NCBI GenBank assembly: GCA_964608265.1
Contig: CAZSNP010000011.1
Coordinates: 15,488-79,487 of the forward strand
From: an uncultured Anaerolineales bacterium
GTDB taxonomy: Bacteria > Chloroflexota > Anaerolineae > Anaerolineales > UBA6663
Length of the DNA: 64,000 nt
Direction of reading: 5' to 3'
Shown here: in pieces, positions 1-64,000 of the stretch
Numbering within the stretch: the first letter of the stretch is position 1
Layout: each line of letters begins with the position of its first letter
The notes under the pieces: model-generated
The model's database searches: none
Seen by the model: the letters and a program-made list of their open reading frames with translations, nothing else
Told to the model about the DNA's origin: nothing
Translations under genes and position numbers: made by a program

Positions 1-2
1 CC

Positions 3-908
3 CCCAAGGGTGTCACGCGCGAGCAAATTGAGATTGACCCGGCCGGCACGATCTGGGTTTCGTGGGACGAGGGGTGGGATCGCTTGACCGAAGCCGGAAA
101 ACAGGAAAACGGGCTGGTGGTCTACTCGAAGGACGGCGGTCAAACGTGGTCGGACCCCATCAACTTCGACAAACCCAACAAGTACAACGCTCAGACCGCG
201 CTCGCCAGCGACGGCAAGGGTCATGTGCTGATGGTGTGGCGCTCGGTGGATAAGAATTCACCCTACTTCTCGTGGTCGAGCGACGCCGGCAAGACTTGGA
301 CGCCGGCCGCTGAAATCCCCGGCATATTCACCCGGGGCTGGGAGTGGACGCGTTTCGACGCCTATGACCTGGTGGCCGATAGCGCCGGAAACATGCACTT
401 CATCATGGTCGGTCGCAAAACGATCCGTGAGGGATTAGGTGGCGAAGGGGAGAGCGACGGGCTGTATCACCTCACCTGGGATGGCGAAGAGTGGAGCGAG
501 CCGGAACGCATCTTCGCGGCCAGCAACACCGCCCATCCCGAATACCCCAAAGCCACCATCGGCCTCGGCAACCAATTGCATGTCGTGTGGTTTGTCCGCG
601 ACCAGGAATTCACCGAAAACGCCAAATTCAAGATTTGGTACAGCCGCCGGCGCCTCGCGGTGCCGGGCCTCCCCATCCCGCCCACGCCCAGCCCCACGCC
701 GACGCATACGCTCACGCCCACGCCACAGCCAACCGCCACCGCCACGCCGCTCGCCCTCCCAGCTGATGCGCGCAATGCCGACGCCCAGACACTCTACACG
801 GAGAATGATGACGTGCTGGTCTTCCTCGTCAGTGTCTTACCCGGCACGGTGCTCGTGACGGCTATCGTCTACGGGGCACGGATATGGCAGCGATGGCGCG
901 CCAAATGA
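3..908 (+). CDS. BNR/sialidase-like repeat protein, 5' partial, with Pro/Thr linker and C-terminal TM anchor
   Basis: Frame is open from nt 3, so the gene continues upstream of the window. Asp-box motifs SKDGGQTWS and SSDAGKTWT. PT-rich PIPPTPSPTPTHTLTPTPQPT is followed by the hydrophobic helix VLVFLVSVLPGTVLVTAIVY before the stop. Confidence 0.65.
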   Translation, partial: PKGVTREQIEIDPAGTIWVSWDEGWDRLTEAGKQENGLVVYSKDGGQTWSDPINFDKPNKYNAQTALASDGKGHVLMVWRSVDKNSPYFSWSSDAGKTWTPAAEIPGIFTRGWEWTRFDAYDLVADSAGNMHFIMVGRKTIREGLGGEGESDGLYHLTWDGEEWSEPERIFAASNTAHPEYPKATIGLGNQLHVVWFVRDQEFTENAKFKIWYSRRRLAVPGLPIPPTPSPTPTHTLTPTPQPTATATPLALPADARNADAQTLYTENDDVLVFLVSVLPGTVLVTAIVYGARIWQRWRAK

Positions 909-965
909 GCTAGGACTTGTGCCCCATTGAGGCGGCTGAGGCCGTGCTTTATCGTCAAGAAATTG

Positions 966-2204
966 ATGAAAATCCTGTTTGTCGTGCCATACGTCCCGAA
1001 TCTCATTCGGACCCGATCGTACAATCTGATTACGCAGCTGGCTGAGCAGGGCCATGACCTGACCGTCGCGACGTTGTGGACGACCGAGCAGGACAGGCGC
1101 GACGCAGCGCAGATGGAATCGCGCGGCGTTACGGTGCGGATGGCTCCGCTCCCGAAGTGGCGGTCGCTGGCTAACAGCCTGCAGGCTGTCCCGGCCGGCC
1201 TTCCGTTACAATCCGAATATTGCTGGCAGCCGGCGCTGCTGCCGTTACTCGAAGCGGAGGCCTTGCGCGCCGATGTGATTCACGTAGAGCATCTGCGCGG
1301 CGTGAAGTACGCGCTTCACCTCAAGCGTTGGTTGCAGCGGCGGGGCCGCGCCATCCCCATCGTGTGGGATAGTGTGGATTGCATCAGCCTGTTGTTTCGG
1401 CTGGCCGCGGGCCACAGTCGCAGCCTGTTCGGGCGGTGGATGACGCGGTTCGAGTTGCCACGCACCGAACGCTACGAAGGGCGACTCCTGTGGCAATTGG
1501 ATGAAGTGCTGGTGACCTCACCCATTGACCGGCAGGCGTTGCTGGATTTGGCGGGCCACGGGGCCAAAGATACCCGTGTGACCGTGTTGCCGAATGGCGT
1601 GGATGTGGAGTATTTCGCGCCCAACGGCTCACCGCGCGAGCCGGCCACGGTGGTGTTCAGCGGCAAGATGAGTTATCACGCTAACGTCACCATGGCGTTG
1701 CATCTGGCGCAAAACATCATGCCGCAGGTGTGGGCGCGGCAGCCAAATGTGAAATTACTGTTGGTGGGCAAAGACCCGCCGCGCGAAGTGCAGGCCCTGC
1801 AAGAGGGCCGCAACGTTACGGTGACCGGGACGGTGAACGATCTGCGGCCATACCTGCATCACGCCACGGTCGCCGCCGTGCCGCTGGTGTACGGCGCCGG
1901 CTCACAATTCAAGGTGCTCGAGGCGATGGCCTGCGCTACGCCGGTCGTGGCCACTCCGCAGGCCGTGGCGCCCCTGCACGTGCGCGCCGGGGAGGATGCG
2001 CTGGTGGCCGGCTCAGCCGAAGCCTTCGCGGCCGAAATCCTGAGTGTGATAGAGGATGCGGATCAACAACGCCGCTTGGGCGCGGCGGGCCGCCGGTACG
2101 TGGAGCGGTACCACGCGTGGAGTGGCATTGGGCGACAATTGGCTGCGGTATACGCAGCGGCCCGGTCCGACCACCAACGCGCACCGCTTCCGGTCGCAGT
2201 CTGA
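966..2204 (+). CDS. Glycosyltransferase, GT-B fold (group 1 / GT4-like)
   Basis: ORF 927-2204, with the start moved to ATG 966 (MKILFVVPYVPN). The C-terminal GSQFKVLEAMACATPVVAT region is typical of group 1 glycosyltransferases. Confidence 0.8.
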   Translation: MKILFVVPYVPNLIRTRSYNLITQLAEQGHDLTVATLWTTEQDRRDAAQMESRGVTVRMAPLPKWRSLANSLQAVPAGLPLQSEYCWQPALLPLLEAEALRADVIHVEHLRGVKYALHLKRWLQRRGRAIPIVWDSVDCISLLFRLAAGHSRSLFGRWMTRFELPRTERYEGRLLWQLDEVLVTSPIDRQALLDLAGHGAKDTRVTVLPNGVDVEYFAPNGSPREPATVVFSGKMSYHANVTMALHLAQNIMPQVWARQPNVKLLLVGKDPPREVQALQEGRNVTVTGTVNDLRPYLHHATVAAVPLVYGAGSQFKVLEAMACATPVVATPQAVAPLHVRAGEDALVAGSAEAFAAEILSVIEDADQQRRLGAAGRRYVERYHAWSGIGRQLAAVYAAARSDHQRAPLPVAV

Positions 2205-2238
2205 ACCATGATCTGTTGCCGTTGAGCAGGATATCCCG

Positions 2239-4497
2239 ATGGATCTTAAGCGATACCTCAACCCGATCTTCAAGTGGTGGTGGCTTGTCCTTATTGCCGC
2301 GGCGATCGGGGGCGGCTCGGCCTACTATTTCACCAGCCGCCAGCCCGCCTTCTATCTGTCGCGCACCACCATCATGATCGGCAATGTGATCTTCCAGCCC
2401 GATCCCAACCCCAACGAGTTCAGCGCGGCGTATCAATTGGCCGTTGTCTATGCCGATCTGCTGAAGCGTGAACCGATCCAGCAGGGGGTCAAAGCCTCCC
2501 TGCAATTGGAGGTGTTGCCTGATTACACCGCCCGCGCCACCGATAATGGCCTGGTCGAGATCATCGTCTATAGCACTAGCCCTGAATTGGCTCAGGCTGT
2601 CGCTCGTGAGCTCTCCAATCAATTGATTCTTCAGAGCCCCACCACGCTCAGCGCCGAAGAACGCCAGCGGCAGGAGACGGTCAAGCAGGAATTGTCCTTC
2701 CTCGAGGTCAAGATCAAAGATACGCGGGCCGACATCGTCAAACGCCAGCAGGACCTTTCCAATATGACCAGCGCCAATCAGATCGAGGCGGCGCAGGAAG
2801 AAATCTCGGCGCTGGAGTCGAAACTCTCCGGCTTGCAGACCACCTATGCCGCGCTGCTCTCCAACACGCGCGAGAACGCCCTCAACACGCTGACCGTGTT
2901 CGAACCGGCGGCCCTGCCCAACGAACCCATCCCCTCCCGCGCAACGCTCATTATCCTCCTGGCCGTGGTGAGCGGGGCGGTGCTCGCGGCCGGCGCCGCT
3001 TATCTGATTGAAATCCTCGACAACACGATCAAGTCGTCGGAGGAAATTCGGGCGTTGTTGCCCTTCCCCATCCTCGGCTACATCGGCGAGTTGGAGCGCG
3101 ACAAAGGCGGCGTGGCCCTATCGGTCGCCGACCGGCCCCTCAGCCCGGTCGCCGAGGGCTTCCGCTCACTGCGCACCAATCTTGAGTTCGTCGGGGTGGA
3201 TCGGCCGCTGCACACCGTGCTGGTGACCAGCGCCAACCCCGGCGACGGCAAGACCTCGGTGGCGATGAACCTCGCCATCATGATGGCGCACAGCGACAAG
3301 CGCGTCATCCTGCTCGACGCCGACATGCGCCGCCCGGCGCTGCACCGCGCGCTCGGCATCCCCAACCGCGAAGGGTTGAGCGATCTGTTTCGCGGCCATG
3401 TCACCGTGTCAGAGGTGGCGCGCGTGTGGCGCAATGACCGGCTGAAGGTCGTCACGAGCGGCACCGTGCCGCCCAACCCGACCGAACTGCTCAGTTCCAA
3501 CCGGATGGATCAGATTCTGCTGGCGCTGCAGGCTGAGGCCGACATCATTATTATCGATAGCCCGCCCTTCTTCGTCGCCGATGCGTGGGTGCTGGCCTCG
3601 AAGGTCGATGGCGTGTTGCTGGTGGTGCGCCCCGGCTTCACCCGGCGCAACATGATCCGCACGCTGCTCGAACAGATTAAGCGCGTGAACGCCAAGGTTA
3701 TCGGCGTGGCGCTTAATCGGATGGCTAACCCGCAGGGATCGTACAGCGGCTCCTCGTATATGCAGTATTACTACAGCATCGAAGCCGACAACGCGAAGAG
3801 TGATGGCCGCACGAGCGATCGCCGGCAGCGCCGCACACTGCAATCGGTGCTGCGCGGCCTGCAGAAGCCGGCCAGCCGCCCGGCAAACGGGAATGGCGCA
3901 CTTGAGCCGGTGAGCACCGAGCCGACCCCCAACGGCCATACGACCCACCGGCTCGAGGTGTTACCGCCCACACCCGAGGTCCTGCCGCAATCCGAACGCT
4001 CGCGCGCCTCGCTGGAGGTGCTGTACGCCATCAGCCGTGAGCTGGCGACGCAGATGGATATGAGCGAACTGATGCAGCGTATCCTCAAGATGACGCTGGA
4101 GAGCGTGGGCGCGACCAGCGGCAGCATCATCGTGCTGGATGAGAGGGGCGGGGCGATGGAGGGGGTGATGATTTACGAGGGCAAGGTGCAGAAGCAGGAC
4201 GCGGAGCACCTGGCCGAGGTGGTAGAGAAGGGCCTGGCGGGCTGGGTGATCAAGAACAAGCGCCCGGCCGTGCTCGATAACACCCACGAGGATGATCGCT
4301 GGGTGCGGCGCGGCTTTGCGGAAACCGCCAGTACGCCGCGCTCGGCGGTGAGCGTGCCGCTGCTGACCAACGACCGCGTGGTGGGTGTGCTCACGCTCGT
4401 GCATCCCAACGTCGGCCACTTCACCCGCGACGACCTCTCGATGCTGACGGCCATCGCCGTCGGCGTCTCGTCTAATAGCAAGGTGTATTCGAACTGA
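2239..4497 (+). CDS. Polysaccharide co-polymerase (Wzz-like) / BY tyrosine kinase fused to a C-terminal GAF-like domain
   Basis: Two TM helices (WWLVLIAAAIGGGSAYYF; LIILLAVVSGAVLAAGAAYLI). P-loop SANPGDGKTS, VILLDADMRRP and IIIIDSPP. Tyr cluster YSGSSYMQYYYS. C-terminal SGSIIVLDERG...VSVPLLTNDRVVGVLTLVHP resembles a GAF domain. Confidence 0.8.
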   Translation: MDLKRYLNPIFKWWWLVLIAAAIGGGSAYYFTSRQPAFYLSRTTIMIGNVIFQPDPNPNEFSAAYQLAVVYADLLKREPIQQGVKASLQLEVLPDYTARATDNGLVEIIVYSTSPELAQAVARELSNQLILQSPTTLSAEERQRQETVKQELSFLEVKIKDTRADIVKRQQDLSNMTSANQIEAAQEEISALESKLSGLQTTYAALLSNTRENALNTLTVFEPAALPNEPIPSRATLIILLAVVSGAVLAAGAAYLIEILDNTIKSSEEIRALLPFPILGYIGELERDKGGVALSVADRPLSPVAEGFRSLRTNLEFVGVDRPLHTVLVTSANPGDGKTSVAMNLAIMMAHSDKRVILLDADMRRPALHRALGIPNREGLSDLFRGHVTVSEVARVWRNDRLKVVTSGTVPPNPTELLSSNRMDQILLALQAEADIIIIDSPPFFVADAWVLASKVDGVLLVVRPGFTRRNMIRTLLEQIKRVNAKVIGVALNRMANPQGSYSGSSYMQYYYSIEADNAKSDGRTSDRRQRRTLQSVLRGLQKPASRPANGNGALEPVSTEPTPNGHTTHRLEVLPPTPEVLPQSERSRASLEVLYAISRELATQMDMSELMQRILKMTLESVGATSGSIIVLDERGGAMEGVMIYEGKVQKQDAEHLAEVVEKGLAGWVIKNKRPAVLDNTHEDDRWVRRGFAETASTPRSAVSVPLLTNDRVVGVLTLVHPNVGHFTRDDLSMLTAIAVGVSSNSKVYSN

Positions 4498-4524
4498 GGC
4501 GGGGCCTTCTCAAGACAAATGCTG

Positions 4525-4555
4525 AGCGCACGCGACAAGCGTGCGCTTTTCTTTT
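4525..4555 (+). terminator. Rho-independent terminator after the BY-kinase gene
   Basis: agcgcacgc / gacaa / gcgtgcgct forms a perfect 9-bp stem followed by TTTCTTTT, 28 nt after the stop at 4497. Confidence 0.6.
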
Positions 4556-4583
4556 GGGTTGTCTCAAGGTTGTGGATTACAAT
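4554..4583 (+). promoter_or_regulatory. Putative sigma-70-type promoter giving a leaderless transcript
   Basis: TTGGGT (4554-4559), 18-nt spacer, TACAAT (4578-4583). ATG 4592 lies 8 nt after the -10 and has no Shine-Dalgarno. Confidence 0.4.
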
Positions 4584-4591
4584 CCCATCTC

Positions 4592-5809
4592 ATGCCATCG
4601 AACATGCGCGATTCGTTCCTGCTCGACCCCACAGTCACCTTCCTCAATCACGGTTCCTTCGGCGCGTGCCCGCGACCAGTCTTTGAGGAGTATCAGCGCT
4701 GGCAGCGTGAGTTGGAGCGGCAGCCGGTGGAGTTCATCGGGCGGCGGTTCAACGGGCTGATGCGCGCCGCCCGCGAGGCGCTGGCTGCATACGTGGGCAC
4801 CGCGGCTGACAATCTTGTGTACGTGCCCAACGCCACGGTTGCCCTCAACATCGTCGCGCGCAGCCTGAAGTTGCGGCCCGGCGACGAAATCCTCACCACC
4901 GACCACGAGTATGGGGCCATCGCGCGCACGTGGCGCTTCGTGTGCGCGCAGACCGGCGCGCGGCTGGTCACGCAATCCATCCCGCTGCCGCTCACCACGC
5001 CCGAAGCCTTTGGCGAGGCGCTGTGGGCGGGCGTCACGCCGCGCACCCGCGTCATCTGCCTCAGCCACATCACCTCGCCCACCGCCCTGATCTTCCCGGT
5101 CGAGGCGGTGTGCCGCCGCGCGCGCGAGGCCGGGTTGCTCTCGGTGGTGGATGGCGCACACGCCGCCGGGCAACTGCCGCTCGACCTACACTCGCTCGGC
5201 GCGGATGTGTACACCAGCAACTGTCACAAGTGGCTGTGCGCGCCCAAAGGCTCGGCCTTCCTCTACGCGCGGCCCGAAATCCAGCCGCTGATCGAGCCGC
5301 TCATCGTGAGCTGGGGCTACGAGGCCGAGGCGCCCGGCCCGTCGCGCTTCATTGACGAGCAGGAATACACCGGCACGCGCGACATCGCCGCCTACCTCGC
5401 TACCCCGGCGGCGATAGAATTCCTGCGCGCGAATGATTGGGGGCGCGTGCGGGCCGAGTGCCACGCGCTGGCCGTCGAGACGCAGCAGCGGCTTGCCGCG
5501 CTCACCGGCCTCGCGCCGCTCAGCGGGCCGGAGCATTTTGCGCAGATGGTCGCTGCGCCGCTTTGCGGCGAGGGAGAAACGCGCAACGTTTCTCCGGCGC
5601 GGGCGAAGCTTGCGCCCGCGCCGCTGCCCGAGTGTGATGTCGCGCAATTGAAGGCACGGCTTTACGACGAGCATCGCATCGAAGTTCCGGTGTTTCGCTG
5701 GCAGGGGCGCCCGGTGATTCGGGTGTCGGTTCAGGCCTACAACACGCGTGCGGATCTTGATCGGCTTATCGAAGCGCTCACCAGATTGTTACCGTCGGTG
5801 CAGAAGTGA
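4592..5809 (+). CDS. Aminotransferase class V-fold PLP enzyme (cysteine desulfurase / isopenicillin-N-epimerase-like)
   Basis: ORF 4541-5809. The start was moved to ATG 4592 because 4541 lies inside the upstream terminator. LNHGSFGACP N-terminus. SNCHKWLCAPKGSAFLY contains the PLP lysine context. Confidence 0.75.
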   Translation: MPSNMRDSFLLDPTVTFLNHGSFGACPRPVFEEYQRWQRELERQPVEFIGRRFNGLMRAAREALAAYVGTAADNLVYVPNATVALNIVARSLKLRPGDEILTTDHEYGAIARTWRFVCAQTGARLVTQSIPLPLTTPEAFGEALWAGVTPRTRVICLSHITSPTALIFPVEAVCRRAREAGLLSVVDGAHAAGQLPLDLHSLGADVYTSNCHKWLCAPKGSAFLYARPEIQPLIEPLIVSWGYEAEAPGPSRFIDEQEYTGTRDIAAYLATPAAIEFLRANDWGRVRAECHALAVETQQRLAALTGLAPLSGPEHFAQMVAAPLCGEGETRNVSPARAKLAPAPLPECDVAQLKARLYDEHRIEVPVFRWQGRPVIRVSVQAYNTRADLDRLIEALTRLLPSVQK

Positions 5810-6573
5810 TGCGGGTTGATCCGTCTCTCCCGGTGAAGTCTTACCCGTTCCCGCCCTGGCTGCGAGCGCTCACGCTTGTGGCGATCCCCATCATCGCCGT
5901 GGGTATGTTGGGGCTTGGGTTCTGGCAACTCTCGCGCCTGCTGGAACGGCGCACAGCGAACGCCCGCATCGAGGCGCGCCTGGCCCTCGCCCCGGTTGCG
6001 CTCGAACAGCTCGACCTCGGTGGTGATCTGTCGCTGCTTGAGTATCGCCCCGTCACCGTGCGCGGCACATTCGATTATGCTCATGAGATCGTTTGGCGTA
6101 ATCAGGCCTATCAGGGCGCGCCGGGGGTGCACGTCATCACGCCGCTGCGGCTTTCGGACCGAACCGCCGTCCTGGTGGATCGGGGTTGGATCCCGGCGCA
6201 GGCGGCAGATCGTGTGACACGGGCGGCCTATCAAAACCCAACCGGAGAGGCGGCGATCAGCGGCCTGGTGCGTTTGCCGGGGCAGCGCCGCTGGGATTTC
6301 GAGCCGCAGGACATTCCAGCGCCCGGTGAGGATCGGCTTGATGCATGGTTCTTCCTCAACGTGCCGCGCATCCAGACGCAAGTGCCCTACGCGTTATTGC
6401 CGTTGGTCGTTCAACAAGCCCCCGCAACCGACCCATCCACCCTGCCGATTCGGACTTATGATCTGCAGCTCGATGACGGGCCGCATGCGAGCTACGCCTT
6501 TCAATGGTTCGCTTTTGCTGCCATCGCCATCTTTGGGCCGTTGATCTATTGGTGGCGGACGCGCCGCCGTTAA
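5806..6573 (+). CDS. SURF1 family protein (cytochrome oxidase assembly)
   Basis: N-terminal TM followed by FWQLSRLLERRTANARIEARL. C-terminal HASYAFQWFAFAAIAIFGPLIYWW. Start overlaps the upstream stop. Confidence 0.78.
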   Translation: MMRVDPSLPVKSYPFPPWLRALTLVAIPIIAVGMLGLGFWQLSRLLERRTANARIEARLALAPVALEQLDLGGDLSLLEYRPVTVRGTFDYAHEIVWRNQAYQGAPGVHVITPLRLSDRTAVLVDRGWIPAQAADRVTRAAYQNPTGEAAISGLVRLPGQRRWDFEPQDIPAPGEDRLDAWFFLNVPRIQTQVPYALLPLVVQQAPATDPSTLPIRTYDLQLDDGPHASYAFQWFAFAAIAIFGPLIYWWRTRRR

Positions 6574-6580
6574 AGCAAAC

Positions 6581-6602
6581 GGCCCCTCCAATCGGAGGGG
6601 CC
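6581..6602. terminator. Shared hairpin between the convergent SURF1 and flp genes
   Basis: ggcccctcc / aatc / ggaggggcc forms a perfect 9-bp stem. On the minus strand it is followed by GTTTGCTTT; there is no T-run on the plus strand. Confidence 0.5.
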
Positions 6603-6631
6603 GCGTGCTGCTTAGCAGGCTCCAAGACGAA

Positions 6632-6778
6632 CTAGATGGCGACGATGATGTTGCTGAACACGTTACCGATCGTGGGGCCGAGGATGGCCAGCACGACGAT
6701 CACGACCACAGCCACGAGCACGAGGATGAGCGCGTACTCGACCAGGCCTTGTCCTTTGTTGTCCTTGAAAGTGAGCAT
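6632..6778 (-). CDS. flp: Flp/Fap family type IVb pilin (48 aa; below the ORF-track size cutoff)
   Basis: Manual translation: MLTFKDNKGQGLVEYALILVLVAVVVIVVLAILGPTIGNVFSNIIVAI. It has the G/LVEY prepilin-processing motif plus a hydrophobic helix. AAAGGA SD lies 8 nt upstream of ATG 6778. Confidence 0.75.
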   Translation of the reverse strand: MLTFKDNKGQGLVEYALILVLVAVVVIVVLAILGPTIGNVFSNIIVAI

Positions 6779-6853
6779 GTAGAATATCCTTTCTGGATAA
6801 ATGGTTGTCAGATTGTCGTTTCGGAACTGCTACAGCCTGACTAAGCTGCTGTG

Positions 6854-6882
6854 ATTATAGGAGGATTTACGCTAAGAAACAA
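6854..6882 (-). promoter_or_regulatory. Putative promoter of flp
   Basis: Minus strand: TTGTTT (6882..6877), 17-nt spacer, TATAAT (6859..6854), about 75 nt upstream of the flp ATG. Confidence 0.4.
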
Positions 6883-6937
6883 TGAAGTTTGCGTGAGTTT
6901 TGGTTGAAGATCGGTTGTCACACGCAGGAAAAAAGTA

Positions 6938-7345
6938 CTACAACGATTCGTACAGCTCCACCAGGACCCCATGCGCGCTTTCAGGATGGATGAAGGCATA
7001 GCGCCGTCCATCGCTGCGCTGGCGCGCAGTCTCATCGATCAGCCGGAAGCCCTGAGCTTTCAGATGGTCGAGCGTAGCCTGCACATCCTCCACCTCGACA
7101 CACACATGATGCATCCCCGGCCCGCGTTTGGCCAGATACTTCGCCATCCCCGAAGTCGTTGTGGTCGGTTGCACCAGTTCCACATGGCTTTCGCCCACCG
7201 GCAAAAAGGCCACCTGCGCCTCCTGCTCGGGCACAGGCTCGACCTCGGTCAAATCCAATCCCAGCCCGTCCCGCCAGAAGCGCAGGGCGCCGTCAATATC
7301 CTCCACCACCAGCGCAATGTGATTGATGCGAGTCACAGAAGCCAT
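6938..7345 (-). CDS. Methylmalonyl-CoA epimerase (VOC/glyoxalase fold)
   Basis: ORF 6938-7417, with the start moved to MASVTRINHIALVVEDIDGAL. Contains GMHHVCVEVEDV and HPESAHGVLVELYE. Confidence 0.85.
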   Translation of the reverse strand: MASVTRINHIALVVEDIDGALRFWRDGLGLDLTEVEPVPEQEAQVAFLPVGESHVELVQPTTTTSGMAKYLAKRGPGMHHVCVEVEDVQATLDHLKAQGFRLIDETARQRSDGRRYAFIHPESAHGVLVELYESL

Positions 7346-7417
7346 CGGTTTCCCTCGTATCCCGCCTTTCCTTCCTTTCCCGGCAGCCAGGGAAGCAAAG
7401 GAAAAGATGGAGATCAA

Positions 7418-9070
<1,653 letters not shown>

Positions 9071-9153
9071 AGCGGAAGGTCGGGAAAGAAAGGAAAAAGG
9101 GGAAACGAGGGAATAGCTGCGCTGCGCTGTTGTTCCTTCCTCCCCCGTTGCGG

Positions 9154-9654
9154 TTATGAGATCGTTACCAGTATTTGATTTTGCTCGACGCCGTCGCCCG
9201 GCTTGACCTTGACCCGCGCGACCGTGCCTTCGCGCGGCGACTTGAGTTCGTTCTGCATTTTCATCGACTCGAGGATGATGAGGTTGTCGCCTTTGCGAAC
9301 AGCCTGGCCCTCGGCCACCGGCACCGCGACGACGAGGCCGGGCATGGGCGCTTTCAGATTGAACTCGCCGCTCCCGCCGGGGCCGTGCGCGCCGCCGGCC
9401 GCGCGCAGCCGCTTCTCGCGCTCATCCTCCACCCGCACCGCGTAGAGCATGCCGCGCAGCAATACCTGCCAGGTGTCGCCCTCTCCCGGCTGAAGATGAG
9501 CTTCATAGGACTGGCCGCCAATCAACAAGGTGTAGACCTCGCGGTTCAGATTAAGGAAATCTACGGGGTACGTCCGGCCATCTACCGCGACGGTGTTGTC
9601 ATCCTGGATTTCAATGATGAAGGTTCTGTCGTGAACGCTGGCGATGTATCTCAT
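9154..9654 (-). CDS. Biotin carboxyl carrier protein domain protein of an acyl-CoA carboxylase
   Basis: The C-terminal lipoyl/biotinyl fold carries the biotinylation motif [11 protein letters not shown]. Confidence 0.8.
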
Positions 9655-9668
9655 GATCGATTCCGCAG

Positions 9669-11714
9669 TCAGGGTGCACGAATGATAACCGAGTTCTCGC
9701 CGGTCCCTGCTCCTGCCGGCGCCCGACTTGTGACAACGGCGCCGGTCGCTTCATCCACCAGGGTGATGCGCACCGTGTACGGGCCGGCTTCGGTCGCGGG
9801 GAGTTTGAGTGGGTAGCGGTCAATGACGATCTGCCCCGGCTGCCAGTCGCGCGTGGGGAACAAGGCCTCGCCCGGGAAGTTCAGGATCTGGAAGGCGATC
9901 TGTCCGTCCGTGTCCAGCAAGTCGGCCTGCACCAGGTAATCGCGGCCGAGCGGCTGCGGGCCGCTGCGCCACACCAGCGTCACCTCGAGATAGCGATAGT
10001 CCGGCGTCTGCCCGAACTCGGCCCGGTAGCCCTCCAGCCGCAAGCGGTCACCGTCGAACTGCACGGGCAGCGGCGTCAGCCAGGCCGGCAGGTCGGCCTC
10101 GAGCGGCAGATCATGGCGCCGGTAGACGACGAGCCGCTGCACCGCCCATGTCGCCCGGCTGACGAGGCCGATGGTCGGTGTGTATAGCGCCAGGAAGTCC
10201 GGCGCGTCCGGGCGCAGGTCTTCCACGATGAAGCCATCGAAGGCGATGAAGAGGTCGGGCTGTTCTTCCAGGATCATCCGCCGAGGCACCGTATACACAC
10301 TGACCGGAATCTCGGGGGGCAGGGGGAAGTATTTGTGAATGGCCGGCGTCACCAGGCCGGTCGTGTCGAAGATTGGGCCGGGGTAGGCCCAGCCGAAGGC
10401 CCCAATCTCCGGGATGGCCACCTGCCGGCCCGCGCGCGCCGCACGGGCCAGCATCTGCGCCAGAGTCACGTAATCGGCCTCGCGCTCTTTGTTGAACGAG
10501 GAGTTGATGATGAGGGGTGAGCGCCTAGCCTGCTCCCAGGGCAGGGCGTTGAGGCGCGAGAGTTGAGGCAGGGAGAGGAGCAGCGCTGCGAAAAGCGATA
10601 GGGTGAGGGTTGAGGCGTGTTGCGTGCCGCGTGTTGGGTGAGGACGGAACACGTACCGCCCAACGCGTTCTCCTGCCCAGGCCGCAGCGATGAGGATGAG
10701 CAATTGGTAGAGCGGCAGAAGCGGAATCTCGTACCAGCCCAGCCAGAGCGGGTTGCCGACCGAGAAGAAGGCGATGAAGAGGACGATGTAGACGCCGAGC
10801 ATCCACGCGCGCGGGTGGCGGCGCTGTGCGGCAAACAGACCCAGCGCGCACAGGCCCAACGGCAACAGCGCCTGCAGCATCTGCCGCCAGACCGGCTCCG
10901 GGTCGTTGAGCGGCGGCAGGCTGAAGGCGAACACGGTGCGCAGTTGGACGAGAAAAGCGCGGAAGGCGGCCAGCTCATCGGGCATCCGGTAGACGACGGA
11001 CTTGGCGAGCACCGATTGCGGGATGGGCTGGCCGAAGTAGGCGAAGGCAAAGAGCAGCCAGGGCAGGACGATGGCCAGGGAAAGCGCGGCTTCTTTCCAG
11101 GGCCAACGGCTGGGCTGGCGCCACACGGGCAGGCCGAGAGCGGCGCAGAGCGCCGCCGCCAACGTCGCGCCGTCCGGTCGGATCAACACCGCCACGCCGG
11201 CGCCCAGCGCGGCCAGCGAGTATCGCCCGTGGAAGAACAGGGTCAGCGTGCCGATGATCGCCAGCAGATTGAAGCTGCTCTCCATGCCGCCGGTGGAAAA
11301 ATCGAGCAGGCGGGCGTCGAGGGTGAAGAGCAGTGCGGCGATCAGGCCGACCCACCGATGGCCGCTCAGCCGCGCTCCCAGCCGCAACAGCAGGCAGAAG
11401 GCGAGCGCATCGCAGCCGGCGTTGAGGACGACGGCCAGCTTGGGAAAATCGGTGAAGCCGCTCACCCATGCCGCCAGGGCGAGCAGCAGGGTGTAAGCGG
11501 GCGTCGTCGTGCCAAGCACACGCTCGCCGGCGTTGTACACAAAACCCGCGCCATTGATGAGGTTGCGCGCGTAGCGAAAGGTGATGTAGGCGTCATCCAC
11601 CGTGTTCGGCGGCTGATAGCCGCGCAGCCAGAGCAGAAAGAGCACGCCGGCGAACGCAAGGGCGGCGAGGCCGAAACGATTGACGCAGGAAATCCTTTTC
11701 AATGTCAACACCAA
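9669..11714 (-). CDS. Polytopic GT-C fold membrane glycosyltransferase (ArnT/PMT-like)
   Basis: 681 aa. First-loop motif VDDAYITFRYARNL, at least 10 hydrophobic segments, and a soluble C-terminal beta-rich domain. Confidence 0.6.
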   Translation of the reverse strand: MVLTLKRISCVNRFGLAALAFAGVLFLLWLRGYQPPNTVDDAYITFRYARNLINGAGFVYNAGERVLGTTTPAYTLLLALAAWVSGFTDFPKLAVVLNAGCDALAFCLLLRLGARLSGHRWVGLIAALLFTLDARLLDFSTGGMESSFNLLAIIGTLTLFFHGRYSLAALGAGVAVLIRPDGATLAAALCAALGLPVWRQPSRWPWKEAALSLAIVLPWLLFAFAYFGQPIPQSVLAKSVVYRMPDELAAFRAFLVQLRTVFAFSLPPLNDPEPVWRQMLQALLPLGLCALGLFAAQRRHPRAWMLGVYIVLFIAFFSVGNPLWLGWYEIPLLPLYQLLILIAAAWAGERVGRYVFRPHPTRGTQHASTLTLSLFAALLLSLPQLSRLNALPWEQARRSPLIINSSFNKEREADYVTLAQMLARAARAGRQVAIPEIGAFGWAYPGPIFDTTGLVTPAIHKYFPLPPEIPVSVYTVPRRMILEEQPDLFIAFDGFIVEDLRPDAPDFLALYTPTIGLVSRATWAVQRLVVYRRHDLPLEADLPAWLTPLPVQFDGDRLRLEGYRAEFGQTPDYRYLEVTLVWRSGPQPLGRDYLVQADLLDTDGQIAFQILNFPGEALFPTRDWQPGQIVIDRYPLKLPATEAGPYTVRITLVDEATGAVVTSRAPAGAGTGENSVIIRAP

Positions 11715-11718
11715 GCCT

Positions 11719-13566
11719 TCACGGCTGTACCCGAATGTTGCCGAACTCGACCCACGCCTCGTTGGGCGAGCCGGCGTCCGCGCCGATCACGGGCAGGCGC
11801 TGCATCGTCTCGCGGTTGTACAGGCCGAGCACCAGGCGGGCCGGGCCGGCAGGCGCGTCGGCAGGCACAGTCAAACGGTATGTGTCCACAAAATTACGAC
11901 CGACATCCCAGAACGTCGTGGCATAGCGGCCTGCGCCGGGATACGTGTCCTGCTGCGCTGTCGAGCCGGTGGGCGTGAGCAGGTGAATGAAGACGAAATA
12001 CGGGATATCGGTGCGCGAGAGCGGCTGCCAGACGACCTCTACCGCCAGCCCTTCGCCGCCTCTCAGCGTGTCCGTGCTCAACCGGTAACCGAGCACGCGC
12101 GCCGTGTCGCCGAGGTTGGCGTCGAGCGGCGTCATCAGTCGGAGTTCTGCGGCGGTCGGCGAACGGGGGAAGGCGTAGGTGGGGATGAGCAGGCCGAACA
12201 GCCCGTATACGGCCAGGCCAAGCGTCGCGGCGCTGAGGGTTAGTACGACGGCCCTTTGCCAGCGAGCGGGGACCCAGGCCAGCACGCCGGCGGCTACCAG
12301 CAGCGCCAGCGAGGGGTAGGCGGTGAACAGGTAACGACCATGCCCGCCGCGAATGAAGAACGCCATGTAGTAGATCAGCGCCAGCACCACCGCGACGACG
12401 GTGAGCGCATGAAGCAGCCAGATCATTCGCGCAGGGCCTGGCAATGAACGCTGGCGCAGCGCGGGCCAGGCCAGCCACATCGCGCCGGCCAGCCCGAGCG
12501 CGGCCACGGCCCACACCGTCCGGTAGACCGGGTCGGCGTACTCGATGATCAGCCCGTAGCCGAAGCGGCCCACCATCCCGCTGAGCAGCAAATGCGCGAC
12601 CTGCTCCACCGGCATCACCGGCTGATCGGCCCACAACTGCCCGACGATGGCGTTGGCCGTCCAATCACCGTACAGCACCTGGTTGCGGGCGAACCACCAG
12701 CCGGTGAGCGCCAGCACCGGCAGGCCGGCAGCCAGGCCGTGGGCCAGAAAGCGCCGCACGCTGCGCGCGCGCCGGGCGTCGTAGGCCAGCGCCGCCCCGA
12801 GGGGCGCGGCCAGCACCAGGCCACTCGTTTGCAACAGGATGGCGAGCGATAGTCCCACACCCAGCAAAAGGCAGTGCCTCACCGTCAGCCCGCCGGGCAG
12901 CCAGCGAGTGAGGGCGTACAGGAGGCCGGCGCCGGCGGCGAGCGCAGCGGTGCTGTTCTGCACCACGCCGCTCATGAACAGCACCATTGGGTTGAAAGCG
13001 AGCAGTGCGGCGGCCAGCGCCGAGGCGCGCATCGGGAGCAACTGCCGCGCGGCCAGGCAGGTGCAGGCGACCGCCGCCGCCGAGAACGCAGTGGAGAGGA
13101 CTCGGATGATGTGGACGGCCAGCGCCTGCCCGGAGAACGGCCAGCGCTCCGCATTGCTGCGCAGGTATTTGGATTTGTGATCATTGGAGAGGTCGCCATA
13201 GCGGAACCAGAAGTCGCCGCTTTGCGGCGGCTGCACGTGATCGGCGTTCCCCGCGTTTGGAACCCAGGCCGAGATGAGCGCGGCGAGCGCGTGGTAGAGC
13301 GGCGGATGGTGGGCGCGCGGCCCCTCCTGATCTAGCGTTTGCACGGGCAGCGCGCCGTGGAGTTGCAGGTAGCGTATGAAGAGAAAGTGCTGCGCCTCGT
13401 CCGGCGCCTCGAAGATGGGCGTCGCCAGGCCGAAGCTCAGGCCCAGCGCGACGTGCGCGGCCAGAATCAATCCAAGCGGACGCCATAGCCGGCCGGCCAC
13501 ACCCTTCCCTCTGTGCCTTCCTGCTCCCCGGTTCAGCGGTGCATCCGCTCGTAACGGCCCACCCAC
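11719..13566 (-). CDS. Polytopic GT-C fold membrane glycosyltransferase (GT39-like)
   Basis: 615 aa. First-loop [16 protein letters not shown] and many TM segments. The C-terminal soluble domain resembles that of the neighbouring GT-C protein. The annotated start overlaps the accC 3' end by 34 nt, so the true start is uncertain. Confidence 0.6.
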
Positions 13567-15047
13567 TTCCAGTTGCTGGTGTCGCGCTTGCCGCGCTGCA
13601 CGAGCTGGGCGGCGTGGCGCGCCTGCTCGTGCGCCGCCAGCGTCGCCAGAATAGCGGCCACCTCCGGGTAGGTGGTCAGCCCCTCCTCCATCTCCTCCAG
13701 GCTGAAGCGGTCCTCGATGAAGCGCGTGTCGAAGTTGCTAGCCAGGAAACGGTGTGATTCCAGGATGCGCTGGTGGAAGGGGATGGTCGTCTTGACGCCG
13801 ATGATGCGATACTCCTCCAGCGCGCGCCGCATGCGGAGGATAGCCTCGCCGCGCGTTTCGCCGAAGCAGATCAACTTGGCGATCAGTGAGTCGTAATAGG
13901 GCGTGATCTCGAAGCCGGCGTACACACTGGTATCCACGCGCACACCGGGGCCGGAGGGGAGGATGCTGGCGGTGATGCGACCGGTGGAGGGCATGAAGTT
14001 GTTGTACGGGTCCTCGGCGTTGATGCGGCACTCGATCGCCCAGCCGCGCAGTTGGATGTCGTCCTGCGTGTAGCGCAGCTTGCGCCCGCGCGCGATGCGG
14101 ATTTGCTCCTTCACCAAATCCACGCCCGTCACCAGTTCGGTCACCGGATGCTCCACCTGCAGCCGCGTGTTCATCTCCATGAAATAGAAATTCTTGTCGT
14201 TGTCGACCAGACATTCGATCGTGCCGGCGCTGTGATAATCCACCGCCGCCGCCGCCCGCACCGCCATCGCCCCCATTTTCTGGCGGAACTCTTCGTCCTG
14301 GTCAATGAACGGCGACGGCGCTTCCTCCAGAATCTTCTGATGCCGTCGCTGCAATGAGCACTCGCGCTCGCCGAGGTGGATGATGTTGCCGTGATGATCG
14401 CCCAGCACCTGAATCTCGATGTGACGCGCGCCGGTGATGAGCTTCTCGAGGTAGACATTGCCATCGCCGAATGCGGACTCGGCCTCGCGGCGCGCCGCGG
14501 CCAGCAGACCGGGCAGCGCCTCAGCCGAGTTCACGACCCGCATGCCCTTGCCGCCGCCGCCGGCTGTGGCCTTGATGAGTAGCGGGAAGCCGATGTGCGG
14601 GGCGACGGCGATGATCTCGGCGTCGCGCAGGTTGCCCTCGCCCTCGGTGCCCGGCACCACCGGCACGCCGGCTTTCACCACCGTGGCTCGCGCCACCGCT
14701 TTGTCGCCCATCGCCGCGATGGCCGAAGGCTTCGGGCCGATGAAGGTGATCTCGGCCTCGGCGCAGGCCTGCGCGAAGTCCTCGCGCTCGGCGAGGAAGC
14801 CATAGCCGGGATGGATGGCGTCCACCTCGGCCTGGCGGGCCACGTCGAGCAGTTTGTCAATCCGCAGATAGCTCTCGCGCGATGGGGCCGGGCCGAGCAG
14901 GTAGGCCTCGTCGGCGTAACGCACGTGCATCGCGCCGCGATCGACCTCCGAGAAGACGGCCACCGTGCGGATGCCCAACTCCTTGCACGCGCGCAGCACC
15001 CGCACCGCGATCTCGCCGCGATTGGCGATGAGGATTTTCTTGAACAT
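13533..15047 (-). CDS. accC: Biotin carboxylase subunit of acetyl/propionyl-CoA carboxylase
   Basis: [36 protein letters not shown], and [14 protein letters not shown]. Confidence 0.92.
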
Positions 15048-15076
15048 GAATTCTCCGCAGCAGCCTGATCGCTCGC

Positions 15077-15082
15077 ATTATA
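15077..15082 (-). promoter_or_regulatory. Putative -10 box for accC
   Basis: Perfect TATAAT on the minus strand about 30 nt upstream of ATG 15047, with a GCGGAGA SD in between. No convincing -35. Confidence 0.3.
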
Positions 15083-15181
15083 ACGCGGCGGTACAATGAG
15101 GGCGCTGTCTACCCCCTCCCGGCCTCCGCCACTCGAAACGCGCGAATGGGGAGGGCTGGGGAGGGGTCGCCCGGAGGCCTT

Positions 15182-16417
15182 ATGCCTGAAGCCGTCATCA
15201 TCTCTGCCGTACGCACACCGATTGGCCGGCACGGCGGCGTGTTGAAGGATGTGCGGCCCGACGATCTGGCCGCGCTGGTGCTGCGCGAAGCCGCCGCGCG
15301 CGCCTCGCTCGACCCGGCGCTAATTGATGAGGTCTACCTGGGCTGCGCGAATCAGGCGGGCGAGGACAACCGCAACGTCGCGCGGATGGCGGTGCTGCTG
15401 GCGGGCTTCCCGGTCAGCGTGCCGGGGCTGACGCTCAACCGTTTGTGTTCATCGGGCCTGGCCGCCGTGAACGCCGCGGCCCGCGCCATCAAAGCCGGTG
15501 ACGCCGAGGTGTGCCTCGCCGGCGGCGTCGAGAGCATGACGCGTTCACCGTACGCGATCCCGAAGACCAACCCCGTGTGGGCGTACGGCAACGTCACCGC
15601 GTTTGACACCACCATCGGCTGGCGCTTCGTCAACCCCAACATGAAGGAGATGTATGGGATTGACTCGATGGGCGAGACGGCGGAGAACGTCGAGGAACGG
15701 TGGAGGGTGGAGGGGAGAGGGATTACACGCGCCGATCAGGACGCCTTCGCGCTGGAGAGCCACCGGCGCGCCGTGGCCGCGATCGAGTCGGGCAAGTTCG
15801 CCGAGGAGGTCGTTCCAGTCCCCGTACCACAACGCAAGGGTGAACCGATCCTCGTCAGCCGCGATGAGCACCCGCGCGCCGACACGTCGCTGGAGGCGCT
15901 GGGCAAGCTCAAGCCGGCCTTCCGCGCGGGCGGCTCGGTGACGGCCGGCAATTCGTCCGGCATCAATGACGGCGCGGCGGCGCTGGTGCTGATGAGCGAC
16001 CGCAAGGCGCGCGAGTTGGGATTGAAGCCGCTGGCCCGCATCGTCTCCTCGGCCGCCGCCGGCGTGGAGCCGCGCGTCATGGGCCTCGGCCCCATCCCCG
16101 CCACGCGCAAGGCGCTTAAGCTCGCGGGCCTCAGCCTCGACGACATCCGCCTCATCGAACTCAACGAAGCCTTCGCCGTGCAGGCCCTCGCGGTGATGGG
16201 CGAGTTGGGCTTTCGGCACGAGATCACCAACGTCAACGGCGGGGCGATTGCGCTCGGCCACCCGCTCGGGTGCAGCGGCGCGCGGCTGGTATGCACGCTC
16301 GTTCACGAAATGCGCCGCCGCGCCGCGACCGAGCCGCGCCCGTACTACGGCCTGGCGACGTTGTGCGTGGGCGTTGGGCAGGGGGAAGCGACGGTGGTGG
16401 AGTGGGTGGGGAATTGA
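15182..16417 (+). CDS. Acetyl-CoA C-acetyltransferase (thiolase)
   Basis: Start at [19 protein letters not shown] with GGAGG upstream. Active-site NRLCSSGL. C-terminal [17 protein letters not shown]. Confidence 0.9.
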
Positions 16418-16473
16418 GGGAAACGAGGGAGAAGGAATTGAAGGAGTAAAGGAAAGGGCGATGGGATAGCGAA

Positions 16474-16672
16474 CTGATGCCGGCAGCGGATGCAGGCAGC
16501 GTATGCCGGCAGCGGATGAGGAACGGATGCCGACAGCGGATGCCGGCAGTGGATGCCGGCAGCGGATGCAGGCAGCGGATGAGGAACGGATGTAACGGAT
16601 AGAGGCCACCGCCGCATCCATCCGCTACATCCGTTGCCAACCTCGGTTGCCAACATCCATTGCCAATTACCC
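16474..16672. repeat. Degenerate 13-bp tandem array (consensus CGGATGCCGGCAG) followed by inverted CATCC copies and a second TTGCCAAC array
   Basis: About 10 head-to-tail units at 16474-16595, with unit lengths of 13, 13, 13, 11, 13, 13, 13, 13, 11 and 9. There are 8 exact GGATG forward, then 4 CATCC at 16611-16657 and 3 TTGCCAA-type units at 16643-16672. Confidence 0.85.
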
Positions 16673-16673
16673 G

Positions 16674-17489
16674 ATGAACCTCACACTCCTCCCCTCCCCC
16701 TTCTCGCTTGATCAACATCGCAAAGGCATGGGCCGCGCGCCGGAGGCGTTGCTGGCCGCCGGGCTGGTCGCCGCGCTCGAAAGTGACGGCCACACAGTGC
16801 GCGTCGCCGAGCGCAGCACCGAACTCGGTGACGGCGACCGACTGGCGCGCCTCGGCCGCAACCTCGGCCTGCTGGCCGAGGCCAGCGCCGAGGCGCGGCG
16901 CGCGGGCACGCTGCCGGTCATCCTCGGCGGGGATTGTCTGGTTTCGATTGGGGCGGTGGCGGGGCTGCGACACTCGCTGGCCGAAGACTTCGGTATTGTG
17001 TGGTTCGACGCGCACGGGGATTTCAACACACCGGAGACGACGATCAGCGGTTACCTCGGCGGGATGCCGCTGGCATGCTGTTGTGGCCGTGGGCTGGAGG
17101 AACTCCGAGCCGCGGCCCACCTCGCGCAGCCGGTGAGCGACGCCAACGTCGCGCTGTTGGGTGTGCGCGATCTCGATCCCGCCGAACGCGCGCTGCTTGA
17201 CTCAACGCCCGTACGCCGCTTCGAGCCGGCGCACGTCGCGGACTTCGCGCCGCCGGTGCTTCCCACCTATTTGCATTTCGACATCGACGCGCTCGACGCC
17301 CGCTTCGCGCCCGGCGTGAACTATCCCGCGCCACACGGGCTGACGCCGCCGGCCGCCCTCGAGGCGGCGCGCAAAGTGCGGCCCCACCTCGCCGCCCTCT
17401 CGCTCACCGCCGTTGACCCGGAACTCGATCCAAACGGGCAGACTGTGCGGATGGGCGTGGAGCTTCTGAGGGGAATCCTGCGGGAATAG
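16674..17489 (+). CDS. Arginase/agmatinase-fold (ureohydrolase family) protein with an atypical active site
   Basis: ILGGDCLVSIG, VWFDAHGDFNTPE, GVRDLDPAE and HFDIDALD align by eye to arginase motifs. The start was moved to ATG 16674 to clear the repeat array. Confidence 0.72.
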   Translation: MNLTLLPSPFSLDQHRKGMGRAPEALLAAGLVAALESDGHTVRVAERSTELGDGDRLARLGRNLGLLAEASAEARRAGTLPVILGGDCLVSIGAVAGLRHSLAEDFGIVWFDAHGDFNTPETTISGYLGGMPLACCCGRGLEELRAAAHLAQPVSDANVALLGVRDLDPAERALLDSTPVRRFEPAHVADFAPPVLPTYLHFDIDALDARFAPGVNYPAPHGLTPPAALEAARKVRPHLAALSLTAVDPELDPNGQTVRMGVELLRGILRE

Positions 17490-17541
17490 CCGCACCGAGC
17501 GCGAAGCCCTTCGCGTTCTGTGCCTGACTTGCGGTTAACGT

Positions 17542-18231
17542 TTATCGATTGGCGAAGCGGTAGCCCACGCCGCGCGAGGTGATGATGTAGTCGGGGTGCT
17601 CGGGGTCGCGCTCGATCTTCTTGCGCAAGTAGTGCACGTACAGCTTCAAACTCTCGGTGGCCTCGTTGTACTCCGGCCCCCAGGCATGCGCGATGAGTTC
17701 GCTGCGGGTGAGGACGCGGCCGGCGTTGCGCGCCAGGTGCGAGAGCAAAGAAAACTCCTTCGGCGTCAGCTCGACCGACTTACCGCGCACGAACACCTCA
17801 CGCGTCAAAAAGTTGATCTGCAGATCGCCGTTGCTGAACGCCAACTCATCGGTGGCTTTGCTATCCGACGTCTGCCGGCGCAGGTGCGACTTCACCCGCG
17901 CGACCAACTCGCGATTGTCGAAGGGCTTGACGATGTAATCATCGCCGCCGATCTCCAGCCCTTTCACCACATCCTTGATCCCCGACTTGGCGGTGATGAA
18001 CATGATCGGGACCTCGGTGAATTCGCGCATGCGGCGACACACTTCCCACCCATCCATCTCGGGCATCATCACATCCAGCAGCACCATATCTGGCGTTTGC
18101 TCTTGCGCCATCCGTAGCCCTTCGGAGGCCAGGGCGGTTGTGATGGTCTGAAAACCGTTATGCTGCAACAGGGTACTGACGAGCCAGCAGGTGTTCTCGT
18201 CGTCATCAATCACCAGAATCTTGTTCGCCAT
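17542..18231 (-). CDS. OmpR-family response regulator
   Basis: Receiver domain (KILVIDDDE, LLDVMMPEMDG, FITAK) plus winged helix (LTPKEFSLLSHLARNAGRVLTR...VGYRF). No histidine kinase is adjacent. Confidence 0.9.
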   Translation of the reverse strand: MANKILVIDDDENTCWLVSTLLQHNGFQTITTALASEGLRMAQEQTPDMVLLDVMMPEMDGWEVCRRMREFTEVPIMFITAKSGIKDVVKGLEIGGDDYIVKPFDNRELVARVKSHLRRQTSDSKATDELAFSNGDLQINFLTREVFVRGKSVELTPKEFSLLSHLARNAGRVLTRSELIAHAWGPEYNEATESLKLYVHYLRKKIERDPEHPDYIITSRGVGYRFANR

Positions 18232-18369
18232 GATTTATCCCGATTGGAGAAGCGTTAGAAAAAGTCTAACACGGCCTCCGAACAAAGGCAACTCCAACAA
18301 ACCGAAATTACTGGGAGTTTGGTCATGGTTTTCAACCAAACGTGAGTTTCTCCAGCCGAACACTCGTGC

Positions 18370-18375
18370 TACAAT
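18370..18375 (+). promoter_or_regulatory. Putative extended -10 (TGcTACAAT) in front of nurA
   Basis: TACAAT at 18370-18375 is preceded by TGC. ATG 18383 lies 7 nt downstream with no SD. The -35 is weak (TTTCTC). Confidence 0.3.
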
Positions 18376-19576
18376 GCCGCACATGGCGCTCGAACTCAAC
18401 AAGCTGATGGCCGATGTCAATGCGCTCAGTGGCAGCGCTGTGCAGCGATTGGCCGAGCAGGCCGAACGGCTGCCGGTGGCACGTGCCATCCTCAACGACA
18501 TCGCCGCCGCCGATGACGCCCTGCGCCGCAAGATCCGTGCGGCCGGCAACCGCTGGGCCGGCGCCATCCCCACCGACCAGGACGTCCATCGCCCGTATCC
18601 GCTGCCGCCGCATCCCGCGCGCGCCAACGTCCTTGCCGCCGATGGCTCGCAGATTTATCCCGACCGGCACGGCGTGGCGCTGTACTACCTCGTAAACGTC
18701 GGCAGCCTGATCTTTCGACATGGTTCGGGCGAGGCCCCGATCACGCAATCGCAGCCGCAGGTGTTTTTTGAAGATGCTGATTTGTATGATGAGGACGGCG
18801 GGCAGATCTCGGCGCAGCAGATCGATGTGCTGCGCGATGTGGGCGAACTCCGCGAGTTGGCGCGGCTCGCCCAACTCGAAGCGGCCTCCGCGCCCACGCT
18901 GGCGCTGCTCGACAATGGCTTGCTGTTGTACATCTCGCTGCAGGCCCAGAACCGCTCCGAGATCGAGGCCGCCCTGCGCCCGTACCTGCACGAACTCGAT
19001 GGATTGAAGGCCAGCGGCGCGGCGGTGGCCGGGGTGGTGGATCGCCCGCGCGCCTCGGGGGTGCTGCGGTTGTTGCACCTGCACACGCTCCACCTCGACG
19101 AGGTCGAGCAGCACGCCGAACGCTACAAATCGAGCCCAGCCTTCCGCCACCTCACTGATGCCATGCTCTTCAGCTTTTTGCAGCCCGGTGAACGCAGCGC
19201 GGTGTTCGAGAACGCCACGCCCGCCAACCGCGATCACTATCAGCCGCGCGGGCATTCGGTGCACTTCTTCTATCTCAACGCGGGCCGCCCCGGCAAAGAC
19301 GCGCTGCTCCGCATCGAGGTGCCCGAGTGGGTGGCTCACAATCCCGACCAGCTTGATTTTGTGCACGCCGCCATCGTCGAGCAGTGCCGTGTGAGCGATG
19401 GCTTTCCATATGTGTTGATGCGCGCGCACGAGCTAGCCGTCGTCACCGTGGCCGAGCGCCGCGAACTTGAGCAACTCGTCGTCGGCGCCCTTGTCCGGCG
19501 CGGCCTGCAGCCGAGCCTGTCGCAGAAGGCGCAGGGCAAGGTGTGGACGGGGGCGGGCGGGCAGAGAAATCCGTGA
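18374..19576 (+). CDS. nurA: NurA-domain nuclease (start at ATG 18374 or 18383)
   Basis: ANVLAADGSQIYPD (DGS motif), LALLDNGLLLYISLQ, and C-terminal DGFPYVLMRAHELAVVTVAERRE. These match NurA family signatures by eye. The N-terminal part of ORF 18191-19576 was rejected because it overlaps the divergent regulator. Confidence 0.7.
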   Translation: MPHMALELNKLMADVNALSGSAVQRLAEQAERLPVARAILNDIAAADDALRRKIRAAGNRWAGAIPTDQDVHRPYPLPPHPARANVLAADGSQIYPDRHGVALYYLVNVGSLIFRHGSGEAPITQSQPQVFFEDADLYDEDGGQISAQQIDVLRDVGELRELARLAQLEAASAPTLALLDNGLLLYISLQAQNRSEIEAALRPYLHELDGLKASGAAVAGVVDRPRASGVLRLLHLHTLHLDEVEQHAERYKSSPAFRHLTDAMLFSFLQPGERSAVFENATPANRDHYQPRGHSVHFFYLNAGRPGKDALLRIEVPEWVAHNPDQLDFVHAAIVEQCRVSDGFPYVLMRAHELAVVTVAERRELEQLVVGALVRRGLQPSLSQKAQGKVWTGAGGQRNP

Positions 19577-19602
19577 AGGGCAGCCCAGCACAGGGAGAGA
19601 CA

Positions 19603-20184
19603 ATGACCATTGGCCGCCTCCTCCGCAGTTCCACCACCGGCTTTGTCTTCGGCTGTCGCGTGGCTGAGGCCGATGTGCCGCGCTTCGGCGAGTTTGTCAA
19701 AGCGCCGGCGCAGCGCGGCCAGGCCGAGGTCATCGGCCTCGTCTACGACATCATCATGGAGGGCGATGCCTTTGTGCGCCAGATGGTGGCCGCGCCCGAC
19801 CTGACCGAGGAGTACGTGCAGGATATGCGCCTGAACCGCAGTGTGCCGATTGAGGTCAGCGTGCTGGCCATCGGTTACCGCAGCCACGATCAATGGGTGC
19901 AGTCGCTGCCGCCGCAGCCGCCGGTCACGCTCGACCGCATCAGCCTGGCCTCGATTGACGAAGTGGTGGAGTTCACCGCGCGCTTCGACTATCTGCGCCT
20001 GCTGCTCGACGCCTTCGACGCGCCGACCGACGAGCTCATCGCCACCTCGCTGCGCCAGGCTGCCGGGCTGCGCGCCCCGGCTGAGCGCAATCGCTTCCTG
20101 CGCGACGCGGGCCGCGAACTCGCCCGCCTGCTCAGCCGCGACCTGGCGCGTTTGGAAAACCTGCTGCGCCGGATCAAGCCGTGA
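19603..20184 (+). CDS. Stand-alone HAS-barrel-like protein with a helical C-terminal domain (function unknown)
   Basis: 193 aa from ATG 19603, with GGGAGAG upstream. The N-terminus MTIGRLLRSSTTGFVFGCRVAEADVPRFGEFVKAP..AEVIGLVYDII has the same pattern as the HerA N-terminal barrel encoded downstream. The C-terminal half is Arg/Leu-rich and helical. Confidence 0.5.
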   Translation: MTIGRLLRSSTTGFVFGCRVAEADVPRFGEFVKAPAQRGQAEVIGLVYDIIMEGDAFVRQMVAAPDLTEEYVQDMRLNRSVPIEVSVLAIGYRSHDQWVQSLPPQPPVTLDRISLASIDEVVEFTARFDYLRLLLDAFDAPTDELIATSLRQAAGLRAPAERNRFLRDAGRELARLLSRDLARLENLLRRIKP

Positions 20185-20299
20185 AGCTATGGGGACAGTT
20201 AGCGCAAGGACGCAATGAACGGCCTCCCTTTGCGCCGTTGCCTCTTCGCGCCTTTGCGTTATATCTGCTTTGAAAATGACAGCGCCGAAGGATTGACCA

Positions 20300-21994
20300 A
20301 TGACATCCCGCTCTGAAGACCGTGATTTCCTCCTCAACAACCGCAGCCCGCTGTTGCGCAACCGCCTGGGCCTCGTCATCGGCGGGTCGCTCTCGCAGGG
20401 ATTGGATGTCAAACTCGAAGTCGAAGACCTCAGCCGCGGGGTCCCGCTCGGCAGCCGCCTCGAGGGCATCGCCGTCGGCAAATATGTCGTCATCGATGGC
20501 AGCACGCGCCAGTTCTTCTCCATCGTCACCGACATCGCCCTCGACCACACCACGCCCGACCTGCTCAAATCGCCGCCGCCCGCCGACGATGATTTCGCCA
20601 AACAAGTCTACGGCGCCGAGCTGGCGTTTGGCCGGCTGCAGGTCGCGCCGATGCTGGTCTTCGATCAGGGCGACGACAAACCCAGGCCGGTCAAAACCAT
20701 CCCGACCCACTTCGCGCCGGTGTACGAGGCGACCGAGGACGACGTCAACCGCGTCTTTGGGCAGGAAGATGACGAACACTTCCACATCGGCACGCCGCTG
20801 GATATGGAGCGCGTCAAGGTCAACCTCGACCTCAAACGCTTCGTCGAGCGGTCGTCGGGCGTGTTCGGCAAGTCGGGCACCGGCAAGAGCTTCATCACCC
20901 GCACCATCCTCGGCGGCATCGTCAGGGCCGATGTGGCCTCGTGTTTGATCTTCGACATGCACAACGACTACGGCTGGAGCGTGCGCGACGAGCATGGGCG
21001 CGAGTTCAAGGGCCTGCGGCAGCTCTTCGATACGAGCAGGGTACAGGTGATCACGCTCGACCCGGAGACCTCGCGCCATCGCGGCAGCAGGACCGACGGC
21101 ACGCTGCAAATCGGCTGGGATCAGATCGAGCCGGAGGATGTGGAGATGTTGCAGGACATCCTCGGCCTGAGCGATGTGCAGGTCGGCTCGCTTTACTATC
21201 TGCACCGCAAGCTGCGCAAAGGCTGGATCGCCGAGCTGCTGCGCGAGGACGACAACAACGCCATCACCGAGATCGAAGAGTCGGAGAAGATTCAGAAGGG
21301 CACGCTGCGCGCTATCCAGCGCAAGTTTGAGTTCTTCCGCCGCTTCGGCTTTATGCGCGAGACCACGCCGCCCGACGACCTGGTCGAGTACATCTTCAAC
21401 GCCCTCAACCGCGGCATCAGCATCGTGCTGGAGTTTGGCGTGTACGGCAACACGCTGGCGGCATATGTGCTGGTGGCCAATTACCTCACGCGCCGCATCC
21501 ACGCGAAGTATGTGGACAAGAAGAACAAGGCTGCCGGGCGACAGGGCGAGGAGCCGAAGCCGCTGATCATCACCATCGAAGAGGCGCACAAGTTCCTCGA
21601 TCCCGAGATCGCCCAGCACACCATCTTCGGCAACATCGCCCGCGAGCTGCGCAAATACAACGTCACGCTGCTCATCGTCGATCAGCGCCCGAGCGGCATT
21701 GACGAGGAAGTGATGAGCCAGATCGGGACGCGCGTCACCTGTCTGCTCGACAACGAGGCCGACATCCGCGCGGTGTTCTCCGGCGTGAGCGGGGCGAACC
21801 AGTTGCGCGAGGTGCTCAGCCGTCTCGACACCCAGCAGCAGGCCCTCATCCTCGGCCACGCCGTGCCCATGCCCGTGGTCGTCAAGACGCGCGAGTACGG
21901 GCCGGAGCTTTACAAGGCGCTGGGCTTGGCCGACGAGGCGGCGGCGAAAGCGAAACGCAAGAAGGACAGCGCGGCGTTGTGGGGGGAAGAGTAG
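20300..21994 (+). CDS. herA: HerA/FtsK-like hexameric ATPase (DUF87 family)
   Basis: N-terminal barrel (LGLVIGGSLSQGLDVKLEV...GKYVVIDG). Walker A GVFGKSGTGKSF. IITIEEAHKFLDP. VTLLIVDQRPSGIDEEVMSQIGTRVTCLLDNEADIRAV. Confidence 0.85.
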   Translation: MTSRSEDRDFLLNNRSPLLRNRLGLVIGGSLSQGLDVKLEVEDLSRGVPLGSRLEGIAVGKYVVIDGSTRQFFSIVTDIALDHTTPDLLKSPPPADDDFAKQVYGAELAFGRLQVAPMLVFDQGDDKPRPVKTIPTHFAPVYEATEDDVNRVFGQEDDEHFHIGTPLDMERVKVNLDLKRFVERSSGVFGKSGTGKSFITRTILGGIVRADVASCLIFDMHNDYGWSVRDEHGREFKGLRQLFDTSRVQVITLDPETSRHRGSRTDGTLQIGWDQIEPEDVEMLQDILGLSDVQVGSLYYLHRKLRKGWIAELLREDDNNAITEIEESEKIQKGTLRAIQRKFEFFRRFGFMRETTPPDDLVEYIFNALNRGISIVLEFGVYGNTLAAYVLVANYLTRRIHAKYVDKKNKAAGRQGEEPKPLIITIEEAHKFLDPEIAQHTIFGNIARELRKYNVTLLIVDQRPSGIDEEVMSQIGTRVTCLLDNEADIRAVFSGVSGANQLREVLSRLDTQQQALILGHAVPMPVVVKTREYGPELYKALGLADEAAAKAKRKKDSAALWGEE

Positions 21995-22032
21995 TTGTGC
22001 TAGACTCAATGTGGTCAGGCTGGAGGTATGTC

Positions 22033-22293
22033 ATGCGAACTCTACAACTACAAACTCATGTCGGCTCCGATGGTCTCCTCAAGCTTGAGGTCCCCATTGG
22101 CCTGCGCAATATCGAACTAGAAGTGATTGTGATAGTACAGCCCCGCAAATCGGAGAATGGGGCTCAATACCGAACGCTGGAAGAGCTTGGCTGGCCGCCT
22201 GGTTTCTTTGAGCGAACCGCCGGCGCCTGGGCCGGCGAACCCATGGTGCGTGAGTCCCAGGGCACGTATGAAATCCGTGACGAGTTGGAATGA
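22033..22293 (+). CDS. vapB: VapB-type antitoxin (putative)
   Basis: 86 aa from ATG 22033, with GGAGG 6 nt upstream. The stop overlaps the PIN gene start (ATGA). Lower GC than the flanks. Confidence 0.55.
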   Translation: MRTLQLQTHVGSDGLLKLEVPIGLRNIELEVIVIVQPRKSENGAQYRTLEELGWPPGFFERTAGAWAGEPMVRESQGTYEIRDELE

Positions 22294-22693
22294 CATACCT
22301 GCTCGACACAAACACTTGCATCGACTTTCTCAATCGGCGCAACTCTCGGATCGAGGCGCGGCTAACGACCGTTGCGGTGAGCGAGGTGAGTCTGTGTTCT
22401 GTCGTGAAGGCAGAACTTTACCTTGGCGCATATCGTAGTTCGCAGCGTGAGAAGAATCTCGCATTGCTGGCAGACTTCTTTCCCCGTTTGTGAGCTATTC
22501 ATTTGACGACATTGCGAGCGAGGTGTATGGTCGTGTGCGCGCCGCGTTGATGAGTCAGGGACAGATCATTGGTCCAAATGACTTATTGATTGCGGCGATT
22601 GCGATTGCCAATGGTCTTACCCTCGTCACCCATAACGTACGCGAGTTCGGTCGGGTTTCTGGCCTTCAATTAGAAGATTGGGAAGCAGCATAG
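22290..22693 (+). pseudogene. vapC: PIN-domain VapC toxin split by a frameshift at about 22488-22493
   Basis: The first 67 aa (MTYLLDTNTCIDFLN...) end at TGA 22491-22493. The C-terminal half (SYSFDDIASEVYG...DLLIAAIAIANGLTLVTHNVREF) continues in another frame from 22490. Together they make about 134 aa, a normal PIN length. A sequencing error cannot be excluded. Confidence 0.72.
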
Positions 22694-22704
22694 CGAGAAC
22701 ATAA

Positions 22705-22733
22705 AAGCCCGAGCCATAGGCCCGGGCTTTTTT
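22705..22733. terminator. Bidirectional rho-independent terminator
   Basis: aagcccgagcc / ata / ggcccgggctt stem with 1 mismatch. TTTTTT follows on the plus strand and TTTTAT on the minus strand. It lies between the vapC end and the minus-strand pstB remnant end. Confidence 0.6.
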
Positions 22734-22735
22734 GT

Positions 22736-22855
22736 TCACCCAAACCTCCCCGTCACATACTTCTCCGTCGTCTCGTGTTTGGGGCGGGTGAAAATCTCGC
22801 CGGTCAGGTTGTACTCCACCAACTCGCCCAGCCAGAACAGGCCGGCGATGCTGCG
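22736..22855 (-). pseudogene. pstB: 3'-terminal fragment of a pstB-like ABC ATPase gene
   Basis: The minus strand encodes ...[33 protein letters not shown], the conserved PstB C-terminus. Upstream similarity stops at about 22855. Confidence 0.65.
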
Positions 22856-22859
22856 GCAG

Positions 22860-23225
22860 GCGGCATTGTGGGAGGAGGTGCACGACCGGCTCAACGCCTC
22901 GGCGTTCACGCTCTCGGGCGGGCAGCAGCAACGGCTGTGCCTGGCGCGCGTGCTGGCGCTCGAACCCGAAGTGGTGTTGCTCGACGAGCCGGCCTCCGGC
23001 CTCGACCCGATTTCGACGGCGAAGGTGGAAGAGTCATTGCAAGCCATCAAACAGGACTACACCATCGTCATCGTCCCGCACTCGGTGCAGCAGGGCGCGC
23101 GCATCGCCGACATGGCCGCGTTTTTTCTGCAGGGCGAACTGGTCGAATACGGCCCGGGCCGCGACATCTTTGTGACCCCGCACAACAAACGCACCGAGGA
23201 TTACGTGACCGGGCGCTTCGGCTAA
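22860..23225 (+). pseudogene. pstB: 5'-truncated pstB-like ABC ATPase gene (no Walker A)
   Basis: [50 protein letters not shown]...[32 protein letters not shown]...[10 protein letters not shown]. The signature, Walker B and H-loop are present, but the N-terminal roughly 110 aa are missing. Confidence 0.8.
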
Positions 23226-23284
23226 ACGGCCCGGTTGGGCGTGCTTTTGACGAAACACCCGAATCCGCGTACCCTGCGGCGTCT

Positions 23285-24514
23285 ATGACGCCGCTCACCC
23301 TCACGCCCCAACTCGCCCGCCGCCTCTTCATCCACAAGCAACGCCTGGCCGGGCCGGCGCCCGAGCCGAACGCAGCCGGCCTGCTCGACGTGGCGCGGGC
23401 GCTTCGCTGTTTGCAACTCGACCCGATCAGCGCGGTGGCGCGCAGCCATCAACTGGTGTTGTTCAGCCGCCTCGGGCCGTATGGCCTCGACCAGCTCGAT
23501 CAATTGCTCTGGCGTGATCGCGCGCTGTTCGAGTACTGGGCCCACTGCGCCTCGCTCGTGCTGACCGAAGACTTCGCCCTGCATCAGGCGCGGATGCGGG
23601 CCTACCCCTCGGGCGAGGGCGTGTGGAGCACACGGGCGCGCAAGTGGATCGGCGACAACGCCAGGCTCAAACGCTACATCCTCGGCCAGATCCGGAGACG
23701 CGGGCCGCTGCTCTCGCGCGACCTGGAAGAGGCCGGCCTCCAGCCCAAGGCCTGGGTCTCCACCGGTTGGACGTCGGGCCGCAACATCAGCCGGATGCTG
23801 GATTTTCTGTGGCTGTCGGGGCAGATCATGGTGACGGCGCGCCAGGGCGGGCAGAAGGTGTGGGATTTGGCGGAGCGCGTGCTGCCCGAGTGGACGCCGC
23901 GCGAGAAGCTGCGCGAACCCGAGGTGACGCGGCGCGCCATCGAGCACTCGCTGCGCGCGCTGGGCGTAGGCGCCGAGCGGCACATCAAGTATCACTTCGT
24001 GCGCGGGCGCTATCCTCACTTCAACGAGGCGATGGCTGAGCTGACACGCGAGAAGAGGATTCGAGGCGTGGAGATCAAGGGCTGGCCCGGGCAGTGGTAT
24101 CTCCACGCTGACGACGAGCCGCTGCTCGACGAATCACGCCTGGCGCCTCACGCGCCCCGCACCGCCCTCCTCTCCCCTTTCGACAACCTCATCGCCGACC
24201 GCGCCCGCACCAAGTTGATGTTCGACTTCGATTTCCGCATCGAGATCTACGTGCCGCCGGCGAAACGCAAGTACGGCTATTACGTGCTGCCCATCCTGCA
24301 CGGCGATCAACTCATCGGACGGATCGACCCGCAGCTGGATCGGGAGGCCGGTTGCCTGCGGGTGAACGCCGTGTACGCGGAACCCGGCGCGCCGCGCGAG
24401 GCCGGGCCGAACGTGGCCCGCGCGGTGCAATCGCTGGCGCAGTTTCTCTCCGCCCGCGAAATCCGCTACAATCGCCGGCGCGTTCCCGTGTTCTGGAAAA
24501 AAGCGCTTCAGTAG
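23285..24514 (+). CDS. YcaQ/AlkZ-family winged-helix DNA glycosylase (DUF1006; interstrand-crosslink repair)
   Basis: 410 aa from ATG 23285. LRCLQLDPISAVARSHQLVLFSR carries the Q-phi-D motif. Also LFEYWAHCASLV and YYVLPILHGDQLIGRIDP. Confidence 0.72.
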   Translation: MTPLTLTPQLARRLFIHKQRLAGPAPEPNAAGLLDVARALRCLQLDPISAVARSHQLVLFSRLGPYGLDQLDQLLWRDRALFEYWAHCASLVLTEDFALHQARMRAYPSGEGVWSTRARKWIGDNARLKRYILGQIRRRGPLLSRDLEEAGLQPKAWVSTGWTSGRNISRMLDFLWLSGQIMVTARQGGQKVWDLAERVLPEWTPREKLREPEVTRRAIEHSLRALGVGAERHIKYHFVRGRYPHFNEAMAELTREKRIRGVEIKGWPGQWYLHADDEPLLDESRLAPHAPRTALLSPFDNLIADRARTKLMFDFDFRIEIYVPPAKRKYGYYVLPILHGDQLIGRIDPQLDREAGCLRVNAVYAEPGAPREAGPNVARAVQSLAQFLSAREIRYNRRRVPVFWKKALQ

Positions 24515-24560
24515 ACCGCCGACGGCGGACCACAGACCGCCGTCCGCGTCGCTCATCCTC

Positions 24561-25820
24561 ATGCCCGACCCCATCCGCGCCCTGCACTTCGCCGACCTCC
24601 ATGTGGGCATGGAGAACTACGGCAAGATCGATCCGGCCACCGGCATCTCCAGCCGCATCCGTGATTTCCTCGACCGCCTCGATGAGGTCATCGGCTACGC
24701 GGAAGCGCACGACGCCGACCTGGTGCTGTTCGCGGGCGATGCGTTCAAAACGCGCGACCCCGACCCGACGCAGCAACGCGAGTTCGCGCGCCGCATCAAA
24801 CGGCTGGCCGAGCGCGCGCCGGTGCTGCTGCTCGTCGGCAACCACGATGTGCCCGGCATCGCCGCGCGCGCCACCTCGATTGACATCTTCACCACGCTCG
24901 ACGTGCCCAACGTCATCGTCGGGCGCAAGCCCGGCACGCAAGTGGTGCAGACGAGGCGCGGGCCGGTCTTCCTGGCGTGGATGCCCTTCCCGGTGCGCAG
25001 CCGGATGCTGGCCAATGAAACCTACGGCTCGATCGAAGAGCTCGATCGCGCCGTGGAGAAGGCCGTGCACGGCACGCTGGCCGACTTTGCGCGGGAGGCG
25101 GCGGAGCACGACATGCCGCGCGTGCTCGCGGGCCACTTCTCGGTGGGCGGCGCGGTCTTCGGCAGCGAACGGAGCGTGATGGTGGGCCGCGACCTCCTCA
25201 TCCAAAAATCCGCCCTCGCCGACCCGGCCTGGGATTACGTGGCGCTGGGGCACATCCACAAGCATCAAGACTTGACTGCCTCGGAACGAGGGCGCGGGGG
25301 TGAGGGCGAGCTGCGGGTCCCTCCCATCGTCTACTCCGGTTCGCTCGAACGCATTGACTTCGGCGAGGAGGTGGAGCCGAAGGGATTCTGCTGGCTCAAC
25401 CTGCAACGCGGCGCGACGACGTGGGAGTTCGTGCGCGTGGCGGCGCGGCCCTTTCACACCTTGCGCCTCGACGCGCGCGGCGAAGCCGACCCGACCGCGC
25501 TGGTCTGTGACCGGGTCGCGGCCCGCGAGCTGACCGGCGCGGTTGTGCGCGTGACGATTGAGCTGGACGAGGGCCAGGAGCCGCTGCTGCGCAAGCGCGA
25601 GGTCGAGGCCGCCCTGACCGAAGCGGGTGTGGCCACCATCGCCGGCATCACGCTCGAGGTCGAGCGAACCGTGCGGGTGCAGGGCATCGGGGCGAACGCC
25701 GAGGCGCTGACACCGCAACAATGGCTGCACCGTTACTTTGATGCGAAGAGCAAACCGCCGGAGCGGATCGAGAAATTGATGCAGGCCGCTCAAGGATTGC
25801 TGGACGGGGACACAGCATGA
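24561..25820 (+). CDS. sbcD: SbcD/Mre11 family nuclease
   Basis: Calcineurin-like phosphoesterase motifs: ALHFADLHVG, LFAGDAFK, LLVGNHD, VLAGHF and LGHIHKHQ. Confidence 0.87.
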   Translation: MPDPIRALHFADLHVGMENYGKIDPATGISSRIRDFLDRLDEVIGYAEAHDADLVLFAGDAFKTRDPDPTQQREFARRIKRLAERAPVLLLVGNHDVPGIAARATSIDIFTTLDVPNVIVGRKPGTQVVQTRRGPVFLAWMPFPVRSRMLANETYGSIEELDRAVEKAVHGTLADFAREAAEHDMPRVLAGHFSVGGAVFGSERSVMVGRDLLIQKSALADPAWDYVALGHIHKHQDLTASERGRGGEGELRVPPIVYSGSLERIDFGEEVEPKGFCWLNLQRGATTWEFVRVAARPFHTLRLDARGEADPTALVCDRVAARELTGAVVRVTIELDEGQEPLLRKREVEAALTEAGVATIAGITLEVERTVRVQGIGANAEALTPQQWLHRYFDAKSKPPERIEKLMQAAQGLLDGDTA

Positions 25821-25844
25821 GAACGTTGTGCATGATTGCGGCTC

Positions 25845-25944
25845 GCCCTCACCCCCGGCCCCTCTCCCAGCGGGAGGGGGGAGGGGCCTCGGAATGGTCA
25901 ACCCTGACTCCCTCTCCCGGAGGGAGAGGGCAGGGATGAGGGCG
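25845..25944. repeat. MITE/REP-like element, copy 1
   Basis: Left end GCCCTCACCCCC, right end GGGATGAGGGCG (near-inverted). Internal hairpins are cccctctccc/agcg/ggagggggg and a perfect ccctctccc/gga/gggagaggg at 25910-25930. Confidence 0.7.
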
Positions 25945-25955
25945 AAACCTGCGCC

Positions 25956-28217
25956 ATGATTCCTCTGCGCCTGGAACTCACCAATTTCCTCGCGTACCGC
26001 AATCCCGCGCCGCTGGATTTCACCGGGCTGCACGTGGCCGTGCTCACCGGCGAGAACGGCGCAGGCAAATCGTCGCTGCTCGATGCGCTGACGTGGGTGC
26101 TATGGGGCAAGGCCCGCGCGCGGCGCGATGATGAGCTGGTGCATCAGGGCCAGAGCGAGATGAGCGTGACCTTCACCTTCGCGCTCGGCGCGGATGTGTA
26201 CCGGGTGCGACGCGCCAAGCGCGCCGGCAAAGCGACCGGCGGCGTGCTCGATCTGCAGGCGCAGGTCGAGGGCAAATGGACCTCGCTCACCGAGGCCACC
26301 ATCCCCAGGACGCAGGACAAGATCACGCGCCTGCTGCGGCTGAACTACGATACCTTCGTCAACTCGGCCTACCTCCTGCAGGGTCACGCGGATGAGTTCA
26401 CCGGCAAGAAGCCGGCCGAGCGCAAACAGGTGCTGGCCGACATCCTCGGCCTGCAGGCGTGGGACGACTACGCCGACCGCGCGAAGGAGAAAATCAAAGC
26501 CTTCGACCAGCAACTGGCCGAGTTGGAGGGCCGACTGGTCGAGATCGAAAACGAGTTGGCCCGGCGTGACGACTACGAGCGCGAGCTGGGCGAGGCCAGG
26601 ACGCGCGTGATCGAAGTGGCCGAGCGCCTGCGGACGGCGGAGGGGGAGTGGGCGGGGATCGAGGCGGCGCGGCAGGCGCTGCTGACGCTGACCCGGCAGG
26701 CGGAGGACCTGGCGCGGCGGGTGCGAGGGGCGGAGGCTGAACTGGCGACGCTGGAGGCCGACCTGCGCGAGGCCCAGGCGCGCGCGGACGCGGCGACACT
26801 GGCGCATGACCTGCGCACGACCGAGCGCCGGCTGGCGCAACTGGAGGAGGTCGAAGGCGAGCGCGAGCGAACGGCCGAGGCGCGGCGCGTGACGGGCGAG
26901 CTGGCGGCGCAACTGCGCGGGCAAAACGACTCGGCCCAGGCCGAAGGCGAGGCGCTGAAGAAACGCATCGAGAGCGTGAGCGCGGAGGCCAACCAGGCCA
27001 AGAAGCGCCTGCACGAGTCGCTGCGCGGCGAGGTCGGCAGACTCGAACAGCGCGTCGCCAACCTGCGCAGCGCCACCGAGGCGGTGTGCCCGACGTGCGG
27101 GCAGCCGCTCACCGAGCCGCAACGCGCCGACCTCATCGAGCAACTGCTGGCCGAGGCCGAGGCGCGCACCACCCAATCCAAAGCCGAAGAGCACGCGCTC
27201 GAATCCCGCCTCAGCCAGACTCTGGCCGAACTCAACGCCGAGGTCGAGGCGCGGCGCGACCTCTATCGCCAAAACCAGCTGCAATTGAAAACGCTGGGCG
27301 ATGAGCAGGCGCGGATGGAACGCGACCTGCAGGCCTTCGCGCTGGAGTTACGCGACCAGCCGGCGCTGGCCGGGCGGCTGGGCGAGTTGCGGGCCGCGCT
27401 CGACCAGGCCGGCGCCGCGCAGGAAAAGATCGCCGAGCTGTTGAAGCGGCGCGACCGCTGGGCCAAAGCGCGCGATGAGGATGCGCGGACACAGACGCAG
27501 GTGGAGGCCGAGGCCGCGCAGCACCGCGCGGTGTTGCAGACCGCCGATGCAAAGCAACGCACGCTCGACGCGCTGCGACAAGAGGATACGCTGGCCAAAG
27601 CGCGGCTGGGCGCGGCGGAACAGAAGCTACGGGCCCTCGACACGCTGGCCCGGCAACGCGAAGCGCGCCGCGCCGAACGGCTGACGCTGGCCGAGGCCAG
27701 GGGACTGCACGAGGAGTTGCGCGAAGCGTTCGGCAAGCGCGGTGTGCCGGCCATGATCATCGAGACCGCCGTGCCCGAGATCGAGGCGGAGGCCAACCGT
27801 TTGTTGGGCCGCATCACCGACGGGCGCATGGCGTTGCGTTTCAAATTGCAGAAGGAGACCCAGGCCGGCGACGTGCGTGAGACGCTCGACATCGAGATCG
27901 CCGATGAGTTGGGCACACGGGCGTATGAAATGTACTCGGGAGGGGAGGCATTTCGGGTCAACTTCGCCATCCGCATCGCGCTCAGCCAGTTGCTGGCGCG
28001 GCGGGCCGGCACGCAATTGCACACGCTCATCATTGACGAGGGCTTCGGCGTGCTCGATGCGGCGGGCCGCGAACGGCTGGTGGAGGCCATCAACGCCGTG
28101 CAGGATGACTTCGACCGCATCCTGGTGGTCACGCACATCGCCGAACTCAAGGATGCTTTCCCCGCGCGCATCGAGGTGACCAAAGGGCCGAATGGGTCGG
28201 AGATCACGGTGCAGTAA
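25956..28217 (+). CDS. sbcC: SbcC/Rad50 family ATPase
   Basis: P-loop LTGENGAGKSSLLDAL. Long A/E/R/L-rich coiled coil. Zinc hook CPTCGQPL. Signature YSGGEAFRVNFAIRIAL. Walker B LIIDEGFGVLD. Confidence 0.87.
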   Translation: MIPLRLELTNFLAYRNPAPLDFTGLHVAVLTGENGAGKSSLLDALTWVLWGKARARRDDELVHQGQSEMSVTFTFALGADVYRVRRAKRAGKATGGVLDLQAQVEGKWTSLTEATIPRTQDKITRLLRLNYDTFVNSAYLLQGHADEFTGKKPAERKQVLADILGLQAWDDYADRAKEKIKAFDQQLAELEGRLVEIENELARRDDYERELGEARTRVIEVAERLRTAEGEWAGIEAARQALLTLTRQAEDLARRVRGAEAELATLEADLREAQARADAATLAHDLRTTERRLAQLEEVEGERERTAEARRVTGELAAQLRGQNDSAQAEGEALKKRIESVSAEANQAKKRLHESLRGEVGRLEQRVANLRSATEAVCPTCGQPLTEPQRADLIEQLLAEAEARTTQSKAEEHALESRLSQTLAELNAEVEARRDLYRQNQLQLKTLGDEQARMERDLQAFALELRDQPALAGRLGELRAALDQAGAAQEKIAELLKRRDRWAKARDEDARTQTQVEAEAAQHRAVLQTADAKQRTLDALRQEDTLAKARLGAAEQKLRALDTLARQREARRAERLTLAEARGLHEELREAFGKRGVPAMIIETAVPEIEAEANRLLGRITDGRMALRFKLQKETQAGDVRETLDIEIADELGTRAYEMYSGGEAFRVNFAIRIALSQLLARRAGTQLHTLIIDEGFGVLDAAGRERLVEAINAVQDDFDRILVVTHIAELKDAFPARIEVTKGPNGSEITVQ

Positions 28218-28314
28218 CCAGTAGACAGACAACAGTAGCCAATAACCAGTTTGAAGTGAAAGTCCGTTCTGAGGGCCAACCGTTTGCCGTTGACTGCCCT
28301 ATATTCACAAAACT

Positions 28315-28569
28315 ATGCCGCGTCAAATCCTGAACGAACCGACCGAAGTCGAGGCGCGATTTAGCCCGGATGGCGCGGTGCGCGTGCTGGCCTTCCGCTG
28401 GAAAAACCGCCGCTGGCCGGTGGTGAGCCAGGGCCGCCAATCTACCAAGGACGGGCGGCTGCACACCCTGGTGATGACGACGCGCGACCGCGTGTACGAG
28501 CTGGCCTACGACCCCGCCACGCAGCAATGGTCGGTGGTCATGGCGTCGGAAGACCGCCTGGTGGGGTAG
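28315..28569 (+). CDS. Hypothetical small protein (84 aa)
   Basis: ORF with plausible composition directly upstream of mtaD (10-nt gap). No family recognised. Confidence 0.4.
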   Translation: MPRQILNEPTEVEARFSPDGAVRVLAFRWKNRRWPVVSQGRQSTKDGRLHTLVMTTRDRVYELAYDPATQQWSVVMASEDRLVG

Positions 28570-28578
28570 AGGCCACGA

Positions 28579-29916
28579 ATGAACACGCATCGCCTGTTGA
28601 TCAAAAACGTTGACGCCGTCACCCTCGACGCGGCGGGCACGGTGCGGCTCGCAAGCAATATCGGCGTTGAGGGCAAACACATCGCCTTCGTCGGCGACGT
28701 GCCGCCGGGCTGGCAAGCCGAAGAAATCATTGATGGGTATAACCATGTGGCGGTGCCCGGCTTCTTCAACGCGCACTGTCACGCGGCCATGACGTTCGAG
28801 CGCGGCTGGGCCGAAGACCTGCCGCTCGACCGCTGGTTCAACGAACGCATCTGGGTCGCCGAGTCGGCGCTGACCGGCGACGATGTGTATTGGGGCGCGG
28901 CGCTGGCCGCGTGCGAGATGATCCGTTCAGGCTGCGTGGGTTTCAACGACCATTACTTCTACATGGATCGCGTGGCCGAGGTCGTCGAGCAATCGGGCAT
29001 GAAGGCGACGCTGACGTGGTGCCAGTTCGGCATCGGGGCGGAGAAAGAAGTGGGCGCGACGCTGGGCGACACGCTGGCCTTTGTGGACCGCTGGCAGGGG
29101 CAGGCCGGTGGCCGGCTGCGCGCGGTGCTCGGCCCGCACTCCCCCTACGTCTGCCCGCCCGCCTTCCTCCGCGAGGTCAGCGCGCTGGCCCGCGAGCATC
29201 ACCTCCCGCTGCACATCCACCTGGCCGAGTCACCGGAGCAAATGGCGAACTCTCTCGCGCAGCACGGGCGCACGCCGACGGCCCACCTCGAAGCGTGCGG
29301 GGTCTTCGACGTGCCGTGCGTGGCCGCGCACGCGCTCTACCTCACCGATGACGACATCGCTATACTGGCGCGGCGCGGGGTGAGCGTCGCGCACTGCCCG
29401 ATCACGTACATGAAGATGGGGATGGGCCTCGGGGTGGACAGCCTCGCGCGGGTGATGGGGGCGGGCGTCAACGTCGCGCTCGGCACCGATGGCCCCGGCT
29501 CGAACAGCGACATGGACATGAAGGCCGTCATCCGTTTTGCTCCGCTGCTGGCGAAGTATCACACCCGCGACGCGGAGACGTTGCCGGGGGATGTGCCGCT
29601 GCGGATGGCGACGGCCAACGGCGCGCGGGCGATGGGCTTTGCGGAGTCGGGCTCGCTCGAGGCGGGCCGCGCCGCCGACATCGCGCTGTTCGATTTCGAC
29701 CAGCCGCACCTCTACCCGCGCCACAACCTGGTCGCCAACCTCGTGCACGCGGCGCGCGGCGGCGATGTCACACACATGATTGTGGATGGCCGGCTAATCT
29801 ACCGCGACCGCGAGTTGGTGATGCTGGATGAGGAGAAGATCAAAGCCGAGGCCGAGCGGCACGCCAAACGCATGGTCAACCAGAACATGCGCAGCGTGCG
29901 CGAGTACAATGTCTGA
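28579..29916 (+). CDS. mtaD: 5-methylthioadenosine/S-adenosylhomocysteine deaminase-like amidohydrolase
   Basis: LLIKNVDAVTLD, PGFFNAHCHAAMT, HIHLAES and GTDGPGSNSDMDM (amidohydrolase metal ligands). Confidence 0.85.
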   Translation: MNTHRLLIKNVDAVTLDAAGTVRLASNIGVEGKHIAFVGDVPPGWQAEEIIDGYNHVAVPGFFNAHCHAAMTFERGWAEDLPLDRWFNERIWVAESALTGDDVYWGAALAACEMIRSGCVGFNDHYFYMDRVAEVVEQSGMKATLTWCQFGIGAEKEVGATLGDTLAFVDRWQGQAGGRLRAVLGPHSPYVCPPAFLREVSALAREHHLPLHIHLAESPEQMANSLAQHGRTPTAHLEACGVFDVPCVAAHALYLTDDDIAILARRGVSVAHCPITYMKMGMGLGVDSLARVMGAGVNVALGTDGPGSNSDMDMKAVIRFAPLLAKYHTRDAETLPGDVPLRMATANGARAMGFAESGSLEAGRAADIALFDFDQPHLYPRHNLVANLVHAARGGDVTHMIVDGRLIYRDRELVMLDEEKIKAEAERHAKRMVNQNMRSVREYNV

Positions 29917-30065
29917 GCCGAGAATGGTGCCGTGTGGCGTTGGCGTTTGGGAGTACGATACGTTGGTGGTGTTGGGGCGGTGGGTGAATAGCATAGAGGA
30001 ACGTAAGTGATACATGCAAACAGGCCGGCTATATGCCGTCTTGCAGTTGTCCGATCCGAGAGAGG

Positions 30066-31118
30066 CTATCGAACCCGTTTCAGTGATGAAGCGACAACTT
30101 CAAAGGCCTTCTGATTGGGCGCGAAAATCGTGACATACGTGCCGTCGAGTAAAGCGCTGCCGCGGAAAGGCCCAAACATAGTCGTAGTCTCCCACTTTGT
30201 TCCGTTGATTTGAATCACATTCGACTCGACCAAAGAGGGAATTTGATCGGTCCGCGTCTGATTCAGAACAACCGAGTCGGGGGGCAACCCAGAGATGACT
30301 TGCACTTCGCTAGCATCACCACGATAGATCATGTAATAACCATCGCTCGCCAACCCATCGCTTGATGAAAAACGCCTAAATTCCGCAATCAATTCACCGA
30401 CGCTCGCTGTGGTCTCATACACCGCATACTCCAGAGCCGGATCGATCCTGTTTGCTGCAAAATACTCCTCTCGATTGACATCAGTAGGTAAGTCTATCTG
30501 AAAGGCATCCTTCGGTACCTGCGAGCGAGGAATATACTCCAATACTGAATATTTAGTCTCGACAATTTGTGCTGATTGACCGGGTTGCGCGGCTTCCTCA
30601 CGCAGTGCCAAGCCTGTTTCACTGTCCAAATAAGCACTTATCGTAGTATCGTCCATAGGCATCTGGACAACTGTGGCCGGTTGTCCATTGATGTGTTCAG
30701 AGGCTACAGTTCGCGCCAAGCCACGTTCGGTCGCAGTCCGGTAAGACAGCACTTGCTCACGGATATAGGTGGACTGGGCCACATCATGACGGATAACAGC
30801 GAAGTTGGCGTCAATCGTATAACTAACATAGGTATCTCCTAATTGCGACGTAATGTGCCGCACTTTGCCATCAGCTGAGGAAACGACAACTTTGCCCTCG
30901 TTGCTAGCCAGGTCCAACCAAACCTCCAACAATTCCGTAGCCCTATTGCCGGTCTTCTCAGCCTGAAAGTGTAGCACTTGATCGTTTGGCAGAGCGCCAA
31001 AGGGGGAATTGGCTCGGCTCACCTGGATTCCGAGCCATATCACTACACCTAAAAGCAATGTGCCCAGAGCGATACTTCGAAGAAGGTGCCTTTTGAAGAA
31101 CATGGGTGCCCTAAACAT
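30066..31118 (-). CDS. Hypothetical membrane-anchored extracytoplasmic protein
   Basis: N-terminal anchor LLRSIALGTLLLGVVIWLGIQV. No family recognised with confidence; the C-terminus is vaguely DUF4367/LolA-like. Lower-GC codon usage. Confidence 0.55.
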   Translation of the reverse strand: MFRAPMFFKRHLLRSIALGTLLLGVVIWLGIQVSRANSPFGALPNDQVLHFQAEKTGNRATELLEVWLDLASNEGKVVVSSADGKVRHITSQLGDTYVSYTIDANFAVIRHDVAQSTYIREQVLSYRTATERGLARTVASEHINGQPATVVQMPMDDTTISAYLDSETGLALREEAAQPGQSAQIVETKYSVLEYIPRSQVPKDAFQIDLPTDVNREEYFAANRIDPALEYAVYETTASVGELIAEFRRFSSSDGLASDGYYMIYRGDASEVQVISGLPPDSVVLNQTRTDQIPSLVESNVIQINGTKWETTTMFGPFRGSALLDGTYVTIFAPNQKAFEVVASSLKRVR

Positions 31119-31165
31119 ATCAGCCTCCTTGCACGTGAGATGAATTAACTTACTTCACCTGTTCG

Positions 31166-31846
31166 CTACGGAACGTTGATGTACTTGGCCCATCCATCAC
31201 CGGCAATCCACCAGCCATTACACTGTTGAACTGCCGCGTTATTTCCCATCCACTGCCATCCCCATGAGTGAGTGCCACTCATGCCGGATACAATGTGATC
31301 CCGCCCCCCATTAAACGTGTCCGCGATGTGTGTACACCAAGTCCATAAGTCGCGATGAGCAGGGCCCATTGTGTAAGTGCCCCAGAAAGAACCCCCACTG
31401 TCCATGCTCTGGTTATAGCGCTGGTGCCACCGCTGAGATGCAAATAAATTACCGTCAGCTCGTTGGTCTTGCTGTACCTCCATCACGCCGTGATCCTTAA
31501 ACCATAACGGACCCCCACTGGAATGACTCCAATTAAAATGATAGCTTATCTCCCACAAGACTGTACTTTCCCACGCGTTGTTCATGAAAATGACATTTAC
31601 TGGGTCTTTGATGGCGCAGTTGCCGCCACTACCATTGCACCCGTAAATCCATGGATCGGGGCCAAAGTGTGCATCTGCCGATTTGACTTGAATTGCCAGG
31701 GTGCTTAATAGAAAGGCTGCAATAGTGAGAAGACGAACAACTCTATGCATTGTGAAGGGGTTCATGTTCTTATTGAGCATGTGGCTTTCTCCCGGGCCAT
31801 CAATCTGGTTTGCTATCGTTCGTAAGAACGTGTTGTGGAAACGCAC
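31166..31846 (-). CDS. Hypothetical secreted Trp/His-rich protein (start uncertain)
   Basis: Signal-like VVRLLTIAAFLLSTLAIQVKSADA. The mature part is W-rich (WGWQWMGNN, GWWIAGDGW). DPVNVIF and CTHIADTFNGGRDH are faintly LssY_C-like, which I could not verify. Confidence 0.5.
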   Translation of the reverse strand: MRFHNTFLRTIANQIDGPGESHMLNKNMNPFTMHRVVRLLTIAAFLLSTLAIQVKSADAHFGPDPWIYGCNGSGGNCAIKDPVNVIFMNNAWESTVLWEISYHFNWSHSSGGPLWFKDHGVMEVQQDQRADGNLFASQRWHQRYNQSMDSGGSFWGTYTMGPAHRDLWTWCTHIADTFNGGRDHIVSGMSGTHSWGWQWMGNNAAVQQCNGWWIAGDGWAKYINVP

Positions 31847-31917
31847 TGATGACCGTATTCCAATCTCGTTGCCGATGCAAGAGTCTAAAGCCCCAATTTC
31901 CTCCCAACCTTGCTGCC

Positions 31918-32529
31918 TTAACTGTTATTACGACGACTCGCGAGTCCATGCTCCCATGCCCAACGTGCTACTTGCACGCGGTTGTCCACTCCCAGCTTTT
32001 CCATGATCGTGCTGACATGCCTTTTGACCGTCTTCTCACTGACTACCAATCGTTGCGCGATAGCGGGATTGGTCAGCCCGTCGGCGATCAACAGCAGGAT
32101 TTCACGTTCTCGCGTGGTGAATGACGCCAACGCCCTTGCCATCCAAGTCTCCACCGCATGTTGCAGGGCAGCTTCCAAATTCTCCGAAAGGGCGGTCGCG
32201 CCGCCGTCTCGGGCCAAAAACCGCAGCGCGCCAGCGTGCGTAGCACGCTGGCGCGCTATGTCAGTGGTCGCCGAAGTGACGAGCGCAAGGATCGGCGCCT
32301 GGGGATAAGCGCGCATCAGGTCAGCCCAGCGCTCTCGCTCCATTGCATTGGGCGTCTCCAAATCCACCAACATTAAGGCAGCCTGCGCCGTGAGACAACA
32401 CCGGGCTGCACTCTCCAAAGTCTGGCAGTGCCCGGCCAGTACGTATTCAGTGTGATCGGTCAACCATGCAGTAATTTGATGGGCAAGTGCTTCATCCCCG
32501 CTGATCAATAGGATTGCATGGGTTGGCAT
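31918..32529 (-). CDS. LuxR/NarL-family response regulator
   Basis: Receiver-like N-terminus (ILLISGDE, LMLVDLETPN). C-terminal HTH REREILLLIADGLTNPAIAQRLVVSEKTVKRHVSTIMEKLGV. Confidence 0.8.
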   Translation of the reverse strand: MPTHAILLISGDEALAHQITAWLTDHTEYVLAGHCQTLESAARCCLTAQAALMLVDLETPNAMERERWADLMRAYPQAPILALVTSATTDIARQRATHAGALRFLARDGGATALSENLEAALQHAVETWMARALASFTTREREILLLIADGLTNPAIAQRLVVSEKTVKRHVSTIMEKLGVDNRVQVARWAWEHGLASRRNNS

Positions 32530-32637
32530 AACTCATCGCCATCCTTCTGTCCTTTTGACATGCTCACACTACTACATCAATGAACGCAGTGTCAACGCGG
32601 ATCGGCCCGCGATTTATTGGGCAGATGTAGAACGAGG

Positions 32638-33603
32638 TTACGGGTTGGCGTTCGCGGCAACGGCGAACGACCACGTGACCGGGTTCGGCAGGCCATTGAC
32701 CCGGACGGAGACGGTGTACGTCGCGCCCTGCGTCAGCGGTTGTTTGGGGATGATGACGACGGCGTCGCGCGTCGTCAGGAGCAATCGGCCCAGCGTGGTC
32801 TGGGCGCTGTCGGCGCCAGTGTAATTCGATTCGTTGAAGGCGCAGTGCTCGAGCGGCGAGCTGTTGAGGGTGAGGGTGGTGGGGTTCGAGGGGAAGCTGA
32901 TGGCGTTGCTCCCATCGCCGAACTGCACGAGGATGGGCAGCCCGGCGTTGCCCCCACAACCGGTGTGGGCGAGAGGGTCGGGATAATCCACGGTCGTGGT
33001 GAAGATCGTGCGCAGGTTCACCGTCTGCCCGTTGCCCGGCCACATCACCGGATAGATCACTCCAGCGGGTGCGCCGTTCACCTGCCCGCGCGCCACATCC
33101 AGCACCGTCGCCATCAGGATGCCGCCGTCGGCCTCGCGATAACTTCCTATCCCCGTAGACCGCAACTCCGCATCCAAAATGCTCAGGGCCTGAAACGGCG
33201 TCCGCATCCAGTAATCCACTGCCTGATCGTCCGTCACATTAATATCCTGCGCGCCGAAGAGCAGGCTGTTCGAGGCGGCGGCGTTGCCCTCGGTCGTGAA
33301 CCACGGCGAGCCGGTGTCTTCGTAATTCGTGCCCTGATCGGTCTTGACGATGTAGCGCGCGTGTTTGAACGCGCCGTCGCTCCACTCGGCGCTTTCGGTC
33401 AGGCCGGGGAGTTGGCCGAGGCTGCGATAGTAGTTGACCCGGGCCAGCCGGGTGTTGAAGTCGCGGGCGATCAGCGGCAAGTACACGCTGCTGCCGGATT
33501 GGGCGCGGCTGACCGAGGTGGTCGGCGCGGGAGCGCCGAAGACGAGCCAGGCAAACAAGCTCATGCCCAGCGCGAAGGGGAGATAGCGACGATAGAGTGA
33601 CAT
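32638..33603 (-). CDS. Secreted CAP/SCP (PR-1-like) domain protein
   Basis: ORF 32638-33990, with the start moved to MSLYRRYLPFALGMSLFAWLVFG (signal peptide). RVNYYRSLGQLPGL...HARY...DYWMRTPFQALSILD is CAP-like. The region upstream of 33603 is Arg-rich and looks like noise. Confidence 0.62.
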   Translation of the reverse strand: MSLYRRYLPFALGMSLFAWLVFGAPAPTTSVSRAQSGSSVYLPLIARDFNTRLARVNYYRSLGQLPGLTESAEWSDGAFKHARYIVKTDQGTNYEDTGSPWFTTEGNAAASNSLLFGAQDINVTDDQAVDYWMRTPFQALSILDAELRSTGIGSYREADGGILMATVLDVARGQVNGAPAGVIYPVMWPGNGQTVNLRTIFTTTVDYPDPLAHTGCGGNAGLPILVQFGDGSNAISFPSNPTTLTLNSSPLEHCAFNESNYTGADSAQTTLGRLLLTTRDAVVIIPKQPLTQGATYTVSVRVNGLPNPVTWSFAVAANANP

Positions 33604-33707
33604 CAATGCTGGCGTTTCAAGAATCGTGCCAGCATTATAAAACGTTGGCGGGTTGAAGGCTCCCGTGTCTGAGCCTTCAGCCCGCCAACGCGAAACCCGC
33701 AACCGAA

Positions 33708-34826
33708 CTATCCTGAGCGGGGCCGTTCGGCCAGCGTGACCTCGACGGTCAGCGTCTCGTTCCCGCGCTGCACCTTCACCGGGATGGTCTCGCCGGGTTT
33801 GAACGACATGAGCACGTTGATGAAGCGGTGGTCGGCGTCGAGCGCGATGTCGCCCATCTGGGTGATGATGTCGCCGGGCTGCAAGCCGGCCTGGGCTGCC
33901 GGGCTGCCGCTGCCGACGCTTTGCAGGTAAATCCCCCATTCCACCGGCAGCGTGTTGTAACGCGCCAGCTGCGGCGTGATCGCCGTCCACTCCACGCCGA
34001 GGTACGGGCGGGCGACGAAGCCGTTGGCGATGATTTGATCACTGAGGGCCTTGACGGTGTTCGAGGCGATGGCGAAACCGAGGCCCTCCGCCTGATTGCC
34101 GCTGAGGCCGCCGCCGCGCACCACCAGGGTGTTGATGCCGATGACCTGCCCGGCCAGGTTGACGAGCGGGCCGCCGGAGTTGCCGTTATTGATGGCCGCA
34201 TCCGTCTGCAACAAATCCTCCATGCGATAGCCCGAGTCGGTCTCGATGGAGCGCCCGGTGGCGCTGATGACGCCGGCGGTGACGGTGTTGCGGAAGTCGC
34301 CCAGCGGCGAGCCGATGGCGATGACGGTCTCGCCCGGTTGCAGCGCGTCGCTGTCGCCGAGCGCCGCCCAGCCGGGCACCTCGCCTTCCACCTTGAGCAC
34401 GGCCACATCGGTGAACGGGGCGTCGGCGCCGATGAGCCTGGCCTCGACCGTTTGCCCATCGCGGAAGATAACGCGATAACGCCGCCCGCCCTCGACCACG
34501 TGGTTGTTGGTGATGATGTACCCATCCGCCGAGATGATGACGCCGGAGCCGGAGCCCAGGCCAACGTTCTCAACCGTCACGACCGCCGGCCCGACCCTGG
34601 CCACGGCCTCCTGCACTGCGCTGTTGATGTCCACGGTCAGCGATTGGGGCGCGGCCTGGGTGACCGGCTGGGCCACCGCTTGGGCGACGGGCGCGGGCGG
34701 GGCCGCGTTGAGCCGGTCTTGCACCGCCCAATACACCGCGCCGCCGCCGGCCACCGCGCCGACGACGCCCGCCGCCCCGACCGCCACAATGAGTCCACCA
34801 ATCAGAACGATGCGACGAAAAGTCAT
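33708..34826 (-). CDS. HtrA/DegP-type serine protease with PDZ domain
   Basis: Catalytic triad contexts TNNHVV, DVAVLKV and GNSGGPLVN. C-terminal PDZ (GLQPGDIITQMGD). AGGAGA SD lies upstream of ATG 34826. Confidence 0.87.
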   Translation of the reverse strand: MTFRRIVLIGGLIVAVGAAGVVGAVAGGGAVYWAVQDRLNAAPPAPVAQAVAQPVTQAAPQSLTVDINSAVQEAVARVGPAVVTVENVGLGSGSGVIISADGYIITNNHVVEGGRRYRVIFRDGQTVEARLIGADAPFTDVAVLKVEGEVPGWAALGDSDALQPGETVIAIGSPLGDFRNTVTAGVISATGRSIETDSGYRMEDLLQTDAAINNGNSGGPLVNLAGQVIGINTLVVRGGGLSGNQAEGLGFAIASNTVKALSDQIIANGFVARPYLGVEWTAITPQLARYNTLPVEWGIYLQSVGSGSPAAQAGLQPGDIITQMGDIALDADHRFINVLMSFKPGETIPVKVQRGNETLTVEVTLAERPRSG

Positions 34827-34974
34827 GGACGAGTCTCCTGTCATTGCAATCCCTCAGGGTTTCGAACAGCCCGTATTTTGCCCCCGCAGCTTAATCCGGC
34901 CTGAGGCGTGATTTGGCATTGGATAAGAACCCGACTTGCAGGGCATGTGCAATGTCCAAACTATGCCGACATTT

Positions 34975-35150
34975 CGCCCTCACCCGCGACAGCTTCGGCG
35001 CGTTGCACCGAAGCTGTCGCCGCCCTCTCCCGCTGGGAGAGGGAGTGGATCGCACCAGTGGACCGCCACTCCCAATTGTCAGGGCCGGCTCCCCTTCTCC
35101 CAGCGGGAGAGTCGCTGCGCTTACGGGGCCGGGGGATGAGGGCGGACTCG
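34975..35150. repeat. MITE/REP-like element, copy 2 (composite)
   Basis: Left end GCCCTCACCCGC, right end GGGGGATGAGGGCGG. It contains a perfect 11-bp hairpin gacagcttcgg/9 nt/ccgaagctgtc (34988-35018). It also has a perfect ccctctccc/gct/gggagaggg (35023-35043) and a degenerate third hairpin. Confidence 0.75.
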
Positions 35151-35252
35151 GCGACTTTGCACATGCCCTGACCCGACTTGTACGCGTGCTTCTCACCCGC
35201 GCAATTCACTGTAGAATTGGGGCACAATCGCCCGCCCTCAGAGGAGATGGCT

Positions 35253-36965
35253 ATGACCCAGCAACCGTGGCTCGCGCACTACGACGCAGGTGTTCCCCAA
35301 TCTGTTGGCAGTATCCCCAACAAGCCGTTGTATTCCATCCTCGAAGCCACCGCCGCGAAGTATCCGGCCAAGCCGTGCACGATCTTCAAAGGCCGCTCGG
35401 TCACCTTTCAGGAGATGAATGAACTGACCGACCGGTTCGCCGCCGGGCTGGCGAGCATGGGCATCAAGAAAGGCGACCGTGTCGGGCTGTTCATCCCCAA
35501 CACGCCGCAATTCGTCATCGCCTTCTTCGGCATCCTCAAGGCGGGCGGCATCGTCGTCGCCACCAATCCGCTCTACACCCCGCGGGAGATGGAGCATCAG
35601 TTCAACGACTCGGGCATCGAGACGATGGTGGTGATGAGCAATTTCTACGGGCGGGTGAAGGAAGTGCAGCCCAAGACCAGGCTCAAGCGGCTGATCGTCA
35701 CCAACATCAAAGAGCAACTGCCGCCGGTACTGGCGCTGCTGTTCACGCTGGCCAAGGAAAAGAAGGACGGCCACCGCGTGGAGCTGGGGGCCGGCGATGT
35801 GTGGATGAAGGATCTGCTCGCCCGGCACACCCCGGCGCAGCGTCCCAGGCTGGAGATCGCCGGCGACGACATCGCGCTGTTTCAATACTCCGGCGGCACC
35901 ACCGGCCTGTCGAAGGCCGCCATCGCCGCGCACAGCAACATCCTGGCGAACATGCTGCAGATCGGCGCGTGGCTACACGCCTTCCGCGAGGGCGGCGAAC
36001 GCACGCTCATGGCCATCCCGCTCTATCACGTCTACGGCATGATCGGCGGCATGGCGCTCAGCATCCACAAAGGCGCGGTGCAGATCATGGTGCCGAACCC
36101 GCGCGACCTCAAAGACGTGCTCGAGAACATCGACAAGTATCAGCCCACGTATTTCCCGGCGGTGCCGGCGCTGTACAACGCGCTCAATAATCATGCCGAT
36201 GTCAAGGCCGGCAAGTATGCGCTCGGCTCCATCCGCTATTGCGTCTCCGGTTCGGCCCCATTGCTGCTCGAGACCAAGCAGACGTTCGAGAAGCTGACCG
36301 GCGGGCGCGTGTTCGAGGCCTACGGCTTGTCGGAAGCGCCGACCTGCACGCACGGCAACCCGCTGACCGGCGTGCAGAAGGAAGGCTCGATCGGGATGCC
36401 GATGCCGGATACCGAGTGCCAGATCATCTCGCTCGAAGACGGCGTAACCGCGATGCCGACGGGGCAGGACGGCGAGCTGATCATCCGCGGGCCGCAGGTC
36501 TTCAGGGGTTACTGGAACATGCCGACCGAGACGCAGAACACGTTGCGCGAACTGAACGACGGCGGCGGGCCGTGGCTGTTCACCGGCGACATCGCCCGGA
36601 TGGATGAGGACGGCTACTTCTATATCGTCGATCGCAAGAAAGAACTGATCAAGCCGGGCGGCTTTCAGGTGTGGCCGCGCGAGGTCGAGGAAGTCATCAT
36701 CCAGCACCCGAAGGTGAAAGAGGTGGGGGTGGCCGGCGTGCCGGATGCGAGCAGCGGCGAGGCGGTGAAGGCGTGGGTGGTGCTGAAGGACGGCGAGACC
36801 CTCACCGAGGCCGAGTTGCGCGAGTTCTGCAAGCAGCAACTGGCGGGCTACAAAGTTCCCAAGCACGTCGAGTTTCGCGGTGAACTGCCGCGCACGCCCG
36901 GCGTCGGCAAGCTGTTGCGCCGCGAGCTGGTACGCGAACACAAGGAGAAGATGGCGGCCAGGTAG
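35253..36965 (+). CDS. fadD: Long-chain fatty acid-CoA ligase
   Basis: Start at ATG 35253, 6 nt after GAGGAG. AMP-binding motif LFQYSGGTTGLSKAA. Also GYGLSE-like YGLSEA, TGDIARMDEDGYFYIVDRKKELIK, and C-terminal VGKLLRRELV. Confidence 0.87.
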   Translation: MTQQPWLAHYDAGVPQSVGSIPNKPLYSILEATAAKYPAKPCTIFKGRSVTFQEMNELTDRFAAGLASMGIKKGDRVGLFIPNTPQFVIAFFGILKAGGIVVATNPLYTPREMEHQFNDSGIETMVVMSNFYGRVKEVQPKTRLKRLIVTNIKEQLPPVLALLFTLAKEKKDGHRVELGAGDVWMKDLLARHTPAQRPRLEIAGDDIALFQYSGGTTGLSKAAIAAHSNILANMLQIGAWLHAFREGGERTLMAIPLYHVYGMIGGMALSIHKGAVQIMVPNPRDLKDVLENIDKYQPTYFPAVPALYNALNNHADVKAGKYALGSIRYCVSGSAPLLLETKQTFEKLTGGRVFEAYGLSEAPTCTHGNPLTGVQKEGSIGMPMPDTECQIISLEDGVTAMPTGQDGELIIRGPQVFRGYWNMPTETQNTLRELNDGGGPWLFTGDIARMDEDGYFYIVDRKKELIKPGGFQVWPREVEEVIIQHPKVKEVGVAGVPDASSGEAVKAWVVLKDGETLTEAELREFCKQQLAGYKVPKHVEFRGELPRTPGVGKLLRRELVREHKEKMAAR

Positions 36966-36988
36966 CCGAGGGCGGATGGCAAATTGAA

Positions 36989-37025
36989 AACGCCCGTTGC
37001 GAAATGCAGCGGGCGTTCTGTTTTC
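36989..37025 (+). terminator. Rho-independent terminator after fadD
   Basis: aacgcccg / 13 nt / cgggcgtt stem followed by CTGTTTT. Confidence 0.55.
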
Positions 37026-37055
37026 GGGTGACGGCGTCAACTCGAAACCGGGGAA

Positions 37056-37438
37056 TTACTCAAGCGGCGCCAGCTCCGTCGTCGTCGCCCGCGACTTGGC
37101 GCGCCCGAGGTCTTTGGCATACTGCACCGAGCCGGGCGTGGTGTACTTCGCGCGATACGCGCGGCTCACCGCATCCTTCAGCCGTTCGCTGCGGGTGCGC
37201 ACCGCCCGCACCCGAATCTGCCGCTCACCGACCTGGATCGCACCGACCGGCTCCTCGAGAAAGGCCCGATACCAACTGCGCGGCTTGAGGCTCCACGAAC
37301 GCACGAAGACCCGGTTCTCCACCACCACCGCCCAGATGCCGATGAAGCGGTGCGGCCCGTGCCCGCGCGCAGACCGATGAGGTGGCTGGCGCGGATGGCC
37401 TCGAGGATGGCGGCGGGGAAGCGGGCGGGCGATTTCAT
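37056..37438 (-). pseudogene. DUF2255 family gene with an apparent 1-nt frameshift near 37355
   Basis: The frame from ATG 37438 gives MKSPARFPAAILEAIRASHLIGLRAGTG and then noise. The conserved body PHRFIGIWAVVVENRVFVRSWS...RAYRAKY...TTELAPL is in the neighbouring frame. ATG 37438 overlaps the upstream HAD stop (ATGA), which supports it as the true start. Confidence 0.55.
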
Positions 37439-38145
37439 GCACCGTTCTCCAATCGCGCCAGCAACTCCGGCAGCAGGCCGATGTGTGCGATTTCGTGGAA
37501 GCCCGGCTGGTCGCGGGCCGGCAGTTCGGCGGCCTCGTGCGCCCAGGTAAGCGGGTAGGGGATGTAGACCGCCGTTGCCCCCAGCGCCAGCACCGGCAGG
37601 ATGTCGGAGCGCAGCGAGTTGCCGATCATCATAAACCGCTCGGCGGCGAGGCCGTGCCTCCCCAACAGCGCGGCGTAGCTGTCGCGGCTCTTGTCGCTGA
37701 CGATCTCGACGCGCTGAAAGTGCGCGGCCACTCCGGAGCGCGCGATCTTCTGTTCTTGATCGCGCAGGTCACCCTTGGTGATGATCATCAGCGGATAGCG
37801 GTCGGCGAGAGCGGGCAGGGTGGCCGCGACATGGTCGAGTAATTCCACATCCGCACTCAACATGTCTTTCGCCATCGTGATAATCGCTTGGATGTCGGCC
37901 CCGGAGATGCGGCCCTCGGTCAGTTCGAGGGCGGTCTCGATCATCGAGAGCGCGAAGGCCTTGATGCCATAGCCAAAGTGCCCGAGGTTGCGCATCTCGG
38001 TTTCGTACAGCCGGGCCTCGACCCACTCGCGGTCGTGATAGTGGCTGAGCAATTGCCTGAACCGTTCCTGCGCGCCGACGTACAGCCGCTCGGTGTGCCA
38101 GAGCGTGTCGTCAGCGTCGAAGGCGAGGATGTCGAAGCGGGGCAT
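37435..38145 (-). CDS. HAD-superfamily hydrolase
   Basis: Start at MPRFDILAFDADDTLW (DxDxT motif) with GGAGA upstream. Later motifs MIITKGD and MIGNSLRSD. Confidence 0.75.
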   Translation of the reverse strand: MPRFDILAFDADDTLWHTERLYVGAQERFRQLLSHYHDREWVEARLYETEMRNLGHFGYGIKAFALSMIETALELTEGRISGADIQAIITMAKDMLSADVELLDHVAATLPALADRYPLMIITKGDLRDQEQKIARSGVAAHFQRVEIVSDKSRDSYAALLGRHGLAAERFMMIGNSLRSDILPVLALGATAVYIPYPLTWAHEAAELPARDQPGFHEIAHIGLLPELLARLENGA

Positions 38146-38462
38146 GGGTTCTCCGGGAGGAACGAATTTTTTCTGTGGACGGCGTTCGACGCTACGGCTG
38201 TCTCGGGCTGAATACCAGTCCAACACGCGCAAGGCACGCCGCGTATCCCACCGGCTCGGTTGGCCCTCGCCGTCATCCATCTCGACCGGCATTTCGCCGG
38301 GGCACCGCACCTCCAGAGGCCACCGGCCTTCGCCATCGCGCTTTGACTCGACCAGGGCAATCGCCCCGGCCGTGCGCTCATCGGGTGTGACGCCGGCTCA
38401 TTCACCGATCGCGGCGGCGGAGCTTGCCCTTTTGGTGGATTGGTCGCCATTTGCTGTTCCCC

Positions 38463-40067
38463 TCACCCCACGCCAAAGAAGCGGCGGATACGGGCGAGCA
38501 GGTCGGAGTCGGCGCGGTCGGTCTTGGCGGGCAGCGGGCCGGTCCTGGCCACGGCGGCCTCCACGTTGCGGGTGCGCTTCATCAGCGCCAGCGAAAACGC
38601 CTCGGCGATGCGGCCATCGGCGGCGATGACGGGCGACATGCCGGCCTTGCTCACTACCACTACCTCGGTCTCCGCCTCGGCAATCACCGACGCCGAGCGC
38701 GGCTCGCCCGTCAGCAGGCTCATCTCACCGAAGAACTGATCGTGCTCGAGATGGTCGAGGGTGAGCGTCTGTCCATCCTCCAGTTGCCGCTCGATGCGCA
38801 CCCGGCCATGCGTGATGACGAACAGCGAGTCGCCGTCATCGCCCTGGCGCACCAAACGCTCGCCGGTTGCGTAGCGCTGGCGCGCGGCGGTCTCGGCCAG
38901 TTGCTCGATCTGCGCGTCGCTGAGCGGCGCAAGGATGGGGAGCGGCCTCAGCGCGCGGGCGACCTCAGCGCGCTGCCGGGCGTGGGCCCGCGCCTCGTGA
39001 TCGTCGCTCAGCATCTTCACCGCCACATCGCGCTGCGGGAAGGGGATGGTCATGTGCGCGCGCTTGAGCGCGTACCACACGCGCGTCATCACCTCGTCGT
39101 GGATCTCAATGGCCCGGGTGTAGTCGGTGATCCAGTAACGCAGGTCGTACTGCACTGCAAAATCGCCGTAGCCGGCCACCACGGCCTGCGGGGCCGGCTC
39201 GGCGCACACCCCGCGCGCCTCGGCCATCGCGCCGATGAGCACGGCCTTCACCTGCTCGGGCGGGTGGGCATAGGCCACGCCGACGGCGGCGTGCATGCGC
39301 TGCAGCGGCACGGGCCGCGAGTAGTTGATGATGTGCTGTTTGGCGACGTTGCCGTTGGGGATGAAGATGTTGTGATTGTCGCGGGTGCGCAGGGTGACGG
39401 CCCGCCAGCTCATTTGCGTCACCTGCCCTTCTTCGTCGCTCACCCGCACCCAATCCCCCACGGTGAACGGCTGCTCGAGTTGCAGCGCCAGCCCGGTGAT
39501 GACGTTGCCGAGCGTATCCTGCAACGCCAGACCGATGACGGCCGAGAGCACAGTGGAGGTGAAGAGCAGCCCGCTCAAATCCTGCACGCCGAAGACCCCG
39601 CGCAGCAGCCCCAGCGCCACCGCCAGCAGCATCACGAAGTTGAAGATATCCACCAGCAGCCGCGGCACGGCGATGTGCCGGCGTTGGGCCATCACGTAAT
39701 CCCACGCCACCCAATCGAAGAGTTGCAGCAGTGTGTTGGCACCGAGCAGGATGCTCAGGCTGAGGAGGACGCGCAGGCTGAGGGAGTCAGCGGCGAGCCA
39801 GCCGGCGCCGCGCACCGTCAGATACGCCCCCAGGCCGAGCATCGTCAGCAGCGCGGAGACGCGCACCCGTTGGGCAAGTTTGTTGCGGCGGAAGAGCCAC
39901 AACACCAGCGCCACGGCCAGGCCGAGGCCGATCGAGGCGGTGAGGTTGGACCAAAACTCCGGGGTGAGCGCCATGCCGCGCGGAGTGTGCCACAGGTTTC
40001 GGAGAAAGAAAAGACTCGAGGCGGATGGTGGATGATTTAACGCCATGGCGCAAGGGCGCAAGGCCAA
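38463..40067 (-). CDS. MscS-family mechanosensitive channel with a C-terminal cyclic-nucleotide-binding domain (start uncertain)
   Basis: TM segments followed by LQDTLGNVITGLALQLEQPFTVGDWVRV. C-terminal FFGEMSLLTGEPRSASVIAEAETEVVVV. Confidence 0.8.
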   Translation of the reverse strand: MALRPCAMALNHPPSASSLFFLRNLWHTPRGMALTPEFWSNLTASIGLGLAVALVLWLFRRNKLAQRVRVSALLTMLGLGAYLTVRGAGWLAADSLSLRVLLSLSILLGANTLLQLFDWVAWDYVMAQRRHIAVPRLLVDIFNFVMLLAVALGLLRGVFGVQDLSGLLFTSTVLSAVIGLALQDTLGNVITGLALQLEQPFTVGDWVRVSDEEGQVTQMSWRAVTLRTRDNHNIFIPNGNVAKQHIINYSRPVPLQRMHAAVGVAYAHPPEQVKAVLIGAMAEARGVCAEPAPQAVVAGYGDFAVQYDLRYWITDYTRAIEIHDEVMTRVWYALKRAHMTIPFPQRDVAVKMLSDDHEARAHARQRAEVARALRPLPILAPLSDAQIEQLAETAARQRYATGERLVRQGDDGDSLFVITHGRVRIERQLEDGQTLTLDHLEHDQFFGEMSLLTGEPRSASVIAEAETEVVVVSKAGMSPVIAADGRIAEAFSLALMKRTRNVEAAVARTGPLPAKTDRADSDLLARIRRFFGVG

Positions 40068-40164
40068 TCCCTGCCTCCCCGCCGACTGGCATTCCCGGCG
40101 GCCTTCTCAAAATAAAAAGGCCCGCCGTGATGGGCGAGCCTTTCTTTGTTCTGAGGCTGATCCG

Positions 40165-42084
<1,920 letters not shown>

Positions 42085-42134
42085 GGTTTACCTCCTACAG
42101 CGGAACATCGGGGAAGAAGCTGTACGGTGAGAAG

Positions 42135-42143
42135 ATTATACCA
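42135..42143 (-). promoter_or_regulatory. Putative extended -10 promoter of ftsH
   Basis: Minus strand TGGTATAAT about 50 nt upstream of the GTG start. No clear -35. Confidence 0.35.
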
Positions 42144-42279
42144 TCCGGGTTGTGTGACTCTGCGCCACCGGAATGGATAGTTTTAGTGAGCGTTTCATTA
42201 GCCGCGGCCGAGGAGTTGGATGGTCGAGCAGCGGTCGTGTCGTTCGACGACACGCTGATGAGGCTACCCGACTGCAGGC

Positions 42280-43371
42280 CTAACGCGTATAGGTGAGGAT
42301 GACCCAAAGCCACAACGGCACGAGGCCGGCGACGGCGAGGAAGGCCACAAAGCTGAGGGCCAGCGCGATCCAATCGAGGCCCGGTTCGTCCGCCATCCCC
42401 GCTACCGGGGCGGCGGCCTCGGTTTGCGCGAGGGCCGGCTGCAGAGCGGGATTGGGGATCGTCGGCGCGGCCGGGGCAGCCGCGGGCGCGGGGCGCGGCG
42501 GCGTCGTACCCGAGGCGGCCAGCGGCGCCGTCATCCCATCACCCTGTTGGCGATACGACAGCAGGATGCGGCCCAGTTGGTCGGCGGTGCGGTAACGGGC
42601 CGACGGCTCCTTGGCCAGCACTTTGTGGATGATGCGCTCCAGCGCCTCGGGCACCTGCGGGTTGAACATCGAGAGCAGCGGCGGCTCCTCGCGCAGGTGC
42701 ATCATCGCCAGCGCCTGCTGCGTGGAGGCCACGAACGGCAAGCGACCCGCCAGCATCTCGAACATCACCACGCCAATCGAGTACACATCCGAGGCGGGGG
42801 TGGGGTGCTCGCCGGCGGCCTGTTCGGGCGAGTAATACTGCGGGCTGCCCCAGACCACATCCGTCATCTCACCCGGGCGGATGGTGGACAGCGCGCGCGC
42901 GATGCCGAAGTCGGTGATCTTCACCCGCCCATCGTCGGTGATGAGGAGGTTCTGCGGCTTGATGTCGCAGTGCACCAGCCCGGCGCGGTGCGCGTATCCC
43001 ACCCCGGCGCACGTCTGCACCGCGAAATCCACCGCGCGCTCCACCGGGAAGGGGCCGTCATCCTTGATGAGGCTCTTGAGGTCTTTGCCCTCGATGTACT
43101 CCATCACGATGTAATAGCGCGCGCCGTCCTTGCCGAAGTCGTGCACTGTGACGATGTTGGGGTGGGCGAGGTTGGCGGCGTTGCGCGCCTCCTGCTGAAA
43201 ACGCGCCAGGAATTCGGTGTCGGCGGTCAGCGTCTCGCGCAGCACCTTCACCGCCACCAGCCGCCCGAGCGAGAGGTCTTGCGCCTTGTACACCACGCTC
43301 ATCCCGCCCTGGCCGATGGGCTGCAACAGCTTGTAGCGTTTGTTGAGTAAGGGTGAAGCCTCAGTGGACAT
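42280..43371 (-). CDS. Ser/Thr protein kinase with a C-terminal membrane anchor
   Basis: Start moved to MSTEASPLLNKRYKL, which avoids overlap with fabF. GQGGMSVVYKA, VAVKVL, HCDIKPQNLL and DFGIA. P/A-rich linker and the terminal TM WIALALSFVAFLAVAGLVPLWLWVIL. Confidence 0.85.
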   Translation of the reverse strand: MSTEASPLLNKRYKLLQPIGQGGMSVVYKAQDLSLGRLVAVKVLRETLTADTEFLARFQQEARNAANLAHPNIVTVHDFGKDGARYYIVMEYIEGKDLKSLIKDDGPFPVERAVDFAVQTCAGVGYAHRAGLVHCDIKPQNLLITDDGRVKITDFGIARALSTIRPGEMTDVVWGSPQYYSPEQAAGEHPTPASDVYSIGVVMFEMLAGRLPFVASTQQALAMMHLREEPPLLSMFNPQVPEALERIIHKVLAKEPSARYRTADQLGRILLSYRQQGDGMTAPLAASGTTPPRPAPAAAPAAPTIPNPALQPALAQTEAAAPVAGMADEPGLDWIALALSFVAFLAVAGLVPLWLWVILTYTR

Positions 43372-43406
43372 GCAGCGCGATTTTACATGATTTCGAGCGC
43401 GGCGCT

Positions 43407-44666
43407 CTAACCTTCGGGCCAGCGCCGCATCGCCAGCACGCTGTTGTGCCCCCCAAAGCCAAACGCCGTTGAGAGTGCCACGTTGAACTCGGCCCGCCGT
43501 GCCACGTTCGGCACGCAGTCCAAATCGCACTCCGGGTCGGGGGTGGTGTGGTTGATCGTCGGCGGCAGCGTCTGCTCGTGCAGGGCCATGATCGTCCAGA
43601 TCGCCTCGGCCCCGCCTGCCGCGCCGAGCATGTGCCCGGTGGTGGATTTGGTCGCGCTCACCGGCACATCGTAAGCCCGCTCCCCCAGCGCCAGCTTCAA
43701 CGCCCGCGTCTCGAACACGTCGCCCAGCGGCGTGCCGGTGGCGTGGGCATTCACGTAGCCCAATTCTCCAATCTCCACTCGCGCTTTTTGAAGCGCGAGT
43801 GAGATCGCCCTTGCCGCCTGCCTGCCCTCCGGGTCGGGGTTAGTGAAGTGCAACGCGTCAGTCGTGTTGGCGTACGCCAGCACCTCGGCCAGCGGCTCGG
43901 CATCGCGGCGCTGCGCGTGTTCGAGCGATTCGAGGATGAGCACGCCCGCGCCCTCGCTCAGCACGAAGCCGTCGCGGTCTTTGTCGAACGGGCGGCTCGC
44001 GGCGGCGGGGTCGTGGTTGCGGCGCGAGAGCGCGTTCATCTGGTCGAAGCCCGCGATGCCCAACGGCGTGACGGCGGCCTCCGTGCCGCCCGCGATCACC
44101 ACCTCCGCGTCGCCGCGCCGGATGATCTCGAACGCATTCCCGATCGCATCCGTGCCCGTGCTGCAGGCCGTGGCCAGCCCGAAGTTCGGCCCGCGCGCAC
44201 CGAACAACATGCTCACCCCCACCGAGGCCGCGTCCACCGTGATCATCGGAATCAGCAGCGGGCTGATCCGCCCCGGCCCGTGTTCGTCCATCACCTTCTG
44301 CTGCGCCGTGTACGTCCAGATCGCCGCCGCGCCCGTGCCGATGAGCACGCCGACCTCGTCCGCGGTCGAGTCATCAATCGTCAGCCCGGATTGATTCAAT
44401 GCTTCGCGGGTCGCCGCGATGGCGAACTGCACGTTGCGGTCGGCGCGGCGCGCTTCCTTCGCCGTCATGGCGTTGTGCGGGTCGAAGCCGTGCGCCTCGC
44501 CGGCGATCCTGACGCGGAAATTCTGGGTGTCGAAGAGGGTGATGGGGCGGATGCCGCTGCGCCCCTCGCGCACCGCCGCCCACGCGCTGGGCACGTCAAG
44601 CCCGACCGGGCTGATGACGCCCAGGCCGGTGACGACGACGCGGCGAGGAAAATCCAAACCACTCAC
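43407..44666 (-). CDS. fabF: Beta-ketoacyl-ACP synthase II
   Basis: RRVVVTGLGVISPVG, active-site ATACSTG, NAHATGTPLGD, and STAFGFGGHNSVL. Confidence 0.92.
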   Translation of the reverse strand: MSGLDFPRRVVVTGLGVISPVGLDVPSAWAAVREGRSGIRPITLFDTQNFRVRIAGEAHGFDPHNAMTAKEARRADRNVQFAIAATREALNQSGLTIDDSTADEVGVLIGTGAAAIWTYTAQQKVMDEHGPGRISPLLIPMITVDAASVGVSMLFGARGPNFGLATACSTGTDAIGNAFEIIRRGDAEVVIAGGTEAAVTPLGIAGFDQMNALSRRNHDPAAASRPFDKDRDGFVLSEGAGVLILESLEHAQRRDAEPLAEVLAYANTTDALHFTNPDPEGRQAARAISLALQKARVEIGELGYVNAHATGTPLGDVFETRALKLALGERAYDVPVSATKSTTGHMLGAAGGAEAIWTIMALHEQTLPPTINHTTPDPECDLDCVPNVARRAEFNVALSTAFGFGGHNSVLAMRRWPEG

Positions 44667-44705
44667 AGAGTCATTGTAGCCGGAGGTGAGGAGTCCGCAA
44701 ATTCA

Positions 44706-44744
44706 CACGAATGAACACGAATGGCCTATTCGTGTTCATTCGTG
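44706..44744. repeat. Perfect 17-bp palindrome built from CACGAAT-type words
   Basis: cacgaatgaacacgaat / ggcct / attcgtgttcattcgtg. The right arm overlaps the folP stop codon (44736-44738). Confidence 0.9.
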
Positions 44745-45617
44745 GACGCGACTTCGCGTAATCGCATCCGCCATGCGCGCCACGCGGCTCATCATCGCCA
44801 CGTCGTGCACGCGCACGAGGTCGGCGCCGTGGGCGATGCACAGCGCCACCGCCGCCGCCGTGCCCTCCGCGCGCTGGTCGGGCGGCAGGTCGAGGGTGTA
44901 GCCGATGAACGATTTGCGCGACGGCCCGGCGAGCAGCGGGTAGCCCAATGCCTTGAACTCGCCGAAGCGACGGATGAGTTCGAGGTTCTGCTCCACCGTT
45001 TTGCCGAAGCCGATGCCGGGGTCGAGGATGATGCGCTCCGGCTTCACCCCCGCCCGCAGCGCCAGCTCCACCGACTCGCTCAACTCCCGTTTGATGTCTT
45101 CGATCAAGTCCTCGTACTCGACCCCCACGTAGCGCCCGCCGAGCCGCGCTTCCTGCACCGCATCCTTCGGCTGGCTGCGGTTGTGCATCACCACCACCGC
45201 CGCGCCGCCCTCGGCGGCCACGCGCCCCATATCCGGGTCCATCCGCAGGCCCCACACGTCGTTGATGATCGTCGCGCCGGCCTCAACCGCCTGCCGCGCG
45301 ACCTCGGCTTTGTAGGTGTCAATCGAGATGGGGACGGAGGCGCGGCGCGCCAGTTCCCGCACCACCGGGATGGCGCGGCGCAGTTCCTCTTCGAGCGCGA
45401 TGGGTTGCGAGCCGGGGCGCGTGCTTTCGCCGCCCACGTCGAGGATATGCGCGCCCGCCGCCACGTGGGCGAGGCCGTGCGCCACTGCGGCCGCGAGCCA
45501 CGCTTCGCCGCGCATCACGCCGTCCCCCGAAAACGAATCGGGCGTGGCGTTGACGATGCCCATGACATACGTTTGCCTCCCCCACTCCAAAGTCGTTGTG
45601 CCCAGAGTAAATGCCAT
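44736..45617 (-). CDS. folP: Dihydropteroate synthase
   Basis: VMGIVNATPDSFSGDG, ILDVGGESTRPG, SIDTYKAEVA and IINDVWG. Confidence 0.92.
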   Translation of the reverse strand: MAFTLGTTTLEWGRQTYVMGIVNATPDSFSGDGVMRGEAWLAAAVAHGLAHVAAGAHILDVGGESTRPGSQPIALEEELRRAIPVVRELARRASVPISIDTYKAEVARQAVEAGATIINDVWGLRMDPDMGRVAAEGGAAVVVMHNRSQPKDAVQEARLGGRYVGVEYEDLIEDIKRELSESVELALRAGVKPERIILDPGIGFGKTVEQNLELIRRFGEFKALGYPLLAGPSRKSFIGYTLDLPPDQRAEGTAAAVALCIAHGADLVRVHDVAMMSRVARMADAITRSRVHE

Positions 45618-45639
45618 GCGGGGATTTTAACTACAAGAC

Positions 45640-45703
45640 CACAAAGAGCACGAAGGAGTCACAAAGCCTTTGTGCTGCCTTTGTGTCCTTCGTGCGCTTC
45701 GTG
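45640..45703. repeat. Word-repeat hairpin element (CACAAAG/CACGAAG forward, CTTTGTG/CTTCGTG inverted)
   Basis: 3 forward words at 45640-45666 and 4 inverted words at 45668-45703. It overlaps the last roughly 15 codons of the folK ORF. Confidence 0.85.
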
Positions 45704-46201
45704 GTTCAGTTGCGTGTTGGCTTTCCAGATCAATGGCGATGTGTCGCCGAGCCGGTCGCGCAACCGGGCGATGGTGAGGCCGAGCGCCGGGTGCACGACC
45801 TCCGGCGCGATGTCGGCCAGCGGCACGAGGACGAAGGCGCGTTCGTGAAGGCGCGGGTGTGGGAGCGTCAACTCCTCGCTCTTCATCACCCGGTCGTCGT
45901 ACAGCAACAAGTCGAGGTCAATCAAACGCGGCCCGAAGCGCCGCCCGGTCACCCGGCCCAGCTCGTGTTCGAGCCGCTTGAGCGTGCGCAGGGCTTCGAG
46001 CGGCGGCAGCTCCGTCGTGGCGCGCGCGGCCAGATTCAAGAAGCGGGGTTGATCGAGCACGTAGGCCGGCTCGGTTTCGTAGACAGACGAGACAGCCCGC
46101 ACGTCGAACTGCGGCGCGAGGGCGGCCAGCGCGCGGCGTACATTCTCCGCGCGGTCGCCGAGGTTGGTGCCGAGGGCGAGGTAGACGACGGCCAACAGCA
46201 T
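45659..46201 (-). CDS. folK: Hydroxymethyldihydropterin pyrophosphokinase
   Basis: VVYLALGTNLGDR, FLNLAARATT and GPRLIDLDLLLY. The C-terminal tail NHEAHEGHKGSTKAL is encoded by the repeat element. Confidence 0.87.
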   Translation of the reverse strand: MLLAVVYLALGTNLGDRAENVRRALAALAPQFDVRAVSSVYETEPAYVLDQPRFLNLAARATTELPPLEALRTLKRLEHELGRVTGRRFGPRLIDLDLLLYDDRVMKSEELTLPHPRLHERAFVLVPLADIAPEVVHPALGLTIARLRDRLGDTSPLIWKANTQLNHEAHEGHKGSTKAL

Positions 46202-46205
46202 CAGC

Positions 46206-46249
46206 CACGAATTACACGAATTGCACGAATTCGATGCGTGTCATTCGTG
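46206..46249. repeat. Three direct CACGAATTN 9-mers plus an inverted ATTCGTG
   Basis: cacgaatta, cacgaattg and cacgaattc at 46206-46232, with attcgtg at 46243-46249, immediately upstream of the folK start. Confidence 0.85.
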
Positions 46250-46414
46250 GCCCAAAGTGTTCCGAAAGAAGGCCGATTGCCCGAACGACTCGGCGCGCAA
46301 CATCTTCTTGAGCCGCACGCAATCGAAGACGTAGGCGCGGAAGCTGGACATGCCGAGGCGAAAAGATGGAAAGTCGTGCGTTGCACGTCGCCCTGCTTTC
46401 TACGGACTACTTTC

Positions 46415-48112
46415 TTACGGAGCGGGTGTCGTTTGCTCCACCACCACTTGCCGCGTCTCGGTGTACCAGCGGGGCAGGGAGGCAAAGCGGTCGGCGGGTT
46501 CGGTCAGCGGGCCGAGCTGCACCGCCCGCACGCGCGCATCCACCGCGTAGTTGTAGACGGGATAGTACAGCAGCAGCGCCGGCACCTGATCGGCAAAACG
46601 CGACTGGAAATTCTGATACAGCCGGGACCGCGCGGCGAGGTCGGTGGTGGTGCGCGCCTGTTCGAGATATTGGCTCGTCACGCGATCGGTCAGGCCGCTA
46701 TAGTTCTGCCCGCTCTCCGCCTGCGTCTCATGCCAAAACGGATAGGGGTCGGGGTCGGGCGTGCCGGCCAGACTGAAATCGGCCAGCGCGGCCTGATACG
46801 CGCGCGGCTCAAGATGTGCGCCGCGCAGCGAGGCAGCCTCGACCGGTATCACCTCCACCTGCACGCCGAGCGCCGCCCACGTCGCCCGCGCCGCCTCGGC
46901 CAGTGCGGTGTGCTGAGGCGTATCGGGCGTGAGCAGGCTGAACTTCAGCGGCGCACCTTTCTTCTGCCGAACGTAGGCTTCGGTGCCGGGGAGGGCGTCG
47001 GGCGGCAACACCCAGCCGGCGCTTTCGAGCAGGCCGGCCGCCTGCGCCGGATCGTACGCCGCTGTCGGCAGCGCGAGGTTGTAGGCCCACGAACCGGGCA
47101 GCACGGGTGAGTTGGCCACCACGGCGTGCCCGCGCAGGATGTCGCTCACCATCCGGCCCCGGTTGAGGCCGAGCAACAATGCCTGGCGCACCTTCTTCTC
47201 TTTGAAGAAGGCCACATCTTCGTTGCGCAGGTTGAGGAAGATCAGCGTGTATTCGGGTTCGAGCGCGGTGTACAGTCTGAGGCCGGGCAACTGGCTGGCG
47301 GCCGGCAATTGTTCGGCACGGAGCCGGCTGAGCCCCATCACCGTTCCCGCGCGATAAGCCTCCAGCGCGGACGCCTCATCGGCGTAGAAGCGGAATTCGA
47401 TCTCGGTAAGCAACGGCCGCTCGCCGTGATAACGCTCGAAGCGTTTGAGCCGCAGGCCGGTTACCGTGCCGCCCTCCGCCAGCCAGCGATCAAAAACAAA
47501 CGGGCCGCTGCCGATGGGGGTGAGGTTGAAAGGTGCTTGCGGCAACGCCGCCGCCGTGACGCCCGGCAGTGCGGCGCGCGGCAGGACGCCGAAATTGGTG
47601 TAATCCAGAAACGGCGCGAACGGCTCGGGCAGCGTGAAGGTCACGGTCTGCGGGCCGTCAACTTTGACCGTGATGGCCTGCCAGAATTGCCTGAGGTCCG
47701 CCGGGCCGGGATAGGCCGGGTCTTGCATGAGTTGCACGGTGAAGGCCACATCGTCGGCGGTGAGGGGCCGGCCGTCGTGCCACGCCAGGCCGGGCTTGAG
47801 GATGAAGGTATAGGTAAGCTGATCTGCGGAGAGATACCAGTTGGCGAGGTCGGGCACCGGGCGGCCAAAGCCATCGAAGGCCGTGAGTCCGCTGAAGATC
47901 AAACGGTTGAGGTCGCGATCAACGGGGTTGGCGAAAGCGAGCAGCGGGTTGAGGGCGCGCGGCGCGCCGATGAGGGCCTCGGCGTACTTGCCGCCGGCAA
48001 CGGGCACCTCATCCACCTGCACCTGACGGTCACGGCCCTGCCCGGCCAACAGCCCGATCGCGAGCACGATCCCCAACAGCGCGATCAATGCCTGCCAACG
48101 CAGATGTTTCAT
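46415..48112 (-). CDS. ABC transporter substrate-binding protein (family 5, peptide/nickel-like)
   Basis: N-terminal anchor ALIALLGIVLAIGLLAG. LAWHDGRPLTADDVAFT is typical of family-5 SBPs. No permease or ATPase genes are adjacent. Confidence 0.78.
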   Translation of the reverse strand: MKHLRWQALIALLGIVLAIGLLAGQGRDRQVQVDEVPVAGGKYAEALIGAPRALNPLLAFANPVDRDLNRLIFSGLTAFDGFGRPVPDLANWYLSADQLTYTFILKPGLAWHDGRPLTADDVAFTVQLMQDPAYPGPADLRQFWQAITVKVDGPQTVTFTLPEPFAPFLDYTNFGVLPRAALPGVTAAALPQAPFNLTPIGSGPFVFDRWLAEGGTVTGLRLKRFERYHGERPLLTEIEFRFYADEASALEAYRAGTVMGLSRLRAEQLPAASQLPGLRLYTALEPEYTLIFLNLRNEDVAFFKEKKVRQALLLGLNRGRMVSDILRGHAVVANSPVLPGSWAYNLALPTAAYDPAQAAGLLESAGWVLPPDALPGTEAYVRQKKGAPLKFSLLTPDTPQHTALAEAARATWAALGVQVEVIPVEAASLRGAHLEPRAYQAALADFSLAGTPDPDPYPFWHETQAESGQNYSGLTDRVTSQYLEQARTTTDLAARSRLYQNFQSRFADQVPALLLYYPVYNYAVDARVRAVQLGPLTEPADRFASLPRWYTETRQVVVEQTTPAP

Positions 48113-48200
48113 TGGAGTCGCGAGACGAAAGACGGAGGCCGCCGGGCATCAACGCGCCCGAAGCGCCCTCCGTCGTTTGGCCCCGGTGGGCGAACAGGCT

Positions 48201-48431
48201 CTAGCGTGAGACGATGCCTTGAGCGATGGCGATGGCAAAGAAGACGACCGAAAGCCCAATCGTGATTTGGAACAGGGTCTTTTCGATGCCCCGGCGCGCG
48301 CGGAACACGCCGCCGGTATCTCCGCCGCTCAGGCCGCCCAGCCCGGCCGATTTGGATTGCAACACAATCGCCGCCACCAGCGCAATGGAGACGATGATGA
48401 TGGCAATATCGAGGTAGTCAATTAACTGCAT
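48201..48431 (-). CDS. secG: Preprotein translocase subunit SecG
   Basis: 76 aa. Two TM helices flank the Gly-rich loop LQSKSAGLGGLSGGDTGG. AAGGAGA SD upstream. Confidence 0.8.
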   Translation of the reverse strand: MQLIDYLDIAIIIVSIALVAAIVLQSKSAGLGGLSGGDTGGVFRARRGIEKTLFQITIGLSVVFFAIAIAQGIVSR

Positions 48432-48457
48432 GGCTTGGCTTCTCCTTCGGAGCGCGA

Positions 48458-48463
48458 ATTATA
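48458..48463 (-). promoter_or_regulatory. Putative -10 box of secG
   Basis: Perfect TATAAT on the minus strand, 26 nt upstream of ATG 48431. Confidence 0.3.
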
Positions 48464-48726
48464 CCTCACCCCCGACCGTCTCCTGAACGTGCATTCAGCC
48501 CGGTGTGCACGCACGAGTTGTCTGGGAAAGACCGACACGGTCTCGAAGACCGCGTAAGTCTGCCCACCGGCTGACAACCTTTGCGCGCACACTCTGCCTG
48601 TGGCCGGGCAGGGTGTCGGCGCGCGTTCAGGAGAGGGGAGCCTCCATCGAATGAGTTTGGCAACGCAAGTCACCCCTCTCCCAGGCGCCCGTTGCTGGTG
48701 ATTGGGACAGGGACCGGGGGTGAGGG
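48464..48726. repeat. MITE/REP-like element, copy 3
   Basis: Perfect 10-bp terminal inverted repeats CCTCACCCCC (48464-48473) and GGGGGTGAGG (48716-48725). Internal GGAGAGGGG (48631-48639) pairs with CCCCTCTCC (48673-48681). Confidence 0.65.
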
Positions 48727-49806
48727 TCACGCAGGGATGAAGTAAAACACCACGGCCAGGATCACGTACACCGCAATCAATTGCGCGCCTTCGAGCCAGT
48801 TCGTTTCACCGTCGGCCGCGACGAGGTTGGCGACCAACACGGCGGCGATCAGGGCAACCACTTCAAATTGATTGAAAACCAGATTGAGATACTGTCCGAA
48901 GCCGAGCGCGACGAACACCAGCACCGGCGCGACAAAGATGGCGATCTGCAGGCTGGAGCCGAGCGCAATCTCCAGGCTCAGGTCCATCTGATTCTTGATC
49001 GCTACCTGAACGGCCACGAGGTGCTCGGCCACGTTGCCGATGAGGGGGATGAGGATGAGGCCGATGAAGAACTCGCTCAGGCCGAAGGTCTCGGTCACCA
49101 CCTCCACATCGTGGACGAGGATCTCGCTCATCCACACCGTCGCCCCGGTGGCCAGCGCCAGTACGATCATAGAGGTGCGCACGCTCCAATGGGGGGCCTC
49201 GGATTCCGCGCCGCCCGCATGCTCGAGGGCGGTTTTGTCATTGCCCCGCAACGCGAAGTACAGGCCCAGCCCATAGACGATGATCATCACCACCGCCACC
49301 CCGATGCTGATGTATTCGGTGGTGAGCAGGGGCAGGGTCTCACCTTCGAGCGTATGGTTGAAGAGGGAGGGAATGGCGAGCGCGACGACGGCCAGCACCA
49401 GCATGGTGGCATTCGTGCCGACATGCGCGCGGTCGAAACGCTGAGCCCCGTTCTTCAGCCCGCCGAGCAACAAGCTCGCCCCCATCACCAACAGCAGATT
49501 GCCGAGGATCGAACCGGTGATGGAGGCCTTCACCAAATCGAGCAGCCCGGCGCGGATGGCGACGATGGTGATGATGAGTTCCGCCGCGTTGCCCAGGGTG
49601 GCGTTGAGCAGCCCGCCGATCTTTGGGCCGGTGACGACGGCCAGCGCCTCGGTGGCCTCGCCGATCAGCCCGGCCAGCGGGATGAGGCCGGCGCAGGCGA
49701 CGATGAAGGTGAAGATGGGCGAGGCGCCGGCCTGGCTGGCGATGATGGCCGTTGGGATGGCGAGCAGCAGATAATAGACAGGCTTGATAGATTTCAGGAA
49801 TGCCAT
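48727..49806 (-). CDS. Ca2+/H+ antiporter (CaCA family)
   Basis: Start at MAFLKSIKPVYY with GGAGGG upstream. Alpha-repeat motifs GNAAELIITIVA and GNVAEHLVAVQVA. About 11 TM segments. Confidence 0.85.
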   Translation of the reverse strand: MAFLKSIKPVYYLLLAIPTAIIASQAGASPIFTFIVACAGLIPLAGLIGEATEALAVVTGPKIGGLLNATLGNAAELIITIVAIRAGLLDLVKASITGSILGNLLLVMGASLLLGGLKNGAQRFDRAHVGTNATMLVLAVVALAIPSLFNHTLEGETLPLLTTEYISIGVAVVMIIVYGLGLYFALRGNDKTALEHAGGAESEAPHWSVRTSMIVLALATGATVWMSEILVHDVEVVTETFGLSEFFIGLILIPLIGNVAEHLVAVQVAIKNQMDLSLEIALGSSLQIAIFVAPVLVFVALGFGQYLNLVFNQFEVVALIAAVLVANLVAADGETNWLEGAQLIAVYVILAVVFYFIPA

Positions 49807-49858
49807 GCTGTTTCCCTCCGCGGGGTCGGGGCGGGATTGTAATCGAAGACCTGCAAAC

Positions 49859-49888
49859 AAAAAAACCCCGCCGCGAGGGACGACGGGG
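49859..49888 (-). terminator. Rho-independent terminator after csp
   Basis: Minus strand: ccccgtcg / 7 nt / cggcgggg stem with 1 mismatch, followed by TTTTTTG. Confidence 0.6.
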
Positions 49889-49920
49889 CTTCGGTTCGGT
49901 GTCAGAAGTGCAGTTCGCGC

Positions 49921-50133
49921 TTACAGCTTCACGACGTTCACGGCCTGCAGGCCCTTGGGGCCCTGCTGCACCGTGAACTCCACCTTCTCGCCTTCTTCCA
50001 GGTTACGGTAGCCTGCACCCTGAATGGCGGAGTAATGTACGAAGACATCCTCCCCACCGCCATCCGGGGCAATGAACCCGTAGCCCTTCTGGGGCTTGAA
50101 CCATTTCACCGTTCCGACGACACGCTCAGACAT
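49921..50133 (-). CDS. Cold-shock protein (CspA family)
   Basis: [21 protein letters not shown] (RNP1) and VFVHYS (RNP2). AGGAGG lies 5 nt upstream of ATG 50133. Confidence 0.92.
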
Positions 50134-50406
50134 CTTGCCTCCTTGTGGCAAAAAAAGAAATGTGTGAGGGCTGGCTGGTTCCTGGGGGAAGGGTCAACAA
50201 AAATAGCTCACAGCGTGGGGAGTGGGCCGTGAGCTACAATCTTGCTGTCCTGATTCCTACGTGAACTGCTCGCATCCTTCGGGCGGGATTATACGAGGCC
50301 CCCCGGATTTGGTCAAGGAAAATCCCGCCCGTTGCCAACCGCGACCGTCAGACGGTTGACGTCCCCGGTCACCGGCGCTGATATCCCAGCCAGCAGGGAG
50401 AATGTC

Positions 50407-50625
50407 ATGATCGAGGTTGAGATCAAGACCCCGGTGCCACCCACCGAAGAGCAACTCGACAGGGCCATTCGTCTGGCCGAGGCCGAAGGCGCCATGCTCG
50501 GTGGCGGGCTGGACGAGTTCGTTTTGGCTATTCCCGCCTCAAGGCCCCATGCCGTTGAGCACGTGCGCTTTCTGGTCGCCCAGGCGCTGGGCGTGCTGTC
50601 TGTCATGGAAGCGGCCCGTGGCTGA
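50407..50625 (+). CDS. Hypothetical small protein (72 aa)
   Basis: ATG 50407 is preceded by GGGAGA, and a strong terminator follows. No family recognised. Confidence 0.35.
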   Translation: MIEVEIKTPVPPTEEQLDRAIRLAEAEGAMLGGGLDEFVLAIPASRPHAVEHVRFLVAQALGVLSVMEAARG

Positions 50626-50654
50626 AGGCACGCTCGACGAACCGGAGAAAAGCA

Positions 50655-50682
50655 AAAGCGGCTCTGCCAAGAGCCGCTTTTT
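50655..50682 (+). terminator. Rho-independent terminator
   Basis: aaagcggctct / gcca / agagccgcttt forms a perfect 11-bp stem running into TTTTT. Confidence 0.65.
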
Positions 50683-50956
50683 GTCCCGTGAGCCCGAGGC
50701 CCACTTGCTGCGCCAGACCGGCTCACATGAAATCGGGAATGTAAAGGGGGCACTCTTCTCCAGCCCCGTGCATGCAAATCGTGACCATCCGACCGGGCTT
50801 CATCGCAAACTTGTCAGGCAGATTGCCGCGGCCCTGAGATTGGCCATCATTGCCATGCTAATCGCTGCCACGTTTTTTGTGTCATAGTGGATTGCGCCAA
50901 AAACACATGGGCCGTCCCTTGAAACGTTGCTGCCCCACTCGGCGTGCCAGCACGGC

Positions 50957-52165
50957 TCAATTCATCTGCGTGTGCGACTGCAGGCCCGGCATCACCATCA
51001 AAAAATCACGGGCGAAGCGCTCGGCGTAGCTTTCGGTCAGCTCGCGGATGCGCTCGGCTTTGGGTGAGGCCACGATCAGCCCGGCGTGGTTCTTTTTGTC
51101 CAGCCGGAAGACGATCTCCGGGTCGGTATAGCCGGTGAGGTCGGGGCGCTCCTGTTGCGCCAGGCAGGTGACGATGCCGGCGTAGTGCTTCTTCACCTTT
51201 GGCAAGGTATACGGCTCACCGGCGATGTGCGCGGCCTCGATGTTGGCCCACTCACGCCACAGGTTGACGCCGCTGGCGTGCTCCACCGCATCGGCGATGT
51301 TGGCCCCGCCCACCCGCGACGCGCACTCGATGAAGTACACCCGCTCATCGGCCTGCGCCCTGAGGAACTCGGCGTGCGTGGCCCCGCGCTCCATCCCCAG
51401 CGCCCTGAGCATCAGCTTGTTGGCGGCCAGCATCTCCTTCGCCAGCGCCGAGCGGTCGCCGAGCGTGCGGGTGACGAAGACGCCGCCATCCTGGTACACC
51501 GTGAGCGGCGGGCGCGCGTACTGGCTGACGGCGGCGAATATGACCTTGCCGTTGTCAACCAGTGAATCCACGTGAAAGACATCGCCGGCCACAAACTGCT
51601 CGAAGACGTAGAACGACTGCTGATCGCCCAGCTCGTCGAGCGCGCGCCAGAGTTGGTCGGGATCGGCAATCCGGCGGATGCCCATGCTGCTGGCCTCGCC
51701 GCGCGGCTTGAGCAGCCACGGCGGCGGCACGCGGCCCATGAACTCGCGGAGCGCGTCGTAGTTGAACACACCGGTGAACTCCGGGACGAGCACGCCACCG
51801 TCGCGCGCCACCGTCCGCATCGCCAGCTTGTCGCGGAAGTGACGGGCGAGCGTGCTGCCCGCGCCCGGCAGCCGCAGATGCTCGCGCAGGTCACCGGCGG
51901 TCTCCACGTCGAAGTCATCCAACGCCACGACCGAGTCGATCTTCCGCGCGCGCGCCAGGTAACTCACCGCGAACAAAATATCGGGCCGCTTGTCGAGCGC
52001 GGGCATGAAGAAAATCTCGTCAATGCTCTCGCGCGGCCACGGCTCGTTTTGATACTTCTCCTGCGACATCAGAATCACCCGATGCCCGGCGTGCTTGAGC
52101 GCGTGCAGGAAGTTGTCGCCTTTGTAATGGCTGGCGAGACACAGGAAGGTCAGCGGCTTATCCAT
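50957..52165 (-). CDS. ATP-grasp domain ligase (ATP-grasp_4-like), ligase B
   Basis: 402 aa. WLLKPRGEASSMGIRRI, FVFEQFVAGDVFHVDSL and THAEFLRAQADERVYFIECASRVGGANI show the ATP-grasp phosphate- and Mg-binding pattern. Confidence 0.72.
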   Translation of the reverse strand: MDKPLTFLCLASHYKGDNFLHALKHAGHRVILMSQEKYQNEPWPRESIDEIFFMPALDKRPDILFAVSYLARARKIDSVVALDDFDVETAGDLREHLRLPGAGSTLARHFRDKLAMRTVARDGGVLVPEFTGVFNYDALREFMGRVPPPWLLKPRGEASSMGIRRIADPDQLWRALDELGDQQSFYVFEQFVAGDVFHVDSLVDNGKVIFAAVSQYARPPLTVYQDGGVFVTRTLGDRSALAKEMLAANKLMLRALGMERGATHAEFLRAQADERVYFIECASRVGGANIADAVEHASGVNLWREWANIEAAHIAGEPYTLPKVKKHYAGIVTCLAQQERPDLTGYTDPEIVFRLDKKNHAGLIVASPKAERIRELTESYAERFARDFLMVMPGLQSHTQMN

Positions 52166-52173
52166 TCGATTTT

Positions 52174-52242
52174 GACAAGGTGATCGGGTGACAGGGTGGT
52201 ATTGCCGCTCACCCGGTCACCCGGTCATCCTGTCACCTTGTC
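52174..52242. repeat. Word-repeat hairpin (GACAAGGTGA / GGGTGACAGG vs CCTGTCACCTTGTC)
   Basis: Forward words at 52174-52195. Tandem GGTCACCC/GGTCATCC words, then the inverse at 52229-52242. It fills the gap between the GCS2 and ATP-grasp genes. Confidence 0.8.
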
Positions 52243-52247
52243 ATTCG

Positions 52248-53360
52248 TTACGACACCCCTTCTTCAGTCTCGCGGATCAACTGATCCACCACCGCCTTGA
52301 GGCTGCCGGTGCGTTTGAAGGTGGCCAATTGCCGGTCGGCGCTGGTGCCCTCCTCGAGGATGCGGTAGGCATATTCGATTTCGCGCCGGCTGCCCAGCTC
52401 GTCGGCCACGTCGCCGATGAACCACTCGATCATCTCGCGGATCAGTTCGCGCGCCGGCTTCTCCTCCTGCTTGCCCCAGTCGATGAGCTTGCCATCCAGC
52501 CCATACCGCACCGCCCGCCACTTGTTCTCGTCGATGAGGGTGCTCGGGTACAGGCGGAAGGTCATGTTGTCGCGCCGCAACTTCCAGGCTTTGTAGATCA
52601 GGGCCTGGAAGATGGCGGCGATGGCCACGCACTCATCCACCCGGGTGCAGACATCGCACACGCGGAACTCAAGGGTGGGATAGCTTTGATTGGGCCGCGC
52701 ATCCCACCAGATCTTGCTGCCATCGGGGATGCACTTGGTATTGACGAGCGTTTGCTTGAGCTGATCGAACTCGCTGCGCGAGTGCATGATCGGCGGGATG
52801 CCGGTGCGGGGGAAGTTGCGGAAGATGATGCTGCGATAGCTCTTGAGGCCGGTGTTCTCGCCGACCCAGAACGGCGAACTCGTGGACAGGCAGAGCACGT
52901 GCGGCAGCAGGTAGCGCACGACGTTCATCGCGTCGATCACAAACTCCGGGTCCTCGATGCCGATATGCACGTGGGTGCCGAAGATGAGGAGTTGCTGCGC
53001 CAGCATCTGCATATCGGCCTTGACGCCGGCGTAGCGTTCGAAGGGGGTGATGGGCTGATCCTGCCAATTGGAGAACGGGTGCGTGCCGGCGGCGACGATC
53101 TTCAGCCCTTTGCGGGCCGCCAGCTCCATCACGCCCTTGCGCAGCCGAATCAGCTCCGCCCTGGCCTCCGCCGGCGTCGTGCACACCCTGGTGCCGACCT
53201 CGACGATGGATTGATGCAGCTCGGCCTTGATCTGCTCGGCCATTCGCAGTTTGCCCTCTTCGAGCATCTCGGTGATGTAAGACCTCAGTTCACGTGTTTC
53301 GGGGTCAACAATTTGATATTCTTCTTCAATGCCGATGCTGAGCGAGGGGCGGGTGAGCAT
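52248..53360 (-). CDS. Carboxylate-amine ligase, glutamate-cysteine ligase family 2 (YbdK-like)
   Basis: [26 protein letters not shown], and about 370 aa in length are typical of GCS2. Confidence 0.85.
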
Positions 53361-53504
53361 ACTGGCCTCCGGGTGTTGATTGCTTTATGAGTCCGTGAAA
53401 CGCGATGCCTGAAACGCGGGTTGTTGTACGGACAGGGTTTCGCCGCCGGGCAATGCGCCGGCCAGGCCGACGCGTCTCACGGGGCACAGTCCCCGCTTCA
53501 CGCC

Positions 53505-54857
53505 TCACAGCCTTTTGTCCACCACGAACGTCGGCACCGTGCTGCCGCCGCCGGCAGTGACGTTGAGCAGCGACGCCGTCGACAGCCGGGTGAGGCAACC
53601 ATCCATGTATTGGCCGTACCAGACGAAGGGGTTGGTGTCGAGCATACGATCGTAAACCTCGACGCGACCGTCCACCAGGCTGGCGTACGGGAACTTGGGC
53701 AACGGCACGCGCCGCTGCACGATGGACGGGTCGTTCAGCCCGGCGCGCAGCGCGGCCTCCCACTTGCTCTGATCGGCCTCCCAGCCCAGCACGATGCCCT
53801 TGCCGCCGTACTCGTCGTTGGGCTTGAGGACGAACTCGTCCTTGTGTCTGGCCAGGAACGGCATCAAATCCACCGGCAAGCCGTTGTACGTCGTCTTGCG
53901 TTCCGCCAGCAACCGCGTCCACGGCACATAGCGCTCGATGGCGGCGCGCTCCCGGGCCGTGAACAACGACGCGTTGGCCTCGTCGCTCAGCACGGCCAGG
54001 CTGGCCTTCTTGTGCAAAATCTTGCACACAAACGGGTTGACCATGCAGACGGCGCCCTCACGCACCGCGCGGATGACGGGGTGCTCCAAGCCGCCACGGA
54101 TCACGAGTTCGCTGATCAGCACGCGCTTGTAGATGATGTGCACCGGGTAGCCGTCGGCGTACAGCTTGCCGTTCTCGTAGGCCACATCGCGCGGGTCGCA
54201 GATGGTGCAGTCGTAGCCGTGCGTGCGGAAGTATTCTCGGAAGAGGACGAATTCGCTGTACGTCGGCACTTCCTTCCAGTCGAGGATGGCGATGCGCGGG
54301 CGTTCGGTGCCGCCCCATTGTTTGTAGCAATCGAGCAGCGCGTGCAGCATGTGGTGGCGGCCGGGCAGCGGACGCACTTCGTACGTCTTCTCGAACTCGC
54401 GGATGACAGGCAGGGCGAAAAAGACCTCGGAGAGCACGTCGTTGTAGGCCACCGCCGCCGGGGTCTCGGCGTTGTACTCGGTGCACCACAGCGCATCGGC
54501 CTCGTCGAAGAACGTATCCATGCGCGCGGTCGGGCTGGGGGCGCGGAAGCCGGGGTCGGCGTGCACCAGCTCCTCCTCCCACTCGTTCAATCGAAATTGA
54601 TAGCGGAAGTCGGCGCTGGCCAGCGCGGCCTCGTGCATTTTCTGGAGCGCCGGCATGAGGATGCGAATAGCGGTCTGCAGGGCGTGATACTGCTGGGTGC
54701 TGAGGAAACGCGGGCGCAAGACCGTGCACAGCGGGCGGTCGCCGAAGAACAACCCGCGCTTTTGCTGCTGCTCGGTCAATTGCGCGTATGTATCCTGCGC
54801 CGTCTGCGGGTCGAGCAGGGAGTGGTAATGGTCAATGGTGGCGAGGATTTCTTGCAT
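53505..54857 (-). CDS. Glutathionylspermidine-synthase-like / circularly permuted ATP-grasp superfamily amidoligase
   Basis: ARMDTFFDEADALWCTEYNAETPAA (the R-x-D...E-x-N-A-(D/E)-T-P pattern of the GspS synthetase family), FVLKPNDEYGGKGIVLG, and LNVTAGGGSTVP. Confidence 0.55.
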   Translation of the reverse strand: MQEILATIDHYHSLLDPQTAQDTYAQLTEQQQKRGLFFGDRPLCTVLRPRFLSTQQYHALQTAIRILMPALQKMHEAALASADFRYQFRLNEWEEELVHADPGFRAPSPTARMDTFFDEADALWCTEYNAETPAAVAYNDVLSEVFFALPVIREFEKTYEVRPLPGRHHMLHALLDCYKQWGGTERPRIAILDWKEVPTYSEFVLFREYFRTHGYDCTICDPRDVAYENGKLYADGYPVHIIYKRVLISELVIRGGLEHPVIRAVREGAVCMVNPFVCKILHKKASLAVLSDEANASLFTARERAAIERYVPWTRLLAERKTTYNGLPVDLMPFLARHKDEFVLKPNDEYGGKGIVLGWEADQSKWEAALRAGLNDPSIVQRRVPLPKFPYASLVDGRVEVYDRMLDTNPFVWYGQYMDGCLTRLSTASLLNVTAGGGSTVPTFVVDKRL

Positions 54858-54867
54858 GTTCCGATTA

Positions 54868-54938
54868 CAGTAGCCAGTATCCGGTAGCCAGCAACGTGAT
54901 AAACAATCTGGCGACTGTGATCGGGCGACTGGCTACTG
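54868..54938. repeat. Word-repeat hairpin (CAGTAGCCAG ... CTGGCTACTG)
   Basis: Perfect 10-bp inverted pair at 54868-54877 and 54929-54938, with related words GGTAGCCAG, CTGGCGACTG and GGGCGACTGG in between. It fills an intercistronic gap. Confidence 0.85.
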
Positions 54939-54943
54939 TGATT

Positions 54944-55870
54944 TCAGGCGTTGAACAGCGTTGACCAGCGCAACTCCTTCACCTGCGGCTCCGGGGCCTT
55001 GGCCAGCCGGATGCACATATCGGCCATCTTTTCCACACACCAGCGGTGATACTCGCGCCCGGTGGAGTTGATGTCCATATCCGGCGCGGGGTTCATGAAG
55101 TCGATGGCGTAGGGGATGCCGTCGCGGATGGCCCACTCGATGGTGTTCATCTCGTAGCCCAGCGCGCGCACGATCAGGCGCGATTCCTCGATAATCTGAT
55201 CGAGGAGCTTCGGCGGCATCTCGGGCGGCAGATACTTGCGCGTATCGGGGTCGTACTTGCGCACGTTGATGTGCTGGCGATCAATGCACATACAACGCAC
55301 GTACATCCCTGGGTCCCACTTGATGAACTCCTGCAACACCATCGTTAGCAGGCCCGATTGGTTGTAGGCATTCCACAAATCATCCATGCTGCGGCAGACA
55401 TGCACCTGTTTCCAGCCGCCGCCGTGCGCGTCTTTGAGAATCACCGGAAAGCCGCCGACGCTGTTGACCAGGCCTTGCCAGTCGATGGGGTATTCGAGGT
55501 TGCGCAGGCTTTCGGTGTGGACGATGCCGGGCACATAGTCTTTGTTGGGCAGGGCCACCGTGCGCGGGCTGTGGATGCCGAGCTTGGTGATGAGCGAGGC
55601 CCCGAAAAACTTGTCATCCGCCGTCCACATGAAGGGGTTGTTGACGACGTGCGTGCCCTGCAGCAGCGCGTTCTTGAGGTATGAGCGGTAGTAGGGGACT
55701 TCGTGCGAGATGCGGTCAATCAGCACGGCGTAGTCGCACGGCGCGTTCATCGGCGTGCCGCCCAACTTGGCGTACTCGGCCATGACGCCGGCGTTGCGCC
55801 CATTCACTTCCTCGATGAAGGCCGGGGGCCACGACCACTCGCGCCCGACGATGACGCCGATCTTGAGCAT
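54944..55870 (-). CDS. ATP-grasp domain ligase (RimK-like size), ligase A
   Basis: Start at MLKIGVIVGREW with CAGGAGA upstream. FPVILKDAHGGGWKQVHV, MVLQEFIKWD and NTIEWAIRDGIPYAIDFMNPAPD. Confidence 0.7.
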   Translation of the reverse strand: MLKIGVIVGREWSWPPAFIEEVNGRNAGVMAEYAKLGGTPMNAPCDYAVLIDRISHEVPYYRSYLKNALLQGTHVVNNPFMWTADDKFFGASLITKLGIHSPRTVALPNKDYVPGIVHTESLRNLEYPIDWQGLVNSVGGFPVILKDAHGGGWKQVHVCRSMDDLWNAYNQSGLLTMVLQEFIKWDPGMYVRCMCIDRQHINVRKYDPDTRKYLPPEMPPKLLDQIIEESRLIVRALGYEMNTIEWAIRDGIPYAIDFMNPAPDMDINSTGREYHRWCVEKMADMCIRLAKAPEPQVKELRWSTLFNA

Positions 55871-55930
55871 GTGCAGTCTCCTGTCTAAGCTGAGGCGTGA
55901 ATACAAACACAGCACTCCTACGAGCGCCGC

Positions 55931-56152
55931 TCATAGGAGTGCAACGAATTCGTCCACGTTCAAACCGGTCTGGCGAATGATGGCGCGCAGCGTCCCACGG
56001 TCGAGCTCTTTGTGATCGGGTATGGTCACTTGACAAAACGGCTCCGCTCGCCGGAAGATCATGTGATTGCCCTCTTAACGCTTGAAGACAAGGCCGGCCT
56101 TGAGCAAGGCTGAGGCACACTCACGGCCCGACACGCGCGGCAGTTTGCTCAT
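55931..56152 (-). pseudogene. hicA: HicA toxin gene with an in-frame TAA at codon 26
   Basis: MSKLPRVSGRECASALLKAGLVFKR*EGNHMIFRRAEPFCQVTIPDHKELDRGTLRAIIRQTGLNVDEFVALL. The stop at 56077..56075 sits where HicA proteins usually have Gln (CAA). ATG 56152 overlaps the hicB stop (ATGA). Confidence 0.75.
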
Positions 56153-56355
56153 ACCGCGACGAGCAAAGCTTCAAACCGTTCTTCCGGAATGGGCAGACCA
56201 TCGTCTTTGAGCGCCGCCACATAACCGGCGATGGCCTCGCGGATATTGGCGATGGCTTGCTCCTTAGAGTCACCCTGACTGACGCAGCCGGGCAGGCTGG
56301 GACACTCGGCCACCCAGTATCCATCCTCACCGGGGTATAGGAGTATTTGACGCAC
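56149..56355 (-). CDS. hicB: HicB-family antitoxin (UPF0150)
   Basis: MRQILLYPGEDGYWVAECPSLPGCVSQGDSKEQAIANIREAI is the canonical HicB N-terminal fold. Confidence 0.85.
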   Translation of the reverse strand: MRQILLYPGEDGYWVAECPSLPGCVSQGDSKEQAIANIREAIAGYVAALKDDGLPIPEERFEALLVAV

Positions 56356-56411
56356 GACGTATTCTCCTTTTTAGTCCATCAGTTGCTCACGCCCATTATG
56401 CCATTAATCCC

Positions 56412-57143
56412 TCAGAACTTGGCCCCAAGATAATACGGCAGCATCTTGCGCCAGGTCGGCCAGTCGTGCGGCATGTCGAACCCCCACAAATCCAGCTCGT
56501 GCGGGATGCCCTTGCCGCCCAGCACATTCGCCAGATCGCGGGACGATTGCGGGTTCTCGTAGCTGCCCTGCCCGCTCAGAATATAGATGTGCTTTTTCGC
56601 CCGGAGTTGATTCAGCGTCTCCCCCTCCGGCATGTTCGGGATGAAGGCCAACGGGTCGTTAAAGTACACGTTCTCATCGTAATAGCCGTCGGTGAAGTTG
56701 CGGATGCTGAAGTTGCCGCTCATGGCGATCATGCCGTCGAACAAATCCGGGCGGCGGAAGAGCTGGTTGGCGGCGTGATAGCCCCCCAGGCTGGCCCCGG
56801 TGTTGATGATGCCGACCTTGCCCTTGCAACTGCCCCAGATGTACGGCACGACTTCCCTGGTCACGTACTCGTTGTACAGATGCTGCATCCACACCCGGTG
56901 GCCTGGATGCGCGTCGCGGTTCATCCACGCCTGCCGGTTGATGCTGTTGATCGAGAAGACCTTGACCTTGCCCGCGTCGATGTGATGGGCGATGGCGTCG
57001 ATCAAATGAAAGCGCTCGTACTCGAGGTAATCCGCGGCGGCGGTGGGGAACATCAGCAACGGGAAGCCGTAGTGCCCGTAGGTCACGATCTCCATATGCT
57101 GATTCAAACTCGGGCTGTGCCAGCCATCAATGAAGCGATCCAT
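56412..57143 (-). CDS. Esterase family alpha/beta hydrolase (PF00756-like), paralog 1
   Basis: Start at MDRFIDGWHSPSLNQHMEIVTYG with GAGGAGA upstream. Nucleophile elbow GASLGGY. Confidence 0.7.
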   Translation of the reverse strand: MDRFIDGWHSPSLNQHMEIVTYGHYGFPLLMFPTAAADYLEYERFHLIDAIAHHIDAGKVKVFSINSINRQAWMNRDAHPGHRVWMQHLYNEYVTREVVPYIWGSCKGKVGIINTGASLGGYHAANQLFRRPDLFDGMIAMSGNFSIRNFTDGYYDENVYFNDPLAFIPNMPEGETLNQLRAKKHIYILSGQGSYENPQSSRDLANVLGGKGIPHELDLWGFDMPHDWPTWRKMLPYYLGAKF

Positions 57144-57167
57144 CCCGTGTCTCCTCGAGATGTAGGG

Positions 57168-57241
57168 CGTGAAACGTAAATCGTGAAACGTGATCAGCGA
57201 AGCGACTCTCACGTTTCACGCATCACGCATCACGCATCACG
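57168..57241. repeat. Word-repeat hairpin (CGTGAAACGT x2 / TCACGTTTCACG) plus a CACGCAT heptamer tandem x3.5
   Basis: cgtgaaacgt at 57168-57177. cgtgaaacgtga at 57182-57193 pairs perfectly with tcacgtttcacg at 57209-57220. cacgcat repeats at 57217-57237, then cacg. Confidence 0.88.
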
Positions 57242-57961
57242 TCAATCATGCCCGCCCACATACATCCGAATCATCCTGTGCCAGTACGGCCAGTCGTGGC
57301 TCCAGCCATCCCACTCGCGCAGGGCGTTGCCGATGCCCTTGCTCCACAACTGGCCGCTGAACCAGCGGTTGTGCTCGATGTTCGGGTCGTCGCGGCCCAG
57401 CGCCATGATGATGTCGAGCCGTTGCAACAGGCGGAGGCGCCCCGGGTCGTGCTCGCGCGGCAGGTAGAGCGCCGGGTTGTGATAATACACCGTGTCGTTC
57501 ACGTAGCCATCCGTCCACTTGCCGATGTCGTACAGCCCACTCAGGGCGATGATGCGATTGGTGATGTCGGGATGCCGCAGGCCGAAGTTCATGGCGTGGT
57601 ACGCGCCGAAGCTCGCGCCGGCCACGATCAAGTACGGCGTCCAGTTCTTGTGCGAGATGAACGGCATCACCTCGTACACGAGGTAGTCGTCGTACTGCTG
57701 ATTGCGCCACGCCCGCCCGCCGGGATGCGCCCAGCGCGCATACCAGCTCTCGGCATCCACGCTATCCACACAGAACATCTGCAACCAGCCGCGGTCGAGG
57801 TGCTCCCACAGCGCGCCGGTCATGTTGCGGTCTTCCCACTCGTAGAACTTGCCCATCGAGGTGGGGAAGGCGAGCATGCGCGCGCCGCCGTGCCCGAATA
57901 CGAGCAACTCCATATTGCGGTTGAGCGAGGGGCTGTACCAGCGGTGGTATTCACGGTGCAT
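57242..57961 (-). CDS. Esterase family alpha/beta hydrolase (PF00756-like), paralog 2
   Basis: Start at MHREYHRWYSPSLNRNMELLVFG, which aligns with paralog 1. Nucleophile elbow GASFGAY. Confidence 0.7.
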   Translation of the reverse strand: MHREYHRWYSPSLNRNMELLVFGHGGARMLAFPTSMGKFYEWEDRNMTGALWEHLDRGWLQMFCVDSVDAESWYARWAHPGGRAWRNQQYDDYLVYEVMPFISHKNWTPYLIVAGASFGAYHAMNFGLRHPDITNRIIALSGLYDIGKWTDGYVNDTVYYHNPALYLPREHDPGRLRLLQRLDIIMALGRDDPNIEHNRWFSGQLWSKGIGNALREWDGWSHDWPYWHRMIRMYVGGHD

Positions 57962-58112
57962 AATTATTCCGAAAGTAAAAGGCAGGCGGAAAGGAACGGG
58001 CACACGCCCCATGGCAATTTGCTCACGTACGTGGCAACAATGGCTGAAACAGCCACCCAGACTGTTGGTGTCCAGCCGGTTTTGGAGTCGAGGCTACATT
58101 CATCACCGCAGG

Positions 58113-59219
58113 TTAGGGTGGTGGATAACCTTGTGGACACCCTGGGAGACAGGTTGGTGTTCGCGTTGGCGTCCGCGTTGGGGTAGGAGTTGAAAAAGGA
58201 GTATTGGTTCGAGTGGGTGTCCTCGTAGCCGTGGATGTTGGCGTAGGAGTGGGCGCCTCGTGTTTCAAGATAATCGGCAAAAAATCCCAGCCACACGAAT
58301 AATGATGATTCTGTGGCGTATCAATATACTGAGGTGGGGGATTAGAAATCAGCGACCGATTAGGCAGCGTAAGTGCCATTGGGCCCCAAAACGCAATTGC
58401 TTGCCCACCACTTTGATATGTAGGAGGATTTGCCGCACATCCCCAAATTAACTCCTGATAAGGCCAGTTCGCACGAGTTTGACCGCCTTGACCACATTGC
58501 CATGAACTACGCGGCCACGGGAATCGTGGGTTATTGGGGTTATTGATGTACCCAAATCCATTGTAAGCCCAGACAGCGTAGTACCAGTTTTCCACAATCA
58601 TCGGATCGTTTTGGCCGATATTGTGATCAAAGTCGAATATGATGCCATTCCATTTTCGTTGAAGGATGAGGGTGCCGGTTCCAATGTTGTAAACAGGTTC
58701 TGCCGCAACGCGACTCGGGCTGAATAGGCCTCCGAGTCCATCATTCATGCCTGAAGTGATTTGCATGATTCCATAGCCGCAGTCAGCGCTTATGTATGTG
58801 TTACCGATGCTACCGTAAGTAGATACATTGAATTGGAACCAACCTGTAACTTCGGTATAGCCAATGGCTTTCAGGAGTATGCAGGGCGCATAGGCGCGAT
58901 GATTGGCGTTGCCATTGCGATTTATCGGATAGCCTGACCACAACCGAGCTTGACCTGGGCCGCTGCTACCCAAGTTGTTAAGACCAGCCTGGTCGAATGA
59001 TGGAGCCAACTCAGATGGAAAGGGTTGCCGGCCACTCGCTGCAGGCTGAGGGCAAGTTTGAGCATTACATGTGGTTGGGACAGCCGTAGCAACAAGGGCC
59101 AGCGCGATTACGAGCGCGACACAACCAAAGAGCAGATAGCGAAGTACGGATCTAAGCGTGTTCGGCACTAACGGGTTGGCGTTTAGCATAGGATTTACCC
59201 TCCCACAAGCCAAATGCAA
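58113..59219 (-). CDS. Secreted lysozyme-like / lytic transglycosylase-like protein with a C-terminal Pro/Thr tail (start uncertain)
   Basis: N-terminal anchor LLFGCVALVIALALVATAV. GYGIMQITSG and AVWAYNGFGY resemble the SLT G-L-M-Q and A-Y-N-x-G motifs. Tail TPTPTSTATRTPTRTNTPFSTPTPTRTPTRTPT. Lower GC. Confidence 0.45.
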   Translation of the reverse strand: MHLACGRVNPMLNANPLVPNTLRSVLRYLLFGCVALVIALALVATAVPTTCNAQTCPQPAASGRQPFPSELAPSFDQAGLNNLGSSGPGQARLWSGYPINRNGNANHRAYAPCILLKAIGYTEVTGWFQFNVSTYGSIGNTYISADCGYGIMQITSGMNDGLGGLFSPSRVAAEPVYNIGTGTLILQRKWNGIIFDFDHNIGQNDPMIVENWYYAVWAYNGFGYINNPNNPRFPWPRSSWQCGQGGQTRANWPYQELIWGCAANPPTYQSGGQAIAFWGPMALTLPNRSLISNPPPQYIDTPQNHHYSCGWDFLPIILKHEAPTPTPTSTATRTPTRTNTPFSTPTPTRTPTRTPTCLPGCPQGYPPP

Positions 59220-59231
59220 AAGCCTGAGCAG

Positions 59232-60539
59232 CTATTGTAGCCAGCCGATGAACTCTATTTGATACGGTGATGACACAATATTGCTGCTTGACCCGTCACG
59301 TTTGAGCACCACAAGATCGCTCCCACTATTGGTAAACACTCCAGTTGTGATCCATTCCCCATCCTGTGACCAACCTTGCGGTACGAAAATGCCTTCTGTG
59401 GAGCCTGTCAATGTCGTTTCCTGTCCGCTATCCAAATTGTACAACCGCAACTCAGATGTACCACCTACTGCTGCCGGCGGAATGTTGAGGACTATTTCGC
59501 GCCCATCATTGCTCCAAACCGGATTGTATAGCTCGTCACTGGCTCCTTCGACTACCGTAGTGACCTGTCGTTGGGCATCGGTTGGGACAATCACGACAGC
59601 GTACTCGCGCGGCTGCCCCGATGATGTAATCGTGCAAAGAAGGTTTGCGGCATTTGGAGATAGAAAATAACAACGCGGGGTTGTTTCGGATGATACGTAC
59701 CGGATGAACTCAGTTGTACCTACCAGAGTGGAGCGCCGCAGTTCATACTGTGCTCCGCTTCCAAGAAGATAATAGAAGTGCTCTCCGTCTGAAGACCAGT
59801 CCAGAGGCCAGAGCCAGGACGTGTCGTTTGCGGTCACGATAGTCTGCTCTTCGCGAGTGTTGACATCTATGATGGCAATGCTTTGAGTGTACGGTGGTTC
59901 GAGTGATGTTTGCCTGCTAAAGGCTATACGCTGATCATCTGGCGACCATAATGGGTAGTTGATGTAACGCCCGATATCCACCTGACTTGCAAGCAAGACC
60001 GGCCCAGATCCATTCATGTCTGCCACCCAAAGCCTTCCTGCCAGCGGGTTAGTGCCAAAACCGGTCGGCACCATTACATACGCGATTTTGCTCTTATCAT
60101 GAGAGACATTTGCATGTACACCAAATTGACTTTCATCCTGAACAGCCTGAATAGGAAGACGAATATCAGGATTAGCAGCATTAGCGGCCCAAATAGTCAC
60201 ACTTGCCCCTGTGGTTTCTTTGTAGAGCAAGGCCGCGCCTTCCGGCAAAGCTGAGGCAGTCGGAATCGCGGTTGGTTGTAAAGTCGGAGCCGTTGTAGAA
60301 ACGATGGGTGGGGTAGCCGATTGTACTGGAGGGGGGTAAGCTGATGGAACTATAGTCGACGTTGGCAGCGTAGGAGGTGGATAAGCAGGAGGCGTTTCTG
60401 ATTGAGAGAGATCATAAGTGGGAGATGCAACTGAGGCTGATTGCTGGCCGCCAGTAAACAGCCACGTCAAGAGCACGATTAATGCCAGAAATACAGCTAA
60501 TCCGATTACGCCGCTGACAATTCCGCGAAGTCGCATCAT
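59232..60539 (-). CDS. Membrane-anchored TolB-like beta-propeller protein
   Basis: N-terminal TM VIGLAVFLALIVLLTWLF and a P/T/S-rich linker. Repeated PD40-like blades: LWSPDDQRIAFSR, DWSSDGEHFYYL, VWSNDGREIVL and GWSQDGEWITT. AGGAGG SD upstream. Lower GC. Confidence 0.6.
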   Translation of the reverse strand: MMRLRGIVSGVIGLAVFLALIVLLTWLFTGGQQSASVASPTYDLSQSETPPAYPPPTLPTSTIVPSAYPPPVQSATPPIVSTTAPTLQPTAIPTASALPEGAALLYKETTGASVTIWAANAANPDIRLPIQAVQDESQFGVHANVSHDKSKIAYVMVPTGFGTNPLAGRLWVADMNGSGPVLLASQVDIGRYINYPLWSPDDQRIAFSRQTSLEPPYTQSIAIIDVNTREEQTIVTANDTSWLWPLDWSSDGEHFYYLLGSGAQYELRRSTLVGTTEFIRYVSSETTPRCYFLSPNAANLLCTITSSGQPREYAVVIVPTDAQRQVTTVVEGASDELYNPVWSNDGREIVLNIPPAAVGGTSELRLYNLDSGQETTLTGSTEGIFVPQGWSQDGEWITTGVFTNSGSDLVVLKRDGSSSNIVSSPYQIEFIGWLQ

Positions 60540-60702
60540 CGGAGCCTCCTATGTGCTTCTGCACCCTTTAGCTGCTCAGGGGGCTACGTTCACAGTTAGA
60601 GAATAGAGCCATCTCGTTGTGTAGTCAATAGTCAGCCTTACCAAGCCCGCACTTCATTACGGGTTCGACATGTCATACGAATTGCGTGCCAAGCCAATTC
60701 CG

Positions 60703-62349
60703 TTACACATCAATCAAGGAGTAAAAGTCTTTCAACCCATCCTCCACCCGCTCCGGGTTTTCCGGGTCGGCGGCCCAGCGCGTGCGGTCAATCAAGAACT
60801 TGTACGCGTGCGTGCCGGGGCAGAAGGCGGGCACGGTCAGCCGCCACGCGCCCGGCGCGAACTCGTGCAACTCGTAGCCGTACGGCAACCAGTGATTGAA
60901 GCTGCCCACCACCGCCACCTGTCGCGCGTCTTTATCATAATAGTAAAAGGTGATGGTGCGCTGAGGCGAAATCGGCGTGGGGTCCTGCTCAGCGGCCAGG
61001 CGCAGGGCAGCGGCCACCGCCTTCGCGCCGTTCACCGCGCCATGGCCCTGCTTCTCGGCGGGCACGTTCGGCAGCGCCTCGGCGGTGGCGGTGAGCAGCG
61101 CCTTCACCTGCGTCGGGGTCAGCGCCGGGTTGGCTTCGAGCATCTGGGCGACGATGGCCGACACAATCGGCGCGGCCATGCTCGTACCATCCACGTGTTG
61201 ATAGTGCGGATGGATGAACTTCTGCTCGACGATGCGCTCGCGGATGATGGCGCGAATCTCGGGCAGCGACAGGCCCAGCGTCTTTCTCGAAAAGCGCTTC
61301 TGCGCCTGCGGGGTGCGCAACTCCCTTTCGAGTTTCCGGTCGCTTAACGCCTCGAGTTTCCAGAGATATTGCGCCTCGTTGTGCGTGCTCGTCCTCGGCA
61401 GCATCGGTGCGGGCAGCCACAGCGCCGGGGCGACGACCTCCGGCTTGCGGACTCCGTGCGCGCCCGCGCCGTAACTGCTCCAATACAACTTGTGCCGCGC
61501 CCGGTCGAGCGAGTTGGCGTCATCCACCCCGCCCACGGTGATGGCGGACGGAGCGGAGGCCGGCGGCATCAGCCCGCGCTCGCCGCTATTGCCCGCCGCG
61601 CACACCACCACCAGCCCCGCTGCCACCGCCTGTTCCACTTTCTCGTCGAGGTCGGTGAGCCGGCCGGTATTCACGTAGTCGCCGCCGAGCGAGAGGTTGA
61701 CCACGCGGATGTTGAAGCGTTCGCGATTCGCCACTACCCAGCGCAGCGCGCGCCCGATATCACGCTCGGAGATGTGGCGCGGGTTGCGGCGATTGCCCGT
61801 CTTCACCAGCACCGCGGTCGCGCGGTACGCGATGCCGCGATAGCGCCCGGCGCTCATAAAGCCGTTGCCCACACCGATGCCCGTCGTCATCAGCCCGTGC
61901 CAACTCATCACCGTCACCTTGCCGGTCGCGGCGCGCTCCTCCGGCTCGTTCATCGTCGCATCGCAATACGCCACGATGCGGTTGGTCGGTTTGGTCAGGT
62001 CGGGGTGCGGATAGAAGCCTGAATCGAGAAACGCAATCGTTTGGCCCTGGCCGGTGTATTTGGGATTGATGGGGACGCGGGCCGGGGTCGGGAGCAAGTG
62101 CGCGTTGTCGCGCGCGTAGGCGGGGAAGGGGAGGTGCAATTCGGCTTGCAGTGAAGTGGCGCTCTCCGCGTCGCGCGCGCGCCGGGCCGCGCGGAACACG
62201 CACTCCGGGCACGCGCCCTCCGCCGGCGACCACTCGGGATGATGGGCTTGCAACTCGTGCGCGATGTGCGGCTCCGGTTCACGCAGCAGGTTGCGGATGG
62301 CGGGGTCTATAGGGTTGTGGCAGATGGGGCACGTTGTGGGAACGGGCAC
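60703..62349 (-). CDS. S8 (subtilisin-like) serine peptidase with an N-terminal Cys4 zinc ribbon and a C-terminal CBM48/AMPK-GBD-like domain
   Basis: CPICHNPIDP...CPECV. Triad contexts IAFLDSGF, SWHGLMTTG and DGTSMAAPIVS. C-terminal ITFYYYDKDARQVAVVGSFNHW...GTHAYKFLIDRTRWAADPENP. No signal peptide. Confidence 0.82.
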   Translation of the reverse strand: MPVPTTCPICHNPIDPAIRNLLREPEPHIAHELQAHHPEWSPAEGACPECVFRAARRARDAESATSLQAELHLPFPAYARDNAHLLPTPARVPINPKYTGQGQTIAFLDSGFYPHPDLTKPTNRIVAYCDATMNEPEERAATGKVTVMSWHGLMTTGIGVGNGFMSAGRYRGIAYRATAVLVKTGNRRNPRHISERDIGRALRWVVANRERFNIRVVNLSLGGDYVNTGRLTDLDEKVEQAVAAGLVVVCAAGNSGERGLMPPASAPSAITVGGVDDANSLDRARHKLYWSSYGAGAHGVRKPEVVAPALWLPAPMLPRTSTHNEAQYLWKLEALSDRKLERELRTPQAQKRFSRKTLGLSLPEIRAIIRERIVEQKFIHPHYQHVDGTSMAAPIVSAIVAQMLEANPALTPTQVKALLTATAEALPNVPAEKQGHGAVNGAKAVAAALRLAAEQDPTPISPQRTITFYYYDKDARQVAVVGSFNHWLPYGYELHEFAPGAWRLTVPAFCPGTHAYKFLIDRTRWAADPENPERVEDGLKDFYSLIDV

Positions 62350-62481
62350 AGCCCGATTTTACTACGAGAGTTCGCGCCAAGTCGCCCAACAATCACTCGC
62401 CAAGCTCGCAAAGTGCGCCAAGAGAAACCAGAAAATCTCTGCGGCCTTGGTGTGCTTTGCGAGAGATATCCCGTTGCGTGC

Positions 62482-62514
62482 AAAATGAGACGGCGGACTA
62501 TGTAGCCCGCCGTC
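62482..62514 (-). terminator. Terminator-like hairpin after rpoD
   Basis: Plus-strand arms gacggcgg (62489-62496) and ccgccgtc (62507-62514) form an 8-bp stem with a 10-nt loop. TCATTTTG follows on the minus strand. Confidence 0.5.
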
Positions 62515-62522
62515 GGTTTGCC

Positions 62523-63707
62523 TCAGCTCAGGTAGTCGCGCAATTGCCGCGCGCGGCGCGGGTGGCGCAACCGGCGCAGGGCCTTGCCCTCGATCTGGCG
62601 GATGCGTTCGCGCGTCAGCCCGAACTTCTGCCCGACCTCTTCGAGCGTGTACGCGCGCCCGTTCTGCAGGCCGAAGCGCAGGCGCAGGATGCGGCTCTCG
62701 CGCGGGGTGAGCGTGCTCAGCACCGACTCGAGCTGTTCACGGAGCATATTGGCGTGCGCGCTCTGCGTCGGCGTGGGGGTGTGCTCGTCCTCGACGAAGT
62801 TGCCGAACTCGGCGTCGTCGTCCTCGCCCACCGGGCGCTCGAGCGACAGCGGCCGCCAGCTTACCTTCAGCATCCACTGCACCTTGCGCGAGTCCAGCTT
62901 CAACTCGTCGGCGATCTCCTCCGGGGTGGGCTTGCGGCCCAGTTGCTGCTCCAACTCGCGGGCCGCCTTGTACAGCCGGCGGATGCGGTCGCTCATGTGC
63001 ACCGGCACGCGGATGGTGCGGCTCTGGTCGGCGATGGCGCGGGTGATCGTTTGCCGGATCCACCACGTCGCGTACGTCGAGAAGCGGAAGCCGCGCCGGT
63101 AGTCGAACTTTTCCACCGCCTTCATCAGCCCGAGGTTGCCCTCCTGAATCAAATCGAGGAAGGGCACGCCGCGGCCCATGTACTTCTTTGCAATCGAAAC
63201 CACGAGCCGCGTATTGGCTTTGATGATGTGTTCGCGCGCGGCGCGCGCATCTTCGAGGTGGCCCTGCAATTCGGCGCGGCGGCGCAGGCTGGCGTTGCCC
63301 GGCATCCGCTCCAGCACCTGCTCGGCCTTCCCGCCGCGCTCGATGCGTTTGGCCAAATCCACTTCCTGCTCGTTGGTCAGCAGCGGCACCCGCGCCATCT
63401 CTTTGAGATACAGCCCGACCGTATCGTCGGTGGAGATGGTGCTCAGGTCGAAGTCCTCATCCTCGAGGCGACGGCGATGCGCGGCGCGCATGTGCAACTG
63501 CGCCGGCACCTGTTTGCGATCATCGTACACCTCGATGTCGCAGCCGTGCAGAAAGGCAAACAGCTCGTCCAGATGTTCGCGGGCCGCCTCGGCGTGCGGG
63601 AAGGCATCGATGATGTCGTCGGTCAGGAGGTAGCCCTGGGCGCTGGCCCGCTCCATCAACAGGGTGAGCCGCTCCGCATCCTGACCGTTGTTCTGGGTGT
63701 ATTTCAT
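62523..63707 (-). CDS. rpoD: Primary RNA polymerase sigma factor (RpoD/SigA)
   Basis: [61 protein letters not shown], and region 4.2 [21 protein letters not shown]. Confidence 0.95.
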
Positions 63708-63733
63708 AGCTGACCTCCGAATGGGTGATGAAA

Positions 63734-64000
63734 CTACGTTTCGTCCGGGCGCTCATCTTCGAGCAAACGGCGCAGCTCGGCGAAGCGCGGGTCCAGCGGC
63801 GCTTCGGCCTGCATGTGGCCGCAGGTTCCGTCGTTCCAGTTCTGGCCGCAGGTGGGGCATAGACCTTTGCAGTCCGGCTTGCACAGCACATGCATCGGCA
63901 CCGACAGCAGCATGTCCTCGCGCACCACCGGTGAGAAATCCAAATTCATATCTTCCGGAATGCTCAGCCCCTCGGCCGGCGCGGTCTCCGGCGGGAAGTG
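63734..64000 (-). CDS. yceD: YceD/DUF177 family protein, 5' partial (continues beyond the window end)
   Basis: The frame is open to nt 64000. C-terminal [23 protein letters not shown] is the typical DUF177 Cys cluster. Confidence 0.7.

Follow-up and report, generated by a model that had tools for sequence, protein, structure and literature searches.

The window, that is, the whole 64,000-nt stretch of DNA analysed here, carries what is probably (probability about 0.7) a native chromosomal DNA-repair cluster of Anaerolineales-type Chloroflexota. It consists of a nurA–U193–herA core, a YcaQ-type glycosylase and SbcCD, and is split after herA. This is a known kind of system; its three-component variant is new, and U193 is the sole new element. 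Gene calls and profile searches place nurA, herA, an alkZ-like gene, sbcD and sbcC on the plus strand within a span of 9.85 kb, and the five identities, coordinates and motifs in the first-pass annotation are upheld, as is its description of a co-oriented block inside 10 kb. The GC content of the cluster (0.63-0.69) is the same as that of the remainder of the window, and a flank with thiolase, arginase and response regulator genes is conserved in relatives. Repair is favoured over anti-phage defence because of this native GC content and conserved housekeeping neighbourhood.

Genes of the cluster and the choice between repair and defence

The cluster and its immediate neighbours comprise the following features:

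17542..18231, minus strand: OmpR-type response regulator (Response_reg and Trans_reg_C), divergent from nurA
18374..19576, plus strand: nurA, NurA-family nuclease with an RNase H-like fold (PF09376, E 4.6e-24)
19603..20184, plus strand: U193, unannotated 193-aa protein between nurA and herA, with a predicted N-terminal HAS-barrel-like domain and C-terminal helical bundle
20300..21994, plus strand: herA, HerA/FtsK-superfamily hexameric ATPase/translocase (PF01935/DUF87, E 7.5e-31)
22036..22293, plus strand: putative antitoxin gene from an inserted toxin-antitoxin cassette, with a stop that overlaps the start of the PIN gene
22290..22693, plus strand: vapC (PIN) pseudogene, frameshifted near 22490
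22697..22737, no strand assigned: bidirectional intrinsic-terminator hairpin (inverted repeat I3) with T-runs on both strands
22739..22849, minus strand: pstB 3' remnant for a C-terminal tail of 37 aa, in the opposite orientation to the next pstB fragment
22848..23225, plus strand: pstB 3' remnant encoding the C-terminal 125 aa; the LSGGQ signature and Walker B are present, Walker A is not
about 23276..24514, plus strand: YcaQ-like (YQL-type) AlkZ-family DNA glycosylase (PF06224, E 9.3e-59, 200 bits; LQLD)
24561..25820, plus strand: sbcD, Mre11-family nuclease (TIGR00619, 105.4 bits against a cut-off of 77.65; Metallophos, E 9e-14)
25956..28217, plus strand: sbcC, Rad50-family ABC ATPase of 753 aa (AAA_23; SMC_N; PF04423 Rad50_zn_hook, E 8.8e-8; PF13558 SbcC_Walker_B)
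28315..28569, plus strand: 84-aa ORF after sbcC, of uncertain membership in the cluster

The first-pass annotation had staked its reading on a NurA profile match by ORF 18374-19576. The ORF matches PF09376 with 85.7 bits against a cut-off of 21 bits, over model positions 2-254 of 254, and the best PDB fold match of its AF2 model (pLDDT 80) is the Sulfolobus (Sso) NurA 2ygk at E 1.9e-9, with PIWI and EndoV folds ranking after it. Residues D90 (DGSQ), E158 and D180 are invariant in 27 orthologues, in which H352 alternates with D in RA[H/D]E. For want of a PDB NurA that can be aligned by sequence, the predicted metal-binding residues are mapped onto archaeal catalytic residues through their motif pattern only; the PDB search returned no sequence match to solved NurA structures, even from the family profile. 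The true start of nurA is likely the second ATG, at 18383, where relatives start (MALELNKL).

HerA carries GKSGTGKS, IEEAH and LLIVDQRPS, and its Walker A (G190-S197), Walker B (E427-H430) and DQRPS (461-465) motifs are invariant in 21 orthologues, in accord with a HerA central ATPase domain that has an arginine finger beside the Walker motifs. Its N-terminus gives a weak match to the HAS-barrel model PF09378 (17.7 bits against a cut-off of 25.2, residues 51-85), and some orthologues carry a precomputed PF09378 match. Identity is at least 67% across the best 120 database matches, and a relative of HerA is encoded at no fewer than 597 species-level genome loci. Scores against the archaeal DSB-repair equivalog NF040937 (93.5 bits) and the anti-phage equivalog NF042943 (90.1 bits) both lie below the cut-off of 800; by sequence, HerA is no nearer to repair HerAs than to anti-phage HerAs. 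The activities assigned to NurA, HerA and U193, as for Chloroflexota generally, are predictions from family membership.

The PF06224 match of the glycosylase is full-length, and its LQLD fits the Q-phi-D motif that defines YQL proteins (PMC9040887). SbcD carries the phosphoesterase motifs DLHVG, GDAFK, GNHD and GHIH, as read from the sequence. SbcC has AAA_23/SMC_N at its N-terminus, SbcC_Walker_B at its C-terminus, CPTC and SGGE motifs, a zinc hook at residues 356-402 and a short coiled coil; its 290 bits against TIGR00618, under the cut-off of 478.5, are consistent with a short 753-aa protein. The 84-aa ORF has no Pfam match, and in the relative L005 an 82% identical ORF lies 8 nt downstream of sbcC. 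The response regulator adjoins nurA in the close relatives L007-L010 and is treated as context rather than as a proven member of the cluster.

HerA itself provides grounds for reading the block, or at least nurA–U193–herA, as anti-phage or anti-plasmid defence, in which HerA would capture foreign DNA and NurA would be the effector nuclease, as in SIR2-HerA, DUF4297-HerA and TdpAB. HerA matches PADLOC HerA models (best 1.8e-36), scores as well against the anti-phage equivalog as against archaeal repair HerA, and has a SIR2-associated HerA as its best PDB sequence match. A toxin-antitoxin cassette also lies within the block, and one remote U193-like protein adjoins an AAA_15 and DUF4276 pair. 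However, PADLOC yields only generic HerA and ABC-ATPase matches and none for NurA, U193, AlkZ or SbcD, and the approximately 90 bits of HerA stand against an 800-bit cut-off. Across many species the module keeps its synteny with housekeeping genes and is strongly conserved, no relative of U193 occurs in the viral contig, plasmid and phage collections searched, and the recurrent linkage of the module is to sbcCD rather than to defence genes. Core-genome synteny, native GC content, strong conservation and the lack of relatives in viral and plasmid collections thus speak against the defence role that the first-pass annotation had kept in play, and the odds against it are long.

U193, a third gene between nurA and herA

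U193 is an ORF that the first-pass annotation does not report. It has no Pfam, NCBIfam or PADLOC match at default thresholds, and every one of its 568 homologues is named 'hypothetical'. The family forms 681 clusters at 50% identity, almost all of about 200 aa, so that length is conserved while identity falls to approximately 30%. In all 75 related loci that contain the three genes, nurA, U193 and herA have the same order and strand with U193 in the middle, and in 71 of the 75 no more than 200 nt separate nurA from U193. The triad is also recovered when loci are seeded on U193 rather than HerA, and in L168 and L169 its genes overlap or abut at their stops and starts. In about one-third of HerA-seeded loci, nurA-U193 is not within 10 kb of herA, and two remote U193-like proteins (L166 and L167) lie in unrelated contexts. 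The dN/dS of U193 is 0.17-0.5, indicating purifying selection, and in L015 U193 runs in frame into HerA with no stop between them.

The best 50 Foldseek matches of the U193 model in the PDB are all HerA chains, aligned in the HAS-barrel region (E 3e-5 to 1e-3), and the best of them come from HerA-based anti-phage systems. These matches derive from one AF2 model with a pLDDT of 78 overall and a moderate 50-82 in the barrel region, and TM-scores to HerA chains are 0.35-0.47. Pfam gives weak HAS-barrel matches for 16 of 44 family members (the best at 2.5e-5, the window copy at 0.024). From its predicted structure, U193 looks like a free-standing copy of the HerA N-terminal barrel without the ATPase domain. 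The invariant position in 75/75 loci, the purifying selection and the HerA-only PDB matches together point to a core that is a three-gene module, nurA–HAS-barrel gene–herA. U193 is tied to nurA-herA by genomic association, and we infer a physical role for it.

U193 might instead be an evolutionary leftover, namely a duplicated herA reduced to its N-terminal stub and without a role in a complex, or its HerA-like fold might be a modelling artefact. Such readings draw on the lack of significant sequence similarity to HerA (profile-profile comparison of U193 with the window HerA family is not significant), on the moderate model confidence in the barrel, and on the lack of a solved structure or characterised homologue of U193. 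Yet a stub or artefact would have to be reconciled with a dN/dS comparable to that of nurA and herA, with 681 length-conserved clusters that diverge to about 30% identity, with a position held even in remote genomes, and with HAS-barrel matches that Pfam gives independently of the model. Both readings are very improbable.

Interruption and linkage of the cluster

The putative antitoxin has no Pfam or NCBIfam match and is so named because of its position, overlapping the PIN start; its homologues adjoin PIN genes after herA in L008, L009, L086 and L102. The PIN toxin is divided between ORFs 22290-22493 and 22490-22693, each of 67 aa and in a different frame, which match profile positions 1-58 and 80-118; the identical split is present in four independent metagenome contigs. 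In L086 the PIN orthologue is intact in one frame and an intact VapBC lies exactly at the herA-alkZ junction; the window copy, split at about 22490, encodes no intact toxin. GC content falls to 0.54 at 22000-22499, compared with approximately 0.65 in the flanks.

The hairpin that follows folds as RNA with -25.8 kcal/mol (z = -6.85) and is followed by UUUUUUGUU. The minus-strand pstB remnant was found by tblastn of the plus-strand fragment, with which it shares 54% amino-acid identity and no DNA-level similarity. The plus-strand remnant covers only ABC_tran profile positions 86-136 of 137 and is absent from the relatives L005 and L086; the window contains no intact pstB elsewhere. The terminator hairpin and the second, inverted pstB fragment are additions to the first-pass annotation. 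Its account of a VapBC and pstB interruption is borne out by the broken PIN gene, the GC dip and the pstB remnants, and its idea of an insertion hotspot is reasonable, since gene junctions hold differing insertions in L005, L007, L010, L086 and L126. With a VapC pseudogene, a terminator and two pstB remnants after herA, the block now comprises at least two transcription units.

Linkage of the core to the downstream genes was counted in the 52 relatives with at least 6 kb of sequence downstream of herA. In 7 of them alkZ, sbcD or sbcC follows herA, and in 45 none of these genes is found there, so the five functions are not obligatorily linked. Linkage to sbcCD occurs in the window's own clade (L005, L007, L010, L126) and in other Anaerolineae (L036, L039, L044, L049, L050). 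It also occurs in remote genomes at 30-46% identity, as a tight nurA-U193-herA-sbcD-sbcC operon in L165 and as nurA-U193-herA-sbcC in L168. The herA stop and the alkZ start overlap in L005, where no gap within the packed five genes exceeds 60 nt. A single uninterrupted four-gene operon is not present in the window, and the tight arrangements are those of L165 and L005. nurA-herA is linked to alkZ-sbcDC only sporadically and in a clade-specific manner. The conserved linkage in relatives by which the first-pass annotation would be judged thus stands in part: it is seen again in the window's clade and in distant genomes, but in only 7/52 relatives, and a terminator interrupts it in the window.

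These counts also bear on whether the adjacency is a lineage-specific accident, with nurA-U193-herA, the YcaQ-like glycosylase and SbcCD as functionally independent neighbours and the block not a unit. The 45/52 relatives without alkZ/sbcDC after herA fit an accident, as do the strong terminator and junk DNA between herA and alkZ, the differing insertions at every junction in relatives and the restriction of alkZ in the block to the window's own clade. In contrast, at least five separate lineages have sbcD and/or sbcC directly after herA, and in the remote ones among them the genes overlap or are closely spaced; sbcCD linkage is also found in Oceanithermus and in archaeal operons (PMC5448004), and the genes of L005 are tightly packed. 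An accidental origin is unlikely, and the repair cluster remains the preferred reading.

Proposed mechanism and comparison with known systems

In solved NurA-HerA complexes, NurA docks on HerA at its HAS-barrel face. If the window proteins work as those of the solved complexes from archaea and Deinococcus do, the HerA hexamer would take up duplex DNA at a broken end and translocate it into a dimer of NurA for degradation. U193 would join the complex at the HerA HAS-barrel face and may act as an adaptor or gate between the HerA motor and the NurA nuclease. Judging by family, the YcaQ-type glycosylase may unhook interstrand crosslinks and remove N7-alkylguanines, SbcCD may open blocked or hairpin ends, and both activities could feed breaks to the resection module. 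In close relatives, herA-alkZ-sbcD-sbcC are packed as one operon; in the window genome, a VapBC cassette whose toxin has since been frameshifted, the terminator and two pstB remnants were inserted after herA.

A stronger version of this model is tentative and somewhat doubtful. It holds that nurA–U193–herA is an undescribed three-component end-resection machine in which the HAS-barrel protein is a subunit in stoichiometric amount, for instance as a ring or adaptor that joins the HerA hexamer to the NurA dimer and controls either the entry of DNA or the activation of the nuclease. Its ancestral setting would be a five-gene nurA–U193–herA–sbcD–sbcC operon, and Anaerolineae-type Chloroflexota at large could rely on it as their main pathway of DSB resection.

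SIR2-HerA (Nezha), DUF4297-HerA and TdpAB share with the window cluster a HerA-family hexameric ATPase and an effector that docks on HerA. The effector here is NurA instead of SIR2, DUF4297 or TdpB, and unlike those anti-phage systems the cluster has no PADLOC system match, is conserved in the core genome and is linked to sbcCD. The glycosylase resembles E. coli YcaQ and the YQL subfamily (HTH_42) in its full-length PF06224 domain and LQLD Q-phi-D motif (PMC9040887). Described YQL neighbourhoods in Streptomyces and E. coli are without herA or sbcCD (PMC9040887), whereas here, in one Anaerolineales clade, the gene lies between herA and sbcD.

The archaeal herA-mre11-rad50-nurA operon clusters the same four activities (HerA, Mre11/SbcD, Rad50/SbcC and NurA) in one orientation, and the label 'archaeal-style' in the first-pass annotation is apt for gene content. 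It does not extend to gene order, which here is nurA-U193-herA-[alkZ]-sbcD-sbcC, or to the proteins: SbcD passes the bacterial sbcd model, scores for the archaeal Mre11/Rad50 and HerA equivalogs are far below cut-offs, and HerA reaches approximately 90 bits against 800. The window cluster also has two extra genes (U193 and the glycosylase) and is interrupted.

The description of the locus as unusual for bacteria is unsupported or overstated, because sbcD-sbcC downstream of nurA-hepA is a published bacterial arrangement in Oceanithermus profundus (PMC5448004, PMC9960219) and these Anaerolineales proteins already bear the NCBI name 'DNA double-strand break repair nuclease NurA'. In sequence the known bacterial systems are remote from the window cluster: the D. 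radiodurans HerA is not among the PDB sequence matches of the window HerA at E <= 1e-3. The Deinococcus radiodurans (DR_0836/DR_0837) and Thermus NurA-HepA systems nonetheless share with the window cluster a nurA upstream of herA on a bacterial chromosome (PMC5448004, PMC9960219), an RNase H-like NurA nuclease and a HerA in which a RecA-like ATPase is combined with a helix bundle and, weakly matched here, a HAS barrel. NurA binding in the Deinococcus complex goes through the HAS-barrel domain (PMC9960219). Those systems consist of two genes, which in Thermus overlap at the nurA stop and the hepA start, whereas here U193 always separates nurA and herA.

Genes of the block

The block consists of a triad (nurA, the gene for the 193-aa protein U193, and herA) followed by alkZ (a YcaQ/YQL-type glycosylase gene), sbcD, and sbcC.

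Protein-coding genes of the block (window coordinates)
18374-19576, plus strand: NurA (PF09376, E 4.6e-24, entire model covered)
19603-20184, plus strand: U193, beginning 26 nt past nurA and ending 115 nt ahead of herA
20300-21994, plus strand: HerA (DUF87, E 7.5e-31; weak HAS-barrel match at residues 51-85)
~23276-24514, plus strand: AlkZ-like glycosylase (PF06224, E 9.3e-59)
24561-25820, plus strand: SbcD (TIGR00619, 105 bits vs a cut-off of 77.7)
25956-28217, plus strand: SbcC (zinc hook, Walker B module, ABC head)

The ORF map and profile searches bear out the identities and common plus strand that the first-pass annotation assigned to NurA, HerA, AlkZ, SbcD, and SbcC, and each motif it cited is found in the translated ORFs. 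Judged by sequence, the catalytic and ATPase motifs of the block proteins are intact. NurA retains catalytic residues D90, E158, D180, and H/D352, and the best PDB match of its predicted fold is Sso NurA (2ygk, E 1.9e-9). Walker A, Walker B, and DQRPS are invariant in HerA, the phosphoesterase motifs of SbcD and the hook and signature of SbcC are present, and the AlkZ-like glycosylase carries the Q-phi-D motif of YQL proteins (PMC9040887). Basic annotation of such genes is already known, because NCBI names the NurA orthologues "DNA double-strand break repair nuclease NurA". Taken alone, the five annotated genes and the toxin-antitoxin/pstB insertion among them are ordinary.

Several smaller features border these genes. 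NurA of relatives begins at the second ATG, 18383 (MALELNKL), and a TACAAT hexamer ends 9 nt 5' of this codon (site 18369-18385), a spacing that may point to a nurA transcript with a very short leader or with none. The NurA model places a long N-terminal helical hairpin (residues 2-60, window 18374-18553) before the RNase H-like core. An OmpR-type response regulator gene (17542-18231, minus strand) diverges from nurA, and this adjacency is kept in the close relatives L007-L010; a regulatory link is possible. An 84-aa ORF without a Pfam match lies 3' of sbcC (28315-28569) and could be an additional small operon member; its counterpart in the related locus L005 is 82% identical and lies 8 nt downstream of sbcC.

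U193, the gene between nurA and herA

U193, a gene that the first-pass annotation did not list, gave no match to Pfam, NCBIfam, or PADLOC at normal thresholds. Its homologues number 568 in a 90%-identity collection, each called "hypothetical", and an exhaustive HMMER scan found 681 representatives at 50% identity, almost all ~200 aa long. Its dN/dS against relatives is 0.17-0.5, a range equal to that of nurA and herA. U193 is, on this sequence evidence, a real, conserved gene.

Conservation of the triad was scored in two sets of loci by tblastn and HMM searches with the window proteins: 80 loci from species-level genomes, seeded on HerA, and 80 from metagenomes, seeded on U193, with the U193 search using a closer alignment (A2). 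All three genes are present in 75 loci, with identical order and strand in every one and a nurA-U193 gap of at most 200 nt in 71. Neither set holds a locus with nurA and no U193. Where at least 3.5 kb of upstream sequence is available, nurA-U193 precedes herA in 53 of 76 loci; those lacking the pair are interspersed in the HerA tree among loci that have it, and they resemble uncoupled orthologues more than a clade of paralogues. Remote relatives (NurA 29-34%, U193 32-35%, and HerA 33-46% identical to the window) also keep the triad, with genes overlapping or abutting: in L165, whose MAG carries the label Clostridia, it is part of a tight nurA-U193-herA-sbcD-sbcC operon, in L168 of nurA-U193-herA-sbcC, and in L169 it stands alone.

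Homologues carry the names "Anaerolineales bacterium" or "Chloroflexi bacterium". Anaerolineae-type Chloroflexota MAGs supply the 80 best genome loci, with the exception of L031, L078, and L084, which are labelled otherwise and may be mis-binned.

The predicted fold of U193 points to the HAS barrel, the N-terminal domain of HerA. Its AlphaFold2 model (pLDDT 78, pTM 0.75) has a beta-barrel at the N-terminus and a well-predicted helical bundle at the C-terminus. The 50 best PDB matches that Foldseek gave for it are, without exception, chains of the HerA family (E 3e-5 to 1e-3, ~135 columns), including TdpA, SIR2-HerA, DUF4297-HerA, Thermococcus HerA-NurA, and Deinococcus HerA; no viral fold matched. 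Weak Pfam HAS-barrel matches occur in 16 of 44 diverse family members (best 2.5e-5), and the window protein itself scores 0.024 over residues 19-52. Profile-profile comparison found no significant sequence similarity between U193 and HerA; the best alignment to this HerA family, itself non-significant, covers the part of HerA that holds its HAS barrel. A PDB sequence search with family profiles included returned nothing useful for U193.

A first iterative U193 HMM that matched every HerA was discarded as contaminated, because U193 and herA share one reading frame in locus L015; the profile-profile comparison does not bear it out. In L015 (3915-6146), U193 is in frame with HerA with no intervening stop codon (…LLPQIGQTMSGARPLGVVVGG…), which may be a natural fusion, though the case comes from one MAG contig and an error could explain it. 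Two long U193 matches, P0359 and P0363, were rejected as NurA-U193 fusions and are frameshifted read-throughs of neighboring genes. Two remote U193-like proteins (~32-36% identity) also occur without nurA/herA context at L166:5792-6421 and L167:7001-7639, one after an AAA_15 ATPase and DUF4276 pair and the other within a run of small unknown genes, with a ParB-like gene and a group II intron reverse transcriptase close by.

In solved complexes, the HAS-barrel domains form a ring on which a NurA dimer docks (PMC9960219). These structures imply that HerA hexamers would feed duplex DNA into the NurA dimer. Since U193 resembles the docking domain and is encoded between both partners, the most economical hypothesis is that it sits in the HerA-NurA interface, where it could serve as an adaptor, an extra ring, or a regulator.

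Downstream linkage and the herA/alkZ interruption

Linkage of the triad to alkZ and sbcD-sbcC was counted in 52 loci with at least 6 kb 3' of herA.

Genes downstream of herA in the 52 loci
alkZ, sbcD, and sbcC: L005, L007, L010, L126 (the window's own clade, HerA at least 67% identical)
sbcD-sbcC: L049
sbcD only: L044
alkZ only: L104
none of alkZ, sbcD, or sbcC: 45 of 52 loci

Among shorter loci, linkage is seen in L050 (Ardenticatenales, sbcD-sbcC), L039 (sbcD), and L036 (sbcC). The herA-alkZ/sbcCD linkage is therefore no general property; it does turn up repeatedly, in a number of separate lineages as well as in remote genomes, and the presence of alkZ within the block is peculiar to the clade of the window. 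The classic archaeal operon also links herA and nurA to mre11 and rad50. The first-pass annotation called a locus joining all four repair genes and a glycosylase unusual; the genes are real, but Oceanithermus profundus is a published bacterial precedent for sbcCD linkage to nurA-herA (PMC5448004). SbcCD would act on ends that are blocked or form hairpins. The YcaQ-type glycosylase would release crosslinks by unhooking or excise N7-alkylguanines, lesions whose repair intermediates can turn into breaks; together, these activities may be a rationale for co-location.

Features between herA and alkZ (window coordinates)
22036-22293: putative antitoxin ORF, 85 aa, no family match
22290-22493 and 22490-22693: PIN toxin (vapC) pseudogene, two 67-aa ORFs in different frames, frameshift near 22490
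22697-22737: hairpin with T-runs on both strands (-25.8 kcal/mol, z = -6.85)
22739-22849, minus strand: pstB C-terminal tail, 37 aa
22848-23225, plus strand: pstB C-terminal half, 125 aa, head-to-head with the minus-strand tail

ORF map, profile searches, and GC (0.54 across the toxin-antitoxin cassette vs ~0.65 in the flanks) agree with the earlier description of a low-GC VapBC module and pstB debris splitting the block. A HerA identical to the window's is on six JGI metagenome contigs, and the four retrieved (L001-L004) share the window's gene order, PIN split included. Because the split recurs in four independent metagenome contigs, the frameshift is a population trait and no assembly error. 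The two pstB pieces share 54% amino-acid identity and no DNA similarity, neither has a 5' half, and the window holds no intact pstB; they look like rearrangement debris from two different pstB copies. The hairpin is probably a bidirectional terminator carried in with the insertion.

The herA/alkZ junction is empty in L005, and in L086 an intact VapB-VapC without pstB debris sits exactly at this point; antitoxin/PIN genes also follow herA in L008, L009, and L102. Insertions of 1-3 kb lie at herA/alkZ in L010, alkZ/sbcD in L007, and sbcD/sbcC in L126, and together with L086 these differing insertions make the proposed insertion hotspot reasonable. In L005, alkZ starts at a GTG that overlaps the stop of herA, and intergenic gaps from herA through alkZ, sbcD, sbcC, and the 84-aa ORF counterpart are at most 60 nt, an arrangement that looks like a single operon. 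In the source genome, the insertions at the herA/alkZ junction make it very probable that nurA-U193-herA(-vapB-vapC') is transcribed separately from alkZ-sbcD-sbcC. A simple promoter scan performed no better than shuffles, and the window contains no Cheo-type LexA box, Rfam family, or tRNA.

Two further low-GC islands lie at 30000-32000 (0.50) and 58000-60000 (0.51), vs ~0.64 elsewhere. The first holds unannotated minus-strand ORFs (30066-31118, 31166-31846) and varies among metagenome variants, with a gene that encodes 188 aa in L001 but 226 aa in L003.

Repair, defence, and known systems

A role of the block or triad as a defence system, which the first-pass annotation had kept in play, is improbable. 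By sequence, the distance of HerA to archaeal repair HerA equals that to anti-phage HerA (~90 bits each, cut-offs 800 bits), and the PDB entry that matches it best in sequence is a HerA associated with SIR2. In favour of repair, the GC of the block equals that of the remaining window, and its neighbors include genes for a thiolase, an arginase, and a response regulator whose synteny is kept in relatives. Identity of HerA is 67% or more in its 120 best matches, and a relative is encoded at no fewer than 597 species-level genome loci. U193 relatives are absent from IMG/VR viral contigs, PLSDB plasmids, and GenBank phages. PADLOC returned generic HerA and ABC-ATPase matches only, with none for NurA, U193, AlkZ, or SbcD, and the recurrent neighbor is sbcCD.

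Studies in archaea and Deinococcus-Thermus have treated NurA-HerA as a machine of two proteins. In a large bacterial class that has received little study, the pair appears to come with a constant third partner, one that resembles the HerA domain to which NurA binds; a non-exhaustive literature search found no description of NurA/HerA in Chloroflexi or of a stand-alone HAS-barrel partner. If U193 is a true subunit, the architecture model of bacterial NurA-HerA changes and a natural handle on motor-nuclease coupling is gained. Recurrence of nurA-X-herA-sbcD-sbcC in distant bacteria strengthens the case for cooperation of HerA-NurA with Mre11-Rad50 outside archaea.

Two known systems come closest: the two-gene NurA-HerA of Deinococcus/Thermus, with the Oceanithermus sbcDC arrangement, and the archaeal herA-mre11-rad50-nurA operon. 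Sequence distance is large: a PDB sequence search matched no solved NurA, even with family profiles, and the window HerA did not match Deinococcus HerA at E ≤ 1e-3. Unlike both systems, the window has a constant third gene, a different gene order, and an added glycosylase. The five-gene block alone adds no new kind of system; the kind is known, and it is found here in a three-component form.

Follow-up and report, generated by a model that had tools for sequence, protein, structure and literature searches.

A conserved free-standing HAS-barrel protein encoded between nurA and herA in Chloroflexota: a candidate accessory component of the HerA-NurA machine

A 193-aa protein (here designated X), encoded between nurA and herA in the 64,000-nucleotide stretch of Anaerolineales DNA analysed in this study (the window), is a genuine and strongly conserved small protein, which, judging from its predicted fold and from the Pfam scores of its relatives, belongs to the HAS-barrel fold class. 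X is proposed to assist the HerA-NurA machine in DNA-end resection as an accessory component (with a rough probability of 0.55), a partnership suggested by synteny. The helicase-nuclease HerA-NurA serves as a model for the resection of DNA ends, and several anti-phage systems are driven by HerA rings. The HAS barrel was reportedly defined by Iyer et al. in 2004.

The gene encoding X occupies positions 19603–20184 of the + strand, inclusive of its stop codon (20182–20184), and starts at an ATG (19603) that is preceded, at a distance of 3 nt, by a Shine-Dalgarno-like GGGAGAG (19593–19599, + strand; read from the sequence). The TGA stop codon of nurA is located at 19574–19576, leaving 26 nt between the two genes; the placement of X in a preliminary description of this DNA, i.e. 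between nurA and herA with a start 27 nt past the nurA stop, was confirmed from the window coordinates, and the N-terminal sequence of X and the HerA motifs quoted there match the window translations exactly. The GC content at the three codon positions of X (0.72, 0.44 and 0.87, respectively) agrees with that of the neighbouring genes, and the GC3 value of 0.87 is similar to that of the adjoining genes.

A word-indexed search identified 568 clusters of X homologues at 90% identity, approximately 195–205 aa in length and mostly from Chloroflexi/Anaerolineae, which carry no precomputed Pfam domain and bear 'hypothetical' as their sole label. When clustered at 50% identity, the matches of an exhaustive profile search comprise 688 representatives, of which 387 reach E ≤ 1e-10; the members of this unnamed family are all approximately 200 aa long. 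Alignment of 33 X sequences (A1) revealed a mean column identity of 66% with the invariant blocks VPxFGxFV, LPPQPPxTLD and DYLRL...P.DEL; the LPPQPP motif (residues 102–107; 19906–19923, + strand), invariant in A1, shows the strongest conservation in the whole family. In a second alignment of 12 sequences reaching down to 30% identity (A2), residues P26, G29, G91, P103, P106 and D143 are invariant, and L102 of the LPPQPP motif is nearly so. X evolves at an intermediate rate, the mean distances being 0.68 for the HerA barrel, 0.81 for X and 0.93 for NurA. Among the models of NCBIfam, PADLOC and PHROGs none matched the window X, and a tblastn search of plasmids with the X homologue P0336 returned no match. 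Two records (P0240 and P0245) were considered as NurA-X fusions and rejected as such, their sequence being scrambled between the two parts and the first X strands being missing; judging from these sequences, they are read as probable frame errors in metagenome ORF calls.

The sub-threshold Pfam match of the window X, together with the hypothetical label that the protein carries in every source, might be taken to indicate that X is non-functional, representing either a chance ORF or the decaying leftover of a duplicated herA 5' end. Against this, full-length homologues with invariant motifs exist in the hundreds, both domains of X yield confident models, its codon-position GC content fits that of its neighbours and its start codon is preceded by the Shine-Dalgarno-like site described above. 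The conservation data rule this reading out, leaving it a negligible probability.

The AF2 model of X, which was generated with alignment A1 (pLDDT 79.6, pTM 0.77), contains strands at residues 2–10, 15–20, 31–35, 42–52, 83–94, 97–99 and 112–115, and residues 1–117 (19603–19953, + strand) are predicted to constitute a HAS-type beta-barrel based on these strands, Foldseek, the Pfam scores of relatives and hhalign. Foldseek comparison of the model with the PDB produced 61 matches at E ≤ 0.001 (best E 5e-6), and all 50 of those listed are ATPases of the HerA family, the alignments covering the N-terminal part of these proteins in 122–190 columns (mostly approximately 125–145); these listed matches include TdpA, SIR2-HerA, DUF4297-HerA and the HerA-NurA proteins of T. 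kodakarensis and D. radiodurans. In the predicted structure, the beta-barrel of X superposes on the N-terminal domain of HerA. The window X matches the Pfam HAS-barrel model PF09378 with 15.2 bits (E 0.024) over residues 19–52 only, thus not reaching the gathering score of 25.2. Among relatives whose homology with X extends along the entire protein, P0336 (33.5 bits), P0353 (32.1 bits) and P0377 (29.7 bits) exceed this cut-off, and P0374 (25.0 bits) and P0258 (24.7 bits) are positioned just under it. Profile-profile alignment of the X family with the cognate HerA family by hhalign, although weak (E 0.03–0.055), placed X residues 12–141 on HerA residues 29–156 in a register that spans the whole barrel, with a better score than that of the NurA, Mre11 and Rad50 controls. 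By sequence profile, X is an old, distant relative of the barrel of the neighbouring HerA; a recent duplication of the 5' end of the adjoining herA was rejected as its origin on account of this low profile-profile similarity.

Beyond residue 117, X is all-helical (76 aa) and it does not possess a P-loop: the sequence contains two lysines and no GK[ST], with no match to DUF87 or any other P-loop profile, so that Walker A, Walker B and DUF87, which mark the HerA/FtsK-type ASCE ATPases, are lacking from X. The preliminary description of X as a stand-alone, HAS-barrel-like protein devoid of an ATPase domain is thereby borne out, the monomer modelling and Foldseek search that it proposed having returned a predicted HAS barrel and, among the 50 matches listed, exclusively HerA-family proteins. 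The C-terminal region, residues 118–193 (19954–20181, + strand), is modelled as a compact, Arg- and Leu-rich domain of five helices that span residues 118 to 191, and reaches a pLDDT of 92 when modelled alone. This domain matched neither PDB folds (best E 2) nor PDB sequences, nor did it match the HerA, NurA, Mre11 and Rad50 profiles. An Arg/Leu-rich helical domain had been anticipated for this region, which holds true with respect to its helical nature and composition, but not for its predicted length of approximately 100 aa (found to be approximately 76 aa, residues 118–193). Furthermore, a conserved insertion within the barrel (residues 53–81; 19759–19845, + strand) is modelled as helices at low confidence, with pLDDT values below 50 at residues 53–64 and 78–81, while D55, V58, D74, R76, N78 and R79 within this insertion are invariant in A1. 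Such conservation in combination with low model confidence fits a segment that becomes ordered on binding, and the insertion may represent a putative partner-binding segment.

A genome scan retrieved 46 loci with X, nearly all of which are labelled Anaerolineales/Anaerolineae, Thermoflexales or Chloroflexi/Chloroflexota, the closest being that of an Anaerolineales MAG (L003) with an X that is 89% identical to that of the window. Synteny was counted across 58 loci with X (L001–L057 and the window) by means of HMMs built from the loci. Of the 47 loci in which 1.5 kb or more was available, 43 have herA 3' of X in the same orientation; nurA is found 5' of X in 41 of the 50 for which 1 kb or more was available, a count that includes L034, where nurA is present and had been missed by the automatic filter. 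The string is often nurA-X-herA followed by mre11-rad50, with alkZ between herA and mre11 in some cases. At approximately 33–34% identity to the window X, the five genes nurA-X-herA-mre11-rad50 are found in L051 (a MAG labelled Clostridia) and in L055, and nurA-X-herA in L057 and L052. Start/stop codon overlaps are present in L052, L055, L057 and L060, and in L055 and L052 it is the nurA stop that overlaps the X start. The order is also kept in L058, another relative at this level of identity, with an extra 209-aa ORF (5203–5832) between nurA and X that has no Pfam match and is not an X paralogue.

Incomplete arrangements were likewise encountered: three lineages that have X-herA but lack nurA (L039/L040, L047/L048 and L060; in L047/L048 a divergent oxidoreductase gene lies upstream of X-herA), nurA-X without an adjoining herA (L038 and L059) and orphan copies of X (L037, L049 and L050), the X-herA pairs lacking nurA being slightly commoner than the nurA-X pairs lacking herA. 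Distance-matrix (mirror-tree) correlations of X with all partners are high (r 0.83–0.90) with no single partner standing out; the highest value is that for NurA (r 0.90), for which the partial correlation, controlling for the ATPase part of HerA, is 0.60. Operonic linkage to nurA and herA is thus found across distant relatives and is absent from the cyanobacterial branch discussed below; the expected linkage of X homologues to nurA/herA in other genomes held down to approximately 33% identity, but not in that branch or in a few Chloroflexota orphans.

The X-herA spacer (20185–20299, 115 nt) is empty in the window, where it harbours neither a terminator-like site nor an unusual RNA fold (z 0.11), and in many of the related loci small genes have been inserted there. 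The insert is a small PDDEXK_3 (PF13366) gene in L004, L005, L007, L008, L010 (at 6637–7032), L011, L015, L016, L023 and L024, a nucleotidyltransferase/HepT pair is present instead in L034 (6603–7495), and apparently similar inserts are seen in L019, L033 and L045. The spacer therefore has the appearance of an insertion hot spot within the operon, one that small selfish genes enter repeatedly, and, since it is often filled in this way, tight translational coupling of X to herA is not obligatory.

The nurA gene of the window (18374–19576, + strand; Pfam NurA E 6.5e-24) encodes 400 aa from the ATG at 18374, which is the best start as homologues align from there (residue 4 onward), the mechanically derived ORF starting at a GTG (18191). 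The herA gene (20300–21994, + strand; 564 aa) matches DUF87 (E 7.5e-31) and, weakly, the HAS-barrel model (E 0.0039). Alignment with HerA homologues (A4) locates its own N-terminal barrel at approximately residues 22–150 (20363–20749), and homologues in L057, L058 and L060 are annotated with PF09378, in agreement with the earlier statement that HerA has a barrel of its own. Further downstream on the + strand are an AlkZ-like DNA glycosylase gene (approximately 23300–24514, the start being approximate; PF06224 E 8.7e-59), found at the same place in at least seven related loci (L001, L005, L009, L012, L016, L023 and L024), an mre11/sbcD-type nuclease gene (24561–25820; an ORF whose L001 homologue has a Metallophos domain), which is also co-located in L051 and L055, and a rad50/sbcC-type ATPase gene (25956–28217; L001 homologue with SMC_N, Rad50_zn_hook and SbcC_Walker_B). 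The position of the AlkZ-like gene between herA and mre11-rad50 suggests a larger string of DNA-repair genes.

Right after herA, the region 21979–22693 contains two ORFs in different frames (22290–22493 and 22490–22693) that between them match a PIN domain, one its N-terminal and the other its C-terminal half; either a vapC-like toxin gene has undergone a frameshift here or the sequence contains an error. The small ORF preceding them has no Pfam match and could be a candidate antitoxin; this module is not present at the corresponding slot in L001. On the other side of the operon, an OmpR-type response regulator gene (17542–18231, − strand; identified from the Pfam matches of its L001 counterpart) is divergent from nurA, as is also the case in L001/L002. 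As a consequence of this divergent transcription, the nurA-X-herA promoter region (18232–18373) is shared with the OmpR-type gene, which hints at possible regulation. Additionally, a tandem array of approximately 8–10 copies of a 13-nt repeat (consensus GATGCCGGCAGCG) is located at 16471–16592 and a short, related array nearby at 16627–16666, both around the intergenic region between a thiolase gene and the next + strand ORF (16647–17489); these arrays give rise to long, spurious repetitive ORFs on both strands.

The X family extends to cyanobacteria. P0336, a 221-aa X homologue, adjoins ndhS on a 1.8-Mb contig, and ndhS (NDH-1 subunit S) is a gene specific to oxygenic phototrophs. Members of the P0336 type are homologous to the Chloroflexota X over the full length (hmmsearch E of approximately 1e-50 with the Chloroflexota profile) and share with it the P..FG, LPPxPP and C-terminal motifs, although P0336 scores above the Pfam HAS-barrel threshold and the window X below it. 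A metagenome scan with P0336 produced 377 matching stretches, and loci of the cyanobacterial type were catalogued as L053, L054 and L061–L140 (in L053, ndhS is at 6675–6869 and the X homologue at 7001–7666). Among the 80 cyanobacterial-type loci examined (flanks up to 10 kb in length; 38 of the loci span at least 15 kb), X proteins are 65–100% identical (median 76%), and neither herA nor nurA was found within 10 kb of X in any of the 80. The ndhS gene is directly upstream of X on the same strand in 70 of these 80 loci, and within 4 kb in 57 of the 59 with at least 1.5 kb of upstream sequence; no other conserved neighbour was found in the 80 loci, all genes but ndhS being variable. We know of no function for the cyanobacterial HerA homologue. 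This conserved protein, Sll0284, is encoded elsewhere in the genome than X (PMC8136920), and the cyanobacterial X could on this account act in trans.

How X might contribute to a HerA machine may be considered in the light of solved complexes, in every one of which, to our knowledge, the partner enzyme docks at the barrel layer of HerA. In D. radiodurans, NurA is bound through the HAS barrel (PMC9960219), the C-terminal domain of DUF4297 binds the HAS domain of its HerA (PMC11291478), and two HerA barrels clamp helix alpha-1 of SIR2, the HerA barrel also being inserted into the adjacent subunit, in the groove that separates its barrel from its RecA-like domain (PMC11472057). In these complexes, the barrel accordingly performs two jobs: (i) packing on the barrel and RecA groove of its neighbour, thereby holding the ring together, and (ii) forming, as a ring of barrels, a docking platform for NurA, SIR2 or DUF4297. 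Given these two jobs, a free X barrel would therefore most plausibly bind the HerA barrel layer or the HerA-binding face of NurA. In the proposed mechanism, X would share a transcript with nurA and herA, both in Chloroflexota and in certain other bacteria, often in the string nurA-X-herA-(alkZ)-mre11-rad50, and its binding may control the assembly or closure of the HerA ring, or else the coupling of nuclease and motor, with the C-terminal helical domain and the 53–81 insertion possibly providing additional contacts. Any physical contact of X with HerA/NurA, or effect on their activity, is inferred, and X qualifies as a candidate 'third subunit' of the HerA-NurA complex by virtue of its gene neighbourhood. 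Both barrels are acidic, with a net charge of −3 for that of X (family median −4) and −10 for that of HerA. Several observations weigh against X being a partner of the machine, namely the position of the cyanobacterial branch away from herA/nurA in 80 loci and the three orphans, the occurrence of nurA-X without an adjoining herA (L038 and L059), and distance correlations that are high for all partners alike. Moreover, the D. radiodurans complex is described as having two components in a 6:2 ratio, with a third protein unmentioned (PMC9960219).

The same cyanobacterial loci are among the arguments for a function of X that is independent of HerA and NurA, for instance as a ring of its own on DNA or with another partner, its place in the operon then reflecting co-regulation or an inherited Chloroflexota gene order. 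X is unlinked to herA/nurA in all 80 of these loci and paired with ndhS in 70 of them, orphan copies exist in L037, L049 and L050, most of the linked loci derive from a single class (Anaerolineae), and the X-herA spacer tolerates the insertion of selfish small genes, so that tight coupling to herA is not required. However, linkage is kept down to approximately 33% identity, also in the MAG labelled Clostridia, and amid differing surrounding contexts, the sole recognisable domain of X is the one that defines HerA, and cyanobacteria do keep the HerA homologue Sll0284 (PMC8136920), such that action in trans is possible; an independent function is considered unlikely. A still more doubtful proposal, a special case of the partnership with the machine in which X targets NurA, would see X as a decoy or safety factor whose free barrel imitates the docking surface of HerA and keeps the NurA dimer in an inactive state, or off the DNA, until displaced by the HerA ring. 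It is consistent with the docking of NurA on HAS barrels (PMC9960219), with X distances correlating best with those of NurA even given the ATPase part of HerA, with the overlap of nurA stop and X start in L055 and L052, with the nurA-X pairs of L038 and L059, and with the acidic nature of the X barrel, which resembles that of HerA, the D. radiodurans interface pairing a negative HerA with a positive NurA (PMC9960219). Yet X-herA without nurA (L039/L040, L047/L048 and L060) is at least as common, the higher correlation with NurA may reflect similar evolutionary rates alone, and NurA reads a surface composed of four adjacent barrels (PMC9960219), which a single barrel may not reproduce.

A role for nurA-X-herA as an anti-phage defence system similar to SIR2-HerA, DUF4297-HerA and TdpAB, with X as sensor or adaptor, is regarded as highly unlikely. 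While the closest fold matches of X include the defence HerAs TdpA, SIR2-HerA and DUF4297-HerA, and small mobile genes, including toxin-antitoxin genes, are clustered at the locus, neither X nor NurA has a PADLOC match and X has no PHROG match. The HerA of the window does match PADLOC HerA models (E 1.8e-36, the best stretch covering residues 417–532 only) and, far under the cut-off, the NCBIfam model 'HerA_antiphage', but its scores with the NCBIfam models of the repair type are just as poor. Furthermore, the module is found in many genomes at a stable chromosomal position beside mre11-rad50 and the AlkZ-like glycosylase gene, and X, NurA and HerA show strong correlations between their distances from locus to locus, which joint vertical descent would be expected to produce. 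The cognate effector gene that characterises HerA anti-phage systems was not found beside herA, and within the module HerA alone matched defence profiles, namely the generic HerA models; the neighbours are nurA, the AlkZ-like gene, mre11 and rad50.

Returning to X as an accessory component of the HerA-NurA machine, we tentatively put forward the possible extension that X represents a widespread, uncharacterised family of free HAS barrels that act in trans as partners of bacterial HerA of the K06915/Sll0284 type, where X might form a stacked or mixed ring, or cap an open spiral, and thereby gate ring closure and NurA coupling. A conserved free barrel encoded between the genes for nuclease and motor would point to an unstudied way of regulating or assembling HerA machines, and X offers the HerA-motor field a lead and a concrete protein for testing. 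Cyanobacteria are genetically tractable, and the reach of the X family into these organisms provides a practical route to a phenotype.

With respect to known proteins, the model of X has the same fold as the HAS barrel (PF09378) of HerA ATPases from D. radiodurans (7wrx, 7f6d) and T. kodakarensis (9x1l) and of TdpA (8wfd), the matches listed for HerA-family barrels having Foldseek E-values of 5e-6 to 4e-4 at a probability of 1.0. The X and HerA barrels present their motifs in the same order, including the insertion between strands 4 and 5 and the proline-rich loop before the last strand. Unlike HerA, X is a separate polypeptide without the RecA-like core, the Walker motifs and the helix-bundle insertion, and it adds a C-terminal five-helix domain that has no solved counterpart. 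The locus resembles NurA-HerA of D. radiodurans (PMC9960219) in that nurA and herA form one operon in the window and HerA consists of a barrel and a DUF87 ATPase, with mre11/rad50-type genes near in many X loci. In phmmer searches, the HerA of the window did not recover D. radiodurans HerA and its NurA found no solved NurA; both proteins are distant from their solved counterparts. The HerA-family defence complexes SIR2-HerA/Nezha, DUF4297-HerA and TdpAB use the barrel layer of the HerA hexamer to dock the product of a neighbouring gene (PMC11472057, PMC11291478), the partners in those complexes being SIR2, DUF4297 and TdpB as opposed to NurA and X in the window, where the context is one of DNA repair. 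As had been surmised, a nurA-X-herA module was not described in the literature searched (Iyer et al. 2004 lying outside it), nor was a third gene or a stand-alone HAS-barrel protein reported there for the NurA-HerA system. The complex of D. radiodurans is HerA6:NurA2 with no third protein (PMC9960219), whereas the window carries a conserved third gene between the two. On the evidence of fold and synteny so far, a known two-gene machine, NurA-HerA, is accompanied by a conserved, unstudied third gene; should the tentative extension given above be correct, end resection in Chloroflexota, and possibly the HerA of cyanobacteria, would involve a three-component machine with an architecture that none of the solved HerA complexes displays.

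Follow-up and report, generated by a model that had tools for sequence, protein, structure and literature searches.

What product could be assembled by a run of amide-bond-forming ligases lying beside esterases on the minus strand of an uncultured Anaerolineales genome? In the window, the 64,000-nucleotide stretch of DNA analysed here, a preliminary description had placed seven genes, comprising two esterases, a HicAB insertion and four different ATP-dependent carboxylate-amine ligases, and had read them as a candidate ribosome-independent route to a small peptide or amide. An ORF check found all seven on the minus strand where they had been placed, with the lengths and motifs given, the family call made for each gene was borne out by profile searches, and neither an NRPS nor a transporter lies within the cluster, as had been said (table 1).

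Table 1. Genes and sequence elements of the ligase-hydrolase locus (window coordinates)
Feature	Position	Strand	Evidence and remarks
S8 (subtilase) peptidase	60703..62349	-	Pfam Peptidase_S8 137 bits; CBM_48 28.5 bits
EstA, 239 aa	57242..57961	-	PF00756 'putative esterase' family alpha/beta-hydrolase, 31 bits; core member
EstB	56412..57212 (probable start 57143)	-	PF00756 29 bits; GASLGGY
hicB antitoxin gene	56149..56355	-	PF15919 37 bits
hicA toxin gene	55931..56152	-	in-frame TAA at 56075-56077
14-bp GC-rich hairpin	55912..55942	-	consensus scan; overlaps hicA stop codon
ATP-grasp A, 308 aa	54944..55870	-	RimK Pfam domain 23 bits (weak); core member
Circularly permuted (CP) ATP-grasp (CP_ATPgrasp_2), 450 aa	53505..54857	-	PF14403 36 bits, cut-off 32
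GCS2 / YbdK-type carboxylate-amine ligase, 370 aa	52248..53360	-	PF04107 197 bits; core member
ATP-grasp B, 402 aa	50957..52165	-	ATP-grasp_4 and ATPgrasp_N matches; accessory member
12-bp hairpin, A-run and T-run on flanks	50654..50681	-	consensus scan

Of the 80 related genome loci through which the arrangement was followed, Chloroflexota contributed about 60, Gemmatimonadota 11 and Armatimonadota 2. An esterase, ATP-grasp A (RimK/LysX-like), CP-ATP-grasp and GCS2 stand in this order in 78-89% of the loci with enough flank, and the order also occurs in other MAGs beside these three phyla. ATP-grasp A lies upstream of CP-ATP-grasp in 56/63 loci, an esterase precedes ATP-grasp A in 42/54, and GCS2 follows CP-ATP-grasp in 56/68, at a median gap of 35 nt. 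Median gaps between cluster genes are 35-78 nt, with overlapping genes in several genomes, CP-ATP-grasp and GCS2 are adjacent and often translationally coupled, and the partners diverge from the window proteins in a correlated way (rho 0.43-0.60). The gene cluster is real, several phyla sharing it in an arrangement far beyond chance, and the idea of a joint pathway comes through the comparison intact, its genes being strongly kept together across phyla. Could the genes nonetheless be unrelated neighbours that share only a strand in the window's contig? A toxin-antitoxin cassette and a hairpin do break up the cluster here, and neither ATP-grasp B nor the S8 peptidase is universally linked to the core; yet in three phyla or more the order and orientation persist, the genes being closely spaced or overlapping, and the synteny analysis effectively refutes this reading, leaving it next to no probability.

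The unit originally described, four ligases plus two esterases, is present in full in the window, but the conserved core is smaller, consisting of one esterase, ATP-grasp A, CP-ATP-grasp and GCS2. CP-ATP-grasp, for which a database search found more than 6600 relatives, is the system's signature enzyme. GCS2 may not be obligatory, since it is absent from some loci (e.g. L031, L057, L071 and L082); elsewhere (L030, L032 and L052) CP-ATP-grasp and GCS2 form an isolated, tightly coupled pair, which fits two consecutive steps. ATP-grasp B follows GCS2 in 16/54 loci, mainly from Anaerolineales, has a tandem duplicate in L004 and, in L035, L036 and L078, sits elsewhere or in another orientation. The view of HicAB as an insertion holds: hicB is missing from this position in 78/79 other loci (L002-L081), the sole exception being L014, where a HicB-like ORF, 35% identical, occupies the same place. 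hicB is part of a toxin-antitoxin cassette between esterases and ligases and stands outside the conserved system. Its companion hicA reads ...VFKR*EGNHMIFRR... where HicA proteins have RQxGSH, and its C-terminal 43 aa align with positions 24-58 of the HicA_toxin profile; because of the single in-frame TAA the toxin gene is probably dead and hicA probably a pseudogene. The 14-bp hairpin, which has a weak T-tract and lies 42 nt before the start of ATP-grasp A, may be a terminator or RNA-stabilising element that arrived with the cassette. A low-GC two-gene island is a further local insertion, splitting the S8 peptidase from EstA in the window.

Which reactions these ligases might catalyse is suggested most directly by CP-ATP-grasp, which holds the motifs TEYNAETPAA and LKPNDEYGGKG. 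Its AF2 model (pLDDT 89.8) retrieved human, yeast and plant (homo)glutathione synthetases first in Foldseek (2e-17, TM about 0.65), followed by 3n6x, Cp1B, GspS, YjfC/YgiC and trypanothione synthetase, and a profile search against the PDB returned 3n6x at 2e-7 and aligned EYNAETPA with EYNADTPT of YjfC. The characterised enzymes among these structural relatives each ligate an amino acid or a polyamine to the carboxylate of a small molecule; YgiC/YjfC, for instance, are peptide-spermidine ligases (as cited in PMC12568646). The analogy with glutathione and glutathionylspermidine drawn in the preliminary description is thus strengthened, both by the nearest matches of the CP-ATP-grasp model and by its gene adjoining a YbdK-type GCS2, itself followed in Gemmatimonadota by a PuuD-like gamma-glutamyl hydrolase gene. 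The parallel can be put in terms of steps: GCL and then GS in glutathione synthesis correspond to GCS2 and then CP-ATP-grasp here, and the joining of GSH to spermidine by GspS likewise corresponds to the CP-ATP-grasp step. GCS2, an enzyme of glutamine-synthetase fold, scores 526 bits against the NCBIfam 'carboxylate-amine ligase' model NF010039 (cut-off 371), matches Escherichia coli YbdK (1r8g) at 1.4e-42 and falls under the cut-offs of the gshA equivalog models. The glutamate-cysteine ligase activity of YbdK-type enzymes is reportedly weak and possibly non-physiological (Lehmann et al. 2004), and so the gamma-glutamyl assignment is not secure. ATP-grasp B, with PDB matches to the L-amino acid ligases 4wd3 (3.6e-17), 3vot and BacD, is by sequence of the L-amino-acid-ligase type, homologous to dipeptide-forming ligases. 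Profile and structure searches placed none of the enzymes in a characterised pathway: equivalog models for gshA, gshB, rimK, LysX, BacD and cyanophycin enzymes gave scores under cut-off or no match with the cluster proteins, and PADLOC matched the cluster to no defence system. The enzymes nonetheless keep their conserved catalytic motifs intact.

Hydrolases and peptidases are integral to the system, their type depending on lineage. The EstA ORF extends to 58012, and homologues share the start at 57961 (MHREYHRW) that had been chosen initially; EstA contains GASFGAY, none of 33 homologues departs from its GxSxG serine (GASFG) or HDWP histidine, and in the PDB it is matched best by feruloyl esterases and esterase-D-like proteins, at only 1e-8 to 1e-5. 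The two esterases had been called paralogs, and both do belong to PF00756, but at 34% identity they are not recent duplicates. Judged by their sequences they are two old subfamilies, found apart or together in other genomes: the EstB type, marked by GASLGxYH and a C-terminus ending in KF, occurs without EstA in L019, L023, L026 and L031, and both types occur in L006. Beyond the limits first given to the cluster, the S8 peptidase is a lineage-specific partner: in 16/46 related loci its gene immediately precedes that of the esterase, on one strand with it and never more than 100 nt away. The protein is cytoplasmic and has a Cys-rich segment at its N-terminus and a CBM48/AMPK-type beta-sandwich at its C-terminus. 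Other lineages carry a C26 gamma-glutamyl hydrolase, extra esterases or an S9 or S33 enzyme, the recurrent neighbours of these last two kinds being oligopeptidases (S9/Dpp5 and S33).

The CBM48, a granule- or glycogen-binding-type domain, brings to mind a reserve or protective polymer of amino acids, cyanophycin- or poly-glutamate-like, made and mobilised by the same locus, the ATP-grasps polymerising or branching it and the esterases and peptidases taking it apart again. Ligases and hydrolases are encoded together here, as are cphA and cphB, and RimK-type enzymes can make poly-alpha-glutamate (PDB titles of 5zct; PMC10375531). We nevertheless consider such a polymer improbable: a CphA-like Mur-ligase domain, an S51 cyanophycinase and a PgsBCA homologue were all absent in profile searches, the nearest relatives of CP-ATP-grasp add one residue only, and with three or four differing ligases a defined heteropeptide seems likelier than a repetitive chain. 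The C26 hydrolase raises another alternative, namely catabolism or detoxification, in which gamma-glutamylation of an amine or polyamine is followed by further conjugation and then by breakdown, on the model of the Puu pathway (PuuA/PuuD) and of actinobacterial gamma-glutamylpolyamine synthetases. This PuuD-like gamma-glutamyl-amide hydrolase, whose best NCBIfam match is gamma-glutamyl-GABA hydrolase, is encoded directly after GCS2 in 10 Gemmatimonadota loci, and CP-ATP-grasp is kin to polyamine-conjugating ligases. Breakdown is, however, a decidedly improbable role, given that the C26 partner is confined to one phylum, that the oxidase and aldehyde-dehydrogenase genes that define Puu are not linked to the cluster in the loci examined, and that spending ATP on three ligations would be a wasteful way to achieve it.

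A more serious competitor arises from ATP-grasp A. Homologues of this protein are 306-308 aa, matching its own length, and nearly all are annotated 'hypothetical'; among them its G-rich loop KDAHGGGW does not vary, and neither do E245, D257 and N260, the acidic/Asn positions. Its AF2 model (pLDDT 87), with ArgX, LysX, RimK and Ddl as best PDB matches (3e-13, TM 0.64-0.68), indicates a RimK/LysX/ArgX-like fold. ArgX, LysX and RimK all modify protein C-termini, and for this enzyme protein tagging therefore fits equally well. The ligases would then attach amino acids to a target protein whose gene lies elsewhere in the genome, either at its C-terminus or on side chains, as RimK does on ribosomal protein S6, LysX/ArgX on LysW and PafA in attaching Pup, and the esterases and S8/S9 peptidases would strip the tag or degrade the tagged protein. 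PafA and GCS2 belong to one superfamily, GCS2 and the Pup ligase sharing a fold, and S8 and S9 endopeptidase-type neighbours are recurrent. Identities of 60-78% between Chloroflexota and Gemmatimonadota proteins are as high as expected of enzymes that recognise macromolecules; unusual for a small-molecule pathway, they might stem from macromolecular partners or from horizontal transfer in the recent past. Even so, tagging appears rather unlikely. In and near the cluster, the 80 loci hold no conserved small ORF that could serve as precursor or carrier, the characterised relatives of CP-ATP-grasp all work on small molecules, ATP-grasp B comes from a family of free-amino-acid ligases, the C26 and S33 partners are of exopeptidase or amidase types suited to small substrates, and RimK and LysX equivalog scores lie far under their cut-offs (38 bits for ATP-grasp A against TIGR00768, cut-off 143).

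Overall, we suggest, with about even confidence and by analogy with the enzymes above, that the cluster is an operon-like unit for the stepwise, non-ribosomal synthesis of a gamma-glutamyl oligopeptide or peptide-amine, equipped with dedicated hydrolases for its turnover. GCS2 would activate glutamate at its gamma-carboxyl, or some other acidic substrate, and couple it to an amino acid or amine; CP-ATP-grasp would phosphorylate the C-terminal carboxylate of that product and add an amino acid or polyamine; and ATP-grasp A would lengthen a terminal carboxylate by one or more residues, with ATP-grasp B supplying or adding a dipeptide unit in Anaerolineales. The PF00756 hydrolases and the lineage-specific peptidases (S8 here, the C26 gamma-glutamyl hydrolase in Gemmatimonadota, S9 or S33 elsewhere) may serve to trim the product, recycle it or break it down. 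Against this reading, genes for export or uptake show no consistent linkage to the cluster. The ensemble had been said to match no described pathway, which is correct for characterised pathways; this type of neighbourhood has, however, reportedly been predicted computationally (Iyer et al. 2009) to direct small-peptide synthesis. PF14403, the family of CP-ATP-grasp, is one that we take to be tied to that predicted, uncharacterised neighbourhood. The cluster belongs to an already predicted, still orphan system, for whose neighbourhood type we found no experimental characterisation in the literature. At its downstream end, the 12-bp hairpin, about 280 nt beyond ATP-grasp B, is probably where the transcription unit ends, and the cold-shock gene beyond it has, in a consensus scan, its own near-consensus promoter (TTGACC-17-TATAAT, 50316-50288).

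Our analysis supports a conserved core of four genes in this cluster, in the order esterase, ATP-grasp A, CP-ATP-grasp (the circularly permuted ligase) and GCS2, with a variable set of further ligases and hydrolases around it. The preliminary description had listed four ligases, two esterase paralogs and an intervening hicAB pair on the minus strand; all these genes are present exactly as stated there, and profile searches confirmed their families (see table), both esterases matching PF00756. The gene calls that JGI made for its own metagenome contig, of which the window is the reverse complement, agree with ours. CP-ATP-grasp homologues were aligned and one genome per GTDB species was then scanned; at least 585 species-level genomes carry a close relative of this enzyme, and the best 80 of at least 585 stretches were kept for comparison. 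Judging from record titles, about 60 of these 80 loci belong to Chloroflexota (Anaerolineae, Thermoflexales, Ardenticatenaceae/Promineifilaceae, Ktedonobacteria, and Thermomicrobiales), 11 to Gemmatimonadota, including Longimicrobia, and two to Armatimonadota; one of the remainder is labelled Proteobacteria, one "Bacillati ANGP1", and the others are unclassified.

Features of the cluster and its flanks (window positions)
Feature	Position	Strand	Remarks
ATP-grasp B	50957-52165	-	402 aa; ATP-grasp_4 and ATPgrasp_N
GCS2	52248-53360	-	370 aa; PF04107, 197 bits; NF010039, 526 bits (cut-off 371)
CP-ATP-grasp	53505-54857	-	450 aa; PF14403 (CP_ATPgrasp_2) above gathering score
ATP-grasp A	54944-55870	-	308 aa; weak RimK-domain match
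hicA	55931-56152	-	broken by in-frame TAA, 56075-56077
hicB	56149-56355	-	PF15919; overlaps hicA start; intact
EstB	56412-57212	-	PF00756
EstA	57242-57961	-	ORF extensible to 58012; homologues start at MHREYHRW
Membrane-anchored protein of low-GC island	one of the pair 58113-59219 / 59232-60539	-	368 aa; Thr/Pro-rich tail; no family match
PD40/TolB-like beta-propeller protein of low-GC island	one of the pair 58113-59219 / 59232-60539	-	435 aa; PD40 repeats
S8 subtilase	60703-62349	-	N-terminal Cys-rich CPIC...CPEC segment; C-terminal CBM48/AMPK glycogen-binding-type domain

The genes are co-conserved elsewhere, with the same order and strand kept almost everywhere across phyla when the 80 loci are searched with the window proteins (tblastn). 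Chance adjacency is excluded by this synteny. Counting only loci with enough flank, CP-ATP-grasp is immediately preceded by ATP-grasp A in 56 of 63, ATP-grasp A in turn has an esterase upstream in 42 of 54, and GCS2 directly follows CP-ATP-grasp in 56 of 68, the gap in the window being 144 nt. Intergenic gaps have medians of 35-78 nt, stop and start codons overlap in several genomes, and the divergence of the partners from the window proteins is correlated (rho 0.43-0.60). It is from these adjacency counts, short gaps, and correlated divergence that we define the core. ATP-grasp B, on the other hand, is accessory, following GCS2 in only 16 of 54 loci, nearly all of them from Anaerolineales; the S8 peptidase is directly adjacent to the esterase in 16 of 46, each from Anaerolineae or Thermoflexales. 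The core also splits into two halves: CP-ATP-grasp and GCS2 occur alone in three of the related loci (L030, L032, and L052), and esterase, ATP-grasp A and CP-ATP-grasp occur with no adjacent GCS2 in four (L031, L057, L071, and L082). Since the CP-ATP-grasp-GCS2 pair can stand alone and is translationally coupled, it is consistent with two consecutive steps. In one uncultured "Chloroflexia" MAG (L065) this pair appears twice in tandem (4652-7100 and 8298-10746, 98.7% identical), either because the duplication is very recent or as an artefact of assembly. An Anaerolineales MAG (L004) carries tandem ATP-grasp B paralogues after GCS2 (6533-7732 and 7741-8916), with 66% and 59% identity to the window enzyme.

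The best PDB matches of the CP-ATP-grasp AF2 model (mean pLDDT 89.8) are the full-length human, yeast, potato, and soybean (homo)glutathione synthetases (Foldseek, 2e-17 to 1e-14, TM ~0.65), followed by 3n6x (Mfla_0391), the fungal E-64 ligase Cp1B, E. coli GspS, YjfC/YgiC, and trypanothione synthetase; its sequence profile detects only 3n6x (2e-7) and Cp1B (0.009). A GCS2-family ligase adjoining an enzyme whose closest predicted fold is that of glutathione synthetase (GS) recalls glutathione synthesis by GCL and the eukaryotic, circularly permuted GS. However, CP-ATP-grasp shares just 11-14% identity with GS, a likeness at the level of fold only, and the cluster holds extra ligases and hydrolases; no NCBIfam model matched CP-ATP-grasp, and neither it nor ATP-grasp A matched gshB in that collection. 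With GspS, trypanothione synthetase, YgiC, and YjfC the enzyme shares the ATP-grasp subclass and the motif EYNA(D/E)TP, its EYNAETPA aligning with EYNADTPT of YjfC. YgiC and YjfC are described as peptide-spermidine ligases in a passage of PMC12568646 (citing Pederick et al. 2023). In GspS a hydrolase activity is tied to the ligase, to which the esterases linked to the cluster ligases offer a parallel; yet CP-ATP-grasp has no CHAP amidase domain, its 450 aa cover the synthetase fold only, and its gene context is different. PF03738 (GSP_synth) gave no match to the window protein at E<=0.01; some of its relatives carry a precomputed match to that family. The structure 3n6x comes from a system that combines a CP-ATP-grasp with alpha-E, transglutaminase, and Anbu components; it is only a distant relative (2e-7), and neither the window cluster nor any related locus examined has the alpha-E, transglutaminase, or Anbu domains.

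CP-ATP-grasp does exceed the threshold of PF14403 (36.0 bits, cut-off 32), a family prototyped by RoseRS_2616 of Roseiflexus, whose associated genes encode a GCS2-like ligase, a peptidase of alpha/beta-hydrolase type, a GAT-like amidohydrolase, and an M20 peptidase. A neighbourhood of this kind is said to have been predicted, by Iyer, Abhiman, Burroughs and Aravind in Mol Biosyst in 2009, to make small peptides. With that set the window has in common the CP-ATP-grasp, an adjacent GCS2, and linked alpha/beta-hydrolases in the form of two PF00756 genes. The window has no GAT-type amidohydrolase, a C26 peptidase of GATase fold being found in Gemmatimonadota relatives, and neither the window nor any of the loci examined contains an M20 peptidase. 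Components beyond that set that are documented here are ATP-grasp A, ATP-grasp B, and the S8, S9, and S33 partners. A literature search returned no experimental paper on the system and none describing its product. Given this absence and the match to the predicted neighbourhood, we assign the cluster to a system that has been predicted computationally but is biochemically an orphan, to which it adds a new member. The preliminary proposal of a ribosome-independent peptide or amide pathway is partly supported: fold, family, conserved motifs, and co-conservation are shown. The preliminary description could not match the ensemble to a described pathway; the ensemble corresponds to the reportedly predicted neighbourhood (PF14403/Iyer et al. 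2009).

None of the enzymes is placed in a characterised pathway by the profile searches, and no cluster enzyme reaches the equivalog thresholds for gshA, gshB, rimK, lysX, bacD, or the cyanophycin genes. GCS2 is a YbdK homologue (1r8g, 1.4e-42) that falls short of all gshA models (NF010043, 352 against a cut-off of 409; NF010042, 263 against 427; TIGR02048, 78 against 249), the generic "carboxylate-amine ligase" NF010039 being the best model above its cut-off. ATP-grasp B is homologous to the L-amino acid ligases (4wd3 at 3.6e-17, also 3vot and BacD; about 240 residues aligned, 1e-17 to 1e-7) and resembles RizA, BL00235, BacD/YwfE, and TabS in domain organisation, but scores under every equivalog cut-off (BacD, 32 bits against 850; DdaF, 20 against 840) and lies outside any antibiotic cluster. 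ATP-grasp A is a clear ATP-grasp enzyme by both profile-PDB and fold searches, its model (pLDDT 87) lying closest to ArgX/LysX, RimK, and Ddl, with the graspetide enzymes MdnB, MdnC, and PsnB as weaker structural matches than RimK or LysX. Of its 120 closest database relatives (P0121-P0240), 119 have no precomputed Pfam domain, and any names given are "hypothetical protein". Despite the overall fold that it shares with RimK, LysX, and ArgX, it scores 38 bits against a cut-off of 143 for TIGR00768 and is far under the cut-off of the LysX models. Its family is separate, effectively unannotated, and appears to be without a dedicated profile.

This likeness to RimK, LysX, and ArgX bears on the main rival explanation, that the system tags protein C-termini. 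Endopeptidases among the partners and an unusually high identity between phyla (60-78%) point the same way. ATP-grasp A has no linked gene for an S6-like or LysW-like substrate, no precursor gene of the graspetide/microviridin type accompanies an ATP-grasp gene in the 80 loci, and no small ORF that could encode a precursor or carrier is conserved across them; the latter, together with the fact that all characterised CP-ATP-grasp relatives act on small molecules, argues for a small peptide instead.

The hydrolase complement of the cluster changes with lineage. In the window, EstA and EstB share 34% identity and represent two old subfamilies that occur alone or together in other genomes; both keep the GxSxG serine and the HDWP histidine, and they match feruloyl-esterase and esterase-D-like structures only weakly. 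Gemmatimonadota have an extra, more typical PF00756 esterase upstream and, in 10 loci, a Peptidase_C26 gene of GATase fold directly after GCS2, whose best NCBIfam match is PuuD (gamma-glutamyl-GABA hydrolase; 138 bits, under the equivalog cut-off). Ktedonobacteria and Promineifilaceae place an S9 prolyl-oligopeptidase/Dpp5-like enzyme with a PD40 propeller after GCS2 (seven loci), one group of loci carries an S33/TAP-like aminopeptidase-type hydrolase, and Anaerolineae have the S8 subtilase with its C-terminal CBM48-like domain. Judged by eye from its N-terminal sequence, the latter appears to be without a signal peptide and cytoplasmic; its architecture is unusual for a cytoplasmic protease. 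In PADLOC no ligase or esterase matched a defence model, and the S8 peptidase gave generic subtilase matches only. Some Gemmatimonadaceae carry, after C26 and on the same strand, a gene for a DASS protein (Na+/sulfate or di/tricarboxylate symporter; 12500-13987 in L085, 11435-12925 in L051/L077), which may be a substrate-uptake component, though in few loci.

The pairing in Gemmatimonadota of a gamma-glutamyl ligase of glutamine-synthetase fold with a C26 gamma-glutamyl-amide hydrolase also recalls PuuA/PuuD, and hence a Puu-like route of amine catabolism; GCS2, however, is not PuuA, oxidase and dehydrogenase genes are not linked, and the window has no C26 gene. A poly-amino-acid polymer is a further candidate product of such ligases; no CphA (ATP-grasp with Mur-ligase domains) and no S51 cyanophycinase occurs among the cluster proteins. 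With their defining partner genes absent, both explanations are less likely. By analogy with the known enzymes, the best-supported reading is that the ligases build a small peptide or peptide-amine step by step, using ATP. GCS2 would form an amide that is gamma-glutamyl or similar; CP-ATP-grasp, which resembles GS and GspS, would lengthen this product at its C-terminal carboxylate, and ATP-grasp A would attach one or more further residues. In Anaerolineales a dipeptide step would fall to ATP-grasp B, and the hydrolases linked to the ligases would trim the product or recycle it; the substrates, the order of steps, and the gamma-glutamyl bond are putative throughout. This small-peptide reading is favoured because the pairing of GCS2 with a GS fold parallels the two consecutive steps of glutathione synthesis, because a PuuD-like gamma-glutamyl hydrolase accompanies GCS2 in Gemmatimonadota, and because the other peptidase partners are of oligopeptidase types. 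A bolder version, which we consider conceivable but rather unlikely, is that the coupled GCS2 and CP-ATP-grasp are a bacterial counterpart of the eukaryotic GCL/GS route and, with ATP-grasp A extending the product, yield a gamma-glutamyl thiol or peptide-polyamine of low molecular weight that has not been described before. This compound would be a major metabolite in Chloroflexota, Gemmatimonadota, and Armatimonadota, its level set by dedicated esterases and peptidases.

New in the present work are the adjacency frequency of each partner over 80 related loci, the division into core and accessory genes with lineage-specific swapping of hydrolases, the fold likeness to eukaryotic glutathione synthetase, and the local insertions in this contig. 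The carriers of signature-ligase relatives belong mostly to poorly studied phyla with abundant populations in soils, hot springs, and wastewater sludge. Should the cluster prove to make a redox thiol, compatible solute, or peptide-polyamine that is new, this would close a gap in what is known of basic physiology in Chloroflexota and Gemmatimonadota, and three large orphan families would gain a function: NF010039 among the YbdK-type GCS2 enzymes, CP_ATPgrasp_2, and the family of ATP-grasp A, which is unannotated. If the system tags proteins instead, it would represent a new bacterial post-translational modification. The enzymes could also serve as ATP-dependent catalysts of peptide-bond formation.

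Several features are local to this contig. Among the related loci, only the window has hicAB between EstB and ATP-grasp A. Of this pair, hicB is whole and hicA is interrupted: the in-frame TAA replaces the Gln that HicA proteins have in RQxGSH (...VFKR*EGNHMIFRR...), leaving an intact antitoxin with a probably dead toxin. A 14-bp hairpin (55912-55942) spans the hicA stop codon. In another Anaerolineae MAG (L014), ATP-grasp A is directly preceded at the same spot by a HicB-like ORF (1352-1522; 35% identity to HicB of the window), so that toxin-antitoxin cassettes may insert repeatedly at the junction of esterase and ATP-grasp A. The S8 and esterase genes, contiguous in related genomes, are separated in the window by a 2.7-kb low-GC island (~58013-60700; ~51% GC against 60-67% around it), at which no convincing flanking repeats were found. 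At the other end, two small plus-strand ORFs with no family match (50407-50625 and 50618-50887) run towards the ligase operon. The hairpin at 50654-50681 lies between an A-run and a T-run and could thus act as a bidirectional terminator, and a cold-shock gene (49921-50151) is preceded by a sigma-70 promoter of near-consensus sequence (TTGACC-17-TATAAT, 50316-50288, minus strand).
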